A stretch of 64,000 nt of DNA from Minisyncoccota bacterium (GTDB lineage: Bacteria > Patescibacteriota > Microgenomatia > PFEM01 > JAFGMK01): assembly GCA_016927565.1 (NCBI GenBank), contig JAFGMK010000008.1, forward strand, positions 1,115 through 65,114, written 5' to 3'. A model generated the notes under the pieces. The model was not told the DNA's origin. It ran no database searches and worked only from the letters and a program-made list of their open reading frames with translations. The translations under genes were made by a program, and so were the position numbers. Numbering within the stretch: the first letter of the stretch is position 1; every line of letters begins with the position of its first letter. Shown here in pieces: positions 1-64,000 of the stretch.

Positions 1-166
1 TTTCCAATTCTTCAACTAAAACATGATCAGCCAAGGAATCACTAAAACGATAAATTCTTCTCTTAGTCAAAGCAATTTGAGCTTCAAGCTTTTTTCTTTC
101 TTGTTCTTCTCTGCTTAAAAGTAAACCTGCCCCTTCCGGTAGACGGGTAGGTTGTTCTTTTTGCCC
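1..166 (-). CDS. hypothetical protein, N-terminal 55 codons only (gene continues beyond window start)
   Basis: ATG at 164-166 (minus strand) opens a stop-free frame that runs to the window edge. It starts 18 nt downstream of the kinase gene on the same strand, consistent with operon continuation. Confidence 0.3.
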
Positions 167-184
167 TGACATCTTGTTCCTGTC

Positions 185-955
185 CTACAAGATCTTTAAT
201 TGTCTTAATAATTCGTTATTTTGTTCGGTAAAAATCTTGATTGTATCTTTGCCTAAATTAGGATTATACCTTTGGGACATAATATTGGAATTAATCATCG
301 CCAAAGTAAAAGATTGAAGATAATTTTTAGTCTTGGCCGAGGAAATAGTTTCTACTAGGAAAATGTTTAAATATTTTTTTATGTCCAGAGAGTGCCATCG
401 CCTTTGATAAGTCAACAGTTGAGCTAAATCCGCTAGAAAAAAGGAGGGAACGACATAATCAAAATCAATTAAATAGACTTTCTTTTTTTGAAAAATCCAA
501 TTAGTTGGCTTAGCATCCTTAAAGACTGAACTTTTAAAATTCTTTTTTAATTTATCAATTAATTTTTTCAAAAGCTCTTTCTCTATCACCAGGGAATTAT
601 TTTTAGCGTAAAGAATAATGTTTTTAAAAACCTTTTCCGGATATTTTCTTGCTGCCTCTTGGCTTTGTCTGTCGCTAAAAGCCTTAAAAATCTTAGCCAA
701 TTCCCCAATGCACAAAACCAGCTTTTCTTTTTCAAGATGCTCTGTTTTTTCTCCTTGAATTTTTTCAAAGATAATTTGCCTCTTTGTTTTCTCTATATGT
801 TCTATTTTAGGGACATTAAAACCAGCTTTCTTAAAGATTGGAATATATTTAAGCTCAGTTTCAAAGCGTTTTAAGCTTATATACTTTTTAAGTAAGCAAG
901 GTTTGCGGTTGTAGGTAATTTCCCAAGTTAAATTAAGAGATTCGTCCATTTGCAT
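185..955 (-). CDS. phosphotransferase-family kinase (APH/choline-kinase-like)
   Basis: 256-aa ORF. Catalytic-loop-like D-A-K-P-T-N and Mg-binding 'LIDFDY' motif typical of the aminoglycoside/choline kinase fold. Overlaps the upstream ORF by 23 nt. Confidence 0.6.
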   Translation of the reverse strand: MQMDESLNLTWEITYNRKPCLLKKYISLKRFETELKYIPIFKKAGFNVPKIEHIEKTKRQIIFEKIQGEKTEHLEKEKLVLCIGELAKIFKAFSDRQSQEAARKYPEKVFKNIILYAKNNSLVIEKELLKKLIDKLKKNFKSSVFKDAKPTNWIFQKKKVYLIDFDYVVPSFFLADLAQLLTYQRRWHSLDIKKYLNIFLVETISSAKTKNYLQSFTLAMINSNIMSQRYNPNLGKDTIKIFTEQNNELLRQLKIL

Positions 956-2000
956 CTTTTACTTTTTTTAGCTGTTTAATAATCACTTCTACCTGTTTTT
1001 CAACGGAAAATATTTTTAGCATCTCGAGTTGTTTTTTTAAAATACTTTTTATTTCTTGGTTTACAAGGGAGGTTAACCAGTTAATCTTTTTAACAATGTT
1101 TTCACTTGACCCAACTACTAATTCCGGCAGGATTATTTTTTCTTTTTGGTAATATTCTTCCGGCACCAGGGGGAGACAAAGTCCCCATAAGCTTTCAAAA
1201 AGCCGCTGGGTATACTGGCCGGATTGATAATATCTATCGGGAGCAATTAGTATAGTTAAGAAAGAATTCAGATAGACAGAGCAGACTTTGTTATACCCAA
1301 TTCGTCCCATAAAATTTAAGTTTTTACACTTATCGGGAAAATTTTTCCATTTTCCGTAAATAAAAACGGTGGAGTTAAGTAATTTTGTTGAATCGATATA
1401 GTATTTCTTGAAAGTCTCATCACGTTCGTAACGATTGCCAATATAAACAAGTTTGTTTTTTTTATTTTCTTTTGAATATCTATCCAAACTTCTGATCGCC
1501 TTTTGGACTTTGTCGTCATCGACGGGAAACAAAAGCTTTACTCTTCCCGGCCTTGGTTTAAGAGCGGCTTCAAAGATAACAACATTTCCTGGGAAAATTT
1601 TTTTTTCTAGTTTCTGATCTTTATCCCAAATCAGAATCGGAATTCTTTGGGTTTGATAATGCTTTAATAATTCATTCTGTCTATCCAAATCAGGTGTATA
1701 TTCAGTGCTTTTTTTATCAACTTGACAGTTTCTGCCTGGAATTGGCCAGCGATACTCCAGGAATAAAGCGTCTATGTCGGGCAAGTCCTCTCGGAAGGAT
1801 AGATAAGAACTGGAAAAATCATCGCCTGCTTCAATCAGGTCACGATTTTTCTGAAGCATATATATCGAAAAATTCCGTTTGATTAGCTCTTTTAATAAAA
1901 CCAGCCGATGACTTCTGCCTCCGTCGGGCGTATCAACAACTCCTTTGCCCAAAAACCCCCAACAACTGTAGCCTAGCTTAATTTTTCTTGGAGACGACAT
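933..2000 (-). CDS. hypothetical protein (operon member, function unknown)
   Basis: 355-aa ORF overlapping both neighbours by 23 nt, suggesting translational coupling. No diagnostic motif recognised. Confidence 0.5.
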   Translation of the reverse strand: MSSPRKIKLGYSCWGFLGKGVVDTPDGGRSHRLVLLKELIKRNFSIYMLQKNRDLIEAGDDFSSSYLSFREDLPDIDALFLEYRWPIPGRNCQVDKKSTEYTPDLDRQNELLKHYQTQRIPILIWDKDQKLEKKIFPGNVVIFEAALKPRPGRVKLLFPVDDDKVQKAIRSLDRYSKENKKNKLVYIGNRYERDETFKKYYIDSTKLLNSTVFIYGKWKNFPDKCKNLNFMGRIGYNKVCSVYLNSFLTILIAPDRYYQSGQYTQRLFESLWGLCLPLVPEEYYQKEKIILPELVVGSSENIVKKINWLTSLVNQEIKSILKKQLEMLKIFSVEKQVEVIIKQLKKVKDANGRIS

Positions 2001-2796
2001 AAATAACCTCGATATATTTATCTATAAAAAGATCACATTTTTTAAGTTTGTTTTTCCATTTCACAAGATAAACTTCTTGAGCTTTTTCTTTTAAATTGGA
2101 AATTAAGTTATATCTTTTAGTGGATAGGATGTATCGCAAAAGATCTTTAAAATTATCAGTAATAATTTGCGTTTCCAAGATATAGCTTTTGACTGAAAAC
2201 GAAGTTGTTGGAAAATTTTTTAATAAAATTTTTCTGGCGTTTTCCAGGCAGAAATGTTCTTCGTCACGAACATTTTTAACACTGTTTGTTAATTCCATCT
2301 CTTTGATAATTTTTGAAAAAAGTGATTCTAATTTGGGAAAAGTAAATTTAGATTTAGTAGTAATTAAGATTTTTCCCTGTTGGTTTAAAGTCATTTTTAG
2401 CTGTTTAAAAAAGAGTTTAAGATCCTTAACGTGATAGAGCATATGCATACAAAAAATATAGTCAAATTTTTGAGCGTATTTTGGAAAATTAACACCATCA
2501 TACAAACCATAGTCCAAGAAGTTTAAAATTTTGCAGGAAGAATTTTCGCAGATGTCTAAAGCGTGAAAGCTGTTGTTTGGGTAGACCGAATAAAGCTTTT
2601 TTAAAAAAGAGCAGTTTCCGCAGCCAATATCTAAAATTTGTTTGTTTTTTAGTTCGGGAAGGATTTTTAATAGGATATCTCTGATTGAATACTTTCTGTT
2701 TGAGTACTTTTTTAAAAAATTCCCCCGGAACTTGATTAAATTTTGGCTGCGGTAAAGTTTTTTTAAGTTTTTCGGGTTTTGAAAATTAAAAGCCAT
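1978..2796 (-). CDS. class I SAM-dependent methyltransferase
   Basis: 272 aa. Motif I 'ILDIGCGNCSFL' (glycine-rich SAM-binding loop) and typical methyltransferase length. Start overlaps the stop of the carbamoyltransferase. Confidence 0.65.
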   Translation of the reverse strand: MAFNFQNPKNLKKLYRSQNLIKFRGNFLKKYSNRKYSIRDILLKILPELKNKQILDIGCGNCSFLKKLYSVYPNNSFHALDICENSSCKILNFLDYGLYDGVNFPKYAQKFDYIFCMHMLYHVKDLKLFFKQLKMTLNQQGKILITTKSKFTFPKLESLFSKIIKEMELTNSVKNVRDEEHFCLENARKILLKNFPTTSFSVKSYILETQIITDNFKDLLRYILSTKRYNLISNLKEKAQEVYLVKWKNKLKKCDLFIDKYIEVIYVVSKKN

Positions 2797-4514
2797 TACT
2801 TTGATACCAGAATATTTTCATCGAGTAATAAATAATCTAAGCCGGAAGCGTAGAAAGTGGACAAAGCCTCCCTTGGGGTACGGCAAATAGGGTAGCCACG
2901 GAGATTAAAAGAAGTATTCAAAATAATCGGTATGCCCGTTATTTTGGCAAATGATTGAATGATGCTTTCAATAAAAGGATCTTCGTTCTTCTTTAGAATT
3001 TGGATTCTGCAAGTATTGTCAACGTGGGTCAACGCCCTCATTTTTGGCCTCCATTTTGGTTTTACCTTGTAGACAAAAGACATATATTTTCCCCCAATAT
3101 ACTCATTCTTATAATCGAGAACCCTTTTGACATCCTTATCAAGAATTATCCCGCCATAGGGTCTAAAATTTTCCCTATATTTGATGCAATTATTCAAATG
3201 GTCTTTCATTTGTTTTTTTTCGGGATTGGCAAGAATACTTCTGTGACCCAAGGCGCGGGGACCGCATTCCATTTCTCTTCTAAAAACAGCAATCACTTTT
3301 CCTTGGGCTAGTACTTTAGCGACAAATTCTGTGGGGTTATTTATTTCCCGATACTTAATTTGGTTATTTTTTAAAATGGTTTTAACTTCATTTTTGGAAA
3401 AATTTTCTCCCAAAAAAGCACTTTCTGTGAAATTAGGCAAACAATTGTTCACCTGATAGTAGAAATAAAGAGCTGAGCCCAAACTGCAGCCTGCATCGTT
3501 GGGAATAGGTGGTATAAAGATTTTCTTTTTGGGGAAGAGGTTACTTATTTTGCCGTTGGCAACACTGTTTTGGCCAACTCCTCCAGTTAAAACAACATTC
3601 TGATCTTTTATACTAGCTACTTGACGGCAGATAATTTTTTCAACTATGCGCTGGAGAGCATAAACTAAATCGTAATGTTGTTGTTTAAAACTTTCGTTGG
3701 ATTTTCGGAAGGGGCCAAATTTTTTTATAAATTCGTCTGTCAGCCTTTGCCCTTTTGGCTGAAAACTTCTTTCTAAAACCAGATTATCCTTTAATTTGAA
3801 TTTTCCGTTATCTAAAAATTCTACTGAATTAAGAAAATATTTCAGGTATCTTTCTTTCCCAAAACCCGCTAATGCCATTATTTTGCCATCATCACTTCCT
3901 CTTTTATAACCTAAGAGTTCAGTGATCGCTCCGTAAAGGTAGCCGATTGAATGTGGGTCTTTTTGTTCAAAGACTTTTTCTACTAATAATCTCTTTTTGC
4001 TTCTTGAAAATCTTAAGGCGAGACTGCAAATATCTTCGCCAACACTGTCATTAGAAATAACGACACAATTGTTAAAATTTGAGGCGTAATATCCATACCA
4101 AGCGTGAGCCAAGTGATGGTCAACCGGATGGATTTTTAAATGATCTTTTTTAAGAATTCTTTTAATTGAGCGGATTTTATTGGTAAAACTTAAAAGCCAT
4201 ACTAATTCGTAGTAAAATCTTTTTCTTTTAAATACGGAGGGATCTTTTAGCCAAAAAAGAGGGTTACTATGTTTAAGATAGCTTTTGAAACAACGGAGTG
4301 GGTTAAAATAAAAAGTGACATCGGTTATATCCTGGCTTGATATTTTCCCTTTTTGAAGGCAATAGTTAATTGCTCCCGTTGGAAAGTTGCCAGTGTGTTT
4401 TACATGATTAAATCTTTCTTCTTCAGAGAAAGCAACAATTTTATCGTTTAATATCAGGCAGGCGGAGGCATCATGATTAAAGGCGGTTATTCCTAAAATT
4501 ACTTTTTTGCTCAT
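2796..4514 (-). CDS. carbamoyltransferase (NodU/CmcH/TobZ family)
   Basis: 572 aa. N-terminal 'ILGITAFNHDASACLI...EEERF' signature of the NodU/CmcH carbamoyltransferase (Kae1-like) N-domain, followed by a C-terminal carbamoyltransferase-like region. Confidence 0.8.
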   Translation of the reverse strand: MSKKVILGITAFNHDASACLILNDKIVAFSEEERFNHVKHTGNFPTGAINYCLQKGKISSQDITDVTFYFNPLRCFKSYLKHSNPLFWLKDPSVFKRKRFYYELVWLLSFTNKIRSIKRILKKDHLKIHPVDHHLAHAWYGYYASNFNNCVVISNDSVGEDICSLALRFSRSKKRLLVEKVFEQKDPHSIGYLYGAITELLGYKRGSDDGKIMALAGFGKERYLKYFLNSVEFLDNGKFKLKDNLVLERSFQPKGQRLTDEFIKKFGPFRKSNESFKQQHYDLVYALQRIVEKIICRQVASIKDQNVVLTGGVGQNSVANGKISNLFPKKKIFIPPIPNDAGCSLGSALYFYYQVNNCLPNFTESAFLGENFSKNEVKTILKNNQIKYREINNPTEFVAKVLAQGKVIAVFRREMECGPRALGHRSILANPEKKQMKDHLNNCIKYRENFRPYGGIILDKDVKRVLDYKNEYIGGKYMSFVYKVKPKWRPKMRALTHVDNTCRIQILKKNEDPFIESIIQSFAKITGIPIILNTSFNLRGYPICRTPREALSTFYASGLDYLLLDENILVSK

Positions 4515-4580
4515 AAAAATATAGATTTATTTTAGGTTGGTTTCCCAAAATTGTTTTATTATATCATTGGTTAGTTATTT

Positions 4581-5048
4581 TTGGCCGAGTTTGAAATGGA
4601 TATGAAATTAAAATATCCCTATTTACCCAGGGGGAGAAAAATTTTATACGCTTCGGCCGATAATCCTTTTATGAAGGAAGCGACTGAAGTGAAGAAAAGT
4701 TGCCCCTGTCTCAAGCAGCCTTCTGGTGCTGTTGTGGTCAAAGATGGGAAGATTATTGGTCAGGGTAAAAATGCTACTAGAAAAGTAGAAGTTTGCCCCA
4801 GGAATAAACAAGGATATGGTACAGGTAAGGGATATCATCTTTGCCGGGAAATTTGTGGCCAAGAAGCTCACACTGAAATAGCAGCCATAAAAGATGCTCA
4901 AAGACAAGGTTTTGACACAAGGGGTGCTGATCTTTATTTAGATGGTCATTGGTGTTGTTGTAAGAATTGCTGGGACGTGATGATTGGAGCAGGGATAAGA
5001 AATGTTTATTTAAGGAAAAATGCTCATTTCTTGTACAGGAAATCTTAA
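4581..5048 (+). CDS. cytidine/deoxycytidylate deaminase-family zinc-binding protein
   Basis: 155 aa. 'HTE' (H-x-E) followed about 30 residues later by 'CCCKNC' (PC-x-x-C-like) zinc ligand arrangement of the CDA fold. Confidence 0.55.
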   Translation: MAEFEMDMKLKYPYLPRGRKILYASADNPFMKEATEVKKSCPCLKQPSGAVVVKDGKIIGQGKNATRKVEVCPRNKQGYGTGKGYHLCREICGQEAHTEIAAIKDAQRQGFDTRGADLYLDGHWCCCKNCWDVMIGAGIRNVYLRKNAHFLYRKS

Positions 5049-5097
5049 GTATATCAAACTATATCAGCCTAAAAATAAGACACTCATTTTTTTATAC

Positions 5098-5192
5098 TGT
5101 CTCATTTGTCTCACTTCGCTTCGCTCAGTGTAAACATTTACGCTTGAGTTATAATGACTAAAAGGTTCAAGACCACGCTGCTCAGCACACCT
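5098..5192 (+). repeat. conserved ~95-nt non-coding element, copy A (contains a TATAAT-like box), immediately 5' of a GNAT gene
   Basis: Near-identical blocks shared with 13750-13862: 'CATTTGTCTCACTTCG', 'CTTCGCTCAGTGT', 'AACATTTA', 'GAGTTATAATGACTAAAAGGT', 'AGACC..CTGCTCA'. Confidence 0.55.
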
Positions 5193-5228
5193 TCGGATTT
5201 CTTTGGAATTTTGCTACAATTTTTATAT

Positions 5229-5744
5229 ATGATATCGATCCGACAAGAAAAACCAGAGGATTATCAAAGTATTTATAGTATCAACAAGTTTGCGTTTGAT
5301 AGTGAAGTTGAGGCAAAATTAGTCAATAATCTGCGTAAAACTAAAGGGTTTATTCCTAATCTTTCTCTAGTTGCTGTAAAAGATAGTAGGGTAGTTGGTC
5401 ATATCTTATTTAGTGTTATCCATATTCAAACGGATACTAATTATGTTCCAGCTTTAGCCCTGGCACCAATGGCAGTATTACCAGAATACCAAAGACAAGG
5501 AATCGGGTCACAGCTTATTCGTGAGGGTATAAAAAAATGCAAAGAATTAGGGCATAAAATAATTATTATTGTTGGACACCCCAATTATTACCCCCGTTTT
5601 GGATTTTCTCCTGCAGTTGAAAAAGGATTGAAACTACCTTTTGAAGCACCAGAGGAAGCATTTATGGTGTATGAGATTATTCCTCAAGCGCTTAAAGACA
5701 TAACAGGGATGGTGGTATATCCACCTGAATTTGCGGAAGTATAG
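5229..5744 (+). CDS. GNAT family N-acetyltransferase
   Basis: About 171 aa from ATG 5229 (MISIRQ...). Motif A 'QRQGIGSQLIREGI' (Q/R-x-x-G-x-G/A) is typical of GNAT acetyl-CoA binding. The longer ORF from 5154 would read through the conserved upstream element. Confidence 0.75.
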   Translation: MISIRQEKPEDYQSIYSINKFAFDSEVEAKLVNNLRKTKGFIPNLSLVAVKDSRVVGHILFSVIHIQTDTNYVPALALAPMAVLPEYQRQGIGSQLIREGIKKCKELGHKIIIIVGHPNYYPRFGFSPAVEKGLKLPFEAPEEAFMVYEIIPQALKDITGMVVYPPEFAEV

Positions 5745-5754
5745 CTTATAAAAT

Positions 5755-5785
5755 AAGTTCGAATAGCGTCTATGTTTGCCAGCGC
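5755..5785 (+). repeat. conserved ~30-nt 3' flank of GNAT gene, copy A
   Basis: 'GTTCGAATAGCGTCTATGTTTGCCAGCG' matches 14492-14520 ('ATTTCGAATAGCGCTTATACTCGCCAGCC'). Both lie 14-26 nt after the GNAT stop codons. Confidence 0.45.
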
Positions 5786-5866
5786 GATCTTTGAGGTTCT
5801 GGGCAACCGAGGTTTCTAAGTAGCTTGATTTAGCTTGTAAGAAGCAATTGTTCTTTTAAGCGTTTT

Positions 5867-6325
5867 TTGAATCAAATGGTTTTTAAAGTTGAAATCACAG
5901 CCAATGAAGTAGCTTGGTATGGTGCAATAGTTGCAACTGTTAGTATGGCTGTTTCTTTGCTCAATCATCTTCGTGATAAAGCAACAATAAAATTAAAGGT
6001 ATCTAAAGTCTTCTTTGCTTATCGTAGTGGCCTAGATAAAAGTCTTAAATTAATGGCAAAAGCAGTCAACACGGGCAGAAGACCTATTACCATTACAAGC
6101 GTAGGATTTTCCCTATCTAATAAAAGAGATATTGTTATAACTAACGATAATATTATTCCCAATTTACCTGCTAAATTAGCTGAAGGCGAACAGCTTCAAT
6201 TTTGGGTAGAAGAAAATAAATTACTATCTCTTTTAAAAAAGAGTAAAACTGAGTTGAATTGTGCATGGTGTCAAGATGCTGCTGGTAAATTATATAAAAA
6301 GAAATATAGGATTAAACCTGAATAG
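5867..6325 (+). CDS. hypothetical protein
   Basis: 152-aa ORF with plausible spacing. No motif recognised. Confidence 0.4.
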   Translation: MNQMVFKVEITANEVAWYGAIVATVSMAVSLLNHLRDKATIKLKVSKVFFAYRSGLDKSLKLMAKAVNTGRRPITITSVGFSLSNKRDIVITNDNIIPNLPAKLAEGEQLQFWVEENKLLSLLKKSKTELNCAWCQDAAGKLYKKKYRIKPE

Positions 6326-6337
6326 ATTTTAAGAGCC

Positions 6338-6812
6338 ACAACCTTCAAGGTACTTTTTCCCTTTGTACCTCGGTATAAAGTCTACTAGAATGGATATGTG
6401 CCCGGCAGAAAAACGATTATAGCAACTGGTCAAATTTATCATCTCTTTAATCGCGGTAGTTCTTTTCAACCAGTTTTTTAAATGTTTTTGATTGCCGCCG
6501 CTTTTTAAAAACGATTAATTTTTACCGTTTTTCTTCTCGCTCAATTAAAAAAGAAAGAACTAATTTCAATCTTTTCTTTCTGTTTAATGCCTAACCATTA
6601 TCATCTCCCGGTCAGACAAGAAAAAGAAAACGCTATTTCAAAATTTATGTCTCAAGTCCAAAATAGCGATACTAAATATTCAATATTAAGAGAAAAAAAT
6701 AAAAAAGACTATCAAGAATTCATTTTTAATCAGGCAGACTATCAACGAAAATTAGAAAAGATTAAACACTTAACTTGGGAAAACTAAACCCCAAGGTATA
6801 CCCTGAAGGTTG
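6338..6812 (+). mobile_element. degraded HUH (RAYT/IS200-like, COG1943-type) transposase element with flanking inverted repeats
   Basis: Inverted repeats 'ACAACCTTCAAGGTA' (6338-6352) and 'TACCCTGAAGGTTGT' (6798-6812). The internal gene is broken (see pseudogene feature). Confidence 0.45.
6421..6787 (+). pseudogene. HUH tyrosine transposase (RAYT-like) pseudogene, frameshifted
   Basis: Frame fragment 'ATGQIYHLFNRGSSFQPVF' (G-x-YH-x-x-x-RG motif) ends in a stop. About 50 codons downstream a second frame carries 'NHYHLPV' (HxH motif) and runs as a 66-aa ORF (6587-6787). The spacing matches intact RAYTs, but the frames are interrupted by stops. Confidence 0.5.
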
Positions 6813-6870
6813 TATCTAAGGTTATATCTATCCGGGTCAGGTAGCTTTTGATAATATTGCTATAGAGTAA

Positions 6871-7578
6871 ATGAAATCAAAAATTTATATAGGCAGAGAC
6901 CAAAAGAATGATAAAGTGTTTTTGGATCTAAACAAGGAAAAAATTTATAGCATTCTCCTTGCGGGTCTGTCCGGTTCCGGAAAAAGCATCTTTCACTTTA
7001 GCCTTTATCACCAGCTTCTTCAACAAAATACTCCAGTTGAGCTTGGCTTTGTGTTCTTTGATATGACTAAAGTAGATTTTGCTAAGTTTCCCTATCCAGC
7101 CTATTTGTATAAACCTATAATTAAGTCTTTAGATGAAGCTTTAGATTGTTTTGAAGAGCTTGGAAAAGAAAGTAAGCTGCGGTGTCAAGGCAAGGTCGAC
7201 CGCCGAAGATCCATTCTAATCCACATCGAAGAGTGTGATCTAATGTATTATGACCGAAAACGGTTTGAGCAGGCTTGGATTGATATTGCCTCTGGTAAAG
7301 ATAAAAACAACATCTATGTAGTATTTTCTTCCAGTCGCTGCTGCCCTGAGGTCTTCACCAGAACTATTCTTAATAATGTAGACCTTAAGATACTTTTTTC
7401 TCCTGGAGGGTCAGGTTTTGATAAGTCTTTATACGACGAATGTTCGCTTTATTTGTTTAGTAAGAGATTTAAAAATACCCCTAGAGAGTGGCAAAGAGTG
7501 TTGATGACAGATCAGAGAGAAATTTTGTGCCAAGGTTATTCGGAAGAAGAAGTTAAGGAAGTTAAAAGCATATTTTAA
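6871..7578 (+). CDS. compact FtsK/SpoIIIE-like P-loop ATPase
   Basis: 235 aa. Walker A 'LLAGLSGSGKS', Walker B-like 'ILIHIEECDLMY', 'YVVFSSSR' (equivalent to FtsK 'VLATQRPS'), and an order of motifs colinear with the FtsK motor domain. Confidence 0.6.
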   Translation: MKSKIYIGRDQKNDKVFLDLNKEKIYSILLAGLSGSGKSIFHFSLYHQLLQQNTPVELGFVFFDMTKVDFAKFPYPAYLYKPIIKSLDEALDCFEELGKESKLRCQGKVDRRRSILIHIEECDLMYYDRKRFEQAWIDIASGKDKNNIYVVFSSSRCCPEVFTRTILNNVDLKILFSPGGSGFDKSLYDECSLYLFSKRFKNTPREWQRVLMTDQREILCQGYSEEEVKEVKSIF

Positions 7579-7671
7579 ATTGAAAGAGGTAGAAATTTAA
7601 GGAAAAAAGTAAGAAAAGATGCAAAATAGAAAATCAACAAATTTATCTTTAAGTCAGTCTGGAGTATAAAA

Positions 7672-8619
7672 ATGGGATTTCTTGGTAATTTTTTCGGACC
7701 GGATATAAAAAAACTCTTAGAAGACGAACAGTACGAGAAAATCAGGAAACTTGCTCTTAAAGACGAAAGAGTCGTGCCTCGGCTTATTGCTCAACTGGAA
7801 TCAAAAAACTCACAAATGGTAGCGCGAGCGGCCAACCTTTTGGGAGAGATAAATGACCCAAGAGCCCTGCCGGCACTGGATCGTGTGGTTGGAGAAAAAA
7901 GCATTGATGATACGCATGTGTCGGCCACACTAGGGAGAATGAGCCTCTCTCTTCCTGGCTCTTTTCCGCAATATTCGGCCAGGAAGTATATTGATAAAGC
8001 AGCTTTCGCTGCAGCCAAGAAGGCACTTTCTAAAATAATTCACGGTGATGAAAAACCTTTAGTTCTTGCGTTGAAAGATAAAAATACAGCGGTTAGGGCA
8101 AAAGCGGCAGAAGCATTAGGTACTAGTCATCCTAGCGAGTATGCAATTCAACCTCTAATTGCTGTTTCAAACCAAGACGGAGATTTGCGTGTCCGAAGAA
8201 AAGCAAGATTGGCCCTAATGAAAATAGGCAAGCCGGCAGTTCAGTTTTTGGTTATTGCCTTAGGAGACAAGAATCCACTCTATAGAAGACAAACGGCATG
8301 GACTTTATACTGGTTGTGGGATCGGCATAAGGTTGAACGGGCAGCTGAAGCATTTCTTGAAGCTTTGGATAAAAAAGATATCTCAGTGGTAGCCGGGGCT
8401 TATGGTTTTTTTATCTTGCGAGGTGAAGTTGGCACAGAACCTATCCTTATTAAGGCTCTTGAAAACCACGGGCATCCGGAGATGGCTGAGCATTTCATAA
8501 ATTGTGGGAATACTCAATTAGAAGAAGCTGGAGAAAATTGGTCTGCCAGTCATGGTTTTCAGGTTAGATCTTCTCATTTTGGCGGAGGTCCCAAGTGGGG
8601 AGCCGGAAGAGAAGAGTAA
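7672..8619 (+). CDS. HEAT-repeat (PBS lyase HEAT-like) protein
   Basis: 315 aa. Repeated 'VR..AA.ALG.I.DPRA...L' units (e.g. 'ARAANLLGEINDPRALPAL', 'VRAKAAEALG', 'VRRKARLALMKIG'). Confidence 0.65.
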   Translation: MGFLGNFFGPDIKKLLEDEQYEKIRKLALKDERVVPRLIAQLESKNSQMVARAANLLGEINDPRALPALDRVVGEKSIDDTHVSATLGRMSLSLPGSFPQYSARKYIDKAAFAAAKKALSKIIHGDEKPLVLALKDKNTAVRAKAAEALGTSHPSEYAIQPLIAVSNQDGDLRVRRKARLALMKIGKPAVQFLVIALGDKNPLYRRQTAWTLYWLWDRHKVERAAEAFLEALDKKDISVVAGAYGFFILRGEVGTEPILIKALENHGHPEMAEHFINCGNTQLEEAGENWSASHGFQVRSSHFGGGPKWGAGREE

Positions 8620-8649
8620 GCACAAAGCAGTAATTTAGTTTATTCTCTA

Positions 8650-9576
8650 TTATTTTGAGCCCCAACTGTATTTAAATTCCTTTTTTGCCCATTTTTTCCA
8701 TGCTTCTGGATCGCTTGATCCTTTGGGCGCTTCTTCCTGTCCGTGTTTTCCTTTAGCAATAGCTTCTAATACTGAAAGGGCCATTTGCCGAATGACATCG
8801 GAATTATGAGTCAGAAGTTTTAAAATATGACTGTATAATTCAGATCCTGTCGCGCCATCTTCTCCGAATTTAAGTCTGTAGTGATAGCCATGTGTTTCTA
8901 TTACGTACTGGAAGAATTCAGCAATTCTCGAATTAGGATTACATAACAAGCAGTTTAAAATTGAGGCAATATATTCAAGGTGGTTCATTAAAAACAGGGT
9001 GCCTTGGTATTGAGACCACATCTCTTTATTTCCCCCTTGTCCCACATTCACGAGAATTTCTTTGAGGCGACTATTCATTTCAGGCCATTTTATCCCTTGT
9101 GAATCGGAGGCGTTTTTATGCTTAGTCGGTTGTTTACCGCGCCTCTGTGCTATAAGATGTTTAGAAAACTTCCAAAGTCCGTTCCATGGAAGCTTAATTT
9201 TAGGATGAAGCCGATCATGACTAATATTTGATGGGCGGTACCCCCTTAGGAGTAATCTAGCCAGATGTTTATCAATCCAGGCCTTACAAAACATTAACTC
9301 TGCTAAGTCTCTGGGTATTGGTATCCATTCACTTTGTTGACGCTCGCGGAGACCCATCGGAGATATGAAATTTTCGCAGGTGTCGTTTGGATTCCGAAAG
9401 ATACATTCCCAACAACATTTTTTTACTTTAATCCGACCGTAATTTTTATTTGGACTTTCTTCTAATAATTTACGCGTTTTTTCCAGTAGTTTGTTAAACT
9501 CATGTTCTGGCACCCATTCTTTGGCTTTCTTAACCATTTGTGCTAATTTTTTAGCGTCAGAATTTATCATATCCAC
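8650..9576 (-). CDS. hypothetical protein (Cys-containing, helical C-terminus)
   Basis: 308-aa ORF lying 3 nt downstream of the membrane-protein gene on the same strand. Confidence 0.45.
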   Translation of the reverse strand: MDMINSDAKKLAQMVKKAKEWVPEHEFNKLLEKTRKLLEESPNKNYGRIKVKKCCWECIFRNPNDTCENFISPMGLRERQQSEWIPIPRDLAELMFCKAWIDKHLARLLLRGYRPSNISHDRLHPKIKLPWNGLWKFSKHLIAQRRGKQPTKHKNASDSQGIKWPEMNSRLKEILVNVGQGGNKEMWSQYQGTLFLMNHLEYIASILNCLLCNPNSRIAEFFQYVIETHGYHYRLKFGEDGATGSELYSHILKLLTHNSDVIRQMALSVLEAIAKGKHGQEEAPKGSSDPEAWKKWAKKEFKYSWGSK

Positions 9577-9579
9577 AAG

Positions 9580-10659
9580 TTATTTTATTGTAAGGCTTTC
9601 CAGAATTCGACTACCTTCAATACTTGTTTCTCCTAAATAAACAAAATACATCCGGTCTCCTTTTAGTATATAAACGTAATGGCCTTCTCCGTTCATTTCT
9701 GGCAGAGTAACTTGCCTGCCTATGGCATTTTTAATTGGAAAGTCTTGAGTTGGTTGCTCTTGTTCAGGACGTGTGCCAATTGATGGCCCGAAGTTATCTG
9801 GGTAAAAACCATATTGGCTATACCACGAATCAATACTTATCATATTGGAGTTATCGAATAACCAAATTCTCATGTGAGTTCTTTTATTTTTATCAACTAG
9901 TTTGATCCCATATAGAAACTTGGGTGGTTCATAACCCATTAAATTTATAAAATGGACCTTGATGCTACTATCTAAATTGCCTTCTCGACCATAGATTATT
10001 TCATCATCAGGTGCTACTTGATATTTATCTTCTGGATATCGGAAGGAAAAAGAGCAACTGTTATTCTTGTAGGTTTGCCATAAAGAGGAATCAATCTTTT
10101 CTTCAATAGTTGGAAAAGGCGAAGGTTTTATAGAAGAAGCTCGTTGACTTTTCAACCTAAAATCTCTTCCAAAGAACAACCAGAACAAAAGAACTAAAAA
10201 AGGAATAGTCAGAATTGCACCGATCCTCACCGGTCGATTTCTATGACGAATAAGTTTGCCTATTCCAATGCCAGTATAGCCACAGATAACAACGGCAAAG
10301 AATCCTAAAATACCACCCGCCCCAAAAGCAGGTTTTTCGGTCATGGCACTGTAGGTTTCGCCAATTATCATCAGGCCAATAAGCGCCGGGATTGCCCGAG
10401 CCCAAGAGATATCGCCACTCCGCCGAAAAGCAATCAGAAAAACAACACACGAAGCCAGAGACCAAGGAACCGCTTCTAAGTATGATAATTCTAATCCGAC
10501 CATGCCCCAAAAGAATGGAATTACTAACAATCCTCCGATAATAAAAATGCCAAGCATAAAGGGAAGATAATCTGCTTGTTTAAACAGGGCGTTCTTAACT
10601 ACTTTTTCTTCGGATAGATTGTGACTATTAGTATTGTTAGAAACAGATACTTGTTTCAT
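9580..10659 (-). CDS. hypothetical membrane protein (N-terminal multi-TM, C-terminal extracytoplasmic domain)
   Basis: 359 aa. About 5 hydrophobic helices in the first 170 residues, then a hydrophilic domain. Confidence 0.5.
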   Translation of the reverse strand: MKQVSVSNNTNSHNLSEEKVVKNALFKQADYLPFMLGIFIIGGLLVIPFFWGMVGLELSYLEAVPWSLASCVVFLIAFRRSGDISWARAIPALIGLMIIGETYSAMTEKPAFGAGGILGFFAVVICGYTGIGIGKLIRHRNRPVRIGAILTIPFLVLLFWLFFGRDFRLKSQRASSIKPSPFPTIEEKIDSSLWQTYKNNSCSFSFRYPEDKYQVAPDDEIIYGREGNLDSSIKVHFINLMGYEPPKFLYGIKLVDKNKRTHMRIWLFDNSNMISIDSWYSQYGFYPDNFGPSIGTRPEQEQPTQDFPIKNAIGRQVTLPEMNGEGHYVYILKGDRMYFVYLGETSIEGSRILESLTIK

Positions 10660-10662
10660 TTT

Positions 10663-11029
10663 TCACTTTCTCTCGGGTTGACTTTATCCAGTGCTTTCTT
10701 ACTGCTTCAGCGATTTCTTTCAATTCGCCATTTTTTAAGCTCTTGGTTGTCAAGATCAACGGTTTTGATTCGGTAATAGCCATAACGAGCTTGAAGGGCT
10801 AATACGATCCACATTGCGCCAAGGCCGGTAAAAAACGCGCCAGTAAAGGTGGGATTTTTCCCGCAGAGAGGCTAAATTTGTTTTTAAACTTGAGTAGGCG
10901 TTTGTCAGTTGCGTAATAGTCTGCCTTTCCGCAGGAGAGCTTTGAAATAGTTTTTTCTCTCTCTGGCAATTGTTTTTCGACCCATGCGGGAGTTTCGATT
11001 TTCTCTATAATATATCACCTCCTATCGCA
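10663..11029 (-). pseudogene. possible frameshifted small PH-domain-like (bPH) protein remnant
   Basis: Three successive minus-strand frames encode 'EKTISKLSCGKADYYATDKRLLKFKNKF', 'ALQARYGYYRIKTVDLDNQ' and 'MAITESKPLILTTKSLKNGELKEIAEAVRKHW'. No intact ORF. Weak. Confidence 0.25.
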
Positions 11030-12295
11030 TCACGGGCGTAATTTTTTATAATAAATTCCGCATTTCTCTGAATCCTTAGTATTCTTATATCTCTCATCGT
11101 CCCAAACAAGATGAACATTATTTTCTGAATCAATCGCTATTAAAGGAAATATAGAACCGTATTTAGCATTGGTTACTCTAATATCATCGTTTAGAGCCTT
11201 TCCGTTATTATCAAGCTTCTTGTAATAAATCTCGTAGTTAGTCGCCCCTGACTTAAATTCCTCTTCGTTTCTATCATCTCTCCACGCCAGGCAGACATTA
11301 TCGTTTGAATCAATCGCAATCGAAGGATCTCCGCAATAAATCTTTGCCTCAACTAATTTAATCTCGCCCGTCAAATCAACTCCGTCCTTGCCTAGTTTTT
11401 TATAGTAAATATCCCATTTTTTGGGTCTTCTATTATCCTGCCAGGCAATATGAACATTATCGCTGGAATCAAGAGCAATTGAAGGGCTTACGGCAGAAAA
11501 TCCTTCCGATATTTTGATGTCATCAGTCAGGCTATCTCCATTCTGATCCTGCTTTTTATAATAGATAACATCGTCGTTTCCCCAAACGAGGTGGATATTA
11601 TTGTTTGAATCAATGGCAATTAAAGGCCTTTCGCTGCTCCTCCCACCAGCCTTTCCTATTCTGATTTCACCACTTAAGTCGTTACCATTATTATCCAACT
11701 TCTTGTAGCAAGCCTCCTCACTGGAATTATCCACCCAAGCAATGTAAACATTATCATGTGAGTTAACTGCAATAGAAGGTGGTTGTATAATACTGGTGGT
11801 AGTTGCCACCTTGATCTCGCTACCCAGGCTATTGCCGTTATTGTCCAGCTTCTTGTAGTAAATTCCCATTACCTCATTTGACAAACCTTGCCACGCGATA
11901 TGGATATTGGTATTTGGATCAATCACCATTGAAATGTCATAGGCCTTATCGGTTGTGACTCTAACATTATCCACTAAGGGATTGCCGTTATTATCTAATT
12001 TTTTGTAATAAACTCCTGCCAGTTCGGGAATACTATTTGTTGCCACTATGTAAACATTGTCATTTGAGTCAAGTGCCATTGAGAATTCGCTTGAAAACCC
12101 ACCGCCGGTTAATACTCCAACCTCACCAGAAGGATGTACATTAGCTATCTGTTGCTTAATAGAGCCAATCACTCCTGGTTCTTCCGCGGCGGGAGTTTTG
12201 TCTGATTTTCGCACGAATCTAACTGCTAAAAAAGCTCCGGTTATCAAAATTATTAAAAATATCAATATCCCTAAATTTTTGGTATTTTTTCCCAT
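11030..12295 (-). CDS. secreted/anchored tandem-repeat protein (about 8 copies of a ~48-aa repeat; beta-propeller-like)
   Basis: 421 aa with an N-terminal hydrophobic anchor. Repeat units end in 'YYKKLDNNGN.L...I.V' and begin 'IA(I/L)DS.DN.HI.W' (YYKKLDNNGNPL, YYKKLDNNGNSL, YKKLDNNGNDL, YYKKQDQNGDSL, YYKKLGKDGVDL, YYKKLDNNGKAL, YYKKL). Confidence 0.6.
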   Translation of the reverse strand: MGKNTKNLGILIFLIILITGAFLAVRFVRKSDKTPAAEEPGVIGSIKQQIANVHPSGEVGVLTGGGFSSEFSMALDSNDNVYIVATNSIPELAGVYYKKLDNNGNPLVDNVRVTTDKAYDISMVIDPNTNIHIAWQGLSNEVMGIYYKKLDNNGNSLGSEIKVATTTSIIQPPSIAVNSHDNVYIAWVDNSSEEACYKKLDNNGNDLSGEIRIGKAGGRSSERPLIAIDSNNNIHLVWGNDDVIYYKKQDQNGDSLTDDIKISEGFSAVSPSIALDSSDNVHIAWQDNRRPKKWDIYYKKLGKDGVDLTGEIKLVEAKIYCGDPSIAIDSNDNVCLAWRDDRNEEEFKSGATNYEIYYKKLDNNGKALNDDIRVTNAKYGSIFPLIAIDSENNVHLVWDDERYKNTKDSEKCGIYYKKLRP

Positions 12296-12298
12296 AAC

Positions 12299-13600
12299 TT
12301 ATTGTTTCTTTTTTGATTGCACAGATTTCCAAAAAATATCTTGGTGACCTGTACACAGGTATAAACCGATTTTATTGCCTTTTTCTTCTATATAGAAATC
12401 TGGTAAATCCGGTTGCTTTTTTTCGGGCAAGTTGCGCAGTTTAACAAAAAATATTTGTCCGTCTTCTTCTCTAACCACTTCTAGGTTGGGATGTTCAAAC
12501 CGGACAGTAAATACGCCCTTTATTATCATAAGTTTTGTTCCGAAGGGTGTTCTGAAAGCATCAGAGAGGTCAAGGTTTGCCATAGTCTTGTCATTTCGTG
12601 CCAGCAAAGAAAAAGAATTACGTTGGATATGCCGTTGCCAGTGATCATCCATGGCTTTAATTAACGGCATAAAGACTAAGGCCGGACAAAAAGGATAAAT
12701 TAATAACCAGACAGGATTCCATTTGAAATGCCCTTTCTCTTCCTCAAGCTGATGTTGGCCCCTCATTTTTTTCAAAATCTTATAGGTGCGGCAAACAACG
12801 TCATAGCCAAGAGTAAAGTAACTAGTCCAGCAATTCATAAATCCTGAGGCCCATCCTAAAGACTCAATCTCGTTACTATGCAGATAGGCCTCATCTAAAA
12901 AATTGAACCGTGCCCTTTTGCCAAAACCAAGGACAAAAGGACCCAGGGGCAGGGGAAGGAGAAACGAAAGAAAAAACGGGAGCCAGCCAATGATAGGGAT
13001 CCACATCCACCAATAAGTATCAATTTGGGTAGCGCCAATTAGTGGCTTAATATATCTTAAACACAATTTTCTGCTTTCTTTAGCTTCACCGAAGTCGGGA
13101 TCTATTTTCAAAGCATTATCGAAACATTTTAAACCTTCTTCGTGGTTGTTTAATTCTGCCAGGGCTTGCCCCTTATCCCACCAAGCAAGTTTTTCGAATG
13201 TCCCCGATTTTATTTCCAGTGCTTTATTAAAACACTCTACAGATTCCTGAGGCCTCCTGAGGTTGAATAGGGAATGCCCTTTAGTGTACCAAATGATGTC
13301 GTCTTTCCGAGTCAGTTCCGGATTCTTCTCAATAACCTTCTCACAACAGGCTAGCGCCTCTTCATGTCTACCCAAATTTGCCAAGCAATACCCCTTTTGA
13401 CTTAGAGCCAAAGCATTATCTGGGTTTAACTTTAGTACTTTCTCGTAACATTCCAGCGCTTCCTCAAATTTATGTTCCTTATATAGAGAAAATCCTTTGT
13501 CATGCCATTCTCTTGCGGTTAAGCCGTTTATTTGGTTTCTGGTCTTTGTTTTTCCAAACAACTTACCAAATATTTCCATCGAAAACATTTTACCATACAA
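12299..13600 (-). CDS. TPR-repeat protein with C-terminal membrane segments
   Basis: 433 aa. N-terminal TPR units ('EEALECYEKVLKLNPDNALALSQKGYCL', 'EEALACCEKVIEKNPE'). Hydrophobic helices around residues 190-320. Confidence 0.65.
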   Translation of the reverse strand: MYGKMFSMEIFGKLFGKTKTRNQINGLTAREWHDKGFSLYKEHKFEEALECYEKVLKLNPDNALALSQKGYCLANLGRHEEALACCEKVIEKNPELTRKDDIIWYTKGHSLFNLRRPQESVECFNKALEIKSGTFEKLAWWDKGQALAELNNHEEGLKCFDNALKIDPDFGEAKESRKLCLRYIKPLIGATQIDTYWWMWIPIIGWLPFFLSFLLPLPLGPFVLGFGKRARFNFLDEAYLHSNEIESLGWASGFMNCWTSYFTLGYDVVCRTYKILKKMRGQHQLEEEKGHFKWNPVWLLIYPFCPALVFMPLIKAMDDHWQRHIQRNSFSLLARNDKTMANLDLSDAFRTPFGTKLMIIKGVFTVRFEHPNLEVVREEDGQIFFVKLRNLPEKKQPDLPDFYIEEKGNKIGLYLCTGHQDIFWKSVQSKKKQ

Positions 13601-13749
13601 ATTTTGAATTCACCCAGCGAAGAAAAGCTATTGTGATAAACGAAAAGCCAATTTCGGAGACTAGGAGGATTTTAATCAATCTATTGGCCTCTCGAAGTGA
13701 TGTATATCAAAGTATATCACTCAAAAAACGAGATATTCCCTTTTTATAG

Positions 13750-13862
13750 TGTTCCATTTGTCTCACTTCGACTTCGCTCAGTGTTATAACATTTAGCCTC
13801 AGAATAAAACATTGGGAATTGTGAGTTATAATGACTAAAAGGTCCCAGACCGATCTGCTCAA
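13750..13862 (+). repeat. conserved non-coding element, copy B (same as 5098-5192, with a ~21-nt insertion), upstream of the second GNAT gene
   Basis: Shares 'CATTTGTCTCACTTCG(A)CTTCGCTCAGTGT', 'AACATTTA', 'GAGTTATAATGACTAAAAGGTCCCAGACC', 'TCTGCTCA' with copy A. Confidence 0.55.
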
Positions 13863-14072
13863 AAAAAGGCAGAAGAATTTTTTGTTCGTTATTAAAACCT
13901 AACGCAACCAATGAAGATTAAAGAGGCGCATAAATATATTAAAGTACACTGGAAAGTTTAGGGGAGTAGTGTAAAGAGTCTAGCTTAGTCAATTTTTCAG
14001 AAGCCGGGCTGAGGTTACGACGTTAAAAGTTATAAGGGCAATTGGACACCAGACCATGAAGATCGGCACTAT

Positions 14073-14468
14073 ATGATAAGAAAAGCCAAAGCATCTGATT
14101 CCAAAAAAATTGAGTCCCTAATGAAATCGGTTAGGGGTTTTTGGGATAAATCGTGGCGGAATAATGTCATTCAATCGGGAATAAAAGCTTCAAACGGCTT
14201 ATCTTTTGTTTATGAGGAAAATGGCAACATCTTAGGTTTTATTTGCGCACACGATTTGGGTTTCAGAGGCTATTTGAGCGAATTAATCGTGGCTTCCGGA
14301 AAACAACATCAAGGAATAGGGAAAAAACTGCTAGTAAAAGTAGAAAGCGAACTTAATAAAAGAGGATGCTGTGTTTTAATCTCTGATGTTTGGAAGGGCG
14401 CTAAAAGGTTTTATGAAAACTCCGGCTGGAGTGAGCCTGATGTGGTCTTGCTCAGGAAAAAATTATAG
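14073..14468 (+). CDS. GNAT family N-acetyltransferase
   Basis: 131 aa. 'QHQGIGKKLLVKVE' acetyl-CoA-binding motif A. Not similar in sequence to the GNAT at 5229. Confidence 0.75.
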   Translation: MIRKAKASDSKKIESLMKSVRGFWDKSWRNNVIQSGIKASNGLSFVYEENGNILGFICAHDLGFRGYLSELIVASGKQHQGIGKKLLVKVESELNKRGCCVLISDVWKGAKRFYENSGWSEPDVVLLRKKL

Positions 14469-14491
14469 TCATCTTTACAATTTAAAAAATA

Positions 14492-14520
14492 ATTTCGAAT
14501 AGCGCTTATACTCGCCAGCC
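14492..14520 (+). repeat. conserved 3' flank of GNAT gene, copy B
   Basis: 'TTTCGAATAGCGCTTATACTCGCCAGCC' matches the flank at 5755-5785. Confidence 0.45.
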
Positions 14521-14796
14521 ACATTGGGCGCCCCGGTGGCCCAGCTGCCTCGATTGCGCTCGTGATACTTGCTTTAAACTGCTGATTTATCACTCAAACA
14601 TTCGGGCCCTACTTTTGGTATCCCGGACATTCTGATTTTTTAGTTAGCGCAAATCACTCCTGCGAGATGGTCGCGAAGTCTATAATGGATTCCAGAATTC
14701 GGACACCGGCGTAAGATACCATTGATATGGTAAGTAATTGTCGGAGAATTTGCTAATGGACTAATAGTCATACTATGATGTATAAAAGAAAAGGGT

Positions 14797-17643
14797 ATGG
14801 ATTTAACCAAGAGGAAAATAATACTTTTAATCATCTTCTTAACAAGTTTTTTTACCTTTGTCGAATCTGTTTCCGCTCAAGCTTCTTCTGATTGGTATAT
14901 GGCCGGGGCTAATCAGCAAAGGACCAGCTGGGTTTCTGAAGAGGTAAAGGGATTTTTATCACCCCGCTGGTATGTGAATTTTCACCCCTGGATCAACACC
15001 AAAATTCAGCCGATTGGTTCTCACGGTTTGATTTATGTTTCTACTGCAAGAGGGCTTTACGCTCTGAATGCTAACAACGGGAATGTCGCTTGGGTTTATC
15101 CGACCGAGATGGCGTTAGGCCATTCACCGACAATTGTGGGCGATGTCTTGTATGTCGGCGGTTATGATAAGAAGATCCATGCGATCAGAGCGAATCCTAA
15201 TACCAGTTCTTTGCCTGTCGACAGTAAAACCGGCTACCGGATCAATAATCAGATTGTTTGGATTTTTAATGGCGGAGAGGCGGGTTTTGAAACTAATCCC
15301 CTGGTAGTTGACGGGTCAGTTTATGCGGGCAATCGTGATGGCTATTTTTATGCTTTGAATGCTTCAAACGGAAACTTGAAATGGAAGTATAAAACTAATG
15401 GTCCGATTCTCTTTTCTGCCGCCTATAAAGATGGGGTGATTTACCTGGCCTCAAACGATGCTCATGCGTATGCTTTGAATACTAACGGAAGCTTAAAATG
15501 GAAATCTGCCAAGCTGCCAATTGCCGGATTTTATTCATTTTGGCCGGTAGTTTATACTGACCATCAAAGCGGCCGGGATTATGTTATTTTTACTTCTGCC
15601 CACAATTACTTGGCCGACGGTTTCCTGCGAATCAACGAAGTTAAATTTGATTATACCGAATTAGTTGAAGTTTTTCACGCCCACGGTTGTACTCAAGAAA
15701 ATCAGCTTTGCAGTCCCCTGCGTAATGAGCCGTATCCCGGTGGTTGGGTTAGCGGCACGCAAACTATGGACTTGGGTTTCGTCAGTGATTATTTTACTCA
15801 AAAGCCTTACAGGAGAACTTATTTGGTTCTTCGTGTAAGTGACGGGGCTGATTATACTGCAGATGGATACCGGCAACCGCCGTTTCTTTGGGGTGGCAGT
15901 ACTCATAGCGGCAGCAAGTATCCTCCAATGGTGGGATCAGATAATGTCTTATACCAATATGCTAACTATCTGGGTGATCAATATATTGCTGAGGGCCGGA
16001 CGGTAGGCTGGAAATTTGGGACTTCAATTGTCAGTAGAATTGCCCAGTCAAGTAGCGCTATTGACGAACTTTATTCGGTCGCTGGCGGCGGTGATTTGTC
16101 TTATTTTCAACATTGGGAAAGCGAGGCGGGTGCCTTCAATTATGTCAATGGCGGAGAAGAAATCTACTATCAATATGGTGATAATTTTCCCTCAGGGTGC
16201 GGCAGAATGTATCCGGATTGGGTTGCTTATGGCAAGGAGAATGAAGATGGAGCGATTAATGGAGTTTATGGCGGCCCGCAAAGTCCGCCGATTCCTTACA
16301 ATGGGAAGGTTTATTTATTTAATAGCAATTGTCTTTTGGCTCTGGAGAGAGGCGGTTCGGCCAACTCCCCTCTAGCGACGATTCAGCCGGTTGAGAGTGA
16401 GCAGGACGGGCTTGTATTTAATGATGCCGTGCTTGAACAAAAACTCACAAATGAAATTCAAAAAATGATTGATTCCGGTCACTTGAGGCCGGGCTATCAT
16501 GGTTCTACTCAGGGCGACTGGATGATGGCAAGTGAGCATGACTATCTTAATCATTATTTTTCCAACCCCGGGGAAACTATCTATACCCTGCTTTTAGCTT
16601 TGGATGTTTTAAGAAGCAAGCCGATTGCCAATAATCTTAGGAATTACATTCAGCAGGAATATAATGCTTATCCGCCCCATAGTATTGCCCACATCGGCTG
16701 GAATTCCGGAGCGAAAAGAGAAGCCTATGATACGCTTCCCAATGTTCAATCGGCGATGAATAATTTTGGATCTTTGAGTTCTACAGGTAATCATTGGAGG
16801 CTTCCTCCGTTTTCAGTGTATGCTCTTTGGTTATACGCCAGAGAATTCGGCAATGCCAATCAAATTTTAAATCAGGTTCAGAATAAGCTTGATTCACCTC
16901 CGACCAATGACTTTGCAAACTATCCTTTTGTCCACAATGCTTATATTGCCGGCTACATCGGTTATTGCAAGCTGGAAGAACTAGCCAACACGGGCAGCAA
17001 TAATCAGGGAATTCCCCAAGGATGTTCGAAGCAAAGCACTCTCAATAATCTTTTAAGCTCAAGAGTCAGCGGTTTTGATAAGAATAATCATCTTACAGGA
17101 TGGCACGATTATTTTCGCGCCTTCACCGGTTCAAGAAATTTTATGTTCATGGTGCCGGAGCTGGCAGATTATATGAATCAGCATATTCTTGGCAAAGTCA
17201 ATGAAGCTGTTGATGAGTATAATTACTATATTCCCGGCTGGTTTGTTTCTAAATATGACAGTACTTTTGAAGAGGGTATGATTCAGTACCTTTATGATTA
17301 TCCCGCTCTTTTTCAGGCCAAAGCCTACATTCTTAAACAATCTCGAGAGGAATTAAGCAAGTATCTGGATGTCCCGGCATTTGAAAGAGGAGATCTCTTC
17401 TATATTCAAAACCTCATAGCGGCGATTAAAGCAAGTTCATCGTCACCGCCAGTCACTCCTACCCCCAGTTCATGTTCAGCCAATGTCAACAATGACGGTT
17501 CGGTCGGAATGCTTGATTTTCTTCAAGTAATTGGCGTTTGGGGAAACAGGGGAGCCCGACTGGTTGAAGATATCAATAATGACGGCAAAGTGAACATAAT
17601 TGATTTGGGAAGAGTGATAAAAGAGTGGGGGAGCAATTGTTAA
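14797..17643 (+). CDS. secreted PQQ-repeat beta-propeller protein with C-terminal dockerin-like module
   Basis: 948 aa with a signal peptide. PQQ-type repeats ('YALNANNGNVAWVY', 'YALNASNGNLKWKY', 'YALNTNGSLKWKS'). C-terminal pair of Ca-loop motifs 'NVNNDGSVGMLD' and 'DINNDGKVNIID' followed by 'W G' helices (dockerin type I pattern). Paralog of 27977-30931. Confidence 0.7.
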   Translation: MDLTKRKIILLIIFLTSFFTFVESVSAQASSDWYMAGANQQRTSWVSEEVKGFLSPRWYVNFHPWINTKIQPIGSHGLIYVSTARGLYALNANNGNVAWVYPTEMALGHSPTIVGDVLYVGGYDKKIHAIRANPNTSSLPVDSKTGYRINNQIVWIFNGGEAGFETNPLVVDGSVYAGNRDGYFYALNASNGNLKWKYKTNGPILFSAAYKDGVIYLASNDAHAYALNTNGSLKWKSAKLPIAGFYSFWPVVYTDHQSGRDYVIFTSAHNYLADGFLRINEVKFDYTELVEVFHAHGCTQENQLCSPLRNEPYPGGWVSGTQTMDLGFVSDYFTQKPYRRTYLVLRVSDGADYTADGYRQPPFLWGGSTHSGSKYPPMVGSDNVLYQYANYLGDQYIAEGRTVGWKFGTSIVSRIAQSSSAIDELYSVAGGGDLSYFQHWESEAGAFNYVNGGEEIYYQYGDNFPSGCGRMYPDWVAYGKENEDGAINGVYGGPQSPPIPYNGKVYLFNSNCLLALERGGSANSPLATIQPVESEQDGLVFNDAVLEQKLTNEIQKMIDSGHLRPGYHGSTQGDWMMASEHDYLNHYFSNPGETIYTLLLALDVLRSKPIANNLRNYIQQEYNAYPPHSIAHIGWNSGAKREAYDTLPNVQSAMNNFGSLSSTGNHWRLPPFSVYALWLYAREFGNANQILNQVQNKLDSPPTNDFANYPFVHNAYIAGYIGYCKLEELANTGSNNQGIPQGCSKQSTLNNLLSSRVSGFDKNNHLTGWHDYFRAFTGSRNFMFMVPELADYMNQHILGKVNEAVDEYNYYIPGWFVSKYDSTFEEGMIQYLYDYPALFQAKAYILKQSREELSKYLDVPAFERGDLFYIQNLIAAIKASSSSPPVTPTPSSCSANVNNDGSVGMLDFLQVIGVWGNRGARLVEDINNDGKVNIIDLGRVIKEWGSNC

Positions 17644-17654
17644 TTGCTTTATAA

Positions 17655-19226
17655 TTATTTTTTAGGTTTCTTGTAGGTAATCTGGTCTGACCACCAGCCG
17701 GGAATAGCTGCAAGCAGTACTCTATCGGGATCGTTTTTGATTTCTCCGGCATAAGTTAGAGAGTAAAGTCTGACAGCGGATTTAATCTCGACGGCCCCTC
17801 CGCTTTGTTGGATTGATTGACCCAATGTAATGATATTCGGTTTTGCTAGCTGTCCTGCGTCAGTGAGGCTGTAACCGGCAACATGTCCTAATTCATTGGG
17901 CCAAACAGTGTGGTAATGGTCGGCTAAGCCAATCCCAAGGGAAAACGGTTTTATTACCTGAGGCAAACCCCGGCCATGAAGGAGTCGCTGGTACTCTGTT
18001 GTAGCGAGGCTTTCATTTCTGGAGGCAAAATCCGGGTTGGAAAAATCAACTGCAACGAAAAAATCATGATTTATTATTTGGTCGGCCCAAGATCCCAAGA
18101 TTGATGACGGCATTGCTCCGGCAGTGTAGGTGCTCATTCCTAAACGCCGGCATTTTCCGGGATCAAAATCATCCCCAAAAACTGCTTTCATTTCGGCTAT
18201 TTCTTTATCGGCAATAGGTCTGGTGACATCGCTTTGGGTGAAACAGGTTAACCGGCTGATTTCCGGATGTTTTTTGGCCAGAGCAGCAAATCTTGACTTT
18301 CCGCCAACGATTTGGCCTTCGTTATATTCGCGGACAACAAAGCGGGTGTTTCTGAGCAGTTCTGCCTGATCTTCCGGGGGCAAATCCCAGATTCTTTTGA
18401 GGATTAATTCAGTCATATTGCCGACACCGCCGGCCGCATCTTCTACCAGGATAGGGATTTCCGGATCTTTCCTGGCAGAGGATCTGATCTGCTCGATCAT
18501 CATATCAGCCGTTTGCCGCCGGCCGATCTGATCCTGGGATACCCAGGGAGCGTCTGGTTCGAGGGTTTTTCGATCTGCGGTAATTAGCGGGTATAATCCG
18601 GCTAATTTACCATCAACTATTGGTAAAGCAGGCTGGAGCTTGTGCCCGGAATCAGGCGTGTGTTTCTCTAAAATTTTATCCAATCCTTCAGAATCAGCCA
18701 GGCTTTCGGGTACTCTCCCGGTGGCTTGGGCGTGAAAAGCGGGATAGCTTGGACCAAGAATGGCGTAGATATTCATCGGTGGCCAGAGGCGGGCGAACAT
18801 CAAGTGGCTGAGTTCAATTCCGGCCGGGCTGCCGTGAGGAAGACAAAGATTTTTATTCCCAGGTTGCCGGCTGAGATACTGCATTGTGGCGAGTATTATT
18901 CTTTTTTGAACAACAAAAGCAGGATTGTCAACCGATGCTTTTCTCACTGCTTGAAGAAATGGAGTTTGAAGGAGTGCTTGTGCCTGTGTGCCGATTTGTT
19001 CACCCGTAACTTCTTGTTGTCTTAATTCTGGCGGGATTTCGGCCGAAAGTCCTTCAATTCCATCCGGTGCCGGCGGCCGATCGCGTCTTAAAACCTGAAG
19101 TCTGCTTCTGGGGTTGGGAAAAAGGCTTTCCGGCGGAACGCGGTCGACTACTTTTAGTTCATCCGAGCAGATTGTTGGTTCCGCTAATTTGTCTGGGTGT
19201 TGGGAAGCTTCGGTTAGTTCTGCCAT
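17655..19226 (-). CDS. hypothetical protein (possible Rossmann/SAM-methyltransferase-like core)
   Basis: 523-aa GC-rich ORF. 'ILVEDAAGGVGNMTELIL' resembles a glycine-rich nucleotide/SAM-binding loop. No firm family assignment. Confidence 0.45.
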   Translation of the reverse strand: MAELTEASQHPDKLAEPTICSDELKVVDRVPPESLFPNPRSRLQVLRRDRPPAPDGIEGLSAEIPPELRQQEVTGEQIGTQAQALLQTPFLQAVRKASVDNPAFVVQKRIILATMQYLSRQPGNKNLCLPHGSPAGIELSHLMFARLWPPMNIYAILGPSYPAFHAQATGRVPESLADSEGLDKILEKHTPDSGHKLQPALPIVDGKLAGLYPLITADRKTLEPDAPWVSQDQIGRRQTADMMIEQIRSSARKDPEIPILVEDAAGGVGNMTELILKRIWDLPPEDQAELLRNTRFVVREYNEGQIVGGKSRFAALAKKHPEISRLTCFTQSDVTRPIADKEIAEMKAVFGDDFDPGKCRRLGMSTYTAGAMPSSILGSWADQIINHDFFVAVDFSNPDFASRNESLATTEYQRLLHGRGLPQVIKPFSLGIGLADHYHTVWPNELGHVAGYSLTDAGQLAKPNIITLGQSIQQSGGAVEIKSAVRLYSLTYAGEIKNDPDRVLLAAIPGWWSDQITYKKPKK

Positions 19227-19316
19227 TTTAGTCTAGACTAATATAAGCACCTTTTTGGCTGATTGGCAATAGTTTAAGCAACTCGGCTTTTTGACTTTCT
19301 GACTGGCGGTCTTTTT

Positions 19317-20087
19317 TTATTTTTTAGGCAGGAGGGGAATAAGCAAACTGGTCTTTCTTTTGTACTCCTGATATTTTTGATTGGTGGCGTATCTTGAGTT
19401 ATATCTTTTCTCGAGCGGGGGAATGCCGCTGACAAATAAAAGTATAAAGGTAATAAAAATCGGGCTAATGATCGTTAACCAAGCTGGGCCTTGAATGAAG
19501 GTTAAAGAGAAAATGAAAATTCCCCACCAGCAAAGCATTTCTCCAAAATAATTCGGATGGCGGGAATATTTCCATAGCCCGTTCCCGATCCATTTTCCTT
19601 GATTTTCCGGTTTATTTTTGAAAACAAACTTCTGTTGGTCAGCCGCTGTTTCAATTGTCAGGCCGATCGCCCAAATGACTATTCCCGAAACCATCAGGAA
19701 AGAAAGGGCCCGGTCTTCAGGCTGGTTCAGAAGGTGAATGCCGGGCAACATAATTGTCCAAACAGCCAAAGCCTGGAAAAGCCAAAATTTTAAAAAATCC
19801 AGCGGCTTTTCTCTGATCTTGTCAAAGCGGCTGTCTTTCTTAATCTTTAAGATCCGGGAAAAAAGATAGCCTATTAACCTGATTCCCCAGAGAACGATCA
19901 TCAAGGCCAAAATTAATTGGTAAAGGTAAAAGGTCTGATTGCGGAAAAGCAAAAAAAAGGTTAGAGAAATAAAAGTCAAGCCATAAGTGAAATCGGTCAG
20001 TTTGTCGGTTTTAAAAAGACTGGCAAAAGTAAAGAATCCCAAATTAATGGCCAAACTGATCAGGAAAGTAAAAAAGTAGATATTCAT
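19317..20087 (-). CDS. DUF1295/ICMT-like membrane methyltransferase-family protein
   Basis: 256 aa, multi-TM. 'YSRHPNYFGEMLCWWG' motif of the steroid-reductase/ICMT/DUF1295 superfamily. Confidence 0.55.
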   Translation of the reverse strand: MNIYFFTFLISLAINLGFFTFASLFKTDKLTDFTYGLTFISLTFFLLFRNQTFYLYQLILALMIVLWGIRLIGYLFSRILKIKKDSRFDKIREKPLDFLKFWLFQALAVWTIMLPGIHLLNQPEDRALSFLMVSGIVIWAIGLTIETAADQQKFVFKNKPENQGKWIGNGLWKYSRHPNYFGEMLCWWGIFIFSLTFIQGPAWLTIISPIFITFILLFVSGIPPLEKRYNSRYATNQKYQEYKRKTSLLIPLLPKK

Positions 20088-20219
20088 AAAATCAACTCCC
20101 CTAAAAGTATTATAACTTTTTAGAAAGATATTAAAAAGATAAATAATCAGCTGGGTTCATTTTTTGCCAAAAAACTAAAAGACCAATTCCCATAAGATAT
20201 CTTTATTTATTGTCTCTGA

Positions 20220-20237
20220 CTGTAAGCTGGCTTACAG
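20220..20237. promoter_or_regulatory. perfect palindrome CTGTAAGC-TG-GCTTACAG (CRP/FNR-like 5-N6-5 geometry TGTAA-N6-TTACA), 38 nt upstream of the ABC ATPase start
   Basis: Read directly from the sequence. Geometry equals the CRP family site TGTGA-N6-TCACA. A Crp/Fnr regulator gene lies at the operon end. Confidence 0.4.
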
Positions 20238-20275
20238 CTTTGCTGCCGGGTAATGATTAAGATATTTTTTAAAGG

Positions 20276-20965
20276 ATGAAAATGAAACCAAAGAAAATAA
20301 TTCAACTTAATCAAATAACTAGAGAATATCAACTTGACGGGGTGGTTGTTCCGGCTTTAAAAGATATTAATCTCGAAATAAACGAAGGAGATTTTTTAGC
20401 TATTGTTGGTCCGTCAGGATCAGGCAAGTCAACTCTGCTTCACATTTTAGGACTGCTCGATCGTCACAGCCGGGGCGATTTTTTGTTTTTAAATAAAAAC
20501 ATTAGTTTATTAACGGATGATCAATTAGCTGATCTTCGCAATCGGGCAATTGGCTTTGTTTTTCAACAATTTAATCTTCTTCCCCGGACCGGGGCTTTAG
20601 AAAACGTTTTGCTGCCAACTCTTTATGGAGATAATAATCCTGAAGAAGCTAGACAAAGAGCCGTTAGACTGCTTGAAGATTTGGGTTTAGGAAAAAAATT
20701 AAATAACTATTCCAATCAGCTTTCCGGTGGTCAGCAGCAACGGGTGGCTGTGGCCCGGGCTTTAATTAACCGGCCGAAGATAATTTTTGCGGATGAACCC
20801 ACTGGGAATCTAGACACTCAGTCCGGAAAAGAAGTTTTTTCTATTTTAAAAAACCTTAATTTGGAAGGGAAGACAATTATCCTGGTTACTCATGATTCTG
20901 ACTTGGCCCGGCAAACCAGCCGCCAGGTTTATCTTCAGGACGGGAAGATTACAAAAATCAACTAA
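20276..20965 (+). CDS. ABC transporter ATP-binding protein (MacB/LolD-type)
   Basis: 229 aa. Walker A 'GPSGSGKST', signature 'LSGGQQQRVAVARAL', Walker B 'IIFADEPTGNLD'. Confidence 0.8.
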   Translation: MKMKPKKIIQLNQITREYQLDGVVVPALKDINLEINEGDFLAIVGPSGSGKSTLLHILGLLDRHSRGDFLFLNKNISLLTDDQLADLRNRAIGFVFQQFNLLPRTGALENVLLPTLYGDNNPEEARQRAVRLLEDLGLGKKLNNYSNQLSGGQQQRVAVARALINRPKIIFADEPTGNLDTQSGKEVFSILKNLNLEGKTIILVTHDSDLARQTSRQVYLQDGKITKIN

Positions 20966-21005
20966 AAGAATAAAGGAGACTGTTGAATAAAAAGAGATTT
21001 TAACT

Positions 21006-22220
21006 ATGAAAATTAAATGGTCCCGGATTTATCAAAGTGCTTTTTTTTCCATCTCTAGGAATAAAACCCGCTCATTTTTAACCATTCTGGGAGTGGTCAT
21101 TGGTGTTTTTGCCGTCGTTGTTCTAACTGCTATTGGCGGAGGGATTCGGAAGTTTATTGCCGATCAGTTTGACAGTTTGGGGGCCAACACTATTTATGTC
21201 TCCCCCGGGGAAGTGTTGGGAGAAGATGGCGGTTTCAGCCGGCAGGCGCAAGCTGTTTCAAACAGCCAGTTGAAAGAAAGCGATATTTCTTTAATTTTAC
21301 GAATCGGAGTACCAATAAAAGCCGCCATTCCTCTTTTTCAGGGTCAGGGAAAGGTGGCCGCTAATGGCGAGCAAAAAACAGTGAGCATTATTGGCACTTT
21401 GCCGGACTATTCTTCGGTCAGAAACACTGATACTGCTAGTGGCCGTTTTTTTACCAAAACTGATCAGTCAGCCGCTAAAAAGGTAGTTGTTTTGGGGCCA
21501 AAAGTGGCTGAGGAAATTTTTCCTGACCAGGAATCAGTCGGTCAAAAGGTAACTTTAAACGGGATTCGTTTTACGGTTATTGGGGTGGTAGAGAAAAAGG
21601 GTGGCGGTGGTTTTGGCGGACCCGACATTGACAGCCAGGTTTACCTGCCGGCTTCAACTGCTCAAAATCTTTTGGAACTGGAAAATCTAAGCACAATTCT
21701 CGTTCAGGTCGATGCCCAAGAGAATATTCCCCAAGCCAAGGAAAAACTGAGAAACGCTCTGCTAAAAAGGTTGGATGAAGATGATTTTTCTGTTTTTGAT
21801 CAAGGCGAGCTGCTTTCGACCATTGACCAGATTTTTCAAACAGTAACAATTGCTCTGCTGGGAATCGCGGCCATCTCTCTTTTGGTAGGCGGAATTGGAA
21901 TTATGAATGTGATGCTGGCAACTGTCACCGAAAGAACCAGGGAAATTGGCTTGCGGAAGGCTGTCGGTGCCAAAGAAAAAATTATCCTGATTCAGTTCTT
22001 AGTCGAGGCGTCTGCCTTAAGTTTGTTTGGGGGTGTTTTGGGAATTGGCCTAGGGTTGGGTCTGGCTTTAATTGTAGGAAATTTTTTCCCAATTGCCGTT
22101 AATCCGGCTTCAGTAATAATCGCTTTTGTGGTCTCAGTCCTGACTGGAGTAATTTTTGGAGTTTGGCCGGCCCGTCGGGCGGCTCGGCTTCCGCCGGTTG
22201 AAGCCCTAAGATATCAATAG
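21006..22220 (+). CDS. ABC transporter permease (FtsX/MacB-like)
   Basis: 404 aa. N-terminal TM, large periplasmic domain, and C-terminal 3-TM FtsX-like core containing 'ERTREIGLRKAVGA'. Confidence 0.75.
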   Translation: MKIKWSRIYQSAFFSISRNKTRSFLTILGVVIGVFAVVVLTAIGGGIRKFIADQFDSLGANTIYVSPGEVLGEDGGFSRQAQAVSNSQLKESDISLILRIGVPIKAAIPLFQGQGKVAANGEQKTVSIIGTLPDYSSVRNTDTASGRFFTKTDQSAAKKVVVLGPKVAEEIFPDQESVGQKVTLNGIRFTVIGVVEKKGGGGFGGPDIDSQVYLPASTAQNLLELENLSTILVQVDAQENIPQAKEKLRNALLKRLDEDDFSVFDQGELLSTIDQIFQTVTIALLGIAAISLLVGGIGIMNVMLATVTERTREIGLRKAVGAKEKIILIQFLVEASALSLFGGVLGIGLGLGLALIVGNFFPIAVNPASVIIAFVVSVLTGVIFGVWPARRAARLPPVEALRYQ

Positions 22221-22282
22221 ATCCTCCGAGAGATCTAAATTAAACTGAAAATTGGCTATCCTCTTTCATTTGGAATTGATCT

Positions 22283-22963
22283 TCATAAAATCGTCGGCAG
22301 AGATCTTGTTTGGTCAAAAATCAATGATTCTTCTTTAAGCTTTTCAATGTTCAGAACGGTGACTGTTTTTTGCTTATAGTCAATAATTTTTTTATCGGCT
22401 AATCTCTTCATCAACGAGCTCGTTGTCTCCCGGGTTAAGCCGTTCAGATGAGCCAAGTCCTGATGGCTAAGCGGAAGACAAATCTTGAAACTCCCCGAAC
22501 CAACCTCCTGGCCAAAACGCTTGGCTAAAATTATCAGGTGGGAGGCTAATTTATTTTTTGCTTTGCCGAAAACTAAATATTCGATCCGGTTAAGCAAGCC
22601 ATTGATGCCGGTTAACATTCGGCGGTTAAGGTCAAAGAAAATACCCGGCTCCTTTTTTAGGAAAAGAAGCACCTCTTCTTTTGGGGCGCGGTAGGTAACT
22701 GTTGGGGTAAAGCTCTCAAAAAAGAAATGATTAGTTTCATCGCTCAAAGCCCAAATCATAGAAAAAAAAGAGCCCGGCTTAAAGAGATTGAGAGTCAATT
22801 CTTGGCCTTGAGCTGAAGAGGTAAAAAGCCGGACATAACCCTTTTTCAAAAAGTAAATCCCGGCCGGGGGTTGATCTGGTTGAATGATTGTTTGATACTT
22901 TAAAAATGTTTTTTTTGGGAAACGGCCGAAAAAGCGGTTAAGTTTGGCAGGAATTGAGTCCAT
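22283..22963 (-). CDS. Crp/Fnr-family transcriptional regulator
   Basis: 226 aa. N-terminal cNMP-binding-like beta-roll region. C-terminal HTH 'QDLAHLNGLTRETTSSLMKRL'. Confidence 0.65.
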   Translation of the reverse strand: MDSIPAKLNRFFGRFPKKTFLKYQTIIQPDQPPAGIYFLKKGYVRLFTSSAQGQELTLNLFKPGSFFSMIWALSDETNHFFFESFTPTVTYRAPKEEVLLFLKKEPGIFFDLNRRMLTGINGLLNRIEYLVFGKAKNKLASHLIILAKRFGQEVGSGSFKICLPLSHQDLAHLNGLTRETTSSLMKRLADKKIIDYKQKTVTVLNIEKLKEESLIFDQTRSLPTIL

Positions 22964-23081
22964 AAACTAAGTATACCATGATCATCAGCTAATAAGGATT
23001 AATGTATAAGTCACCCACTTTCCGGAAGTTTGGCTTCAATGAAAGCCATTGGTTACAAGTACCCCAAAGAGCTGTGTGGTC

Positions 23082-23580
23082 TCAATATAAATACTTGTCT
23101 AGTTTAACTTGAAAAGCTTTTAAATCATAGTAGATCTCATCGTTTCTTTTAATAAATTCTTCCTGGATAGTTCGGTTAAATCTCTCGATAAAGGCATTAA
23201 CTTTAACCAGTCGAGGATAGATAAACTTATGCTTGATCTTTTCTTCTTTTGATAATTTTGCCAATGGTGGTTAATTCAATGGTGGGTAGCCCCAGCCTCT
23301 TAGCATAAGCATCAAGAAAGGGCTTGATGATGTTTTTTCCGACATTGCCGTATTCCTTTCTCATCTGTTTGATAAACTCGACTAAGCGCCAATCTGTTTG
23401 CATCCTCCGAACATGCTCTGGTCGGGTTGACCTGGGAACCAAGCTGAAAGTCTTTTTTCCTGATTTTTCATACCTTTTCTTCCAGTCATAAAAAGTGCTT
23501 TTTTTGACCCGGAAAGCATCCAGGGTAGAGGCCAGGCCATATTTATAGTAGTGATCGAACATGGAGTCTGAAACGAGCAA
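23082..23580 (-). pseudogene. IS481/IS3-like DDE transposase remnant (N-terminal HTH part plus C-terminal tail; catalytic core deleted)
   Basis: 117-aa ORF with 'KSTFYDWKKRYEKSGKK' (transposase HTH helper pattern). Downstream 60-aa ORF has 'ERFNRTIQEEF', the hallmark C-terminal motif of rve integrase cores. The DDE region between them is missing. Confidence 0.5.
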
Positions 23581-23823
23581 TATCTGATGACTCTAAAGGG
23601 AATGAGTTTTGAATAGTCTTTATGAGCTGAAGATAATCTCTTCGGCTCCATTTGGGAAGACGATATATATCCCGATGAGCATCGCTGGGCATCCAGAATT
23701 TCCTCTCTCTAAACAACTTAAGATTCCGGAATGTATCGCGACTTATTCATTAATTAAATATCTTGAACCGAATATACCATGCTTTTTTTCTGAACTTAAT
23801 TCTGCTATGATTAATCACAGAAG

Positions 23824-24219
23824 ATGCAAAGCAGTCAATGGTATCAGCAACTGATCAGGCCCTCATGGTCACCGCCCAGTTGGCTTTTTGGTCCGGTTTG
23901 GACCTTTTTGTATATTCTAATCGGTATTTCTTTTTTTAGAGTGTTTCAGTTTGCTTTTCAAAAAAAGATTTCCTTTTTCGTTGCTCTTCCCTTTATCCTT
24001 AATCTTGTCTTTAATTTTGCCTTTACTCCTTTGCAGTTTGGGTTGAGAAACAATCTTCTGGCGGCGATTGACATTCTTCTTGTTTTGGCGACTCTTATTT
24101 GGGCAATGATTGCCATTTATCCCCAGCAAAGATGGCTTTCATTTATCCAAATACCCTATTTATTGTGGGTAAGCTTCGCCACGGTTTTGCAGTTAACCAT
24201 TACTTATTTAAACTGGTAA
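23824..24219 (+). CDS. tspO: TspO/MBR (tryptophan-rich sensory protein) family membrane protein
   Basis: 131 aa. 'WYQQLIRPSWSPPSWLFGPVWTFLYILIG' matches the W-rich TspO N-terminal signature. Shorter than typical TspO. Confidence 0.55.
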   Translation: MQSSQWYQQLIRPSWSPPSWLFGPVWTFLYILIGISFFRVFQFAFQKKISFFVALPFILNLVFNFAFTPLQFGLRNNLLAAIDILLVLATLIWAMIAIYPQQRWLSFIQIPYLLWVSFATVLQLTITYLNW

Positions 24220-24220
24220 G

Positions 24221-24619
24221 ATGTTTTTAAAACTCTACCTTATTACTTTGCCTGTTTTTTTAGCGGTTGATCTGGTTTGGCTGGGACTGATTGCCAAAAA
24301 TTTTTATAGCAAGCAGATTGGCTTTTTAATGAAAGCCAAGCCAGATTTGACGGCGGCGCTTCTTTTTTATCTTTTATTTATCATTGGTTTGGTAATTTTT
24401 GTTCTCATTCCCTCTCTTGAAAAAAAATCATGGGTACAAGCTCTGCTTTATGGCGCCTTATTCGGCTTGATCTCCTATGCTACCTACGATCTCACAAATT
24501 TAGCGACAATCAAAGATTGGCCGCTTTTGATTACCATTGTTGATCTGATTTGGGGAACAGTTTTGGGGGCCTCAGTTTCTTTAATTAGCTATCTGATATC
24601 TACTAAAATATTCCGCTAA
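24221..24619 (+). CDS. hypothetical membrane protein (4 TM)
   Basis: 132 aa, hydrophobic. Abuts the TspO-like gene. Confidence 0.45.
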   Translation: MFLKLYLITLPVFLAVDLVWLGLIAKNFYSKQIGFLMKAKPDLTAALLFYLLFIIGLVIFVLIPSLEKKSWVQALLYGALFGLISYATYDLTNLATIKDWPLLITIVDLIWGTVLGASVSLISYLISTKIFR

Positions 24620-24645
24620 TTCAATCTGTTAATACTTCCCGGGAG

Positions 24646-25161
24646 ATGAAAAAGATAATCGTTGTTAATGATAAGATGCAGCGGGATTATTGTTACCAAT
24701 TAGTCGAGCCGATTGGCAAAAACTTTGATTTTGATTTTAAGCCGCAGCTGACTCCCAGACAAATGTTGTCCTTGGGCGTTTTCGGCGGCCGCTATCTGCG
24801 TGATTGTGCCCGAGAGTTTCCCCGGGATTGGTTCCTGGGAGCCAAGTTCCATCCTCAGGGAAGGCCGGGTCACAGCCCGGAACTTAATTTTTTTAAAGTT
24901 GACGCCTCTTTACCCTTATCGGTTTGGGTTAAAAAAGGCTGGATTTATTATCAAGACCCCAGAGGCTGGTTTCAGTGGTATTGTCGTTATTTCATGGGCC
25001 GAAGAATTCCTGAAGAAGACAAGAGACAAATAAAAAGATGGCGGGCAGTCCGCCGCCACCTGGGGGCAATTAAGAAAAATTGTCAACCGGGCGATTTAAG
25101 TTGTCGACCGAAACAAAGGCAGGTTTTGCTTCACTGGGCCTATGACAGTCGCCAAATCTGA
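24646..25161 (+). CDS. hypothetical protein (Trp/Arg-rich, conserved-looking)
   Basis: 171-aa ORF followed by a strong terminator. Confidence 0.45.
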   Translation: MKKIIVVNDKMQRDYCYQLVEPIGKNFDFDFKPQLTPRQMLSLGVFGGRYLRDCAREFPRDWFLGAKFHPQGRPGHSPELNFFKVDASLPLSVWVKKGWIYYQDPRGWFQWYCRYFMGRRIPEEDKRQIKRWRAVRRHLGAIKKNCQPGDLSCRPKQRQVLLHWAYDSRQI

Positions 25162-25168
25162 AAATAAA

Positions 25169-25208
25169 AAAACCAAGGCCCCCTAAAGTCTGGGCCCTGG
25201 TTTTTATT
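25169..25208. terminator. bidirectional rho-independent terminator
   Basis: 11-bp stem AACCAAGGCCC / GGGCCCTGGTT (1 mismatch), loop CCTAAAGTCT. Flanked by an A-run upstream and T-run downstream. Sits between convergent genes. Confidence 0.55.
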
Positions 25209-25222
25209 AATCTCCTGAAGGG

Positions 25223-25828
25223 CTAGGACGGTAACAAGACGGCGTCAATCACATGGATTAAGCCGTTTCCGGCCTCAATGTCGGGTTGGACAACTGTCGA
25301 GTCATTAATCGTTACCTTGCCATTTTCAACCTTGATCTTAACTTCTTGACCATTTAAGGTTTTGGCTGAGGTTAAATTAACAACCTGGTTTGAATCTACC
25401 CTGCCGTCAAAGACATGATAGGTCAAGATTGAAGCCAGCTTTTCTGTGTCCTTAAGCAGTGATTCTACTGTCCCTTCCGGTAACTTGGCAAAAGCCTCGT
25501 CAGTCGGAGCCAGAACCGTAAACGGTCCGCCTTCGGCTAAGGTTTTTTCCAAGCCGGCTGCCTGAACCGCGGCAATCAGAGTCTTAAATGAGCCGGCCTC
25601 AATTGCAGTAGTGACGATGTTTTTATCTTTTCCTTCCATTTCCATTTCCATTTCCTCCTTTCCGGAGTCTGAAGATTCCTGATAACTGATTTTGTTGTTT
25701 TCGTCGGTAATAATTTGATTAACTGGATTCATTGTTTTGAAGAGAAAAAATCCTCCTAAAGCAAGAATACCGATCAAGGCAATCCCGACAAAAATCACGG
25801 AATTATTAATTTTACTTTTTTCATTCAT
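25223..25828 (-). CDS. fasciclin (FAS1) domain protein with N-terminal membrane anchor
   Basis: 201 aa. 'TVLAPTDEAFAKLPEGT...LTYHV' FAS1 signature. Confidence 0.65.
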   Translation of the reverse strand: MNEKSKINNSVIFVGIALIGILALGGFFLFKTMNPVNQIITDENNKISYQESSDSGKEEMEMEMEGKDKNIVTTAIEAGSFKTLIAAVQAAGLEKTLAEGGPFTVLAPTDEAFAKLPEGTVESLLKDTEKLASILTYHVFDGRVDSNQVVNLTSAKTLNGQEVKIKVENGKVTINDSTVVQPDIEAGNGLIHVIDAVLLPS

Positions 25829-26018
25829 TTTTTTTCACCTCCTTTCATTTTTTTAATCTAAAAAAATATTACTTTTTAAAAGTTAGGGAAGCTGTAAGAA
25901 TGATTACAATAATAGTTAATAGGAGGCGGTTCTGTTCGATATGCCTTGAGATAATCCCTCCAAGTGTGAGATAATAAACGACTATTCCATTTTTACTGAT
26001 TCATCAGCTTAAAAAAAT

Positions 26019-26954
26019 ATGAACAAACTAATTGTTGTCGCTCTTGGAGGCAATGCCATTAAGAGTGCGAAGCAAAAAGGCACCAATCAAGAACAATTCT
26101 TCAATGTCAGTAAAACCACCGAACACTTGGCAAAGTTGGTAAAGGAAGGATACCGGTTAGTTATCACTCATGGCAATGGTCCTCAGGTGGGAAATTTACT
26201 TATCCAGCATGATGCCGCCAAAGATAAAGTACCGGCGTTGCCGATGGATGTTTGCGGTGCTCAGAGTCAGGGACAAATTGGCTATATGATTTCCCAAACC
26301 TTGGGCAACCATCTGAAAAAATTGGCCGTAAATAATCCGGTTGCTGCTGTTGTCACCCAGGTTGAAGTCGATAAGAATGATCCGGCTTTTGGCAATCCCA
26401 CCAAGCCGGTAGGTCCTTTTTATGACAGAAAAAACGGCCAAAAGCTTAAAACCAGGGGTTTTACCGTTATTGAGGATGCCGGCCGGGGCTACCGTCGGGT
26501 TGTTCCCTCTCCGCAACCCAAGCGCATTGTTGAAATAGATGCTATTAAATGTTTAGTAAAATCAGGAGCGGTTGTAATTGCCTCCGGAGGCGGAGGGGTG
26601 CCGGTAATTAAGAGAGAAGGGGAATATCAGGGCACAGAAGCGGTTATTGATAAAGATTTGGCCGGTGAGTTGCTGGCCGAAGAATTGAAGGCCTGTCTCT
26701 ACATTATTCTGACTGATGTAGAAAAAGTATCTTTAAATTTCAATACTGAAAATCAGCAGGACTTAAGTGAACTTACTTTGGCCGAGGCAGAAAAATACCA
26801 ACAGGAAGGACACTTTGCGCCCGGCTCTATGGCTCCGAAAGTTAGAGCAGCGACCAGATTTGTTTCAAATACGAATAATCCGGTCCTGATCACTCATCCG
26901 TTTAAAATTTCAGATGCGCTCAATGGCAAAACAGGCACCAGAGTTATTAAATAA
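26019..26954 (+). CDS. arcC: carbamate kinase
   Basis: 311 aa. 'LIVVALGGNAI' and 'ITHGNGPQVGNLL' amino-acid-kinase family motifs. Length and layout match carbamate kinase. Confidence 0.8.
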   Translation: MNKLIVVALGGNAIKSAKQKGTNQEQFFNVSKTTEHLAKLVKEGYRLVITHGNGPQVGNLLIQHDAAKDKVPALPMDVCGAQSQGQIGYMISQTLGNHLKKLAVNNPVAAVVTQVEVDKNDPAFGNPTKPVGPFYDRKNGQKLKTRGFTVIEDAGRGYRRVVPSPQPKRIVEIDAIKCLVKSGAVVIASGGGGVPVIKREGEYQGTEAVIDKDLAGELLAEELKACLYIILTDVEKVSLNFNTENQQDLSELTLAEAEKYQQEGHFAPGSMAPKVRAATRFVSNTNNPVLITHPFKISDALNGKTGTRVIK

Positions 26955-26980
26955 AAAAAATAACAAAAAAAGGAGGATTT

Positions 26981-27907
26981 ATGAGTCTTAAAGGCAATCA
27001 TCTAACCAATGTTTTCGATTTAAATCGTGAACAGATAGAGCTTATTTTCGAAACTGCCAAAGATTTAAAACGAAGACAGAAAATCGGCCAGCCTCATCAG
27101 TTGTTAAAAGGAAAATCTTTGGGCATGATTTTTCAGAAACCTTCCACCAGAACCCGGGTGAGTTTTGAGGTAGGTATGACCCAGCTTGGCGGCCATGCTC
27201 TTTACTTGGGACCCAATGATCTGCAGTTAAACCGCGGAGAAACTATTGCTGATACAGCCAAAGTCCTTTCCCGTTATGTTGATGGGATAATGGCCCGGGT
27301 TTTTTCGCATAATGATATTGTCAGTCTGGCAGAAAATTCGACGGTACCGGTTATAAATGGCCTGTCCGACAGGTTTCATCCCTGTCAGGCGCTGACTGAC
27401 CTTTTTACTATTTTGGAGAAATATCAATCATTTGATGGTTTGAAGGTCGGCTTTGTCGGGGATGGCGATAATAATGTGACCTACTCGCTCATGTATTTGT
27501 GTGCCAGGCTGGGAATTGACATCAGTGTTGGTTGCCCCCCGAAATACAATGTTAAGGACGAGGTCTTGGCTGTAGCTAAAAAGGAAGCTAACAAAACAGG
27601 AGCAAAAATTACCGTTACCCCGGATCCTGAAAAAGCTGTTGCCCTGGCTAATGTTATTTACACCGATGTTTGGGTTAGTATGGGGCGCGAAGATAAAGAA
27701 GAGCGGCTCAAAGCTCTCAAGCCCTATCAGGTAAATAACTTCTTGATTAAGAGGGCGGCTCGGCACGCTATCATTATGCATTGCCTGCCGGCTCACAGAG
27801 GAGAGGAGTTAACAAACGAAGTTATGGATGGACCTCAGTCGGTTGTTTTTGACCAGGCCGAAAATCGGCTTCATATCCAAAAAGCTATCATGGCCTTGAT
27901 GATGTAA
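26981..27907 (+). CDS. argF: ornithine carbamoyltransferase
   Basis: 308 aa. 'STRTRVSFE' carbamoyl-phosphate binding motif and 'HCLPAHRGEE' ornithine-binding motif. Confidence 0.8.
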   Translation: MSLKGNHLTNVFDLNREQIELIFETAKDLKRRQKIGQPHQLLKGKSLGMIFQKPSTRTRVSFEVGMTQLGGHALYLGPNDLQLNRGETIADTAKVLSRYVDGIMARVFSHNDIVSLAENSTVPVINGLSDRFHPCQALTDLFTILEKYQSFDGLKVGFVGDGDNNVTYSLMYLCARLGIDISVGCPPKYNVKDEVLAVAKKEANKTGAKITVTPDPEKAVALANVIYTDVWVSMGREDKEERLKALKPYQVNNFLIKRAARHAIIMHCLPAHRGEELTNEVMDGPQSVVFDQAENRLHIQKAIMALMM

Positions 27908-27976
27908 GAATTCAAAACAGAGGGCGGTCCAAAAAAGAAGGAACAAGCTGGCTGGGGCGGATTGTTTTTACTGTCT

Positions 27977-30931
27977 TTACTGACAATTCTTTCCCCATTC
28001 CCTTATCACTTCTCCCAGGTCAATCCCGTTAACTTTGCGATCATTGTTAATGTCTTCGGCCAACCCCGACCCTGTTTTTCCCCAGGCGCCGATTACTTGG
28101 AGAAAATCAGCCAATCCTACCGACCCGTCGTTATTGACGTTGGCCAAACAAAGAGCGGGAGTGGGAGTAACAACCGGTCCTGAAGAATTTGCTTCAATCG
28201 TTGCCACTAGGTTTTGGATATAAAAAAGGTCTCCTTTTTCGAACCCGGGGACATCCAGATATTTAACCAGCTCCTCGTAAGATTCTTTAAGAATCAAAGC
28301 TTTAGCTTGGAAAACAGCGGGAACATCAAGCAGGTGCTGCAGACCGGATTCGTTGTTGCCGTCATCAAATTTGGACACAAACCAGCCCGGAGTAACATAG
28401 TTATATTCATCAACCGCTTCCTGGACTTTTGACAATGCATGTTGGTTCAGATAATCTCCCAGTTCGGGGACAAGATACAAGAAATTTCTGGCAGTATTCA
28501 TAACCAAAAGATAAACAGAATCCTGAGGGCCGCCACCGCCAAACTCATTGTCTTTTGAAAAATTTCCGATTCTTGCCTGCAATAAGCTGTTTAAGGTTGA
28601 TTGTCTGGAGCAGCTCTGGGGAATTCCCTGATTATTACTTCCGGTATTAACCAGTTCTTCAAGCTTGCAATAGCCAATATATCCGGCAATGTAAGCGTTG
28701 TGCATATAAGGGTAATCGGTGAGAAGATTATTGGAAGGCGGGGATTCAAGTTTGTTTTTAATCTGGTTAAAGACGGTGCTTGCTCCGCCAAATTCCTCTG
28801 CATATTTCCATAATGCATAAAAGTTATATTGAGGAAAGTCCCAAGACCAATCCGACACGTTTATAGCAGGTTCATAGTAATAACTGGAAGTTTTGGATCC
28901 GTAGCTGTTCATTCCCAGTTGAATCTCCGGCAAAGTCTCAAAAGCCTCTCTTTTGGAGCCGGTTGCCCAGCCGATTTGAGCAATCTGGTAGGGAGGGTAG
29001 TCTTCATATTCCTGTTGGATGTATGAGCGGGCCTGCTGTTGCAGTGAGGGAGATAAATGAGGCAGAGTCCTGATTAGAGTTTCTATGGTTTCGGCTGGAT
29101 TATGGAAATAGTGGATAAGGTTACGCGGACCCATACTGGGGTCAGGTATCCCGCCGCTGTGATATCCGGGCCGCAAATGACCGGCTTCAATCATTTTTTG
29201 CACCTCCGTCTCTAATTTTTCTTTTAGCCGGAAAACGGCAATTGGCGGTTGGTTTTGCCGGACATTGACTGGCCGGGCATTCGGCAGGGGATTGTGAGCG
29301 TTCCCGTTCGGCCCAAAGGCCAATAAGCCGTTATAAACATGGTAAAAAACTTTTCCTTTATAAGGAATTGGCGGGTTTTTAGGTTCACCGTAGATTCTGT
29401 TTTGACTTCTGTGTGTTTCGCTGGATGAATATCCCGGAGCAAGAGAATACAGATTATAAGTATAATAATTCCATACTCTTTCTCCGGAAGTAGTCGATAT
29501 ATCGATTGCTCCAGCTTCGCTTTCCCAATGCTGGAAGTAAATCAAATTTCCTCCGGCAGAGAAGGTGTGGAATTCATCATTGGGCATTCCGCTTTTCAGA
29601 TTGCTGATATATTTTGTCCCAAACTTCCAACCGACCACATGTCCCCGTCCGATCCATGGGTCAGAGATATAGTTGTTAAACTGATATAAAACGCCGTCGC
29701 TGCCGATCACCGGCGGATATCTATTGCCTCCATGGCTCCACCCCCCCCAGAGAAAAGGGGCATAATCGGGCAATCCGTCTGAGTCTGCGTCAAAAGTAAC
29801 TTCATTCCCGTTGGCTCTGTTTATGACAAAATAAGTTCTTTTCCACGGCTTATGATCGTTTCTTTCCAGGCCGGCGGGGTCGGAATCGGCTTCCTGGGCA
29901 GTTGGCTGCTCGTAATGATCGACTATTCTTTGGACATCGACAGTTTGTGTCCCGCTAACCCAATCGCCCGGTTGGGTTCCGTTTCCTTGAGGGTAACTGA
30001 CTAATTGCCCGTTGGGGATATTATTTGCGGTAAAAACTTCTCTAAGTTCAGTACCGTCAAATTTACTTCTAAGATCACTATATTGCAGCGTTAAGTCGGC
30101 AAAGTCTATCAGATAATTGTGGCTCCCGCCAAAAATGACATAATTTTGGTAAATTACCGGCCAGAAAGAATGAAATCCTGCTCCGGGTAATTTTGGTGAT
30201 TTCCAGACTCTGGCTCCGGTAGTTGCATTTAAAGCATAAGCATGAGCATCATTAGCGGCAAAGTAGATGACATTATCTGCGTAAGCCGCAGAAAAGAGAA
30301 TCGGTCCGCCGGTTTGGTGCGACCAGAGCAAACTGCCGGTTGTGCTGTTTAAGGCATACATTTTGCCGTCGCGGTTTCCGACATAGACGATATTATTAAC
30401 CACCAGGGGATTAGTTTCGAAACCTGCTTCAGCTTGATCAAAGATCCAAATGATCTTGTTGTTAATGCGATAGCCGGTTTCGCTGTCTACTGGCAATGAA
30501 GAAAGGCTGGGTTTGGCTTCAATGGCGTGAACCTTTTTGTCATATCCTCCCACATACAGCCTGCCCTCAACAACGGTGGGTGATTGGCCGAGAGGCAGTT
30601 CGGTGGGATAAACCCAGGCGATATCGCCATTACTGGCATTCAGAGCGTAAAGCCCTCTTGCTGTAGACAGATAAACCAAATCATTAGCGGCGATTACCTG
30701 TATCTTCCCATTAACATAGGGATTAATTGGCCGATACCAAACAGGGGATAATGTGCCTCTCACCTCTTCGGCTGTCCAGGATATTCTTTGCGGATTGGCG
30801 CCGGACATGGCCCAATTCTGTTCCCACCAGGAAGAACTTTGAGCTGCGGCTTGATTGGAAAAAGCGACAAACAGAACGGCTGTTATTAAACAAATTCTAA
30901 TTTTCATAGGGCCTAACTCCCGCAACCCCAA
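27977..30931 (-). CDS. secreted PQQ-repeat beta-propeller protein with C-terminal dockerin-like module (paralog of 14797-17643)
   Basis: 984 aa with a signal peptide. 'YALNASNGDIAWVYPTE', 'YALNSTTGSLLWSHQT', 'YALNATTGARVWKS'. C-terminal 'NVNNDGSVGLAD...DINNDRKVNGID'. Confidence 0.7.
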   Translation of the reverse strand: MGLRELGPMKIRICLITAVLFVAFSNQAAAQSSSWWEQNWAMSGANPQRISWTAEEVRGTLSPVWYRPINPYVNGKIQVIAANDLVYLSTARGLYALNASNGDIAWVYPTELPLGQSPTVVEGRLYVGGYDKKVHAIEAKPSLSSLPVDSETGYRINNKIIWIFDQAEAGFETNPLVVNNIVYVGNRDGKMYALNSTTGSLLWSHQTGGPILFSAAYADNVIYFAANDAHAYALNATTGARVWKSPKLPGAGFHSFWPVIYQNYVIFGGSHNYLIDFADLTLQYSDLRSKFDGTELREVFTANNIPNGQLVSYPQGNGTQPGDWVSGTQTVDVQRIVDHYEQPTAQEADSDPAGLERNDHKPWKRTYFVINRANGNEVTFDADSDGLPDYAPFLWGGWSHGGNRYPPVIGSDGVLYQFNNYISDPWIGRGHVVGWKFGTKYISNLKSGMPNDEFHTFSAGGNLIYFQHWESEAGAIDISTTSGERVWNYYTYNLYSLAPGYSSSETHRSQNRIYGEPKNPPIPYKGKVFYHVYNGLLAFGPNGNAHNPLPNARPVNVRQNQPPIAVFRLKEKLETEVQKMIEAGHLRPGYHSGGIPDPSMGPRNLIHYFHNPAETIETLIRTLPHLSPSLQQQARSYIQQEYEDYPPYQIAQIGWATGSKREAFETLPEIQLGMNSYGSKTSSYYYEPAINVSDWSWDFPQYNFYALWKYAEEFGGASTVFNQIKNKLESPPSNNLLTDYPYMHNAYIAGYIGYCKLEELVNTGSNNQGIPQSCSRQSTLNSLLQARIGNFSKDNEFGGGGPQDSVYLLVMNTARNFLYLVPELGDYLNQHALSKVQEAVDEYNYVTPGWFVSKFDDGNNESGLQHLLDVPAVFQAKALILKESYEELVKYLDVPGFEKGDLFYIQNLVATIEANSSGPVVTPTPALCLANVNNDGSVGLADFLQVIGAWGKTGSGLAEDINNDRKVNGIDLGEVIREWGKNCQ

Positions 30932-33579
30932 TCGCCAATCGCAATTATCAAATCAAAACCGTTTACTTTTCCATCATCGTTTAAATTTTCTTTTAAGTCA
31001 ACCCCTTCTCGGCCCCAAGAAGAAATAATCTGATAAAAATCATCGGCATTAACCTGGCCATTATTATCTACGTCACCGCGGCAGACAGGATTTGTCGGAA
31101 ATATTGCCTTGGGAATCAGTTTAATTGCCAGATCAGCCTCAAGATTATTAATAGCGAGGCTTATTTGGCCTGAGTTGGAAATTGATTTTGTTTCCTGATT
31201 GGTTTTTTGGCCGGTTCGGGTATTCCACCATTCCAAGTCGTATTCACCACTAAGAAGCCCGCTAATGGTTAAAGTGCTGCTGACTGGTGAAGACTGAGGA
31301 TTGGTCCAGGTATGATTGCGATTATCTATCCATAACAGCATCCGGCCGTCACGGTTGCTTTTAACTCCCCAGGCCCTGATGTTTGAGTTGCTGGTATTGA
31401 TCTGTTGACCGTTTTCTAAATCAGTGCCTATTTCAGTAAAACTGCCATTATTGACCGGCTCGCCTTTCATAAAAGTTTCGTAAGCCTGGAACATTTTGAA
31501 AGTATTAGCTTGGGTGTTGGGGTATTGGCAGCCGGCTTCGGCATCCCAGCTGCTACAATCCTTAAACATTCTGGGATACCATTCTCCGTCACAGCTGGAT
31601 CCCAGAATACCGATGTGAGCCCAAAGTTTTTTATGATACCAGAGACCTTGAGGTTCTTTCTGGACTTCGGGGTGCTGCGGGTCAGTTCCGGAAGCGGCTA
31701 CTCCGCCTTCCCCTTTTATAATTGGTTTTAAATAGCCTGAATTTCTATAGCCCCGGAAAAGATTGAAACATTCTCTTACATAGGCAGCTGAATCTTGCCA
31801 AATATTGCTGATGGCTCCGGATGAGCCGTTTTGCTGGCTGTATAAATGCTGATCTGAGTAATCAATCAGGTATTTTTTTTCCGGATTGTTGAAAAAATCC
31901 CCAATCCAATAGCCCCAAAAAGAGTTGGTCATCATTACATGACGGGGTGATAAATCATGAACAAGACCGGCCAAGTGCCAGGCTGAGTCAAAAGAAAGGA
32001 TCCTGCCGGATCCCCGAGGGTCTTCATACCAGCCGCTTTCATTGCATAATTCCAGAGAATGGATTGAGGGGGAGTATGACCAGCGGCCGATAAAGTAGCG
32101 GGCATAAGCGTCTTCGTACCAGCGGGCTGCTTGGCCGTCGGCAGAGTAAAAATTCACCGGGCATTCTCCCCAGTCACAGCGGTAGGAATCACCGAAACTT
32201 CCGTCGGGCTGAAAATGGTTCAGAACCCGATCGTTTTTTTCGAAAACAGTCAATTTATGGTAAACCCCGTATCTTTCGGAAAGTTTCAGAGCTTCATCCA
32301 GTCTGGCGGCACTGGGTTGATCAACATATAAATGAGTGTCCGGGTCGCCTCTGGTTAACAGGTTCGGTCCCCAATCGCCGCGGCCGGTTTCGTCGCGTTG
32401 AAGGACCATTGAGTGGAGCCTGATTGAACCCTCGGCAGAGGCGTTAAAAGGTGAAGGTGCTTCTGCGGAAACATAAAGACCGCGGACTCCGGCTGTCAGA
32501 CTGCTGTTTGAATTGTTTATCGTTAATGAGTAGTCATGCCAGCCGCTTTGCTGATAGGCACACTGGAAACCATTGGCTTTATGGATTGTGTTGGTTTCCG
32601 AGCAGATGTCCAAGTAAGAATTGCCTAATTGGAGCCTCATTACCTTCTGCCCTTCAACCCGGCCTCGGAAGCTAAAGCGGTATTGGCTCCGTTCTGCCGG
32701 AATCTGCTGGGTCGAATAATAATAAGGCCGGAAGCTGACTTTTTTGCCGCTGGCAGTGTCGACGATATCAAATCGTTCCCGGCCTTCGCTAAAACCCCAG
32801 GCAATTCTGATCCAATCGCCGTAAGGAGCGATCATAAAATTGGCGCCTTCACCGGTGGGAAACCAGCGGATAAAACGGGCTCCGTTGTTGCCTAATTTGG
32901 CGATGTTTTGCCGGAGATCACTGAGGTCATTGAAAGGGTTGCCCTCTTCCATATTCAGAAGGGGACTGACAAACGGTTCGCCATTGGAAAATTCAAAAAA
33001 ACGGGAATCAGCCTGGGAGACTTTAAGATAGCCCTTGCAAAGATGTTCCTGGCTGGTGCAGGCTATCGTTTCAAAACTGCCGATTGCTGATTGAGCGCTG
33101 CCGGCAGCCTCAGTTACTTTAACTTGGTATTTCCAGCTGCCTTCTTCTTCCGGGGAAAAGCGGCAACGCCAATCAGCCGGCCCTTCCGGGAGTAAACTGA
33201 TATTGCTGCCACTTCCTACTTCCCGAACCGGTTGATAATAAAAACAGGGCGTTTTTTTGGCGTTTTGCCAGTTAACCTCTCCGGGTGGCAAGAATAAGGC
33301 ATCAACACTGACTCCGATGCCGGGTTCTATTCCGGCTGCCGGGTGAGGATCATAAGGGAAATAAGGATTAGTAAAATCAGTGTTTTCAAGATTGAAGCTG
33401 ATTTCGAACTTATTAAATTTTTCTATCTTGCCGGGAGTCTCTGCTTTAAGGTTGGTAAGTGATGGTGCTGCCAAGACGGAAGCCGGAAAGAAAAAAGAAG
33501 CAATGGAGAAGCAGGAAAATAAGATAATGAAGATTTTTGATCTCGCTTGATTATAATTGTAATTTACTGATAACTTCAT
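30913..33579 (-). CDS. secreted large protein with putative glycoside-hydrolase-like region and C-terminal dockerin-like module
   Basis: 888 aa with a signal peptide. C-terminal 'DVDNNGQVNADD...NLNDDGKVNGFD'. 19-nt overlap with the downstream paralog gene. Confidence 0.55.
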   Translation of the reverse strand: MKLSVNYNYNQARSKIFIILFSCFSIASFFFPASVLAAPSLTNLKAETPGKIEKFNKFEISFNLENTDFTNPYFPYDPHPAAGIEPGIGVSVDALFLPPGEVNWQNAKKTPCFYYQPVREVGSGSNISLLPEGPADWRCRFSPEEEGSWKYQVKVTEAAGSAQSAIGSFETIACTSQEHLCKGYLKVSQADSRFFEFSNGEPFVSPLLNMEEGNPFNDLSDLRQNIAKLGNNGARFIRWFPTGEGANFMIAPYGDWIRIAWGFSEGRERFDIVDTASGKKVSFRPYYYSTQQIPAERSQYRFSFRGRVEGQKVMRLQLGNSYLDICSETNTIHKANGFQCAYQQSGWHDYSLTINNSNSSLTAGVRGLYVSAEAPSPFNASAEGSIRLHSMVLQRDETGRGDWGPNLLTRGDPDTHLYVDQPSAARLDEALKLSERYGVYHKLTVFEKNDRVLNHFQPDGSFGDSYRCDWGECPVNFYSADGQAARWYEDAYARYFIGRWSYSPSIHSLELCNESGWYEDPRGSGRILSFDSAWHLAGLVHDLSPRHVMMTNSFWGYWIGDFFNNPEKKYLIDYSDQHLYSQQNGSSGAISNIWQDSAAYVRECFNLFRGYRNSGYLKPIIKGEGGVAASGTDPQHPEVQKEPQGLWYHKKLWAHIGILGSSCDGEWYPRMFKDCSSWDAEAGCQYPNTQANTFKMFQAYETFMKGEPVNNGSFTEIGTDLENGQQINTSNSNIRAWGVKSNRDGRMLLWIDNRNHTWTNPQSSPVSSTLTISGLLSGEYDLEWWNTRTGQKTNQETKSISNSGQISLAINNLEADLAIKLIPKAIFPTNPVCRGDVDNNGQVNADDFYQIISSWGREGVDLKENLNDDGKVNGFDLIIAIGDWGCGS

Positions 33580-33770
33580 CTTTTAAGAGATTGTAGTTCA
33601 TTATTTATTTTTAGACAATCCTCTTTTTTTGAGTAATTGCCCGATTTCTTGGACAAAAAACCAAAAATTTTCGAAAAACTTAACTTTTTCCGATGTGCTG
33701 AAATAAACCCACGCCGGGCGTAGAGGCAAAAATTAAAAAGTAATCTTTCTTACAGACTTCTTTCGGAATT

Positions 33771-33805
33771 TTGACTATCTTTGATAAATAGTTTTGATTT
33801 ATTCA
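33771..33805. promoter_or_regulatory. -35-like TTGACT plus imperfect inverted repeat TGATAAAT-N7-ATTTATTCA (Fur/PerR-box-like) ahead of the ferritin-like gene
   Basis: Read from the sequence: 'TTGACTATCTTTGATAAATAGTTTTGATTTATTCA'. Confidence 0.3.
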
Positions 33806-33822
33806 GAAAGGAGGTGAAAAAA

Positions 33823-34374
33823 ATGGCTAAAGTAGCAATTGATGTTGTTAAAAAATCCGGCGTTGATGTTGGCAAATTGTTGAAACTGTTGATCAAAAAT
33901 GCTTCTGCTGAATTGACAACGTACTATTATTACACCATTCTCAGGGCTAATTTAATCGGTTTAGAGGGAGAAGGTGTAAAGGAAATTGCCGAAACAGCGA
34001 GGATTGAAGACCGCAATCATTTTGAGGCCCTAATGCCTCGTATTTATGAGTTGGGAGGCAGATTGCCGGCCGATATGAAAGAGTTTCATGATTTGTCAGC
34101 TTGTCCGCCGGCCAGTCTTCCCGAAAAACCGAACGATACTAAAGCTCTGCTTAAAGTGTTAGTTGAGGCGGAAAGATGTGCGGTTTATGGCTATACCCAA
34201 ATCTGCAATATGACCGCCGGTAAAGATCATCGGACATACGATTTGGTTTTGGCGATTCTAAACGAAGAAATTGAACACGAATCGTGGTTTTCTGAATTTC
34301 TGGGCGAGGGGCCTTCGGGTCATTTCCTCCGCCGGGGAGAAACATCACCCTTTGTTTCGAAATTTCTCAAGTGA
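33823..34374 (+). CDS. ferritin-like diiron protein (Dps/bacterioferritin-like superfamily)
   Basis: About 183 aa from ATG 33823 with RBS AGGAGGTG. Paired 'E..H' motifs ('EDRNHFE', 'EEIEHE') typical of ferritin-like four-helix bundles. Confidence 0.6.
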   Translation: MAKVAIDVVKKSGVDVGKLLKLLIKNASAELTTYYYYTILRANLIGLEGEGVKEIAETARIEDRNHFEALMPRIYELGGRLPADMKEFHDLSACPPASLPEKPNDTKALLKVLVEAERCAVYGYTQICNMTAGKDHRTYDLVLAILNEEIEHESWFSEFLGEGPSGHFLRRGETSPFVSKFLK

Positions 34375-34610
34375 TGAATTGGGTTTGTCGAGCGCTCAAG
34401 CCTGTCTTGGGCGCTTTCAGCCTTTTCAAAAAAAGTTTATTTTGTCCGGATAGTCAAAAAGAATTCTTTTTTGGCTTTTGCTATAATCTTTCTTGAACGG
34501 GAAAGTTGCGAGAACGAAGAAATTTATGATTTTCCATTCCAATGAAAGACGCGGATTAATTATTAAAAAGATCAGAAAGGAGTTAATTATCTGATTCGGA
34601 AAATCCGGCG

Positions 34611-35858
34611 GTGGGAAAAATGACAGAAGAGGCTTTTATTCAGGAGAACGGGCTTTCGGGTAGTTGTTCCGAAGTGTTAGAAAAACCGGAAGGGCAGATC
34701 GAGGTGAGGAATTTGGCTCGATTGGGTCTGGTTCGCTTGGCGGCAACTACTTCCGCAGGCCGATCGGTAATTCTGCCGGAGCAGGTTTTAGCGATTTATG
34801 ATCTTCGTCCTCATCTTTCCCGAGCCGGAATCGCGCTTCAGTCCGGGGTTTCGGAAACAACTATTGAAACAGTTGAGATTAAAGCTAGAGCTTCCTTAGC
34901 TTGGGCAACTGATCATCTTCAGGGAGGAAATAGGCGAAAAGAAGGTTTGGGAAACCGGGGAAAGCAGTACTACGATCGATTGGAAAAACTCCAGGCCATG
35001 ACAGAAAGAATGGAGAGGATTATTGCTGAACCTCGGGTGAGAAACCATCTGGTAAAAATGCCGGTCTCTCTGGAATTGGCGCAAGCCTATGCCAGAGATC
35101 ATACGGTTGGATTCTTTTTGGCAGAAGAGGGGTTTGCCTCCCCCAAACCTTTAGTTAATCAATATAATAGCTCCGTCAGACATCTTTTGGGGCTATCGGG
35201 AACAGGAGAGATTAGAAGAAAAATCAAAATTGGCGATTTGTCTCGGCGAATCCTTTTTTCCCGTTGGCTTAATCACCGTGGTGCCGATTGGAGAGATGCT
35301 TTAGTCAGCCGGGCGGCGGTTGCAGTTTTCACCGATCCAACGGCGGATTTAACCCACAATGGCCAGAGCACTTTATCGGATATGCGGATTTTCTTAGAGT
35401 CGATGATCAGACTGGAATACCGGCAGCTGGAAAGGGACCCGATTTTTAGATTCGCTGATGAGTTTCGAGAGCTGTTTCCTGCTGGTTTGGAAACAGGAGG
35501 AAAAAGCTTTGAGGGTATTTCTATCCCCGGCAGTTATGGGGCTTATGATGTTCTTTATGACTCCTGCCCGACAGCAATAAAAGGATTTGCCCGTTTATAT
35601 ATCCAAAAATCTGATTGGCAGGCTCTTTTGAATTATATGGATTCCGGTTACATTTACGCATTATCAACTAGAAAAAAGGTTATATCAGCCGGAGGGCGGT
35701 TTTTGGAAAACGCTTTGTCGGCCACAGGACCCGGTGGCCATCTCGGAGTTAAGACGCTGGTTTATAACCGCCGGCGAGATTTAAAAAGGGCAGCTTATTG
35801 GGCCCAAAAATTAGCTGATAAAGATAAAAACAGTCAGGCGCAGCAAGACCTATCATAG
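34611..35858 (+). CDS. hypothetical protein (GC-rich ORF)
   Basis: 415-aa ORF. No motif recognised. Confidence 0.4.
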   Translation: MGKMTEEAFIQENGLSGSCSEVLEKPEGQIEVRNLARLGLVRLAATTSAGRSVILPEQVLAIYDLRPHLSRAGIALQSGVSETTIETVEIKARASLAWATDHLQGGNRRKEGLGNRGKQYYDRLEKLQAMTERMERIIAEPRVRNHLVKMPVSLELAQAYARDHTVGFFLAEEGFASPKPLVNQYNSSVRHLLGLSGTGEIRRKIKIGDLSRRILFSRWLNHRGADWRDALVSRAAVAVFTDPTADLTHNGQSTLSDMRIFLESMIRLEYRQLERDPIFRFADEFRELFPAGLETGGKSFEGISIPGSYGAYDVLYDSCPTAIKGFARLYIQKSDWQALLNYMDSGYIYALSTRKKVISAGGRFLENALSATGPGGHLGVKTLVYNRRRDLKRAAYWAQKLADKDKNSQAQQDLS

Positions 35859-35969
35859 ATCAGAGATTATTGAAAAATATCTTTTAAGCTGTAAAGATTG
35901 AAGAAGATTAAACCCTTTTAAGACACTGGGGTTTTCTTTTGAAATCAGAAGCAGTCAATAAGAGAATGG

Positions 35970-37574
35970 TTGTCAAAGGTGTTATTGTTGCCTTTTAAAT
36001 TGAATATCCTGAGATGGGATGGTGTTTTAGTCAAGATCTTGATGCTGGGGTTTCTACTGATATTTATTCTTTTCCCTTCTTCGTTTGTTTTAATTTTTCT
36101 TTTTAAACACAGCCGGGAAGTAGTTGGTTTTTTCTCTGAGTCGTCAAGAATTTTTTTAGTTACCGAGGCGCTGGTTTTTTCTTTAAAAATTGCCCTAACG
36201 GTGGCCTCAGTGGATCTTGTTTTTGGTTTGCCCTTTGCCTGGCTTTTGGCCAAAGAGCGTTTGCCGGCCAGCCGTTTACTGGAAAATATTACCAGCCTGC
36301 CCTTGGCTTTGCCGACCTCAGCGCTGGGTTTTTCCGCCGCTGTTTTTTGGACTTTTTCTAAAATTCCCCTTTCCGCTTTTTGGTTTTTGGTTTTGGTCCA
36401 TCTTTCTTTCACTTTTCCCTTTGTCGTTGGGATTTTGACCCCGGCGCTTAAAAGGGGAACCGGCAGTTTGGAACAGGCGGCAACGATTCTTGGCGCTCCC
36501 AAACTGACCGTTATCAGAACTATTGTCCTGCCCCAAATTAAGCTGGAATTGACAACCGCTGTTTTTTTCTCTTTTGCCCGCTCTTTAAGCGAAACCGGAG
36601 CTACCATTGTCGCTTTGACTGTCTTTGGTTTAAGCCAAGCAACTGCACCGGTATTAATTTCCCAGTTCAGTAATGGCGGGGAGGGTCAAATTTCTTATAA
36701 CGAGCGGTTGCTTTTGGCGGCTCTTATCAGTGGGGTTCTGATCTTAATCAGTCTGACATTGTTCTCGATCGTTCAATTGCTGGTGGGAAAAAGATCCTTG
36801 CCTGTTTTTTCTAAGTTAGTTAGTTTTGAGGCCGGAATGGATTCCGTTTTATTGAAAAGAGTAAAGAATTTTTTTCTTTTCGGATTTCTTGTTTTTATTA
36901 TTCTTATTCCGCCTTTTTTTATTTTGAATCAGGTTTTAAAAGTTCAAACTCTTAACATTCGACTGCTAATGACTTATCTTTTTAATTCACTTTTAATTGC
37001 TTTTTCAACCATTCTTATTAATTTGATAATTGGCACTCCCATGGCTTATTTTTTGGCTCATACCAACTCTCGAAAACTGAAGAGATTGATGAATTTTTTA
37101 GTTGATATTCCTTTGGTAGTGCCGACGGTTGCTCTGGGATTCTCTTTGGCCCTGTATTGGCGAGGCCAAACTTTGATTAGCTCCGATTTGCCGTTGGTTA
37201 TTTTGGCCCATTTGACCTTTACCTACCCGTATGCCGTGCGAACTCTTTGCGATGCTTTTACAGGTCTGAGTCAAGAATTTATTGATGCGGCGCGTAGTTT
37301 CGGAGCCTCGCCGATTATGGTCCTCCGCTCTGTTGTTTTGCCTCTTCTCTCGCCGTCGTTTGCCACGGCAGCGGTGTTGGTAGTTGCCAGATCGTTAGGA
37401 GAGACTGGTGCCACTATGGCAGTTTCTTCCGAAGTGATTACCGCTCCGGTTTACATCGTTGATTTAGTCAATGAATATCAAATTAGGCAAGCCGGGATTG
37501 CTTCGGCTTTGTTAATTACTCTTTCTTTTGGAGTTTTCGCCTTACTTAGAAGATCGGCCTTTGCCCGAAGGTAA
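35970..37574 (+). CDS. ABC importer permease, tandem two-domain type (FbpB/ThiP-like)
   Basis: 534 aa, about 12 TM. Two EAA-loop regions ('ARSLSETGATIVAL' and 'ARSLGETGATMAV'). Confidence 0.7.
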   Translation: MSKVLLLPFKLNILRWDGVLVKILMLGFLLIFILFPSSFVLIFLFKHSREVVGFFSESSRIFLVTEALVFSLKIALTVASVDLVFGLPFAWLLAKERLPASRLLENITSLPLALPTSALGFSAAVFWTFSKIPLSAFWFLVLVHLSFTFPFVVGILTPALKRGTGSLEQAATILGAPKLTVIRTIVLPQIKLELTTAVFFSFARSLSETGATIVALTVFGLSQATAPVLISQFSNGGEGQISYNERLLLAALISGVLILISLTLFSIVQLLVGKRSLPVFSKLVSFEAGMDSVLLKRVKNFFLFGFLVFIILIPPFFILNQVLKVQTLNIRLLMTYLFNSLLIAFSTILINLIIGTPMAYFLAHTNSRKLKRLMNFLVDIPLVVPTVALGFSLALYWRGQTLISSDLPLVILAHLTFTYPYAVRTLCDAFTGLSQEFIDAARSFGASPIMVLRSVVLPLLSPSFATAAVLVVARSLGETGATMAVSSEVITAPVYIVDLVNEYQIRQAGIASALLITLSFGVFALLRRSAFARR

Positions 37575-37576
37575 TC

Positions 37577-38686
37577 ATGGCCAGAATAGTTCTTGAAAAT
37601 ATTAAAAAGGTTTTTAACCAGACTATTGTTGCTCTTGACAACATCAGCCTGAGTATTGAAGATCGGGAATATGTTTCAATTCTCGGTACTAGCGGTTCGG
37701 GAAAGACGACTCTCTTACGAATTATTGCTGGTTTTGAGTCGCCGGAAACGGGAAAAGTTTTTTTTGACGGTCAGGACGTAAGCTTATTCCCCCCAGAGAA
37801 AAGAAATATTGGCTTTGTCTTCCAAGATTTTGCCCTTTTTCCTCATTTATCGGTTTGGGAAAATGTCGCTTATGGCCCGAAAATCAAAGGTCTGGGACGA
37901 GAACAGGTTAATGCTATTGGCCGTCAGACTCTTGAGATTGTTGGACTTTTTTCTCGTAAAGATAGTTTTCCCCACGAGCTTTCCGGAGGCATGAAACAGC
38001 GAGTTGGTTTAGCCAGAGCTATGGCATCGGGGTCTAAAATTTTACTCATGGATGAGCCCTTAGGATCGCTTGATGCCCGTATTAAGCGAACTTTAAAAAC
38101 GGAACTTAGAAACTGGGTTAAGGAGTTAGGCTTAACTGCGATCCATGTTGGTCACAGTCAGCTAGAAGCCATGGAGGTTTCTGATCGTCTCGTTATTATG
38201 GATAAGGGCCGTATTATCCAATCCGGCCCACCGGAAGAAATCTATAAAAACCCCAATAGTATTTTTGTTGCTGATTTCATTAGCGAGTCGAATTTTCTGA
38301 CTGGTACCATTGAGAATATCAAAAATCAGCATCTTACTATTGGCATCTGTCCGGACAGCCGGCTTCAAAGTTTACACAAAAACTTTAAACTCAAACAGAA
38401 AGTGGTTGTTTCTTTTCGTCCTGAGGAAGTCAAAATTCACCAAAGACTTCCGAATGATCCCTGCCTTAAAGGTTCTCTGATAAAAAAAAGATTTCTTCAG
38501 GGAAGGCTTTGCTTCACCGTGCGGCTGGTCAATCAGCAATCTATTACTGTCAGCCTGGCTCCTTCTTCTCATAATTCCGTTTGTAAAGAGGGAGAAGTGC
38601 TTTACATGACTGTTAGCCCAAGCCGAGTTCTGCTCTTTCCATATCCTAAGTCCGGATTAAAACAAGCATTGCGGACTTTTCTGTAG
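37577..38686 (+). CDS. ABC importer ATP-binding protein (FbpC/PotA-type with C-terminal TOBE-like domain)
   Basis: 369 aa. 'LGTSGSGKTTLL', 'LSGGMKQRVGLARAM', 'LLMDEPLGSLD'. Confidence 0.8.
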   Translation: MARIVLENIKKVFNQTIVALDNISLSIEDREYVSILGTSGSGKTTLLRIIAGFESPETGKVFFDGQDVSLFPPEKRNIGFVFQDFALFPHLSVWENVAYGPKIKGLGREQVNAIGRQTLEIVGLFSRKDSFPHELSGGMKQRVGLARAMASGSKILLMDEPLGSLDARIKRTLKTELRNWVKELGLTAIHVGHSQLEAMEVSDRLVIMDKGRIIQSGPPEEIYKNPNSIFVADFISESNFLTGTIENIKNQHLTIGICPDSRLQSLHKNFKLKQKVVVSFRPEEVKIHQRLPNDPCLKGSLIKKRFLQGRLCFTVRLVNQQSITVSLAPSSHNSVCKEGEVLYMTVSPSRVLLFPYPKSGLKQALRTFL

Positions 38687-38758
38687 GGTAATTCGAATCT
38701 CTTGTTTTACCGGGGATGGGGTCTTTAGCAAGGGGAAGAAAGGGAGTATCATATTTTT

Positions 38759-38992
38759 ATGAGCTGGTATATAGCCGCCGTTCTTCCGGTAGCCACCGGA
38801 TTATCTTGGCTTTTTTACTTTTATGCTTTTAAAGTCGGAGAGGCAAACAGAGCGGTGTCCAATAGATAAATTAAGTTTGATTTTAACAATAACAATTGCC
38901 GGAATTATTTTAAAGGAAAAAATCAATGCCCGGGTAGCTCTTGGATCATTACCGATGACTGTCGGTCCTTTAATTATCGCTTATGCAAAATA
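38759..38992 (+). pseudogene. EamA/DMT-transporter C-terminal fragment (remnant)
   Basis: Two short frames 'MSWYIAAVLPVATGLSWLFYFYAFKVGEANRAVS' and 'LILTITIAGIILKEKINARVALGSLPMTVGPLIIAYAK' resemble the last helices of EamA-domain proteins. No full gene. Confidence 0.3.
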
Positions 38993-39070
38993 AAACAAAA
39001 AAGGGCGAAATTTGAGATGTTTCTTATCCCGATCGTTTACCGAAGGCTATCCGAAAAAAGGAGGAATATC

Positions 39071-39114
39071 TATTAGCCATTTGACAAACGATGAAATTCG
39101 ATGGTATATATGAA
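39071..39114 (+). promoter_or_regulatory. sigma70-like promoter (TTGACA-18-TATATA) followed by a perfect 14-bp palindrome operator TGAATATATATTCA
   Basis: Read directly. The palindrome starts right after the -10 box, about 45 nt before the first NifX-like start. Confidence 0.45.
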
Positions 39115-39158
39115 TATATATTCAAAATGTTTACTATAAAGGAGGTAAAAAAGAAAAA

Positions 39159-39497
39159 ATGAAAATAGCCTTAAGTTCTCTGGGAAAAGACATTAATAGT
39201 GATCTTAGTAAAGTCTTCGGCAGGTGTCCCTGTTTTTTTATTATGGAAATTGAAGATAAAAAAGTGAAGGGATTTGAAGCCATTGAAAACACCAGTCAGA
39301 ATCAAATGGGAGGGGCGGGGATTTCTGCCGTCCGAACGATAGCCGGAAAAAATGTCGATGCGGTGATAGCTGGAGCTTTTGGCCCGAGGGCTCTAACAGT
39401 GTTAAAGCAGTTTAATATTGAAGCTTATACCGGCGCCGGTTCAATAAATGAAGTTAGTCAAAAATTTATCCAGGGAAAGCTCAAGAAGATCCAGTAA
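39159..39497 (+). CDS. NifX/NifB-C-terminal-like (dinitrogenase FeMo-cofactor-binding family, COG1433) protein
   Basis: 112 aa. 'KIALSS.G.....LS..FGRCP.F.I' N-terminal pattern characteristic of the family. Confidence 0.65.
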   Translation: MKIALSSLGKDINSDLSKVFGRCPCFFIMEIEDKKVKGFEAIENTSQNQMGGAGISAVRTIAGKNVDAVIAGAFGPRALTVLKQFNIEAYTGAGSINEVSQKFIQGKLKKIQ

Positions 39498-39501
39498 ATA
39501 A

Positions 39502-39867
39502 ATGATGCGAGTAGTAATTCCTACCAATGGCCGGAAAGGTTTAGCCGACAAAGTGGCGGAACATTTCGGCAGATGTGCCGCTTATACCTTTCTTGACGGA
39601 AAAGGCAGAGTTGTCGAAATAATAGATAACACCAGCGAACATCTAGGCGGTGAAGGTTTGCCGCCGGAGCTGATGAAAAAACACCAGGCAGATATTCTGT
39701 TATGTAAGGGATTGGGGTCTAGAGCACTAGATTTATGTCAAGAATTAGGCATAGATGTTTATGTCATCAAAGCAGAAACTGTCAGGGAAATATTTACAAT
39801 CTGGAAAAATAACAAAATAGAAAAGGCCGGGTTTAAAGATGTTTGCCAGGAAGACAAACCCGGATAA
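39502..39867 (+). CDS. NifX-like cofactor-binding protein (second paralog)
   Basis: 121 aa. 'MRVVIPTNG.....V..HFGRCAAYTF' follows the same family pattern. Confidence 0.65.
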   Translation: MMRVVIPTNGRKGLADKVAEHFGRCAAYTFLDGKGRVVEIIDNTSEHLGGEGLPPELMKKHQADILLCKGLGSRALDLCQELGIDVYVIKAETVREIFTIWKNNKIEKAGFKDVCQEDKPG

Positions 39868-39916
39868 AAAAAGCGATGTTGATTTTTACTGATTATAATT
39901 TTTTTCATATAAACCT

Positions 39917-40432
39917 ATGGCTTTAATTCCTTCCCTGGAAAAAAATCAAGTCGGAGAAATTGCCGAAGAGATTTATAAAAAATTTGAAAAAGAAGGCGGG
40001 AAAGTACCGCAGTGGGTAAAAGTAATGGCTCATAACCCAAAAATTTTGAAAGAATTTGTCGAGCTTTTTAAGGCAATCATGGGTGAGGGCAGGATAAAGC
40101 CATATTTAAAATGGAAAATGGCTTATGTTGTTTCCGAAACCCTGAAATGCCGTTTTTGTGTCAGTGTTACTATTATGATGTTAAAAACATTTGGCGCTGA
40201 CGACCGGGTAATTGGGAATATTAAAGAGATGAGAGGTTTGTCAGAAACAGAAAAAGAGATTTTGGAATTAGTAAAAGATGTGACAATAGACGGCCATCTG
40301 GATCAGCCAAAGATTTTTGAGAAATTAAAAGCCAAATTCAATTCTTCTCAAATTGTTGAGCTCGTTTCAGTTATTGGCCTCTTTAATTATATTAATCGTT
40401 TCAATAATACTCTGGTTATTCTGCCCGAATGA
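39917..40432 (+). CDS. carboxymuconolactone decarboxylase/AhpD-like family protein (tentative)
   Basis: 171 aa, all-helical. 'LKCRFCVSV' Cys pair in the position of AhpD-like active-site cysteines. Confidence 0.35.
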   Translation: MALIPSLEKNQVGEIAEEIYKKFEKEGGKVPQWVKVMAHNPKILKEFVELFKAIMGEGRIKPYLKWKMAYVVSETLKCRFCVSVTIMMLKTFGADDRVIGNIKEMRGLSETEKEILELVKDVTIDGHLDQPKIFEKLKAKFNSSQIVELVSVIGLFNYINRFNNTLVILPE

Positions 40433-40498
40433 AGATGATTTTAATCCCGACTGAATGAGACGGAGAATCAACGGGGGAAAGGCAGACGGTATTAAATT

Positions 40499-40699
40499 AT
40501 GCCAACCTATACTTTTCGCTGTCCGCAATGTAAAAAAGAGCTGACGGGCATTTTCCCGATGAAAGATTTTGACGGCAAGAAAGTGGTTTGCCCGGAATGC
40601 GGCCGGAAGGGCTTAAAACAAATTTTTAAAAGCCCGTTTTCAATTATTAATAAAAAGCCTGCCTGTCCAACGGGAAACTGTCCTTTGGTCCGAAAATAA
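40499..40699 (+). CDS. FmdB-type zinc-ribbon protein
   Basis: 66 aa. 'YTFRCPQC...CPECG' double CxxC and the typical N-terminus of FmdB-family regulators. Confidence 0.55.
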   Translation: MPTYTFRCPQCKKELTGIFPMKDFDGKKVVCPECGRKGLKQIFKSPFSIINKKPACPTGNCPLVRK

Positions 40700-40768
40700 A
40701 AATTAAAAAATTGCCTTTTAAGCCTTTCCCGATTTTATACGTTAAATAGTTATGATTTTGGATTTAAT

Positions 40769-41632
40769 ATGAAAATTGCTGTAACCGGCGGAAAAGGGGG
40801 GGTCGGAAAATCGATGGTCGCTACCTCTTTGGCGGTTGAATTTGCCAGAAATGATAAAACAATACTGATTGATGCGGATGCAGAATGCCCCAACGACCAT
40901 CTTTTGCTTTCGATAAAAAGAAAAAAATACACTTTCGTTTATCAGCCGATACCGAAATGGAACTTTAACAAATGCGTTAAGTGTGGCAAATGTGCCGCCG
41001 TTTGCAAACAAAACGCGATTGTTTTCGTGAAGAACAAGTATCCGGCTTTTGTGAAAGATATTTGCATTGGTTGCAAGGCCTGCATCGTTGCCTGTCCGGC
41101 CGGGGCGATAACGGCGACGAAGAAAGTAATTGGCACGATCTACACCGGAAGAAACTACGGGATTGATTTAGTTTCGGGAGAGCTTAAATTGGGAGAATTG
41201 GCATCAGGAGAGGTCGTGGCCGAGGTGAGAAAATATGCTGAGGAAATTAACCAGGCGGTAAAGGCAAAAATAACCATTATCGATTCTTCTCCCGGAATCG
41301 GTTGTCCGGTGATTGCTTCTTTGGTCGGGACTGATTATATTGTGGCCGTTACCGAGCCGACTCCTTCGGCTTTGCACGATTTAAAACGGGTTCTTTATTT
41401 AGCCGATCATTTTGGAATAGGCTGCGGAATTGTTATTAATAAGTTTGACCTGGCTAAAAATTTTTACAAAAAAATAGAAAAATTTGCGGAGGAAAGTAAA
41501 ATTGCCGTTATCGGAAAGATTCCTTATCGGAAAGATTTTGTTGAGGCCGCTATTAAAATGAGGCCGGCGTTGGAGATGAATCCCGAACACCGGGGAGTTT
41601 TCAGAAAAATTATTAAAGAAATGAAATCTTAA
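40769..41632 (+). CDS. MinD/ParA-superfamily P-loop ATPase with inserted double 4Fe-4S ferredoxin domain (COG1149-like)
   Basis: 287 aa. 'KIAVTGGKGGVGKS' deviant Walker A. 'CVKCGKCAAVC' and 'CIGCKACIVACP' ferredoxin motifs. Confidence 0.7.
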   Translation: MKIAVTGGKGGVGKSMVATSLAVEFARNDKTILIDADAECPNDHLLLSIKRKKYTFVYQPIPKWNFNKCVKCGKCAAVCKQNAIVFVKNKYPAFVKDICIGCKACIVACPAGAITATKKVIGTIYTGRNYGIDLVSGELKLGELASGEVVAEVRKYAEEINQAVKAKITIIDSSPGIGCPVIASLVGTDYIVAVTEPTPSALHDLKRVLYLADHFGIGCGIVINKFDLAKNFYKKIEKFAEESKIAVIGKIPYRKDFVEAAIKMRPALEMNPEHRGVFRKIIKEMKS

Positions 41633-41638
41633 ACTATT

Positions 41639-42688
41639 ATGAAAGAGAGAATAGCCGCAATTTCAATTGCGGCCAATGTTGTTTTAGCCGGAGGCAAGCT
41701 GGTGGTCGGATCAATTGCCGGTTCCGGCGCTGTTTTTGCCGAAGGTTTGCATTCGGGGATGGATATCTTATCTTCTGCAATCAGTTTTTTTGGCATCAAA
41801 ATTGCTAAAAAACCCGTCGATGAAAAACACCCCTACGGCCATTATAAATTTGAAGTTCTGGCCGGATTGATAATCACGGCAATTTTGTTTTTAACTGGTT
41901 TGTTTATCGCCATTGAAGCAATTCGTGAATTTAGTGATCCTTCTCCGGCGAATATCGGTTGCCTGGCTTTAGGAGTGATGCTGGTCTCAGCGGCGGTCAA
42001 TGAGGCAATGGCCAGATTAAAAATCCACTATGGCAAAAAGGAGAATTCAGTTTCTTTGCTTTCTGACGGAGTGCATTCCAGAGTTGATGTTTATGCTTCA
42101 TTGGCGGTTTTTGCAGGTTTGTTTTTGACCAAGTATTGGTTTTATATTGATTCATTTATGGCTCTGGCAGTCGGCTTTTTTATTATTAAAGAATCTTTTT
42201 CTTTAGGCAAAGAGGCGATTGATTCTTTGCTTGATGTTTCTGCTGGCGACGAGATGGAAAAAAAGATAAAAGCGATTGCCCAGAGTCAGAACATTGAAAT
42301 AGACTCTTTAAAAACCCAGAAAAAAGGTTCAACGGCAACCGCTAATTTAGAAATAAAACTTTCGAGCAGTCTGAGTGTGGAGGAGGCGGCCAGGCTTTCT
42401 GATAGTCTGAGGGAGAAGCTGATAGAAAAAATTGAGAATCTTTCCTATGTGGCTGTTCAAATCAAAAGCCACCAAGTGGAGACGGGGTTTTACAAGCCTG
42501 CTTTCGGTAAGGGTTTCGGTTGGCAAAGACGAGGCAGGTTTAAAGCGAATATCCGGAAAGCAGAAGGCCGGGGACCGGGCGGTGATTGTGTTTGTTTGAA
42601 GTGTGGTTATAAAATTCCTCATCAGAGGGGCACGCCCTGCTCGGCTTTTCAATGCCCGAACTGTAAAATCGATTTAGAAAGAAGATAG
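41639..42688 (+). CDS. cation diffusion facilitator (CDF) transporter with C-terminal zinc-ribbon extension
   Basis: 349 aa, 6 TM. 'HSGMD' and 'HPYGHYKFE' CDF motifs. C-terminal 'CVCLKCGYKIPHQRGTPCSAFQCPNCK'. Confidence 0.7.
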   Translation: MKERIAAISIAANVVLAGGKLVVGSIAGSGAVFAEGLHSGMDILSSAISFFGIKIAKKPVDEKHPYGHYKFEVLAGLIITAILFLTGLFIAIEAIREFSDPSPANIGCLALGVMLVSAAVNEAMARLKIHYGKKENSVSLLSDGVHSRVDVYASLAVFAGLFLTKYWFYIDSFMALAVGFFIIKESFSLGKEAIDSLLDVSAGDEMEKKIKAIAQSQNIEIDSLKTQKKGSTATANLEIKLSSSLSVEEAARLSDSLREKLIEKIENLSYVAVQIKSHQVETGFYKPAFGKGFGWQRRGRFKANIRKAEGRGPGGDCVCLKCGYKIPHQRGTPCSAFQCPNCKIDLERR

Positions 42689-42716
42689 CCCGGAGATAAA
42701 TTCGCAGTAAATTAAA

Positions 42717-43004
42717 ATGCCCAGACCGAAAATACCCCGCCGTATCCGGTTTAATCCGGATGTCTATTATTTTAAGCCTCAGGGAATTCCTTTGAGGGAA
42801 CTTGAGGAGGTGGTTTTGCTGCCGGATGAGTTGGAGGCTTTGAAATTACACGAGATCGATAGCTTAGAACAAATTGAAGCTTCAAAGGGAATGCAAGTTT
42901 CCCAGCCGACTTTTGCCAGAATCTTGAATAATGCTTATAAAAAAATCGCTCAAGCTCTAATCGAGGGCAAGGCCATCAGAATAGAAGAAAGAAGGTCAAA
43001 GTGA
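42717..43004 (+). CDS. DUF134/UPF0251-family putative DNA-binding protein
   Basis: 95 aa. 'PRPKIPRRI...P.V.YFKP.G' N-terminus and sigma-region-4-like HTH 'QPTFARILNNAYKKIAQAL'. Confidence 0.6.
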   Translation: MPRPKIPRRIRFNPDVYYFKPQGIPLRELEEVVLLPDELEALKLHEIDSLEQIEASKGMQVSQPTFARILNNAYKKIAQALIEGKAIRIEERRSK

Positions 43005-43237
43005 AGACTGTTTCTTTGGTAAAACTGAATGAGAAGGAAAAGGCAGAAGTTGTCTCTATTCTTGGCGGTCAAATGGCCACTAAAAGATTGGTTGATTTAG
43101 GCTTAACCGCGGGAACCAGGGTAAAAATTTTAAAAAAAGCGCCTCTTTTTGGTCCGGTGGAAATTGAGCTCAGGGGTTCAGCTTTAGTCTTGGGCCAGGG
43201 ATTGGCGGCAAAGATTCTGGTGAGAAGAGGCGAATGA
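43001..43237 (+). CDS. feoA: ferrous iron transport protein A
   Basis: 78 aa, small SH3-like. 'G..LGL..G..V.........P.......' FeoA pattern. Overlaps the feoB start. Confidence 0.65.
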   Translation: MKTVSLVKLNEKEKAEVVSILGGQMATKRLVDLGLTAGTRVKILKKAPLFGPVEIELRGSALVLGQGLAAKILVRRGE

Positions 43238-45165
43238 AAGAAAACAAAGAATTAAATATTGTTTTGGCCGGCAATGCCAATGTGGGTAAATCAGTTATCT
43301 TCAATCATCTCACCGGTCTTCATCAGCATATTGGCAATTGGCCCGGAAAAACGATCGAAAAGGCCGAGGGCACTTTGCATTACCGGGGATATACGATTAA
43401 TGTTCTGGACTTGCCGGGAATTTATTCTTTATCAACATATTCAACTGAAGAGATAATTGCCCGCGACTACATTGCTTCTCAGAAGCCTGATTTTATTATC
43501 AATGTCGTTGATGCGACTCATCTGGAGAGAAATTTAATTTTTACTTGGCAGCTTCTGGAATTGAAAAAACCGATGGTGCTCGCTCTTAATATGGTTAATT
43601 TGTTAAAAGAAAAAGGGATAGAGATTGACATCAAGAAACTGGAAAAAGCCCTGAAGATTCCTGTTGTCCCGACGGCTGCCATTTACGGAAAAGGAATAAC
43701 CGAGATTTTGAACCAGGGGATTAGGTCAATTAAAAGAAAAAGAGCAACTACCGATCCCATAAAATACGGGAAAGAGATGGAAGAAAAGATTGGCTGGTTG
43801 ACCGAAAGGATGGCGGAGATTAGCTCGGTTTATCCTAAAAGATGGTTAGCAATAAAACTTCTGGAAAAAGATAAAATCATCGAAAAATTATTTGAAAAGA
43901 AAAATTCGGAGATTTTGGAGCAAGCCAAAATTTTCCGTTCGGAACTTAAAAAGGTTCACGGACATGATCCGTCAATAATGATTGCTGACGAGAGATGCCA
44001 TTTGGTTTCTCAGGTAGTAAAAGAGGCGGTGCGGGTGACAGAGCCGCAGGCGACTGGACTTAATGAACGGCTGGACAACATAACTTGTCATAAAATTCTA
44101 GGTTTTCCGACCATGATTTTTATCTTGGGTCTGGTTTTTCTGAGCGTTTTTCAATTTGGCAACCGGCTTTCTTATCTGCTTGAAAAGCTTTCTTTTGGCT
44201 GGGAGAAATGGTACGAAGGAATGTTTGGGGTTTCTCTCTGGACTTATCTAGGTTGGTCGGTGGCAGAAAGCGCTTTTGCTTTAATTCAGATTGCCCTGCC
44301 TTATATTTTTCCTTTCTACTTCCTCTTATTTTTTTTAGAAGATTGGGGTTACTTAGCTCGGGTTGCTTTTTTGATGGATAATTTCATGCATAAAGTCGGC
44401 GTTCACGGCAAAGCTTGTATTCCTTTGATGCTCGGGTTTGGTTGTAATGTTCCGGCTTGTCTTGCCTGCCGGATTATGGAAACCCGGAGGGAAAGATTTA
44501 TCACTGGAGTTTTGACTACTTTTATTCCTTGTTCGGCTGTGAGCGTCATCATTATCGGGTTAGTCGGTAAATTTATCGGTTTAAGTTGGGCGTTAGGATT
44601 GTATGGGATAGCTTTTTTAACAATTTTTGTTTTAGGAAAATTGGTTTCTAAAATTTTACCCGGAGAGGCCACTGAACTGATTATGGAAATGCCGGACTAC
44701 AAAATTCCTCACTTTAGGACTGTGATCTTGCAGACCTGGTTTAGGTTAAAAGAATTTATTGTTATTGCCGGTCCTGTGGTAATAATTTCCGGAATAGTTA
44801 TCAGGATGATTCGCTTTACGGACTGGCTGACGGCCGTTGCTGATTGGTTAAGTCCGATTACCGTGAACTGGTTAGGGCTGCCGGCAATTACCGGAGTTTT
44901 ACTTATTTTTGGGATTTTAAGAAAAGAGCTGATTTTGGTGATGTTGGCTGCTTTATTGGGGACCGCTGATTTCTCCCAAATTTTATCCCCCAGACAGATG
45001 GTTACTTTAGCGCTGGTTAGCATGTTTTACTTTCCTTGTCTGGCCACTTTTGCTGCTTTCAGGAAGGAATTCGGTTTAAAAGAGGCGATTGGGGTGGCTT
45101 CTTTTAAGATCATTTTTGCTATAATATACGGCGGTTTGTTTTATCGGTTGGGATTATTATTTTAA
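43234..45165 (+). CDS. feoB: ferrous iron transport protein B
   Basis: 643 aa. N-terminal G-domain 'LAGNANVGKS' and large C-terminal polytopic membrane domain with gate motifs. Confidence 0.8.
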   Translation: MKENKELNIVLAGNANVGKSVIFNHLTGLHQHIGNWPGKTIEKAEGTLHYRGYTINVLDLPGIYSLSTYSTEEIIARDYIASQKPDFIINVVDATHLERNLIFTWQLLELKKPMVLALNMVNLLKEKGIEIDIKKLEKALKIPVVPTAAIYGKGITEILNQGIRSIKRKRATTDPIKYGKEMEEKIGWLTERMAEISSVYPKRWLAIKLLEKDKIIEKLFEKKNSEILEQAKIFRSELKKVHGHDPSIMIADERCHLVSQVVKEAVRVTEPQATGLNERLDNITCHKILGFPTMIFILGLVFLSVFQFGNRLSYLLEKLSFGWEKWYEGMFGVSLWTYLGWSVAESAFALIQIALPYIFPFYFLLFFLEDWGYLARVAFLMDNFMHKVGVHGKACIPLMLGFGCNVPACLACRIMETRRERFITGVLTTFIPCSAVSVIIIGLVGKFIGLSWALGLYGIAFLTIFVLGKLVSKILPGEATELIMEMPDYKIPHFRTVILQTWFRLKEFIVIAGPVVIISGIVIRMIRFTDWLTAVADWLSPITVNWLGLPAITGVLLIFGILRKELILVMLAALLGTADFSQILSPRQMVTLALVSMFYFPCLATFAAFRKEFGLKEAIGVASFKIIFAIIYGGLFYRLGLLF

Positions 45166-45186
45166 GTTTCAAAATTAAAGAAGAGT

Positions 45187-46305
45187 GTGAAAAAGGCATT
45201 TTACCTGATCTTATTGTTGTCGGTGACTTTTTTTTCTTTGAATGTTTTCGCTTTTGCCCAGACAGAAACAGCCGATGAACTGTCCCGAGAAGAAACATTT
45301 GAAGCAAGCATAGAGAAAATACTGGAGGAAAAACAAATAAAGTTGCCGGGCTCGGAAGGTTTTCAGCTTTATCAGAAATTGGAGCTTCTGGTTACCAGAG
45401 GTTCATTTAAAGGCCAAAAAATCACGGTCGAAAACGGGGATTTGCCGATGGCCAATCTTGTTAAATACAAAATCGGCGATCGGGTTATGGTCAGTTCCAG
45501 CCGGGATTTTGAAGGCCGCCGCATTTTTTATATTACCGACTTTATCAGACGAAACGTCCTGCTCTGGTTGTTTCTGGTTTTTGTGATCATGGCAGTGGTA
45601 ATTGGCCGGTGGCAGGGGGTGACTTCTCTGGCGGGAATGGCGATTTCTTTTTTGATTATCTTCAAGTTCATTCTGCCTAGAATTTATGCCGGAAGCGATC
45701 CGGTTTTGATTGCTGTTTTGGGTTCGCTGGTGATAATTCCGGCTACTTTTCTTTTATCTCACGGGATAAATAGGAAAACCGGGATTGCCGTTACGGGAAC
45801 GATTATCTCTCTGGTCATTACCGGTGTTTTGGCCGGTTTTTTTGTTAATGCTTCCCGCTTGACCGGCTTTGCCTCCGAGGAAGCTGGTTTTCTTCAAGCT
45901 TACAAACCGGGAGTAATTAACATTAAGGGTCTTCTTTTGGCAGGAATTATTATCGGTGTTTTGGGTGTTTTGGACGATATCACTATTTCCCAATCAGCCA
46001 TTGTTCAGCAGTTGAATATCGCCAATCCGAAACTTAAGCCGGGAGAGCTTTATCAAAGAGCTATGAAGGTTGGTCGGGATCATATTGCCTCAATGGTTAA
46101 TACTTTGATCTTAGTTTATACCGGAGCGGCTTTGCCCCTGCTGCTTCTTTTCCTTGACAGTTCTCACTCCTTTTCAGAAGTAGTTAATTATGAAATAATT
46201 GCTGACGAGGTGGTCAGGACTTTAGTTGGCAGTATCGGTCTGGTTCTGGCTGTTCCGATAACGACCTTAATCGCTGTTTTTGCATTTAATCAAAAAAGGA
46301 GGTGA
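45187..46305 (+). CDS. YibE/F-like membrane protein (tentative)
   Basis: 372 aa. Signal peptide, about 110-aa extracytoplasmic domain, then about 7 TM. Confidence 0.45.
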   Translation: MKKAFYLILLLSVTFFSLNVFAFAQTETADELSREETFEASIEKILEEKQIKLPGSEGFQLYQKLELLVTRGSFKGQKITVENGDLPMANLVKYKIGDRVMVSSSRDFEGRRIFYITDFIRRNVLLWLFLVFVIMAVVIGRWQGVTSLAGMAISFLIIFKFILPRIYAGSDPVLIAVLGSLVIIPATFLLSHGINRKTGIAVTGTIISLVITGVLAGFFVNASRLTGFASEEAGFLQAYKPGVINIKGLLLAGIIIGVLGVLDDITISQSAIVQQLNIANPKLKPGELYQRAMKVGRDHIASMVNTLILVYTGAALPLLLLFLDSSHSFSEVVNYEIIADEVVRTLVGSIGLVLAVPITTLIAVFAFNQKRR

Positions 46306-46583
46306 ATTCGGTGAAGGTTTTAAAGATAGGAGCTGTTTGGTGCAATGGGTGTTTGGTGATGCGGCCTCGCTGGCAGGAGATAGAAAAGGAAAATCCCTGG
46401 TTAAAAACAGAATATTATGATTTTGATCAGGATAAAACAGTCATAAAAAAATACAGGATAGAAGGCGGAAAATTACCCGTTTTTATTTTTTTGGACAGGA
46501 GGGAAAAAGAAATGTTCAGACTTGAGGGGGAAATCGAGAAAAAGGAATTATTAAAAATAATTAGCGAAAATAAAGGTGAATAA
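46302..46583 (+). CDS. small thioredoxin-like protein
   Basis: 93 aa. 'WCNGC' CxxC redox motif in a thioredoxin-like context. Confidence 0.5.
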   Translation: MNSVKVLKIGAVWCNGCLVMRPRWQEIEKENPWLKTEYYDFDQDKTVIKKYRIEGGKLPVFIFLDRREKEMFRLEGEIEKKELLKIISENKGE

Positions 46584-46586
46584 GCA

Positions 46587-47771
46587 ATGCTGAAGAAATT
46601 GTTGGCGTCACTTGGAGGGCTGTTTTTTTTCCTCTTTTTAGCTTTACCGATACGGGCAGAAAACGGGAAAGTCAATCTTTATTTTTTCTGGGCTTACGGG
46701 TGCCCTCATTGCGCCAATGAGAAAACTTTTCTTGAATCATTGGGAAAAAAATATCCTCAACTGACAATTAATGATTATGAGGTGACCGGAAACAAAAAAA
46801 ACCTTGAGCTCCTGAAAAAGATCGGCCAAGAATTATCCGTTAATGTTTCCGGAGTTCCGTTCACGGTTATCGGCAAACAGGATTTTGCCGGTTATTACAA
46901 TGACGAAACGACGGGAAAGAAAATCGAAGAAGCGGTTGAGTGTGCCGTGAGAAACGGTTGCGAAGATTTGGTAGTTGATCTTACCACCGCAGGAGATCAA
47001 CAACCAGAGCAAAAAACTGTTCTAAAATCGGTTCGGCTGCCGATTATCGGAGAGCTGGAAATCAAAAATCTTTCACTGCCGGTTCTGACATTTGTTCTGG
47101 CTTTACTGGATGGTTTCAATCCCTGCGCGATGTGGATACTCCTTTTTTTGATTAGTTTGCTTTTGGGAATGAAAGATCGGAAAAGAATGTGGATTTTGGG
47201 AACTGCTTTTATTGTTGCTTCGGCTTTGGCCTACTTTCTATTTTTAACGGCCTGGCTAAACCTGTTTTTGTTCCTGGGTTATGTTTTTTATGTAAGACTG
47301 GGAATCGGATTACTGGCCTTAGCCGCCGGAGGATATTACTTAAGAGATTACCAGGTTAATAAAAAAGGTGGCTGCAAGGTTATGGGAGATAAAAAAAGAC
47401 AAAGGGTTTTTGAAAAACTCAGGAACATCGCTCAAAAAAAGCAATTTCTGACTGCTCTGGGAGGAATGATTCTTCTGGCTTTTGCCGTTAATTTAATCGA
47501 ATTGATCTGTTCTGCCGGTTTGCCCACAATCTATACCAAAGTTTTGAGCTTGGCCAAATTGCCGGCCTGGCGATATTACTTATATCTTGTTTTTTATATC
47601 ATAATTTTTATGCTGGATGATTTATTTGTTTTTTTTACGGCAATGACTACGCTTCGGGCGGTTGGAGTCCAAAGCAAATATTCGCGCTTTTCTCATCTTA
47701 TTGGCGGAATTTTAATGCTGATCATCGGCGCGCTTCTGCTTTTTAAACCCGAATGGTTAATGTTCGGATAA
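46587..47771 (+). CDS. thiol:disulfide interchange protein: thioredoxin-like domain fused to CcdA/DsbD-type membrane domain
   Basis: 394 aa. 'YGCPHC' CxxC in the N-terminal domain. 'LDGFNPCAMW' DsbD/CcdA transmembrane cysteine motif. Confidence 0.6.
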   Translation: MLKKLLASLGGLFFFLFLALPIRAENGKVNLYFFWAYGCPHCANEKTFLESLGKKYPQLTINDYEVTGNKKNLELLKKIGQELSVNVSGVPFTVIGKQDFAGYYNDETTGKKIEEAVECAVRNGCEDLVVDLTTAGDQQPEQKTVLKSVRLPIIGELEIKNLSLPVLTFVLALLDGFNPCAMWILLFLISLLLGMKDRKRMWILGTAFIVASALAYFLFLTAWLNLFLFLGYVFYVRLGIGLLALAAGGYYLRDYQVNKKGGCKVMGDKKRQRVFEKLRNIAQKKQFLTALGGMILLAFAVNLIELICSAGLPTIYTKVLSLAKLPAWRYYLYLVFYIIIFMLDDLFVFFTAMTTLRAVGVQSKYSRFSHLIGGILMLIIGALLLFKPEWLMFG

Positions 47772-47772
47772 A

Positions 47773-48237
47773 ATGAGAATGACCGAAGACATAAATTACC
47801 AGCTTCTTCCGCCGGCTTATTTTCAAATTTGCCTTTTATTTGAGATAGTTTTGCATTTTCTTTTTCCGGTTGTCAGGATTATCGGTAAGTCTTTAAATTA
47901 TTTTGGATTTTTATTAATTCTCCTCGGTCTCGGTTTAAACATTTGGACGGACATTTTATTTAAGAAAAGAAAAACGACTGTCAAACCCTTTGAAAAACCT
48001 TCTGTTTTAATTACTCATGGGCCTTTTTTTATCAGCCGTCATCCGATGTATTTGGGTTTTGTTTTGATCCTCTTGGGATTGGCGATAGTTTTAGGCAGTT
48101 TAATTTCTTTCATCGGGCCGGTTGCGATGTTTTTTATTTTGGCAAAATTATTCATCTCCAAGGAAGAAAAGTCTTTGGAAAAAATCTTTGGAAAGCAATA
48201 TCGGGAATATAAAAGCCGAGTCAGGCGCTGGTTTTAG
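47773..48237 (+). CDS. isoprenylcysteine carboxyl methyltransferase (ICMT/PEMT)-family membrane protein
   Basis: 154 aa. 'ITHGPFFISRHPMYLG' motif. Confidence 0.6.
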   Translation: MRMTEDINYQLLPPAYFQICLLFEIVLHFLFPVVRIIGKSLNYFGFLLILLGLGLNIWTDILFKKRKTTVKPFEKPSVLITHGPFFISRHPMYLGFVLILLGLAIVLGSLISFIGPVAMFFILAKLFISKEEKSLEKIFGKQYREYKSRVRRWF

Positions 48238-48412
48238 CAACAAAAAAACTCTGGTGTTCAGCTTTGAGGCTTTCCCCTGATGGCCGATTTAGAAGTACCC
48301 CCCCTCTTTTTTTTATTAAGAAGGAAAGCCGGCGATGTTTTTAAGAACGCCAAGCTCTATTCTTGAATCTTTAGCTGGGGCTTGTTTTATCACCATTCAG
48401 GCCGAAAAAAAT

Positions 48413-49162
48413 TTAAGCTTCGATTTTGGAGAAAAGATAACTGCTGACGAGAAGCAGAATAAAAGAGATGGCAATTAAAACCAGGATGTCTGTTGCCAGT
48501 CCCAACCGGCTTGTTCCGGTCAGAACCTGCCGTAAGCCATCAATCCCGTAGGTCAAGGGATTGACTCGGGAAATTGATTTGAGGACAGGAGGAGCGCTTT
48601 CCAGGGGAAAGATTGCCCCGGAAAGAAAATAAGTCGGCATTACCAGGAAATTCATAATTAGCTGGAAACCATGAAAATCTTTCATTAGTGAGGCGATAGC
48701 TGTTCCCAGAGCGGTGTAAACCAGAGCAATTAGAAACATTAATCCCGGTGCTGAGACTGAAAGAAGGCTGATTTCGGGCCGAAAACCCAAAGGCAGGGTT
48801 AAGCAGAAAACAAGCACTCCCTGAAAAGTGGCAATCGTAGCTCCGCCTAAAACCCGCCCTAAGACGATTTCCAATCTGGAAATGGGAGCGACCAGGGTTT
48901 CTTTTAAAAAACCGAATTGACGGTCCCAAATTAACTCAACACCGTTAAAAATGGCCATAAATAAAATTGTCTGGCCCATTACCCCCGGAGCCAGGAAGTT
49001 AAGATAATTTCCCTGACCGGCTCTTTCAAAAACCGGTCCCAGACCAAATCCCAGGGCAATCAAAAATAAAAGCGGCTGACCGATTGAGCCGATAATTCTT
49101 GACTTTGAACGCCAATATCTTTTGATCTGGCGCAACCACATGATGTAAATCGTGTTAAACAT
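48413..49162 (-). CDS. ABC-2 type exporter permease
   Basis: 249 aa, 6 TM, with typical ABC-2 layout. Confidence 0.65.
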   Translation of the reverse strand: MFNTIYIMWLRQIKRYWRSKSRIIGSIGQPLLFLIALGFGLGPVFERAGQGNYLNFLAPGVMGQTILFMAIFNGVELIWDRQFGFLKETLVAPISRLEIVLGRVLGGATIATFQGVLVFCLTLPLGFRPEISLLSVSAPGLMFLIALVYTALGTAIASLMKDFHGFQLIMNFLVMPTYFLSGAIFPLESAPPVLKSISRVNPLTYGIDGLRQVLTGTSRLGLATDILVLIAISFILLLVSSYLFSKIEA

Positions 49163-49163
49163 T

Positions 49164-49970
49164 TTATCTTTTTCTCATCCGGTTCATTCTCATTCTCATT
49201 TTTTCCAAACTGCCGGCGTTTTCTTCTCTGATATCTTTTCCCGTAATTGCTAAATAAGCCGCCTCCAGCGATTCTGTTTTCGTTTCTCTTTTCAACCGGT
49301 CAACAGTTCCCAGAGCGACAATTTTTCCTTTGTCAATAATGGCTATCCGGTTAGCCATTTTTTCTGCTTCTTCTAAATAATGAGTGGTAAAAAAAATGGT
49401 TGTTTGGTATTTCTGATTTAATTGGTGAATATGTTCCCAAATTTTGTTCCTGGTTTGGGTGTCCAAGCCTAAGGTCGGTTCGTCCAGAAAAAAAATTTTC
49501 GGATGATGAAGTAAACCCCGGGCAATTTCCAGGCGTCTTCTCATTCCTCCGGAAAAGGTTTTTACCAGACTATTCCGGCGTTCCCAGAGATCAACAATTT
49601 CCAGAAGATTTTTGACCCTTTTCTTTCTCATTTCTTTGGGAATTTTGTAAAGGATGCCGTGAAATTCCATGTTTTCCAGGGCGGTCAGTTCTTCATCCAG
49701 ACTTGAATCTTGAAAAACAATTCCGAAAGATTTTCTGACCTGGTCTTGCTGGCTTAAGGGGTTGAATCCGTTAATCAGAATTTCTCCTTCGGTTGGTCCG
49801 AGCAGAGTAGTCAGCATTCTGATGGTCGTTGTTTTGCCGGCGCCGTTGGGACCTAAAAAAGCGGCTATTTCACCCTTTTTTATTTCAAAGGAGATATCGT
49901 CAACTGCAGTTAGGCCCTTGAATTTTTTGGTCAGATGTCTGACTTTGATAATCGGCTTGATGTGAGACAT
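49164..49970 (-). CDS. ABC transporter ATP-binding protein (ABC-2/DrrA-type)
   Basis: 268 aa. 'GPNGAGKTT', 'FSGGMRRRLEIARGL', 'FFLDEPTLGLD'. Confidence 0.8.
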   Translation of the reverse strand: MSHIKPIIKVRHLTKKFKGLTAVDDISFEIKKGEIAAFLGPNGAGKTTTIRMLTTLLGPTEGEILINGFNPLSQQDQVRKSFGIVFQDSSLDEELTALENMEFHGILYKIPKEMRKKRVKNLLEIVDLWERRNSLVKTFSGGMRRRLEIARGLLHHPKIFFLDEPTLGLDTQTRNKIWEHIHQLNQKYQTTIFFTTHYLEEAEKMANRIAIIDKGKIVALGTVDRLKRETKTESLEAAYLAITGKDIREENAGSLEKMRMRMNRMRKR

Positions 49971-50138
49971 ATTTTAAACATTATATCCTCTTTCAGATTG
50001 TTTGGGCAGAGATAGTTTTATCTTTCTCAGGCATCCTGCCTGACGGAAATGAACTCCAATCGAAAGATTAGGTTTGAAAAAAGCACTTTTCCCTGATAGA
50101 ATCACCCTAAACTTAATTAGTCGGGCGGAGGACATTTA

Positions 50139-52496
50139 GTGAAAGAGATTTTCCCTAAAAAATATGACTTCAACAAACAGGAAAAGCATTGGCTGGCTTT
50201 TTGGAAAAAAAACAAAATTTACCGGTTTGACAACCAGTCTTCTCGGCCGATCTATTCAGTTGACACTCCTCCTCCTTACGTCTCTGCCGCCCATCTTCAT
50301 GCCGGGCATATTATGAGTTATTCCCAGGCGGAGTTTGTTGTCAGATACAAACGAATGAAGGGCTTCAACATTTTTTATCCCATGGGGTTTGATGACAACG
50401 GCCTTCCTACCGAGCGGTTTGTCGAAAAGAAATATAACCTCGACAAATCAAAAATCAGCCGGAGTGATTTTATTAAGCTTTGCCTTAAAGAAACCAAAAC
50501 CGGTGCTCAAAACTATCGGGATTTGTGGACCAGCTTGGGCATTTCCGTTGATTGGACCAAAATCTACAGCACGATTAACGCCCTGTGCCAGAAAGTTTCC
50601 CAGTGGTCTTTTATTGATCTTTTCCGGAAAGGTAAGGTTTACCGGCAGGAAGAACCGGTTCTTTGGTGTCCTTTTTGTCAAAGCGCCCTGGCTCAAGCTG
50701 ATCTGGAAGACGAAACCGTTAACTCCAGTCTGAATTATATCAGTTTCTCAGTCGATAATAAAAAGTATCCCATTGCGACAACCAGACCGGAATTAATTCC
50801 GGCCTGCGTTGCAATTTTTGCCAATCCTCAAGATCAGCGCTATTTTTCTTTGAAAAACAAGAAGGCAGCAATTCCTTTGTTTGACTACTCGGTGCCGGTA
50901 TATTTCAGCCCGGAAGTTGACCCGAAGTTTGGCACTGGTCTGGTGATGGTTTGTACCTGGGGAGACTTTGAAGATATTAAAAAATTCAAGGAATTTAAAC
51001 TGCCGATCCGGGAAGTGCTTAATCAGGCGGGCGAATTTAATGACCTGGGGGGGAGATTAAAAGGTTTAGGAATTACCGCTGCCAGAAAAAAGATTCTTGA
51101 CGATCTTTTAAAAGAGAATCTTTTAGTCAGGCAGGAGAAAATAAAGCACGTCATTAACACTCATGAGAGATGCGGTACTCCGGTGGAGTTTGTTTTGGCC
51201 AAACAGTGGTTCATTAAGGTTCTTGAGTCTAAAAAAGAGCTTTTGGAAAAAGGCAAAAAACTGAATTGGTACCCCGGACACATGAGACACCGCTATGAGA
51301 GCTGGATTAAAGGTCTTAAATGGGACTGGTGTATTTCCCGGCAAAGATATTACGGTGTTCCTTTTCCGGTTTGGTATTGTCAAGATTGCGGCGAAGTCAT
51401 TCCCGCTTTGGAAAAAGACCTGCCTTTAAATCCGGCCGAAGTCAAACCGCCGGTTTCAAATTGTCCTAACTGCCGGTCGGTCAGATTTATTCCCGAGAAA
51501 GACGTGATGGACACTTGGGCGACTTCGTCCTGCAGTCCGTTTATCATTCCGGAACTGGTAAAAAACAAAAAAATCAGGGCTAAAATTTTTCCTAATTCCT
51601 TAAGACCGCAGGCCTTTGAAATTATCCGCACCTGGTTGTTTTATACGATTGTCAAGGCACATCATCATTTTAACAAACTGCCCTTTAAAGATGTCATGAT
51701 TTCCGGTCACGGTTTAGACGAGAAAGGAAAAAAAATCTCTAAAAGGCTGGGGAATTATATTAAGCCAAGCATCCTTTTAAAAGAATACGGGGCTGATGCC
51801 ATCAGATATTGGGCCACCGGCGCGACTTTGGGATCCAGCCACCGGTTTAATCTTAAAGAAGTGGAAAAAGGGAAATATTTAGTCACCAAGCTTTTTAATG
51901 CTTCAAGATTTTGTGCTAACTATCTTTCCGGATTTAAATCCCGGCCTGAAGATAATTATCGGCTGGAGCCGGAAGATGACTGGATTCTGCACGAACTGAA
52001 CCAAACTGTTAAAGAGGTGACTCTTGCCTTCGAAAAATACGAATATGCTAAGGCCAGAAATGATCTCGATAAATTATTTTGGGCGACTTTTTGCGACTAT
52101 TATCTGGAGATGATTAAACATCGGGCTGATGAAGCTTCGGTCAGATATGTTCTCTACCGTTGTCTTTTGACTATTTTAAAGCTTTACGCCCCGATCCTCC
52201 CTTTTATTACAGAAGAGATTTATCAGCGATTATTCCGGGAAAATGAAAAAAAGATCAGTTTGCACTTGGCGGATTGGCCCCGGCCGAATGAAAATTGGCA
52301 GCTCGCTCCGAAAGACCTGAAAGAAATCGGTTATTTTATCAGTGAGATTGACGGGATCAGGAAAGAAAAAGTTGCCCGGAAATTAAGATTTAAAGAACTT
52401 CTTACCGGCTATACGCCCCGAACTAAAGTCAATTTGACCCTTTTCGGCAAAAAACTTCAGGAAATGCTTGCGGTTGAATTCGGAGAGGCGGAATAA
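50139..52496 (+). CDS. valS: valine--tRNA ligase (short form)
   Basis: 785 aa, GTG start with RBS GGCGGAGGA. HIGH region 'TPPPYVSAAHLHAGH' followed by 'RYKRMKG' (ValRS-like). 'DWCISRQRYYG' and KMSKS variant 'KISKRLGN'. Shorter than canonical ValRS. Confidence 0.65.
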   Translation: MKEIFPKKYDFNKQEKHWLAFWKKNKIYRFDNQSSRPIYSVDTPPPYVSAAHLHAGHIMSYSQAEFVVRYKRMKGFNIFYPMGFDDNGLPTERFVEKKYNLDKSKISRSDFIKLCLKETKTGAQNYRDLWTSLGISVDWTKIYSTINALCQKVSQWSFIDLFRKGKVYRQEEPVLWCPFCQSALAQADLEDETVNSSLNYISFSVDNKKYPIATTRPELIPACVAIFANPQDQRYFSLKNKKAAIPLFDYSVPVYFSPEVDPKFGTGLVMVCTWGDFEDIKKFKEFKLPIREVLNQAGEFNDLGGRLKGLGITAARKKILDDLLKENLLVRQEKIKHVINTHERCGTPVEFVLAKQWFIKVLESKKELLEKGKKLNWYPGHMRHRYESWIKGLKWDWCISRQRYYGVPFPVWYCQDCGEVIPALEKDLPLNPAEVKPPVSNCPNCRSVRFIPEKDVMDTWATSSCSPFIIPELVKNKKIRAKIFPNSLRPQAFEIIRTWLFYTIVKAHHHFNKLPFKDVMISGHGLDEKGKKISKRLGNYIKPSILLKEYGADAIRYWATGATLGSSHRFNLKEVEKGKYLVTKLFNASRFCANYLSGFKSRPEDNYRLEPEDDWILHELNQTVKEVTLAFEKYEYAKARNDLDKLFWATFCDYYLEMIKHRADEASVRYVLYRCLLTILKLYAPILPFITEEIYQRLFRENEKKISLHLADWPRPNENWQLAPKDLKEIGYFISEIDGIRKEKVARKLRFKELLTGYTPRTKVNLTLFGKKLQEMLAVEFGEAE

Positions 52497-52585
52497 GCCG
52501 GTTGCGCATGATATTGCTTTTAGCCCCGGATGGATTATATTATATTAACGGAACTTGATTTAATAGTTAAAAAGAGGAGGAACAA

Positions 52586-52762
52586 ATGGAATGTAAAACC
52601 AAAAACCGCCACGGTTTTTTAACCAAACTGCTGCTTGGCGTTGGCTTGGCGGTGATCGGTGTTTTATTTTTTGACAAAGAAAAACGACAGCGGGCTAAAA
52701 ACTGGCTGGCAAAAACAAAAGAAAAAAAATCGTCAAAAAGCGGGAAAAAATCGAACGGATAA
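52586..52762 (+). CDS. small (58-aa) membrane protein
   Basis: RBS AAGAGGAGG 6 nt before the ATG. One TM helix (LLLGVGLAVIGVLFF) then a Lys-rich tail. Not in the ORF track (under 60 aa). Confidence 0.3.
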   Translation: MECKTKNRHGFLTKLLLGVGLAVIGVLFFDKEKRQRAKNWLAKTKEKKSSKSGKKSNG

Positions 52763-52768
52763 CATCTT

Positions 52769-53659
52769 TCAAGACTGCCGTTTCCGGGTTTTATTTTGGG
52801 TTGGACTTACTTCCGGTAAAGAAGAATTGTTTGGTTCCGGGTGTTCCCTCCAGTAGTTTTCAATGATTTTGACTGACTGGGGACTTATTTGTTCTTTTAT
52901 TTTTTCCCATTGGCCGGTTTCGATCGCTTTTTTAAAAACCCCGGCAATAACATTTTCATATCGGGGGGAAATTAACTTTGTCAGTTTTGGCTTGAAAAAA
53001 TATTCTTTCCGGGCAGTTTTAATCTGAGTTTTAAAAACAGGGATTATTTTGTTGTGTTCCAGATTGTGCGAGAAAAAATCAATCGTTGTTTTGACCAGAA
53101 CCAGAACAATCAGAGGTCCGATTGCCTGGCCATTGATTTTCAAAATCAGCCTGCTTCCCGCTAAAACCACCAGATGCATTGTTATAACCCTTTTATACGG
53201 GGCTGATATCAGTTGTTCGGGACTTAGGCGTTGATATTCCTTTTTTTCCAGATAATTTTGAAAATAGGACAGGCCATGAGTTAAAAATAAAAAGCCGGTA
53301 TTCAAAATGAGGATTGGATTGATTTGTAAATTATTAATTAACCGGCCAAAAAGAAAAAATCCGTGAACGAGGGTAAACATTCCGTAATGAAGAATAAAAA
53401 AGCCGACCAGCTCTTCTCTGGTTTTATTGACGGTTGTTTTGCCGAAAACCGTTTTTTGAACTCCGTTCTGATTAGGCTTTTCCGCCTTTATCATTTTCAA
53501 ACTATTGTAAAAGCCGATGACAATATTTTCGAACCAGTAAAGAAACAAAATGCTTGACAAGTCCCAATTAAAAAATAGAACGCCAAAAACCGGAATTAGA
53601 TTGGTCAGAACCAAAGCGGTGACAGAAGTCTTTGTTCCCAGTTTTATCATTAGAGGCAA
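52769..53659 (-). CDS. hypothetical polytopic membrane protein
   Basis: 296 aa. 10-nt overlap with the upstream gene. Confidence 0.45.
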   Translation of the reverse strand: MPLMIKLGTKTSVTALVLTNLIPVFGVLFFNWDLSSILFLYWFENIVIGFYNSLKMIKAEKPNQNGVQKTVFGKTTVNKTREELVGFFILHYGMFTLVHGFFLFGRLINNLQINPILILNTGFLFLTHGLSYFQNYLEKKEYQRLSPEQLISAPYKRVITMHLVVLAGSRLILKINGQAIGPLIVLVLVKTTIDFFSHNLEHNKIIPVFKTQIKTARKEYFFKPKLTKLISPRYENVIAGVFKKAIETGQWEKIKEQISPQSVKIIENYWREHPEPNNSSLPEVSPTQNKTRKRQS

Positions 53660-55227
53660 CTGGTTATCAGCTTAATGACCAGCCAGGAAAAGAACAAAAA
53701 AGAAATTGAAAAAAGAAAAACAAACCAAAGTTTTTTTTCTTTGGAAAAATTTTTGCCCGATTTGGGATTAATCAGGATCATCACGGCCGTCAGTCCCAGG
53801 AGAGAGAAGCAATTGGCCAATGCCAGCAGACCATATTTTCCGGCATTTAAAAACTTTGTTTTAAAAATCAAGGGTCCGATCAGAGCGCCAGTTGTAAACG
53901 AGATCAAAACCAGTAGAATCAAAAAGATAACTACTGGGTTTTCCGAAGCTAAAAAAGCGAAATGAGTTTTAATCGGTGTCTGCCGGCCTATCCAGAGATC
54001 ATCAGTAAAATATCTTGACGGGGCATTAATTTTAATCTTGGTGTATTTAATATAATCACTTGGTTCATAAAAATTTTTTAATTCCTCGTTAAAAAGAGGA
54101 TTTTTGGCAAAGTAATAAGCGGTGTTGGTATAAGACTTAATCTTGCTAGGGATTTCCGGCGAAACATAACCGAGCACCCGGATAGTGACCGGAATTGTTT
54201 GGCTTTCGTAGACGCTGGTCGGCAAGAGCGGGAAATAGATTTTGGCAGTGGGAAAAGTGACTAAGACTCCCCGGTGTCCGGATTGTTTGGTCTTTTTTGA
54301 AGGATAGAGCTCAATCAGGATCTCTTTATTGTCAAATATGCCGTTGGCCAATTCCTCAAAAGCTTCGTTTTGAGAACTAATTAATTCGAGGTTGTTTTTT
54401 TTGATATAGTCAAAAACCCCGGAAAAATATTTTTCCTTGATTTCCGAAACCAATTTCTGGTATTTCGGGTATTGGTTGCCAAACTGATTGCGGCCGAAGA
54501 AATTTGATCGGACGTCTTTTTTTATCTCAGCAAGGCTGATGTCGATTTCCGGTTCCTTCGGGTTAATCCAGGAAACAACAAAGGAAAATTCTTTACCGAT
54601 GTAATAATTCAACACGGGGATTGCGCCGCTTTCAATTGCCAAACCTTTTTCTTTTAAGTAATCGTAAAGTCCAACGGCAGTTTTAGCTGTAATTATTTGA
54701 GTGGTCAAACCTGCCTTATCCAGTTGTTCATGAATAATCACATCCGGTTCTGTTTCCGCTGAAAGACTGCCGAAGGGGTTATTAAGGCCCAGATCCAAAC
54801 CCCATGGGTTTAAGCTTTTGGAGGGCATTATTAAGGCATGAACCAAGGGGTAATAAACCTGAGTTTCTCTTAGGCTGTTGCCGATGTCTTTAAGATTAAT
54901 TTTAGCTTTTTCGAAGATGTCTTCACCTTTAAAATCAGGAAAATTTCTGACCACATCAATACTGGTTTTTTCCGGCTCTGCCGGAATCGGAAAAATCCAA
55001 ACGGCGGCAACATCACTTTTTTCCAGCCCGACGCCGATAATCATCTTTTCTAAACCATCTTCGTAGTTTATAAAGGCCTGCTGGCTGGTTTCGCTTAAAA
55101 AATCCCATCGGTCTAGGGGATATTTTTCTAAAATTATGCCGTCAGCCAGGGCTGTTTGGAGAAAGAAGAGTAAAAAACTAAAAATCAAAACCGGGACAAT
55201 CAGAAGATAATTAATAACTTTTTTCAT
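53650..55227 (-). CDS. hypothetical exported protein with C-terminal TM segments
   Basis: 525 aa with signal peptide 'MKKVINYLLIVPVLIFSFLLFFLQTALA'. Three hydrophobic helices at the C-terminus. Confidence 0.45.
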   Translation of the reverse strand: MKKVINYLLIVPVLIFSFLLFFLQTALADGIILEKYPLDRWDFLSETSQQAFINYEDGLEKMIIGVGLEKSDVAAVWIFPIPAEPEKTSIDVVRNFPDFKGEDIFEKAKINLKDIGNSLRETQVYYPLVHALIMPSKSLNPWGLDLGLNNPFGSLSAETEPDVIIHEQLDKAGLTTQIITAKTAVGLYDYLKEKGLAIESGAIPVLNYYIGKEFSFVVSWINPKEPEIDISLAEIKKDVRSNFFGRNQFGNQYPKYQKLVSEIKEKYFSGVFDYIKKNNLELISSQNEAFEELANGIFDNKEILIELYPSKKTKQSGHRGVLVTFPTAKIYFPLLPTSVYESQTIPVTIRVLGYVSPEIPSKIKSYTNTAYYFAKNPLFNEELKNFYEPSDYIKYTKIKINAPSRYFTDDLWIGRQTPIKTHFAFLASENPVVIFLILLVLISFTTGALIGPLIFKTKFLNAGKYGLLALANCFSLLGLTAVMILINPKSGKNFSKEKKLWFVFLFSISFLFFSWLVIKLITSCL

Positions 55228-55354
55228 TGGTAACCAAGTTTATTATACTTAGCCTGTCAATGAAGTTAAATCCTGTCTGGGAGTTTTTGTTTTGCGCATT
55301 GGCTTGACTTGCCCGATCAGTTATTTTATAAATAGTCGGGTCTGGTAAATAAAG

Positions 55355-55720
55355 ATGAAGCCCGCAATTAAGAATTATTTAATTATTATCTTTCCGGTTT
55401 TGCTGATAGTTTTGATTGTTTTTTCTCTGATCCGGTTCAGAGCCCGGGAAAATCAGTCTGAGCTATTAAATCTTCAGATTTCCAATTTTGAAGAATGTGC
55501 GATTGCCGGCTGCCCGATTGAGGAGAGCCGGCCTCGCCGGTGTACCGGGCCTGATGGCCAGAGTTTTATTGAGGAGGCTGATCAATTTGTCGGCGATGAC
55601 CGGGACGAACACGGTTGTATCGGTTCCGCCGGTTATGCCTGGTGCGAACCAAAACAAAAATGTCTTCGGTTTTGGGAAGAGCCTTGCGGACATGAAGCAG
55701 TTTTCGATATCAGTAAATAG
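55355..55720 (+). CDS. small Cys-rich secreted/anchored protein
   Basis: 121 aa. N-terminal TM/signal. Six Cys in the mature part. Confidence 0.4.
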   Translation: MKPAIKNYLIIIFPVLLIVLIVFSLIRFRARENQSELLNLQISNFEECAIAGCPIEESRPRRCTGPDGQSFIEEADQFVGDDRDEHGCIGSAGYAWCEPKQKCLRFWEEPCGHEAVFDISK

Positions 55721-55737
55721 CCGGAATTCTTTTTAAG

Positions 55738-56268
55738 ATGCTGGGTAATTGCTTTGTTTTACTGATAATGATTTTGTTATCGTGTTTTTTGCTGGTCGTT
55801 ATCGGTAAGGATCTTTTGTTTAGCGGAACGATTTTTTTCGGTCCCGTTTTTGTTCCCAGCGCTGAGGATAAGTTGAAATTGATGCTGGAATTGGCCGAAC
55901 CCAAACCAGGTGAAAAAATCGTTGATCTTGGCTCTGGAGACGGAAAAATTTTGGTTGAATTAGCCAGAAAGGGTTATCAATCAGAGGGAATGGAAATAAA
56001 TCCGATTTTGGTAAGACGGTCCAGAAAGAATCTGCGGAAGCTGAGATTAGAGCAATGGGCAGCTGTCAGGCGGGCCAACTTCTGGAAAAGTGATTTCTCT
56101 TCTTATGATCTAGTTTTTCTTTATGGAATGAAGCACGTAATGAAAAGGTTGGAAAAGAAAATGCTTGCCGAATTGAAACCGGGAGCAAGAGTGGTTTCCA
56201 ATTATTTTCGGTTTCCCGATTGGCGGCCGGAAAAGGTAAGGGATGAGGTTAGGCTTTATCGCCGCTAA
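55738..56268 (+). CDS. membrane-anchored class I SAM-dependent methyltransferase
   Basis: 176 aa. N-terminal TM. Motif I 'KIVDLGSGDGKILVELA'. Confidence 0.6.
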   Translation: MLGNCFVLLIMILLSCFLLVVIGKDLLFSGTIFFGPVFVPSAEDKLKLMLELAEPKPGEKIVDLGSGDGKILVELARKGYQSEGMEINPILVRRSRKNLRKLRLEQWAAVRRANFWKSDFSSYDLVFLYGMKHVMKRLEKKMLAELKPGARVVSNYFRFPDWRPEKVRDEVRLYRR

Positions 56269-56369
56269 AAAAGGGTGCTTGTCTTTTAGTTAAGCCGGGT
56301 TCTAACGGCCGCTTCTTGCATTCCGGCATTGATAATGATTAATATAATCATAAAGTCAGCTGACGGATA

Positions 56370-57089
56370 ATGGATAATACTGAAGATTTCAGATCAGTTT
56401 TTAACCAAATTGAGGATCATCTCAGAAAGATTACCGATTCTGAGGCTAATGTCGGTTTTGCCCGGTTGGTTGATCTTGCCAGTGTTCAAGATGGGCTTGT
56501 CAGGACTTTCGAAAGAGACTTAAAGCAGTTCGGCGATTTAAGAAATGCCATTGTCCATGCTGTTGACGGCCGGTTTTTAGCCAATCCTTCAGAAAAATCA
56601 GTGGAAAAGCTGAGATATATTTATAAGCTTCTGACCAGACCGCCGACAGCTTTTGATATTGCCACGCAACCGGTTGAAACCTGCGATTTGAATTCTTCAA
56701 TTCTGGAAGTGGTCCAAAAAATGGTCAGTAAGGATTTTACCAATATCCCTGTTTTGTCATCAGGTCAATTTGTTGGTGTTTTTTCCGAGTCTTCAGTGGT
56801 TAGGTGGCTGGGGGATTCGGGTGAAAAGGGCGGTTTTATTCTTGATCGGACTAAGATAGATGAATTAAGAAAGTATTTTGACTCTCCGGAAGGCAAATTC
56901 GGCAGTTACAAATTTACTGCCAGAAGTGTCAGTGCTTATGATATCAGAAACGAGTTTCTAGCTTTGACAGTTCAAAAAAAACGACTGGGGGCGGTTTTTG
57001 TTACCGAACATGGTGATAAAAAGGAAAAAATATTAGGAATAATTACCGCTTGGGATTTGCCGCGGATTGAGAAGTTGGTAGAGGATTAG
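56370..57089 (+). CDS. CBS-domain pair protein with N-terminal uncharacterised domain
   Basis: 239 aa. Two CBS-like segments ('FTNIPVLSSGQFVGVFSESSVVRWL', 'LGAVFVTEHGDKKEKILGIITAWDL'). Confidence 0.6.
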   Translation: MDNTEDFRSVFNQIEDHLRKITDSEANVGFARLVDLASVQDGLVRTFERDLKQFGDLRNAIVHAVDGRFLANPSEKSVEKLRYIYKLLTRPPTAFDIATQPVETCDLNSSILEVVQKMVSKDFTNIPVLSSGQFVGVFSESSVVRWLGDSGEKGGFILDRTKIDELRKYFDSPEGKFGSYKFTARSVSAYDIRNEFLALTVQKKRLGAVFVTEHGDKKEKILGIITAWDLPRIEKLVED

Positions 57090-57472
57090 GGATAGAACTT
57101 GTCGGATTGCCTGGCTTAGACAGGACGAAAAGGCGAATAAAGCAGGGCAGATTTTCTTTAAAAATGAAACTTTTTATGTCGGTTGAAATGTGTTACAATA
57201 AATAAATCAACAATCCAAAAACAACCGAAGAATTACTAGCTGCTTTTTATAAAAAAGGCGGCCGGATTAACGAATTTTACCTCCAGGGCAGGAAGAGCAA
57301 ACCTTCGCTTGTTTATCTTAACGGCTGGTTTGGCGGCCGGAATATCCGTGAAGCAATTCTCAAGGCTTTTCTGGGGTGACAATAATTTTTTTGACGCCAA
57401 ATCTACCCGAAACTTTGTTGGTTCCAGGTATAACTTGGCTCTTAATTTCTGTTAGAGAAATTGAATCAGGAG

Positions 57473-57796
57473 TTAGTGGAAACTTCTTCTTGAACCCCGG
57501 CTGTCTCCTCCAAAGCCCCCCTGCCGATTGTCAAATCTTGGTCTGTCTTCTTTCGGCCTGGCAACATTAACAATGATCTTTCTACCCTCAACCTCAGTGT
57601 CATTTAGCTTAGCGATTGCTTCGTCGGCTTCGGCGTCATTTTCCATTTCTACAAAACCGAATCCCTTGCTCTGGCCGCTGTAACGATCAGTAATAACCGC
57701 ACAGGAAACGATTTTGCCGAATTTGGAAAAAATTTCCTCAAGTTGGGCATTGGTTACACTGTAAGGCAACCCGCCAACATATAGTTTTTTAGCCAT
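57473..57796 (-). CDS. RRM-domain RNA-binding protein with Gly/Arg-rich tail
   Basis: 107 aa. RNP2 'LYVGGL' and RNP1 'KGFGFVEM'. C-terminal 'RQGGFGGDSRGSRR'. Confidence 0.75.
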   Translation of the reverse strand: MAKKLYVGGLPYSVTNAQLEEIFSKFGKIVSCAVITDRYSGQSKGFGFVEMENDAEADEAIAKLNDTEVEGRKIIVNVARPKEDRPRFDNRQGGFGGDSRGSRRSFH

Positions 57797-57979
57797 AAAT
57801 TTTCACCACCCTTCTTTTTAAAAAAAATTGGTCTCTGTCTGAAGGGTAGAAAAAATCTTTTCAGGATGTCTTCTCACCTAAATAGAAGAAACACTTATTT
57901 AATTTTCCCCCTTTAAAAGGGGAATTAAGATATTATAACACGGCGGAATGTCAATATCCATCCGGCTATTTTTTAACTA

Positions 57980-60760
57980 CTATTCGGTTTTTTCTTCTTT
58001 TGTTTTTTCTTTGACGATTCTTAAATCAAAATAGAAGACAGTACCCTTGCCCAGGTTTGAATCAACCCCGATCCGACCGTGATGAAGATCAATAATTTGT
58101 TTGCAGATATAAAGCCCCAGGCCGGTACCGCCGGTTTCGGCTACTGTAGCAAAGGATCGGTCCAGCCGGCCGAATTTCCGAAACAGTTTGGGGATGTCGG
58201 CTTTGGCGATTCCCCGGCCGGTGTCAGTTACTCGGGTTGAGAGCATCTTGCCTTTTTTGTGGAAGGTGATCACAATCTGGCCTCCAGAGTCGGTAAACTT
58301 TATCGCATTGCCGATCAGATTAGTTAAAACTTCTCTGATTTTGTCCGGATCCATCATAACCAGGGGCAGGTTTTTTTTCGGCAGTTCTAAAAACAGTTTG
58401 ATTTTTTTGTTTTGGGCTTTGATTTTCAATTCTTCGATCGTTGTCTTGACGATTTTGGCTATTGAGCCGGGAGCGGTGTTAAGCGATAACTTTCCTCCTT
58501 CAATTCGGGAAACAGTCAGCATATCCTCAACCAAATTAATCAATCTTTTGATTGAGGTCGCCGCCCGGTCGAGATAGAAATGTTGTTTTTGAGTGATTTT
58601 TCCGGCCCTGTTATGAAGCACCATCCAGATATAGTTGTTGGTGGCAGTCATGGGAGTCCTTAGTTCGTGGGAGGCAATAGAAACAAATTCGTCTTTCATC
58701 TGATCCAATTCTCGTAATTTGGCATTGGCCCTTTTTAATTTATTGATGCTTTCCTGAAGCTGGATATATAAAAGGGTGTTTTCCAAAGCAATGCCGGTCT
58801 GGTCAATGACGCTTTGCATTAGATCTCTTTCCCGGGAGAAAATTTCCCGCTCGGCTTTTTCCCAGCCGAAGATCAATAAGCCTAAAACCTTATCTTTGCT
58901 GATAATCGGGTAAATCCAGTAGGTTTTAGTCTGAAGGGAGGCTTGCCAGCCTGTAAGTTTTTTGGGATTAATTGCCGGGGAAAAGATTTCAGCCAGATCT
59001 TGGGTTAAAAATTCTCTTTTGGTAAAAATGGCTTTGGTCAGCAGTCCATTTTCCTGATCAATTGGGAGATAAATATCTTTGACTTTGATTCTTTTCCTAA
59101 TCAAGAGAAGATCAAGATTTGATTGGCTGGTTACTGCCTGATAATAAAGGCGGTTTTGTTTTTCATTGATGAGGCTAATTAATCCAAACTGGCATTTAAG
59201 TTCAGCCGAGAGCGCATCGACAATTTTTTGGCAAAGGGTTTCAAGATTAAATGTTTGCATAATGATTAAATCCAATCGCCGCAAAGCCGCCAAAAAACGG
59301 TTTTGCTCCCTGAGTTCGGAAGTAGCTTTTTTAATTTCCTGAGTTAGTTTTTGATTAAAAAATCTGACCTCAGAGAAAAGCCTGGCATTTTCAATCGCGA
59401 AAGAGGCTTGAGAAGTAAAGGCTTCGAGCAGGTTAATATCGCTGACAGTCATCGCGTCGGATGGTGGTTTCTCGCCCAAGATCAGAAGGCCGATCAGCTC
59501 CTGTTTAATTCTGAGAGGGTAAATAATCGAAACATCATTCTCCTTCATTTTTTTAACAATTTCGGGCAAAAGGTTATCTCCCGGAACATTGCTTCTTTTT
59601 TCCGTTTCCTCTCTGATTATCGGGCTGTCATTTTTTTCAACACAGTGGATAAAAAAATTAAGGTTTTGCTGACTAAATCTTCTTGGTGGCGAACCGATAG
59701 ATTTAAGGCTAGATTTTTTCGGTCTTTTTTTCGGCAGGAGCACAAAGGCAGCGAAGCTGATATTTAAACCGCGCCTGAGTTCTTTTAAAAGACTTTTGAT
59801 CATTTGATCGAAGCCGACAGTTGAAGAGAAAATCTTAACCAGCCTTTTTAACAAAATCTCGGGATCATAACCTGTTCTGAGCAGATAATGGCGGGTAAAA
59901 GTTTCAACTCTTTTATAAATTCCCAAGAAGCTAAAAGAAACGAAGATCATTGCTCCGGCAATGGGGAAAATAACTTCTTTATGAACCGGATAACCGGAAA
60001 TAATTCCGTAAGCGACGGCTGCCAAACCGCAAACAGTTGAAAATGCCAGGGTAGTGATCAGTTTGCTGACCAAGTCGCGGGCCACAATCCTCAGGTCCAT
60101 CAATCGATAACGAATAATGGCAAACCCGATAATGGCCGTCATTGCCATCATAAAAAAGGGGCCGATCCAGATAAAGCGAAATTCTCCGAAAAAAGGCAGG
60201 ATAACATTATAAAGACTGGAAAAAACTCCCGGCAGAGATAAAGAAAAAAGGATATATTTTAGCTGGAGTCTTTTCAGCCCAGACGCTTTTTTATAGCCTA
60301 AGACTAAATTTTTAAAGGAAAGGCCATAATAAATAAAAAAGGCCACCATCCAGACAATGTAAGCCGGACCCAGGGTGGCGTGGTGGGTAGTCAGGTCAAT
60401 CTCCCCGATAAAAAAAGAGGTGCTGATTATCGGGCTGAGTAAAAGAAGAGGTAAAAACAAAGAGACCTGCTTCTTAAGGGAAATATTAATTTCCTGAAAA
60501 GGGAAAACTTGGGTAAACCATAAAAAGGCTGGTGCTGAAATCAGGCCGCTGACATAAATCAGCCAACACCAAAAATAAGCATTAAAGAATCCGTCTGCGT
60601 CTCTGAAACTCGCAATCGAAAAAGCCCAGAAAGCGCCGGCCAGAGTTAAAAGAGAAAACGATTGATGAGTTTGTTTTTTGGGTGACTTGGAATAAATAAA
60701 ATAAGCCAAAACCAAAGATAAAAAAGACAGTAGATAAAGGAGCAGATTAATAAAATCCAT
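57980..60760 (-). CDS. sensor histidine kinase with N-terminal multi-TM sensor and cytoplasmic GAF-like region (no adjacent response regulator)
   Basis: 926 aa. About 7-8 TM helices in the first 260 residues. H-box 'ASHELRTPMTA'. ATPase N/G boxes 'LIGNAIKFT', 'GGTGLGLYICKQI'. Confidence 0.8.
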   Translation of the reverse strand: MDFINLLLYLLSFLSLVLAYFIYSKSPKKQTHQSFSLLTLAGAFWAFSIASFRDADGFFNAYFWCWLIYVSGLISAPAFLWFTQVFPFQEINISLKKQVSLFLPLLLLSPIISTSFFIGEIDLTTHHATLGPAYIVWMVAFFIYYGLSFKNLVLGYKKASGLKRLQLKYILFSLSLPGVFSSLYNVILPFFGEFRFIWIGPFFMMAMTAIIGFAIIRYRLMDLRIVARDLVSKLITTLAFSTVCGLAAVAYGIISGYPVHKEVIFPIAGAMIFVSFSFLGIYKRVETFTRHYLLRTGYDPEILLKRLVKIFSSTVGFDQMIKSLLKELRRGLNISFAAFVLLPKKRPKKSSLKSIGSPPRRFSQQNLNFFIHCVEKNDSPIIREETEKRSNVPGDNLLPEIVKKMKENDVSIIYPLRIKQELIGLLILGEKPPSDAMTVSDINLLEAFTSQASFAIENARLFSEVRFFNQKLTQEIKKATSELREQNRFLAALRRLDLIIMQTFNLETLCQKIVDALSAELKCQFGLISLINEKQNRLYYQAVTSQSNLDLLLIRKRIKVKDIYLPIDQENGLLTKAIFTKREFLTQDLAEIFSPAINPKKLTGWQASLQTKTYWIYPIISKDKVLGLLIFGWEKAEREIFSRERDLMQSVIDQTGIALENTLLYIQLQESINKLKRANAKLRELDQMKDEFVSIASHELRTPMTATNNYIWMVLHNRAGKITQKQHFYLDRAATSIKRLINLVEDMLTVSRIEGGKLSLNTAPGSIAKIVKTTIEELKIKAQNKKIKLFLELPKKNLPLVMMDPDKIREVLTNLIGNAIKFTDSGGQIVITFHKKGKMLSTRVTDTGRGIAKADIPKLFRKFGRLDRSFATVAETGGTGLGLYICKQIIDLHHGRIGVDSNLGKGTVFYFDLRIVKEKTKEEKTE

Positions 60761-60814
60761 AAAAAAAGGATGGCTTTAAACTGTCTGAAGTATAACCTCC
60801 GAATTAAATCAAGG

Positions 60815-61804
60815 TCAAGCTGGAACAGCTTCCATCGCGATTGATTGTCCCCAGACTAAGGTCTCATCTCGTCTAATAACACTCAGGCCGATCTCTGTTA
60901 AAAACCTCGTTGTCTCTCTCGGATACCAAACCGGGTTAACATCTTGAACATCAAAACCAAATTGAGTCATTCTTTTAACGGCCCTGATAGCTCTGACCAC
61001 TGCTGCGGGACTTTTCAAGATATTTCTCGGTACAATCTCACTCATAAAGTGTTCTTTACATGAAACGGGATCAAACCGGCCGTCTCTGAGCATATGAATA
61101 TTAAGGGTAGTTGGGCGGCCTAGGGTAAATTCCGGGGAAAAGCAGTCTCCGGCAAGTTGCTGAAACTCTTGGGCGGGTAAATAAGTCATTCCGAAGTTTG
61201 ATACAAACAAGACTTGATCTGGATCAATTTTTCTAATCACGTTTCTAATTTCAGAGGGAAGGCCCCTGCCCAAATCTTGAGCCAGAAAATGGCCGTTTCT
61301 AACTCCGGCCTTGCCAATGATCGCCTCGGCTGTTTGTTTTAATTGACCGTTTTGATCTATTGTTATGTAGCCCGCCATGGTTCTTCTTTGTTCTGCTGTA
61401 AAGTAAGTTGCCAGAGTTCCGGTCCCACCAAAAAGATCGACCACAAGATCTCCTTTTTGGGGATTTACAAAGTCTCGGGCAAAAGGCCCAGTTCCAGGCA
61501 AAAAGCGCATCACGTCGTCAAATCCTGGTTTTCCTTCTCCCGCTAAGCCACAACGCCAAGGGGCCCAATCAGCCCAAAAATTTTCCTGAGCTAGTCTGAT
61601 CACATCTCTAGCCTGAGCCGCCTCATCATCTGGAAGACAATGGAGAATTTTTGCCAAAGGCCCCGGTCGAAGTGGCTCCCCTTGTCTGTATCTCGCAAAG
61701 AGAGCTTCGGTGGTATTATTTTCTCTTGTCAGTGTGACTGGAGGTGTTCTGTCTTGCTTTCCAGCTCGTGGTTGTTCTGAAGCGATGGCCTCAACAGTTG
61801 CCAT
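60815..61804 (-). CDS. putative SAM-dependent methyltransferase (GC-rich ORF)
   Basis: 329 aa. 'LVVDLFGGTGTLATYF' resembles motif I of class I methyltransferases. Otherwise unassigned. Confidence 0.45.
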   Translation of the reverse strand: MATVEAIASEQPRAGKQDRTPPVTLTRENNTTEALFARYRQGEPLRPGPLAKILHCLPDDEAAQARDVIRLAQENFWADWAPWRCGLAGEGKPGFDDVMRFLPGTGPFARDFVNPQKGDLVVDLFGGTGTLATYFTAEQRRTMAGYITIDQNGQLKQTAEAIIGKAGVRNGHFLAQDLGRGLPSEIRNVIRKIDPDQVLFVSNFGMTYLPAQEFQQLAGDCFSPEFTLGRPTTLNIHMLRDGRFDPVSCKEHFMSEIVPRNILKSPAAVVRAIRAVKRMTQFGFDVQDVNPVWYPRETTRFLTEIGLSVIRRDETLVWGQSIAMEAVPA

Positions 61805-61926
61805 TTCTTTAACTCCTTGTTAAATCTTAATATAAAAAAGTAATCCTATAATAATATTATTGTTTTTAGTTGTCAAGTTTTGTTTCCTGTTACTGGTAAA
61901 TTAGTCTTTTTTTGATAACGAAAAAA

Positions 61927-61951
61927 CCCCGCTTCAACTAGCGGGGTTTTT
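61927..61951. terminator. intrinsic terminator hairpin (bidirectional potential)
   Basis: Stem CCCCGC/GCGGGG with 8-nt loop, A-run before and T-run after. Lies upstream of a GC-rich structured intergenic region. Confidence 0.45.
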
Positions 61952-62336
61952 AAAAATTAACCCTAAATTAACTTGCCTTAATGGCAAAAATAGAAACTGT
62001 CTGATTCTTTTACTCATTTCTATAATAATAGGATAACACGACCCGCCAAAAAAAACCAGAATCAAAAACACACCGTTACCCTGAGTAAAGGGAGGGGTTC
62101 CCGGCTTGAACCCAAAGGGATTCTTCGGCTTTCAGCCTCTGAATAACGGGGCGGGGATTTTTCCCCTGCCGTTGGCGGGGTCAGAATGACAATGGATCAA
62201 GACGCTGTTCAACAGCTTCACAACGCAATTCGTACTTGCGGAAATGTTTTGTCAGTCTGTTTCAAAAGCCTGAGATGATACTTACCAGAAAGTGAAAAGA
62301 ATGATAGTATATTTTCACTATTAATTTTTAGAATTT

Positions 62337-63194
62337 ATGCTTGCCCGGATTATTAAGACCAGCCGGCCTATCTTATGGCTGGCTAATTGGACTTCTTTAA
62401 TCATTGGTGTTGCCGCCGCCGGAGAATCGAAGTTGTTCTGTCCCGGATTCTTTGCCGCCGCTTTTTTACTGGGTTTTCCTTATGCCCTTTTTGTTTACAG
62501 TATCAATGATTATTATGATGTCAAGTCAGACTGGCTGAATCCCCGCAAGGGAACGGCTTTGGGACCGAAACACGAAACAGAATTTGTCAGACTATTGCCG
62601 AGGTTGTCATTTTTGGGATTTATTACCACTCTAGTCGGCTTGCTTTTTTTTGGCAAAGAGGTGATTGCTGTTTATTTTGTTACGAGTCTGTTTTTATATT
62701 TTTATTCGGCCAGGCCAATCCGTTTTAAAGGGATTCCGGTTTTGGATGGTTTAATTGGCGGCGGGTTTTTTTTAACTTCAGGCGGTCTTTTGGGATACTT
62801 AATGTTCGGACAAACAATTAGCTCTCTCTTGACTTCTTTTCCCATTGGTTTTTTTGTTCTCTTTGTTGCTGGAACAGCCATCCATTTGGTCGGGGCCGCC
62901 CTCGATATTGAACCTGACAAAATGGAGGGAACAAACACCTCAGCGGTTTTTTTTGGCTATAAAACCATCGCTGTTTTCTGTATAAGCATTTCCTTGTTGG
63001 GAATCCTGGTGGTTAGGCAAAATCTCTTTTATTCGCTGGAACTTTTTTTGGCGGCTGTTCTAGCTGCCTTATTGTTTTTCCCGATTATCAGAAAGAGCAG
63101 CCTCTTAAAAATAGTGATTTCAGAGACAGTGGTCTTATTTACTTTCCTTGTTGTTTTCGGGATTGGCCTTATTAATCTTGATTTATTGAGGTAA
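62337..63194 (+). CDS. UbiA-family prenyltransferase
   Basis: 285 aa, about 8 TM. Asp-rich 'INDYYDVKSD' (NDxxDxxxD) motif. Confidence 0.65.
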   Translation: MLARIIKTSRPILWLANWTSLIIGVAAAGESKLFCPGFFAAAFLLGFPYALFVYSINDYYDVKSDWLNPRKGTALGPKHETEFVRLLPRLSFLGFITTLVGLLFFGKEVIAVYFVTSLFLYFYSARPIRFKGIPVLDGLIGGGFFLTSGGLLGYLMFGQTISSLLTSFPIGFFVLFVAGTAIHLVGAALDIEPDKMEGTNTSAVFFGYKTIAVFCISISLLGILVVRQNLFYSLELFLAAVLAALLFFPIIRKSSLLKIVISETVVLFTFLVVFGIGLINLDLLR

Positions 63195-63220
63195 TTGAGA
63201 GGCGGAACAAAACAGAGTTG

Positions 63221-64000
63221 ATGAAAAAAAGATTAATCTTTAAAGATTTGGTAATCTTACTGCTGGTGGTTTCTTTTTGCGTTTTGGCTTTTACCGGAAT
63301 CCTGAAATTCAAAAAAGTTTATTCATTTTTACCGGCTTCCTCCCTGCCGGATCTGTTTTTAGCCAGGATAACTAAGCTTCATGAATTTTCCGCCTTGGTC
63401 TTAATCTTTTTGGTTTTGACTCATTTATTAATCCAGAGAGCCTGGTTTAAGCAGTTTTATCAGCGCTTTTTTTCCGATCCCAAAACCCAATCATTGTTTA
63501 TGTTTTTTTTACTTTTTCTTTTGCTATTCTTAATTGCTCGATATTTATTTGTCAGACAGCTGTTTCCCTTTTCAAATAGTAGCCGAACTCTAAACCAGTT
63601 AGCGGCGGTTGAGGTCCGTCAATATGAGGGGGAAAACCTGTCTTCCATTAAAAGCTTTCGGGAAAACTCGATTAAAGGGCCGCAAAAAATTGATATTGAC
63701 AAGTACCGGTTTGAAATTACCGGATTAGTTGGAAAGCCGGCCTCGCTAACCTATGAAGAAGTTTTAAATCTGCCTGTTTATAACAAAGTAGTTACTCTGA
63801 ATTGCGTTGAGGGTTGGAGCAGTAAAATATTATGGGAGGGAGTCGTAATTAGCGATTTGCTTCAAAAAGTCCAAGTCAAACCAGAAGCTGATACTATTAT
63901 CTTTCACGCCTATGATGGTTATACTACTTCCTTGTCACTTGATTTTGTTCAGGCCAAAAACATTCTTCTGGCTTATAAAATGAATGGTGTAATCCTGCCG
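63221..64000 (+). CDS. membrane-anchored molybdopterin oxidoreductase of the sulfite-oxidase/MsrP(YedY) family, 3'-truncated by window end
   Basis: 260 codons with no stop before the window end. N-terminal 4 TM with His residues, then 'KIDIDKYRFEITGLV...VTLNCVEGWSSKILWEGV' typical of the Mo-binding domain. Not in the ORF track because it has no stop codon. Confidence 0.6.
   Translation, partial: MKKRLIFKDLVILLLVVSFCVLAFTGILKFKKVYSFLPASSLPDLFLARITKLHEFSALVLIFLVLTHLLIQRAWFKQFYQRFFSDPKTQSLFMFFLLFLLLFLIARYLFVRQLFPFSNSSRTLNQLAAVEVRQYEGENLSSIKSFRENSIKGPQKIDIDKYRFEITGLVGKPASLTYEEVLNLPVYNKVVTLNCVEGWSSKILWEGVVISDLLQKVQVKPEADTIIFHAYDGYTTSLSLDFVQAKNILLAYKMNGVILP

Follow-up and report, generated by a model that had tools for sequence, protein, structure and literature searches.

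What does a bacterium do with a pair of NifX-like proteins, a ferredoxin-bearing MinD-type ATPase, a metal exporter and a ferrous iron importer in a single operon? The genes lie in a stretch of 64,000 nucleotides of a Minisyncoccota contig (the window). Our best reading, to which we give about an even chance, is a DUF134-repressed, IssA/ORP-like, membrane-coupled metal-sulfide module, most likely for iron-sulfur storage or trafficking, in which both the identity of the metal and the direction of its flow are what we infer. The nine co-directional genes of the initial annotation were all recovered by an ORF check, each on the + strand (39159-45165) where it had been placed:

39159..39497, + strand: NifX1, PF02579/IPR003731 (Nitro_FeMo-Co), tail-less, IssA/MTH1175 type, 112 aa, pI 9.4 (Pfam E 1.2e-19)
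39502..39867, + strand: NifX2, PF02579, 121 aa, HFGRC motif, four Cys (Pfam E 3.1e-14)
39917..40432, + strand: AhpD/CMD-like peroxidase-related protein, CRFC motif, accessory member (sub-threshold matches)
40499..40699, + strand: FmdB-type zinc ribbon, 66 aa, six Cys (Zn_ribbon_8 43 bits, TIGR02605 46.6 bits, both above cutoffs)
40769..41632, + strand: MinD/ParA-type ATPase with an inserted 2x[4Fe-4S] ferredoxin, Orp3/Orp4-like (Pfam CbiA, ParA, Fer4)
41639..42688, + strand: CDF transporter, Cation_efflux + ZT_dimer (Pfam; TIGR01297 226 bits)
42494..42688, + strand: C-terminal tail of the CDF, a Gly/Arg/aromatic cationic linker (GFGWQRRGRF...GRGPGG) and a six-Cys/His ribbon (alignment)
42717..43004, + strand: DUF134 (PF02001) HTH protein, 95 aa, no Cys, proposed operon repressor (Pfam 74 bits, cutoff 27)
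43001..43237, + strand: FeoA (PF04023, E 2e-18)
43234..45165, + strand: FeoB ferrous iron transporter (TIGR00437 497 bits, above cutoff)

The intergenic gaps measure, in order, 4, 49, 66, 69, 6 and 28 nt, and the last two junctions are overlaps of 4 nt each; the largest gap is 69 nt and not about 110. A ferritin gene (PF00210, 33781-34374) and ABC permease and ATPase genes (35970-38686) are indeed found just upstream. The operon promoter is of the sigma-70 type and bears the perfect 14-bp palindrome TGAATATATATTCA, confirmed at 39111-39124. It reads as follows:

39081..39086, + strand: -35 hexamer TTGACA (read from the sequence)
39102..39110, + strand: extended -10 TGgTATATA, 18 nt past the -35 (read from the sequence)
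39111..39124, no strand: palindrome TGAATAT.ATATTCA, the proposed DUF134 operator, roughly over the transcription start (sequence; motif family)
39140..39145, + strand: ribosome-binding site AGGAGG, 13 nt ahead of the first gene's ATG (read from the sequence)

The palindrome abuts the 3' end of the extended -10 (39110 to 39111), which a consensus scanner overlooked because its hexamer ends in A.

Is this gene set peculiar to the window? A comparison set of 33 non-redundant related loci was gathered with two peptide patterns from the window's MinD-ferredoxin subfamily. Over very divergent genomes a core of NifX1, NifX2, MinD-ferredoxin ATPase, CDF and DUF134 is conserved, usually accompanied by DUF5320 and a six-Cys ribbon, which supports the idea of a functional unit (NifX is present in 31 loci, CDF in 29, DUF134 in 25 and DUF5320 in 19; given how the loci were gathered, the CDF frequency holds for this subfamily and not for all COG1149 clusters). 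The parts are also recurrently fused, as CDF-NifX, CDF-ribbon, NifX-ribbon, DUF134-NifX, DUF134-ribbon and DUF134-DUF5320. Many metagenomic homologues are 77-83% identical to the window ATPase, and MAGs under the labels CPR/Patescibacteria and DPANN often contain the cluster. To judge from these genomes, the operon is genuine and widely conserved among uncultivated anaerobes. The AhpD-like protein, which has only sub-threshold matches to CMD/AhpD (17.3 bits, cutoff 23) and TIGR01926 (58 bits, cutoff 81.8), has homologues inside 6 of the 33 clusters and also in locus L085. In two loci (L009 and L010) a gene identified by eye as rubrerythrin-like follows the CDF gene.

Which known proteins do the NifX-like pair resemble? 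The nearest solved structure to NifX1 is MTH1175 (1eo1, E 4.5e-21), with ORP (2wfb) reaching only 8e-5. Vaccaro et al. 2017 assigned MTH1175 to the IssA clade, and an uncharacterised 'IssX' clade comes from the same work (PMC5524996). IssA (SipA, PF2025) of Pyrococcus furiosus, like the window proteins, has a PF02579/IPR003731 domain without nitrogenase context; it is known as a thioferrate iron-sulfur storage protein, whereas the window cluster is likened to it from its genes. The NifX1 orthologues of related clusters carry an IssA-like Pro-rich linker and Gly/Arg(/aromatic) cationic tail, the N-terminal halves of DUF5320 are Trp/Gly/Arg-rich with a single Cys, and one locus (L019) has a NifX1-Gly/Arg-ribbon fusion. 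Neither NifX1 nor NifX2 of the window has the IssA-defining cationic tail, which counts against our best reading; here the cationic segment is on the CDF C-terminus, and in relatives on DUF5320 and NifX1. A further difference is that the CDF, the six-Cys ribbon and DUF134 are integral here, while none has been described for IssA. NifX2 is nearest to PH0822 (2yx6) and TM1290/TM1816, with ORP 2wfb weakly matched (E 3e-4), and the two proteins occur as a pair in all close relatives. Thermococcales express IssA together with FeoAB and MinD-ferredoxin ATPases (PMC6981617), and in them sulfur co-induces SipA, a second NifX-like protein, two CobQ/4Fe-4S ATPases and feoAB (PMC6981617, PMC4463584). In the ATPase itself the Walker A motif (GGKGGVGKS) is deviant and there are two Fer4 motifs; the cysteines in ECPND and GIGCP are invariant in the alignment of homologues, and by eye its C-terminal end is basic and amphipathic-looking; an amphipathic C-terminus is reported for the ORP ATPases. 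The statement that NifX-like proteins, ATPase and DUF134 form a trio with no assigned function was overstated, as the Desulfovibrio ORP complex (PMC6345978, PMC8359166) and IssA (PMC5524996) are characterised relatives.

And what of the transporter? The initial annotation had the trio embedded beside a flanking CDF exporter. This does not hold: the CDF gene, present in 29 of the 33 related loci, nearly always has a module fused to it, either a six-Cys ribbon, the case in the window, or a NifX-like domain, and by this distribution the CDF is a core component of the cluster and not its flank. The CDF+ZT_dimer+PF02579 fusion is confirmed by Pfam and forms a family of at least 508 proteins, of which the top 120 all have the three-domain architecture. 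The Cys-rich tail of the window CDF is covered by no Pfam model. Its ribbon follows the pattern CxCxxC-x5-H-x5-C-x4-CxxC, and F293, W295, C317, C319, H328, C334 and C339 are invariant in the alignment of relatives. The same ribbon module is a free protein of 57-75 aa in 8 loci, and is also fused to DUF134 and, in L019, to NifX1. The nearest equivalogs of the transporter are all sub-threshold (MamM/MamB 145 bits, MntE 128, FieF 126, ZitB 59); the MamM/MamB and FieF scores are far under the equivalog cutoffs (350-420 bits), so the window CDF is no member of the MamM/MamB/FieF equivalogs. It shares the Cation_efflux + ZT_dimer architecture with MamB/MamM of the magnetosome and with FieF/YiiP, but past the cytoplasmic domain it has a unique Gly/Arg linker and six-Cys ribbon, where its relatives may have a NifX-like domain, and unlike MamB/MamM it has no magnetosome context. 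In MamB/M the transport of Fe2+ is coupled to the formation of iron mineral inside the cell, and we propose this coupling as an analogy for what the window CDF may do.

Could the cluster instead be a strict ORP complex of the Desulfovibrio type? The NifX-like proteins would then carry a non-covalent Mo(W)-Cu-S cluster, the ATPases would serve cell division or polar localisation and not iron-sulfur storage, and the metal of the CDF would be Cu, Zn or some other partner. The hallmark of ORP is the combination of single-domain PF02579 proteins with MinD-type ATPases that contain two [4Fe-4S] ferredoxin motifs (PMC6345978), both window NifX-like proteins match 2wfb, if weakly, and the thioredoxin, AhpC and AhpD-like genes among the redox-related neighbours recall the redox control of orp operons (PMC8359166). 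The ORP complex is also confined to anaerobes and consists of components that bind Fe-S clusters, a likeness that for the window cluster is read from its genes. Against this, NifX1 is far nearer to MTH1175 than to ORP, and the cluster is without the MrpORP (Mrp/NBP35-Di-Nase) fusion, a sigma-54 enhancer-binding protein or a molybdate- or tungstate-related gene. ORP is under sigma-54/OrpR/IHF, whereas the window promoter is sigma-70-like with a proposed DUF134 operator; the ribbon, DUF5320 and DUF134 are outside the described ORP complex, in which nothing corresponds to the cationic Gly/Arg tails or to the MamB/FieF-like CDF. We consider a strict ORP complex improbable.

Buffering and efflux of zinc, or of thiophilic divalent metals in general, is a similarly unlikely explanation, in which Zn, Cd or Co, perhaps in the form of sulfides, would be bound by the ribbons and NifX-like proteins and expelled by the HD-HD CDF, with DUF134 as a metal-responsive repressor. 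Site A of the window CDF is HxxxD/HxxxD, usual in Zn-type CDFs, zinc ribbons abound in the cluster and many more recur beside its relatives, and ZIP, ABC-3 and CobW-type genes are recurrent neighbours, within or beside some related clusters; zinc or another thiophilic metal is therefore possible. It is also odd, and counts against our best reading, that an exporter and an importer of one metal should share an operon. However, the D/H of site A varies among relatives, whose TM2 has a FieF-like DxxxD, and the equivalogs nearest to the CDF are MamM/MamB, MntE and FieF, not ZitB or DmeF, which supports iron. The ATPase, an obligatory partner, carries two [4Fe-4S] motifs, characterised PF02579 proteins all bind Fe-containing sulfide clusters, and in the window the linkage is to Feo and ferritin genes rather than to Znu or Zur. 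Far less probable still are ordinary nitrogenase-cofactor accessories (NifX/NafY/NifB-C with a NifH-like ATPase) that merely neighbour unrelated transporter genes. Both NifX-like proteins do belong to PF02579 and the ATPase has a faint Fer4_NifH match, but neither NifX1 nor NifX2 reaches any NifX, NafY or NifB NCBIfam model, nif-type neighbours are missing both from the window cluster and from the commonest neighbour families of the 33 loci, and hundreds of proteins join a transporter and the NifX-like domain in one chain. The small genomes of CPR/Patescibacteria and DPANN, under whose labels the cluster is common, are not known to encode nitrogenase. An Fe or Fe-S trafficking or storage role, as first suggested, is the best-supported reading, from the likeness of NifX1 to MTH1175/IssA, the FeoAB genes in the operon and the ferritin gene upstream.

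How is the operon controlled? In the searchable literature DUF134 (UPF0251, COG1342) proteins are 'predicted DNA-binding proteins' whose function, operator and ligand are undescribed; the operator family, promoter geometry and helix/operator co-variation given here are new. The window protein is a clear PF02001 member; its AF2 model (pLDDT 90.8) is a three-helix HTH that matches ECF sigma region 4 and the operator-bound DNA-binding domain of DeoR. The palindrome occurs once in the whole window. Its motif family TGnnTATATAnnCA recurs at cluster promoters, with 13 sites in the 15.6 kb upstream of clusters, where 500 composition-matched resamples give an expectation of 0.48 +/- 0.71 (maximum 4 sites; binomial P about 9e-16 against the non-zone rate), and an independent locus, L084, also has the palindrome. 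The general form on the cluster promoter is TGnnTAT.ATAnnCA, which is often itself the -10 box: the -10 hexamer is the palindrome centre in L001, L008, L011 and L084, and the same TTGACA precedes the palindrome in these four and in L002. The palindrome changes along with the DUF134 recognition helix, SQ(P/S)TFxRIL going with TGAATAT/TGGGTAT arms, SRGTVWRL with TGTGCAT-type arms and SRKTLWRE with TGCGCAT.ATGCGCA, a co-variation that covers a few operator classes only. Operator conservation and this co-variation make DUF134 the best candidate for the palindrome-binding protein, in keeping with its original nomination as regulator. The FmdB-like ribbon had been named as the alternative and is probably a partner of DUF134 instead: about 25 of 150 representatives of the DUF134 family have a ribbon of this CxxC..CxxC kind in the same chain. 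Pfam confirms fusions of DUF134 to PF02579, to DUF5320 and to ribbons.

Might another protein bind the palindrome? A regulator encoded elsewhere (Fur, PerR, Zur or DtxR-like), or plain promoter sequence with DUF134 acting otherwise, for example as an anti-sigma-like or nucleic-acid-binding adaptor with RGG-like tails, is an unlikely alternative. The AT-rich 7-7 palindrome has a Fur-family-box-like composition, and its TATATA core doubles as the -10 box, so that the core could partly reflect promoter composition (-10 box in bacteria, TATA box in archaea). A DUF134 gene is absent from the retrieved DNA of three palindrome-bearing loci (L008, L011 and L012), and Gly/Arg-rich tails are typical of RNA-binding proteins too. 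Nevertheless, the palindrome tracks the cluster across lineages labelled bacterial and archaeal, its specificity-determining bases change with the DUF134 helix, DUF134 is the sole conserved DNA-binding fold of the cluster and no Fur- or DtxR-type gene is among the genes examined around the operon.

How might an iron-sulfur module with DUF134 as its repressor work? A DUF134 dimer on the palindrome (39111-39124) would block RNA polymerase. The DUF134 protein here has no Cys, and its occupancy would therefore depend on metal- or cluster-carrying protein partners, which could be the NifX-like proteins, the FmdB ribbon or the ribbon tail of the CDF, elsewhere fused to it as sensor domains. The NifX-like proteins may scaffold or carry anionic Fe-S species, stabilised electrostatically by the Gly/Arg/aromatic cationic segments, as proposed for the IssA tail. 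The MinD-ferredoxin ATPase could provide ATP-gated, electron-coupled assembly or release at the membrane, and the MamB/M- and FieF-like CDF would export cytoplasmic Fe2+, either as an overflow valve or as a delivery route. FeoAB may have joined in the window's lineage so that uptake is co-expressed, an addition that would parallel the joint induction by sulfur of SipA/IssA, MinD-ferredoxin proteins and feoAB in Thermococcales.

How firmly does FeoAB belong to the cluster? FeoAB is found in 2 of the 33 loci, and the window and L002/L003 are the only places where Feo comes after DUF134. By this distribution FeoAB is a lineage-specific addition to the cluster and by itself weak evidence. Past 45165 the same-strand string of genes runs on, with gaps of at most 21 nt:

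45187-46305, + strand: YibE/F (Pfam/NCBIfam)
46302-46583, + strand: thioredoxin-like protein (Pfam/NCBIfam)
46587-47771, + strand: 394-aa membrane protein with a glutaredoxin-like N-terminus (Pfam/NCBIfam)
47773-48237, + strand: PEMT/ICMT-like protein (Pfam/NCBIfam)

These genes (45187-48237) are probably co-transcribed with the operon, and in L002 YibE/F and a PEMT-like gene likewise lie downstream of FeoB.

The operon is made up of nine plus-strand genes. All of the ORFs claimed by the initial annotation are present as described, and the family names it gave them are mostly upheld by Pfam and NCBIfam.

Genes of the operon: coordinates, strand, product and evidence
39159-39497, +, NifX1 (PF02579), Pfam 70.8 bits, cutoff 26.3
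39502-39867, +, NifX2 (PF02579), Pfam 53.5 bits, cutoff 26.3
39917-40432, +, AhpD-like protein, PF02627 17.3 bits (cutoff 23), TIGR01926 58 bits (cutoff 81.8), CRFC motif
40499-40699, +, FmdB zinc ribbon, PF09723 43 bits (cutoff 34.4), TIGR02605 46.6 bits (cutoff 31.3)
40769-41632, +, MinD-ferredoxin ATPase, CbiA, ParA and Fer4 matches, deviant Walker A, two 4Fe-4S motifs (CxxCxxCxxxC)
41639-42688, +, CDF, PF01545 (Cation_efflux) 164 bits, PF16916 (ZT_dimer) 29.8 bits, TIGR01297 226 bits (cutoff 82), Cys-rich tail unmodelled
42717-43004, +, DUF134 (PF02001), 74.3 bits, cutoff 27
43001-43237, +, FeoA, PF04023 66 bits
43234-45165, +, FeoB, TIGR00437 497 bits (cutoff 316)

The genes are separated by gaps of 4-69 nt plus two 4-nt overlaps; the short spacing and the feoA/feoB overlap stand as first described, but the maximum gap of about 110 nt does not. 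The AhpD-like protein has a CRFC motif, and its CMD and peroxidase-related scores are sub-threshold. FeoB combines a G-domain with a Gate/FeoB_C membrane domain, and FeoA is adjacent with overlapping start and stop codons. Upstream of the operon the window carries a ferritin gene and an ABC importer. Past FeoB the co-directional string continues with YibE/F, a thioredoxin-like gene, a membrane protein of 394 aa and a PEMT/ICMT-like gene, and reaches 48237. The gene of the thioredoxin-like protein (93 aa, within 46302-47771) shares 4 nt with the end of YibE/F. The 394-aa protein after it matches no Pfam family; its N-terminus is weakly glutaredoxin-like and several membrane helices are predicted in it. 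The two could form a DsbD/CcdA-like thiol-disulfide relay. In the related locus L002 the PEMT-like gene comes after YibE/F with no such pair in between. A perfect 8-bp stem (GCCGCAAT-TTCA-ATTGCGGC, 41654-41673) lies in CDF codons 6-12, 22 nt past the MinD-ferredoxin stop codon. A terminator scan flags it on both strands, a proper T-run is absent on the plus strand, and it could be an internal attenuator, an RNase site or chance. Shortly before the operon promoter, at 38738-38993, are two short ORFs that differ in frame (MSWYIAAVLPVATGLSWLFYFYAFKVGEANRAVSNR and then ...IDKLSLILTITIAGIILKEKINARVALGSLPMTVGPLIIAYAK, each followed by a stop). They resemble the disrupted C-terminal end of a small membrane transporter of EamA/DMT type, possibly a pseudogene remnant.

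Is this gene order shared by relatives? The survey took in the neighbourhoods of close homologues and 80 loci from one-genome-per-species contigs, mapped by jackhmmer profiles seeded with the window proteins, and 33 non-redundant loci, each with at least three core families, were counted. It was anchored on the MinD-ferredoxin ATPase, and because the loci were found by two peptide patterns from its subfamily, the frequencies are valid for that subfamily only.

Occurrence of gene families among the 33 counted loci (MinD-ferredoxin subfamily surveyed)
NifX-like, 31/33
CDF, 29/33
DUF134, 25/33
DUF5320, 19/33
Free small ribbon protein, 8/33
AhpD-like, 6/33
FmdB ribbon, 3/33
FeoB, 2/33

The operon is conserved, in two architectures. 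In a close group (MinD-ferredoxin 69-83% identical) the order is (DUF5320)-NifX1-NifX2-(AhpD-like)-MinD-ferredoxin-CDF-(DUF134), with a CDF of 349 aa that ends in a ribbon tail. In a distant group (32-42% identical) it is DUF5320, a free ribbon of 57-75 aa in some cases, a tailed NifX1, a CDF::NifX fusion (409-462 aa), (NifX2), MinD-ferredoxin, variable genes, a second MinD-ferredoxin and DUF134. Two more loci, retrieved independently via the fusion protein, show the distant-group architecture in precomputed Pfam calls. Gene order is therefore kept in relatives, which answers one of the conditions under which the initial annotation would have been refuted. The CDF, which it had placed beside the trio, is a core member, and feoAB is an addition in the window lineage. 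Some related clusters contain genes for thioredoxin, AhpC, a family-4-type UDG, radical SAM, ZIP, ABC-3 or CobW proteins. An additional fixed partner gene was rejected, since the flanking families outside the core are heterogeneous among related loci.

A gene of the uracil-DNA glycosylase (UDG) superfamily directly precedes the second MinD-ferredoxin gene in distant-type clusters (L015, 9384-9977; L026, L034, L041 and L044) and sits in the same place in L084 (11883-12482) and L085 (14040-14636). Since UDGs of family 4 contain a [4Fe-4S] cluster, the protein may be a client of the system. Two close relatives, L001 (5763-6725) and L012 (8126-9289), encode between the operator-bearing promoter and NifX1 a protein of 320-387 aa that is membrane-anchored, lacks a meaningful match in Pfam and is absent in the window. 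At the place of the window's feoAB, L001 has a serine recombinase, a terminase large subunit and a ParB/methyltransferase gene (10252-14655), which looks like the insertion of a prophage or integrative element directly behind DUF134.

Which organisms carry the cluster is blurred by the labels of metagenome-assembled genomes (MAGs). A MinD-ferredoxin protein identical to that of the window comes from a contig labelled Candidatus Pacebacteria, and the window is taken to derive from an uncultivated anaerobe, probably of the CPR/Patescibacteria. MinD-ferredoxin homologues 77-83% identical to that of the window bear the conflicting labels Parcubacteria, Shapirobacteria, Saccharibacteria, Humimicrobiaceae (Actinomycetota in NCBI taxonomy) and DPANN-type archaea, and the CDF-NifX fusions are labelled Wolfebacteria, Portnoybacteria, Patescibacteria and Firmicutes. 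Five archaeal-labelled loci (L004, L005, L006, L007 and L043; Iainarchaeum, Nanoarchaeota, 'archaeon' and Micrarchaeota) have a MinD-ferredoxin 72-75% identical to the window's and the same operon, in L043 with an identical palindrome. Either these labels are wrong, or cluster and operator have recently moved between CPR-type bacteria and DPANN-type archaea.

How might such an operon be controlled? The promoter consists of TTGACA (39081-39086), an 18-nt spacer and TGgTATATA (39102-39110), with AGGAGG 13 nt ahead of the first-gene ATG. It was read by eye and is backed by conservation in relatives; a consensus promoter scanner gave no report of it. The perfect palindrome that had been claimed as an operator for this promoter is confirmed as TGAATATATATTCA at 39111-39124, overlapping the promoter. 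A search for further copies, suggested at the outset, found it once in the window and again at the cluster promoters of near and distant loci. It recurs without a mismatch ahead of DUF5320 in L013, of a DUF134::NifX fusion in L022 (labelled Methanosarcinales) and of a free ribbon gene in L043; L001, L002 and L012 have copies with one mismatch, TGGGTATATACTCA is present in L008, L015, L026 and L034, and TGAATACCTATTCA occurs twice in L007. When TGnnTATATAnnCA is taken as the motif (at most one mismatch, nn self-complementary), the 200 nt upstream of cluster genes, 15.6 kb in total, hold 13 sites against 0.48 ± 0.71 expected and a maximum of 4 in 500 composition-matched resamples (binomial P ~9e-16 against the rate elsewhere in the loci). 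L084, outside the motif definition, has TTGACA-16 nt-TGGGTATATACTCA ahead of DUF5320. The palindrome centre is the -10 hexamer itself in L001, L008, L011 and L084, and in the window the palindrome begins right after the -10; both placements are putative repressor geometries. Further copies were looked for within the window, for instance at the ferritin and ABC genes; the only matches were two degenerate ones (starting at 1473 and 62954), treated as chance. A riboswitch or leader explanation was dropped because Rfam found no RNA family over the window. The promoter spacer (39087-39104) also contains a short direct repeat, CGATG-aaatt-CGATG, matched at the same place in L002 by CAAT(A)-aaact-CAAT(G).

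The operator changes along with the DUF134 recognition helix.

DUF134 recognition helices and the operators found with them
SQ(P/S)TFxRIL, arms TGAATAT or TGGGTAT, window and close relatives
SRGTVWRL, TGTGCATATACACA, GCACATAAT.ATTATGTGC and TTGTGATATTGCACAA, loci L018, L019, L031 and L038
SRKTLWRE, perfect TGCGCAT.ATGCGCA, locus L014

DUF134 is also the sole DNA-binding fold conserved in the cluster. Its AlphaFold2 model (pLDDT 90.8) is a three-helix HTH that superposes at 0.6-0.9 Å over ~47 residues on two DNA complexes, that of ECF sigma region 4 with -35 DNA and that of the DeoR DNA-binding domain with its operator; no solved structure was found for the family. Of the two regulators first suggested, DUF134 is the better candidate. 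The alternative, that the palindrome is the site of a different regulator, has to be weighed against the co-variation, the single conserved DNA-binding fold and the HTH model, and on these grounds the palindrome probably belongs to DUF134, although the operator classes are few and their AT-rich core overlaps generic promoter signals. An exhaustive HMMER search returned 2862 DUF134 cluster representatives. Among the best 150 of these the C-terminus is bare in 41, and the others carry a CxxC..CxxC ribbon (25), a Gly/Arg-rich tail (25), a PF02579 domain (13), DUF5320 (11), a six-Cys ribbon (5) or other extensions (33).

NifX1 may group with IssA, the thioferrate iron-sulfur storage protein of Pyrococcus furiosus. 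The nearest solved relative of NifX1 is MTH1175 (E 4.5e-21), which Vaccaro et al. placed in the IssA clade of IPR003731 proteins (PMC5524996); NifX2 is nearer to PH0822 and TM1290. IssA is defined by an IPR003731 domain followed by a Pro-rich and then a Gly/Arg/aromatic cationic tail, proposed to wrap anionic thioferrate (PMC5524996). NifX1 (112 aa) and NifX2 (121 aa) share the IPR003731/PF02579 globular domain but, unlike IssA, stop there. The tail is present ('...TAPTAPGHFGRGFGRGFGRGFGRKRGF', for example) in the NifX1-type orthologues of at least 12 related clusters (L014, L015, L018, L020, L026, L028, L030, L031, L034, L037, L038 and L041). In the window a segment of similar cationic character, the CDF tail (pI 10.1), is predicted to supply it in trans. 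IssA-type proteins have a high predicted pI; the window values are 9.4 for NifX1 and 6.8 for NifX2. The N-terminal halves of DUF5320 proteins are likewise Trp/Gly/Arg-rich, with a single Cys, and are followed by a coiled coil. That NifX1 and NifX2 are ordinary nif accessories, as their family name would allow, is very unlikely; NCBIfam gives no NifX, NafY or NifB match for them, with a sub-threshold match to the MrpORP domain only, and their neighbours in the window are transporters, an ATPase and a regulator, with no nif gene context.

The window CDF ends in a Gly/Arg/aromatic linker (GFGWQRRGRF...GRGPGG) and a six-Cys/His ribbon, CxCxxC-x5-H-x5-C-x4-CxxC. In an alignment of 12 homologues this tail keeps its Cys, His, Phe and Trp residues without exception, and it falls outside every Pfam model. 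The same six-Cys ribbon occurs free in 8 loci, fused to NifX1 in L019, and fused to DUF134. In the distant group the Cation_efflux, ZT_dimer and Nitro_FeMo-Co domains of the fusion were confirmed by Pfam. A database search with one CDF-NifX fusion gave 508 proteins at E<=1e-20, the top 120 all three-domain, named in their source records only 'CDF family transporter' or 'hypothetical'. Fusion is reciprocal: a CDF with the ribbon goes with a free NifX, and a CDF with NifX goes with a free ribbon. Such reciprocity argues for a single complex of the CDF's cytoplasmic end with a NifX domain and the ribbon, and it suggests that the NifX, ribbon and DUF5320 modules act as sensor or partner domains of DUF134.

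Which metal does the CDF move? Its best NCBIfam scores are all below cutoff: MamM/MamB 145 bits (cutoff 350), MntE 128, FieF 126 (cutoff 420) and ZitB 59. The transporter thus resembles the MamB/MamM and FieF equivalogs below membership. A zinc or thiophilic-metal buffering system was considered, favoured by the HD-HD site of the CDF and by the many ribbons in the cluster; site A is HxxxD/HxxxD in the window and DxxxD/HxxxD in some close relatives. A strict ORP-type role in Mo/W-Cu-S chemistry was considered as well. The Desulfovibrio ORP complex joins MinD-ferredoxin ATPases and PF02579 proteins, and MrpORP passes Fe-S clusters to them (PMC6345978); orp operons respond to redox potential (PMC8359166). 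The window ATPase has two [4Fe-4S] ferredoxin motifs like Orp3 and Orp4, for which a C-terminal amphipathic helix is reported, and its own C-terminal end (GVFRKIIKEMKS) is basic and, judged by eye, amphipathic-looking. The Orange protein, Orp8, belongs to the domain family of NifX1 and NifX2, but its match to them (2wfb, E 8e-5 and 3e-4) is weaker than those of MTH1175 and PH0822. The MrpORP fusion of an Mrp/NBP35 P-loop with Di-Nase is absent from the cluster (NF041136 partial, 35-59 bits against a cutoff of 450). In Desulfovibrio control lies with a sigma-54 promoter, OrpR and IHF, whereas the window has the TTGACA-18 nt-TGnTATATA promoter and no enhancer-binding protein among the cluster genes or immediate neighbours. 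Other reports connect related proteins to iron and sulfur: in Thermococcales, sulfur co-induces SipA/IssA, a second NifX-like protein, two 'CobQ/4Fe-4S' ATPases and feoAB (PMC6981617, PMC4463584), and in Methanococcus voltae on pyrite two IssA-clade proteins rise (PMC9431491). In L009 and L010 a rubrerythrin-like gene, named by eye from its N-terminal sequence, follows the CDF.

The boldest reading, which we rate as possible and rather doubtful as a whole, is an iron-sulfide store. The cluster would encode a machine not described before, one that many kinds of anaerobes carry and that CPR/Patescibacteria- and DPANN-labelled MAGs often contain. A MamB/FieF-like CDF would be coupled physically, by fusion or by the six-Cys ribbon, to MinD-ferredoxin ATPases, IssA-like NifX domains and the Trp/Gly/Arg cationic tails of DUF5320. 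Jointly they would assemble, keep and release inorganic iron sulfide stored at the membrane, with the DUF134 family as a dedicated cluster-sensing repressor that has a recognisable operator code. In the mechanism proposed for the operon, a DUF134 dimer would repress it and autoregulate. Since the window DUF134 has no Cys, the signal would reach it via cluster- or metal-loaded partners of kinds that elsewhere are fused to DUF134: the NifX-like proteins, the FmdB ribbon or the CDF ribbon. NifX1 and NifX2 would scaffold anionic Fe-S species, stabilised by the cationic tails; the MinD-ferredoxin dimer would tie assembly or release at the membrane to ATP and electrons; the CDF would move Fe2+ away from the cytoplasm, as overflow or towards the store; and co-expressed FeoAB would supply iron when sulfide sequesters it.

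Storage and trafficking of iron and sulfide in strict anaerobes are poorly understood: ferritin chemistry requires oxidants, and IssA is to our knowledge the only described Fe-S store. The components are known families, and IssA and ORP are clear relatives. Our literature search found no functional study of DUF134, UPF0251/COG1342, DUF5320, COG1149/COG1433 or a CDF with NifX, and no paper on a CDF physically fused in such a cluster, the six-Cys ribbon module, DUF5320 as an IssA-tail-like module or a DUF134 operator code. The cluster ties four families of no or partial function (DUF134/PF02001, DUF5320, COG1149 ATPases and the Pfam-less ribbon module) and a transporter into one regulated unit found in many uncultivated lineages, including CPR- and DPANN-labelled genomes; CPR and DPANN genomes keep few genes. 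The boldest reading, if true, would give first functions to DUF134, DUF5320 and COG1149 and define how minimal-genome anaerobes bank iron and sulfur. The co-variation of operator and DUF134 helix renders the regulator directly testable, and from the reciprocal fusions CDF, NifX and ribbon are predicted to form a specific complex.

Further upstream in the window, a 415-aa ORF with no Pfam match (34611-35858) lies between the ferritin gene and a two-domain ABC permease. On the minus strand at 27977-33579 are two very large adjacent proteins, one of 888 aa with a weak DUF5060 match only and one of 984 aa in which PQQ-like beta-propeller repeats are combined with a dockerin type I domain at the C-terminus. 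An organism with a small genome would not be expected to have surface proteins with dockerins.
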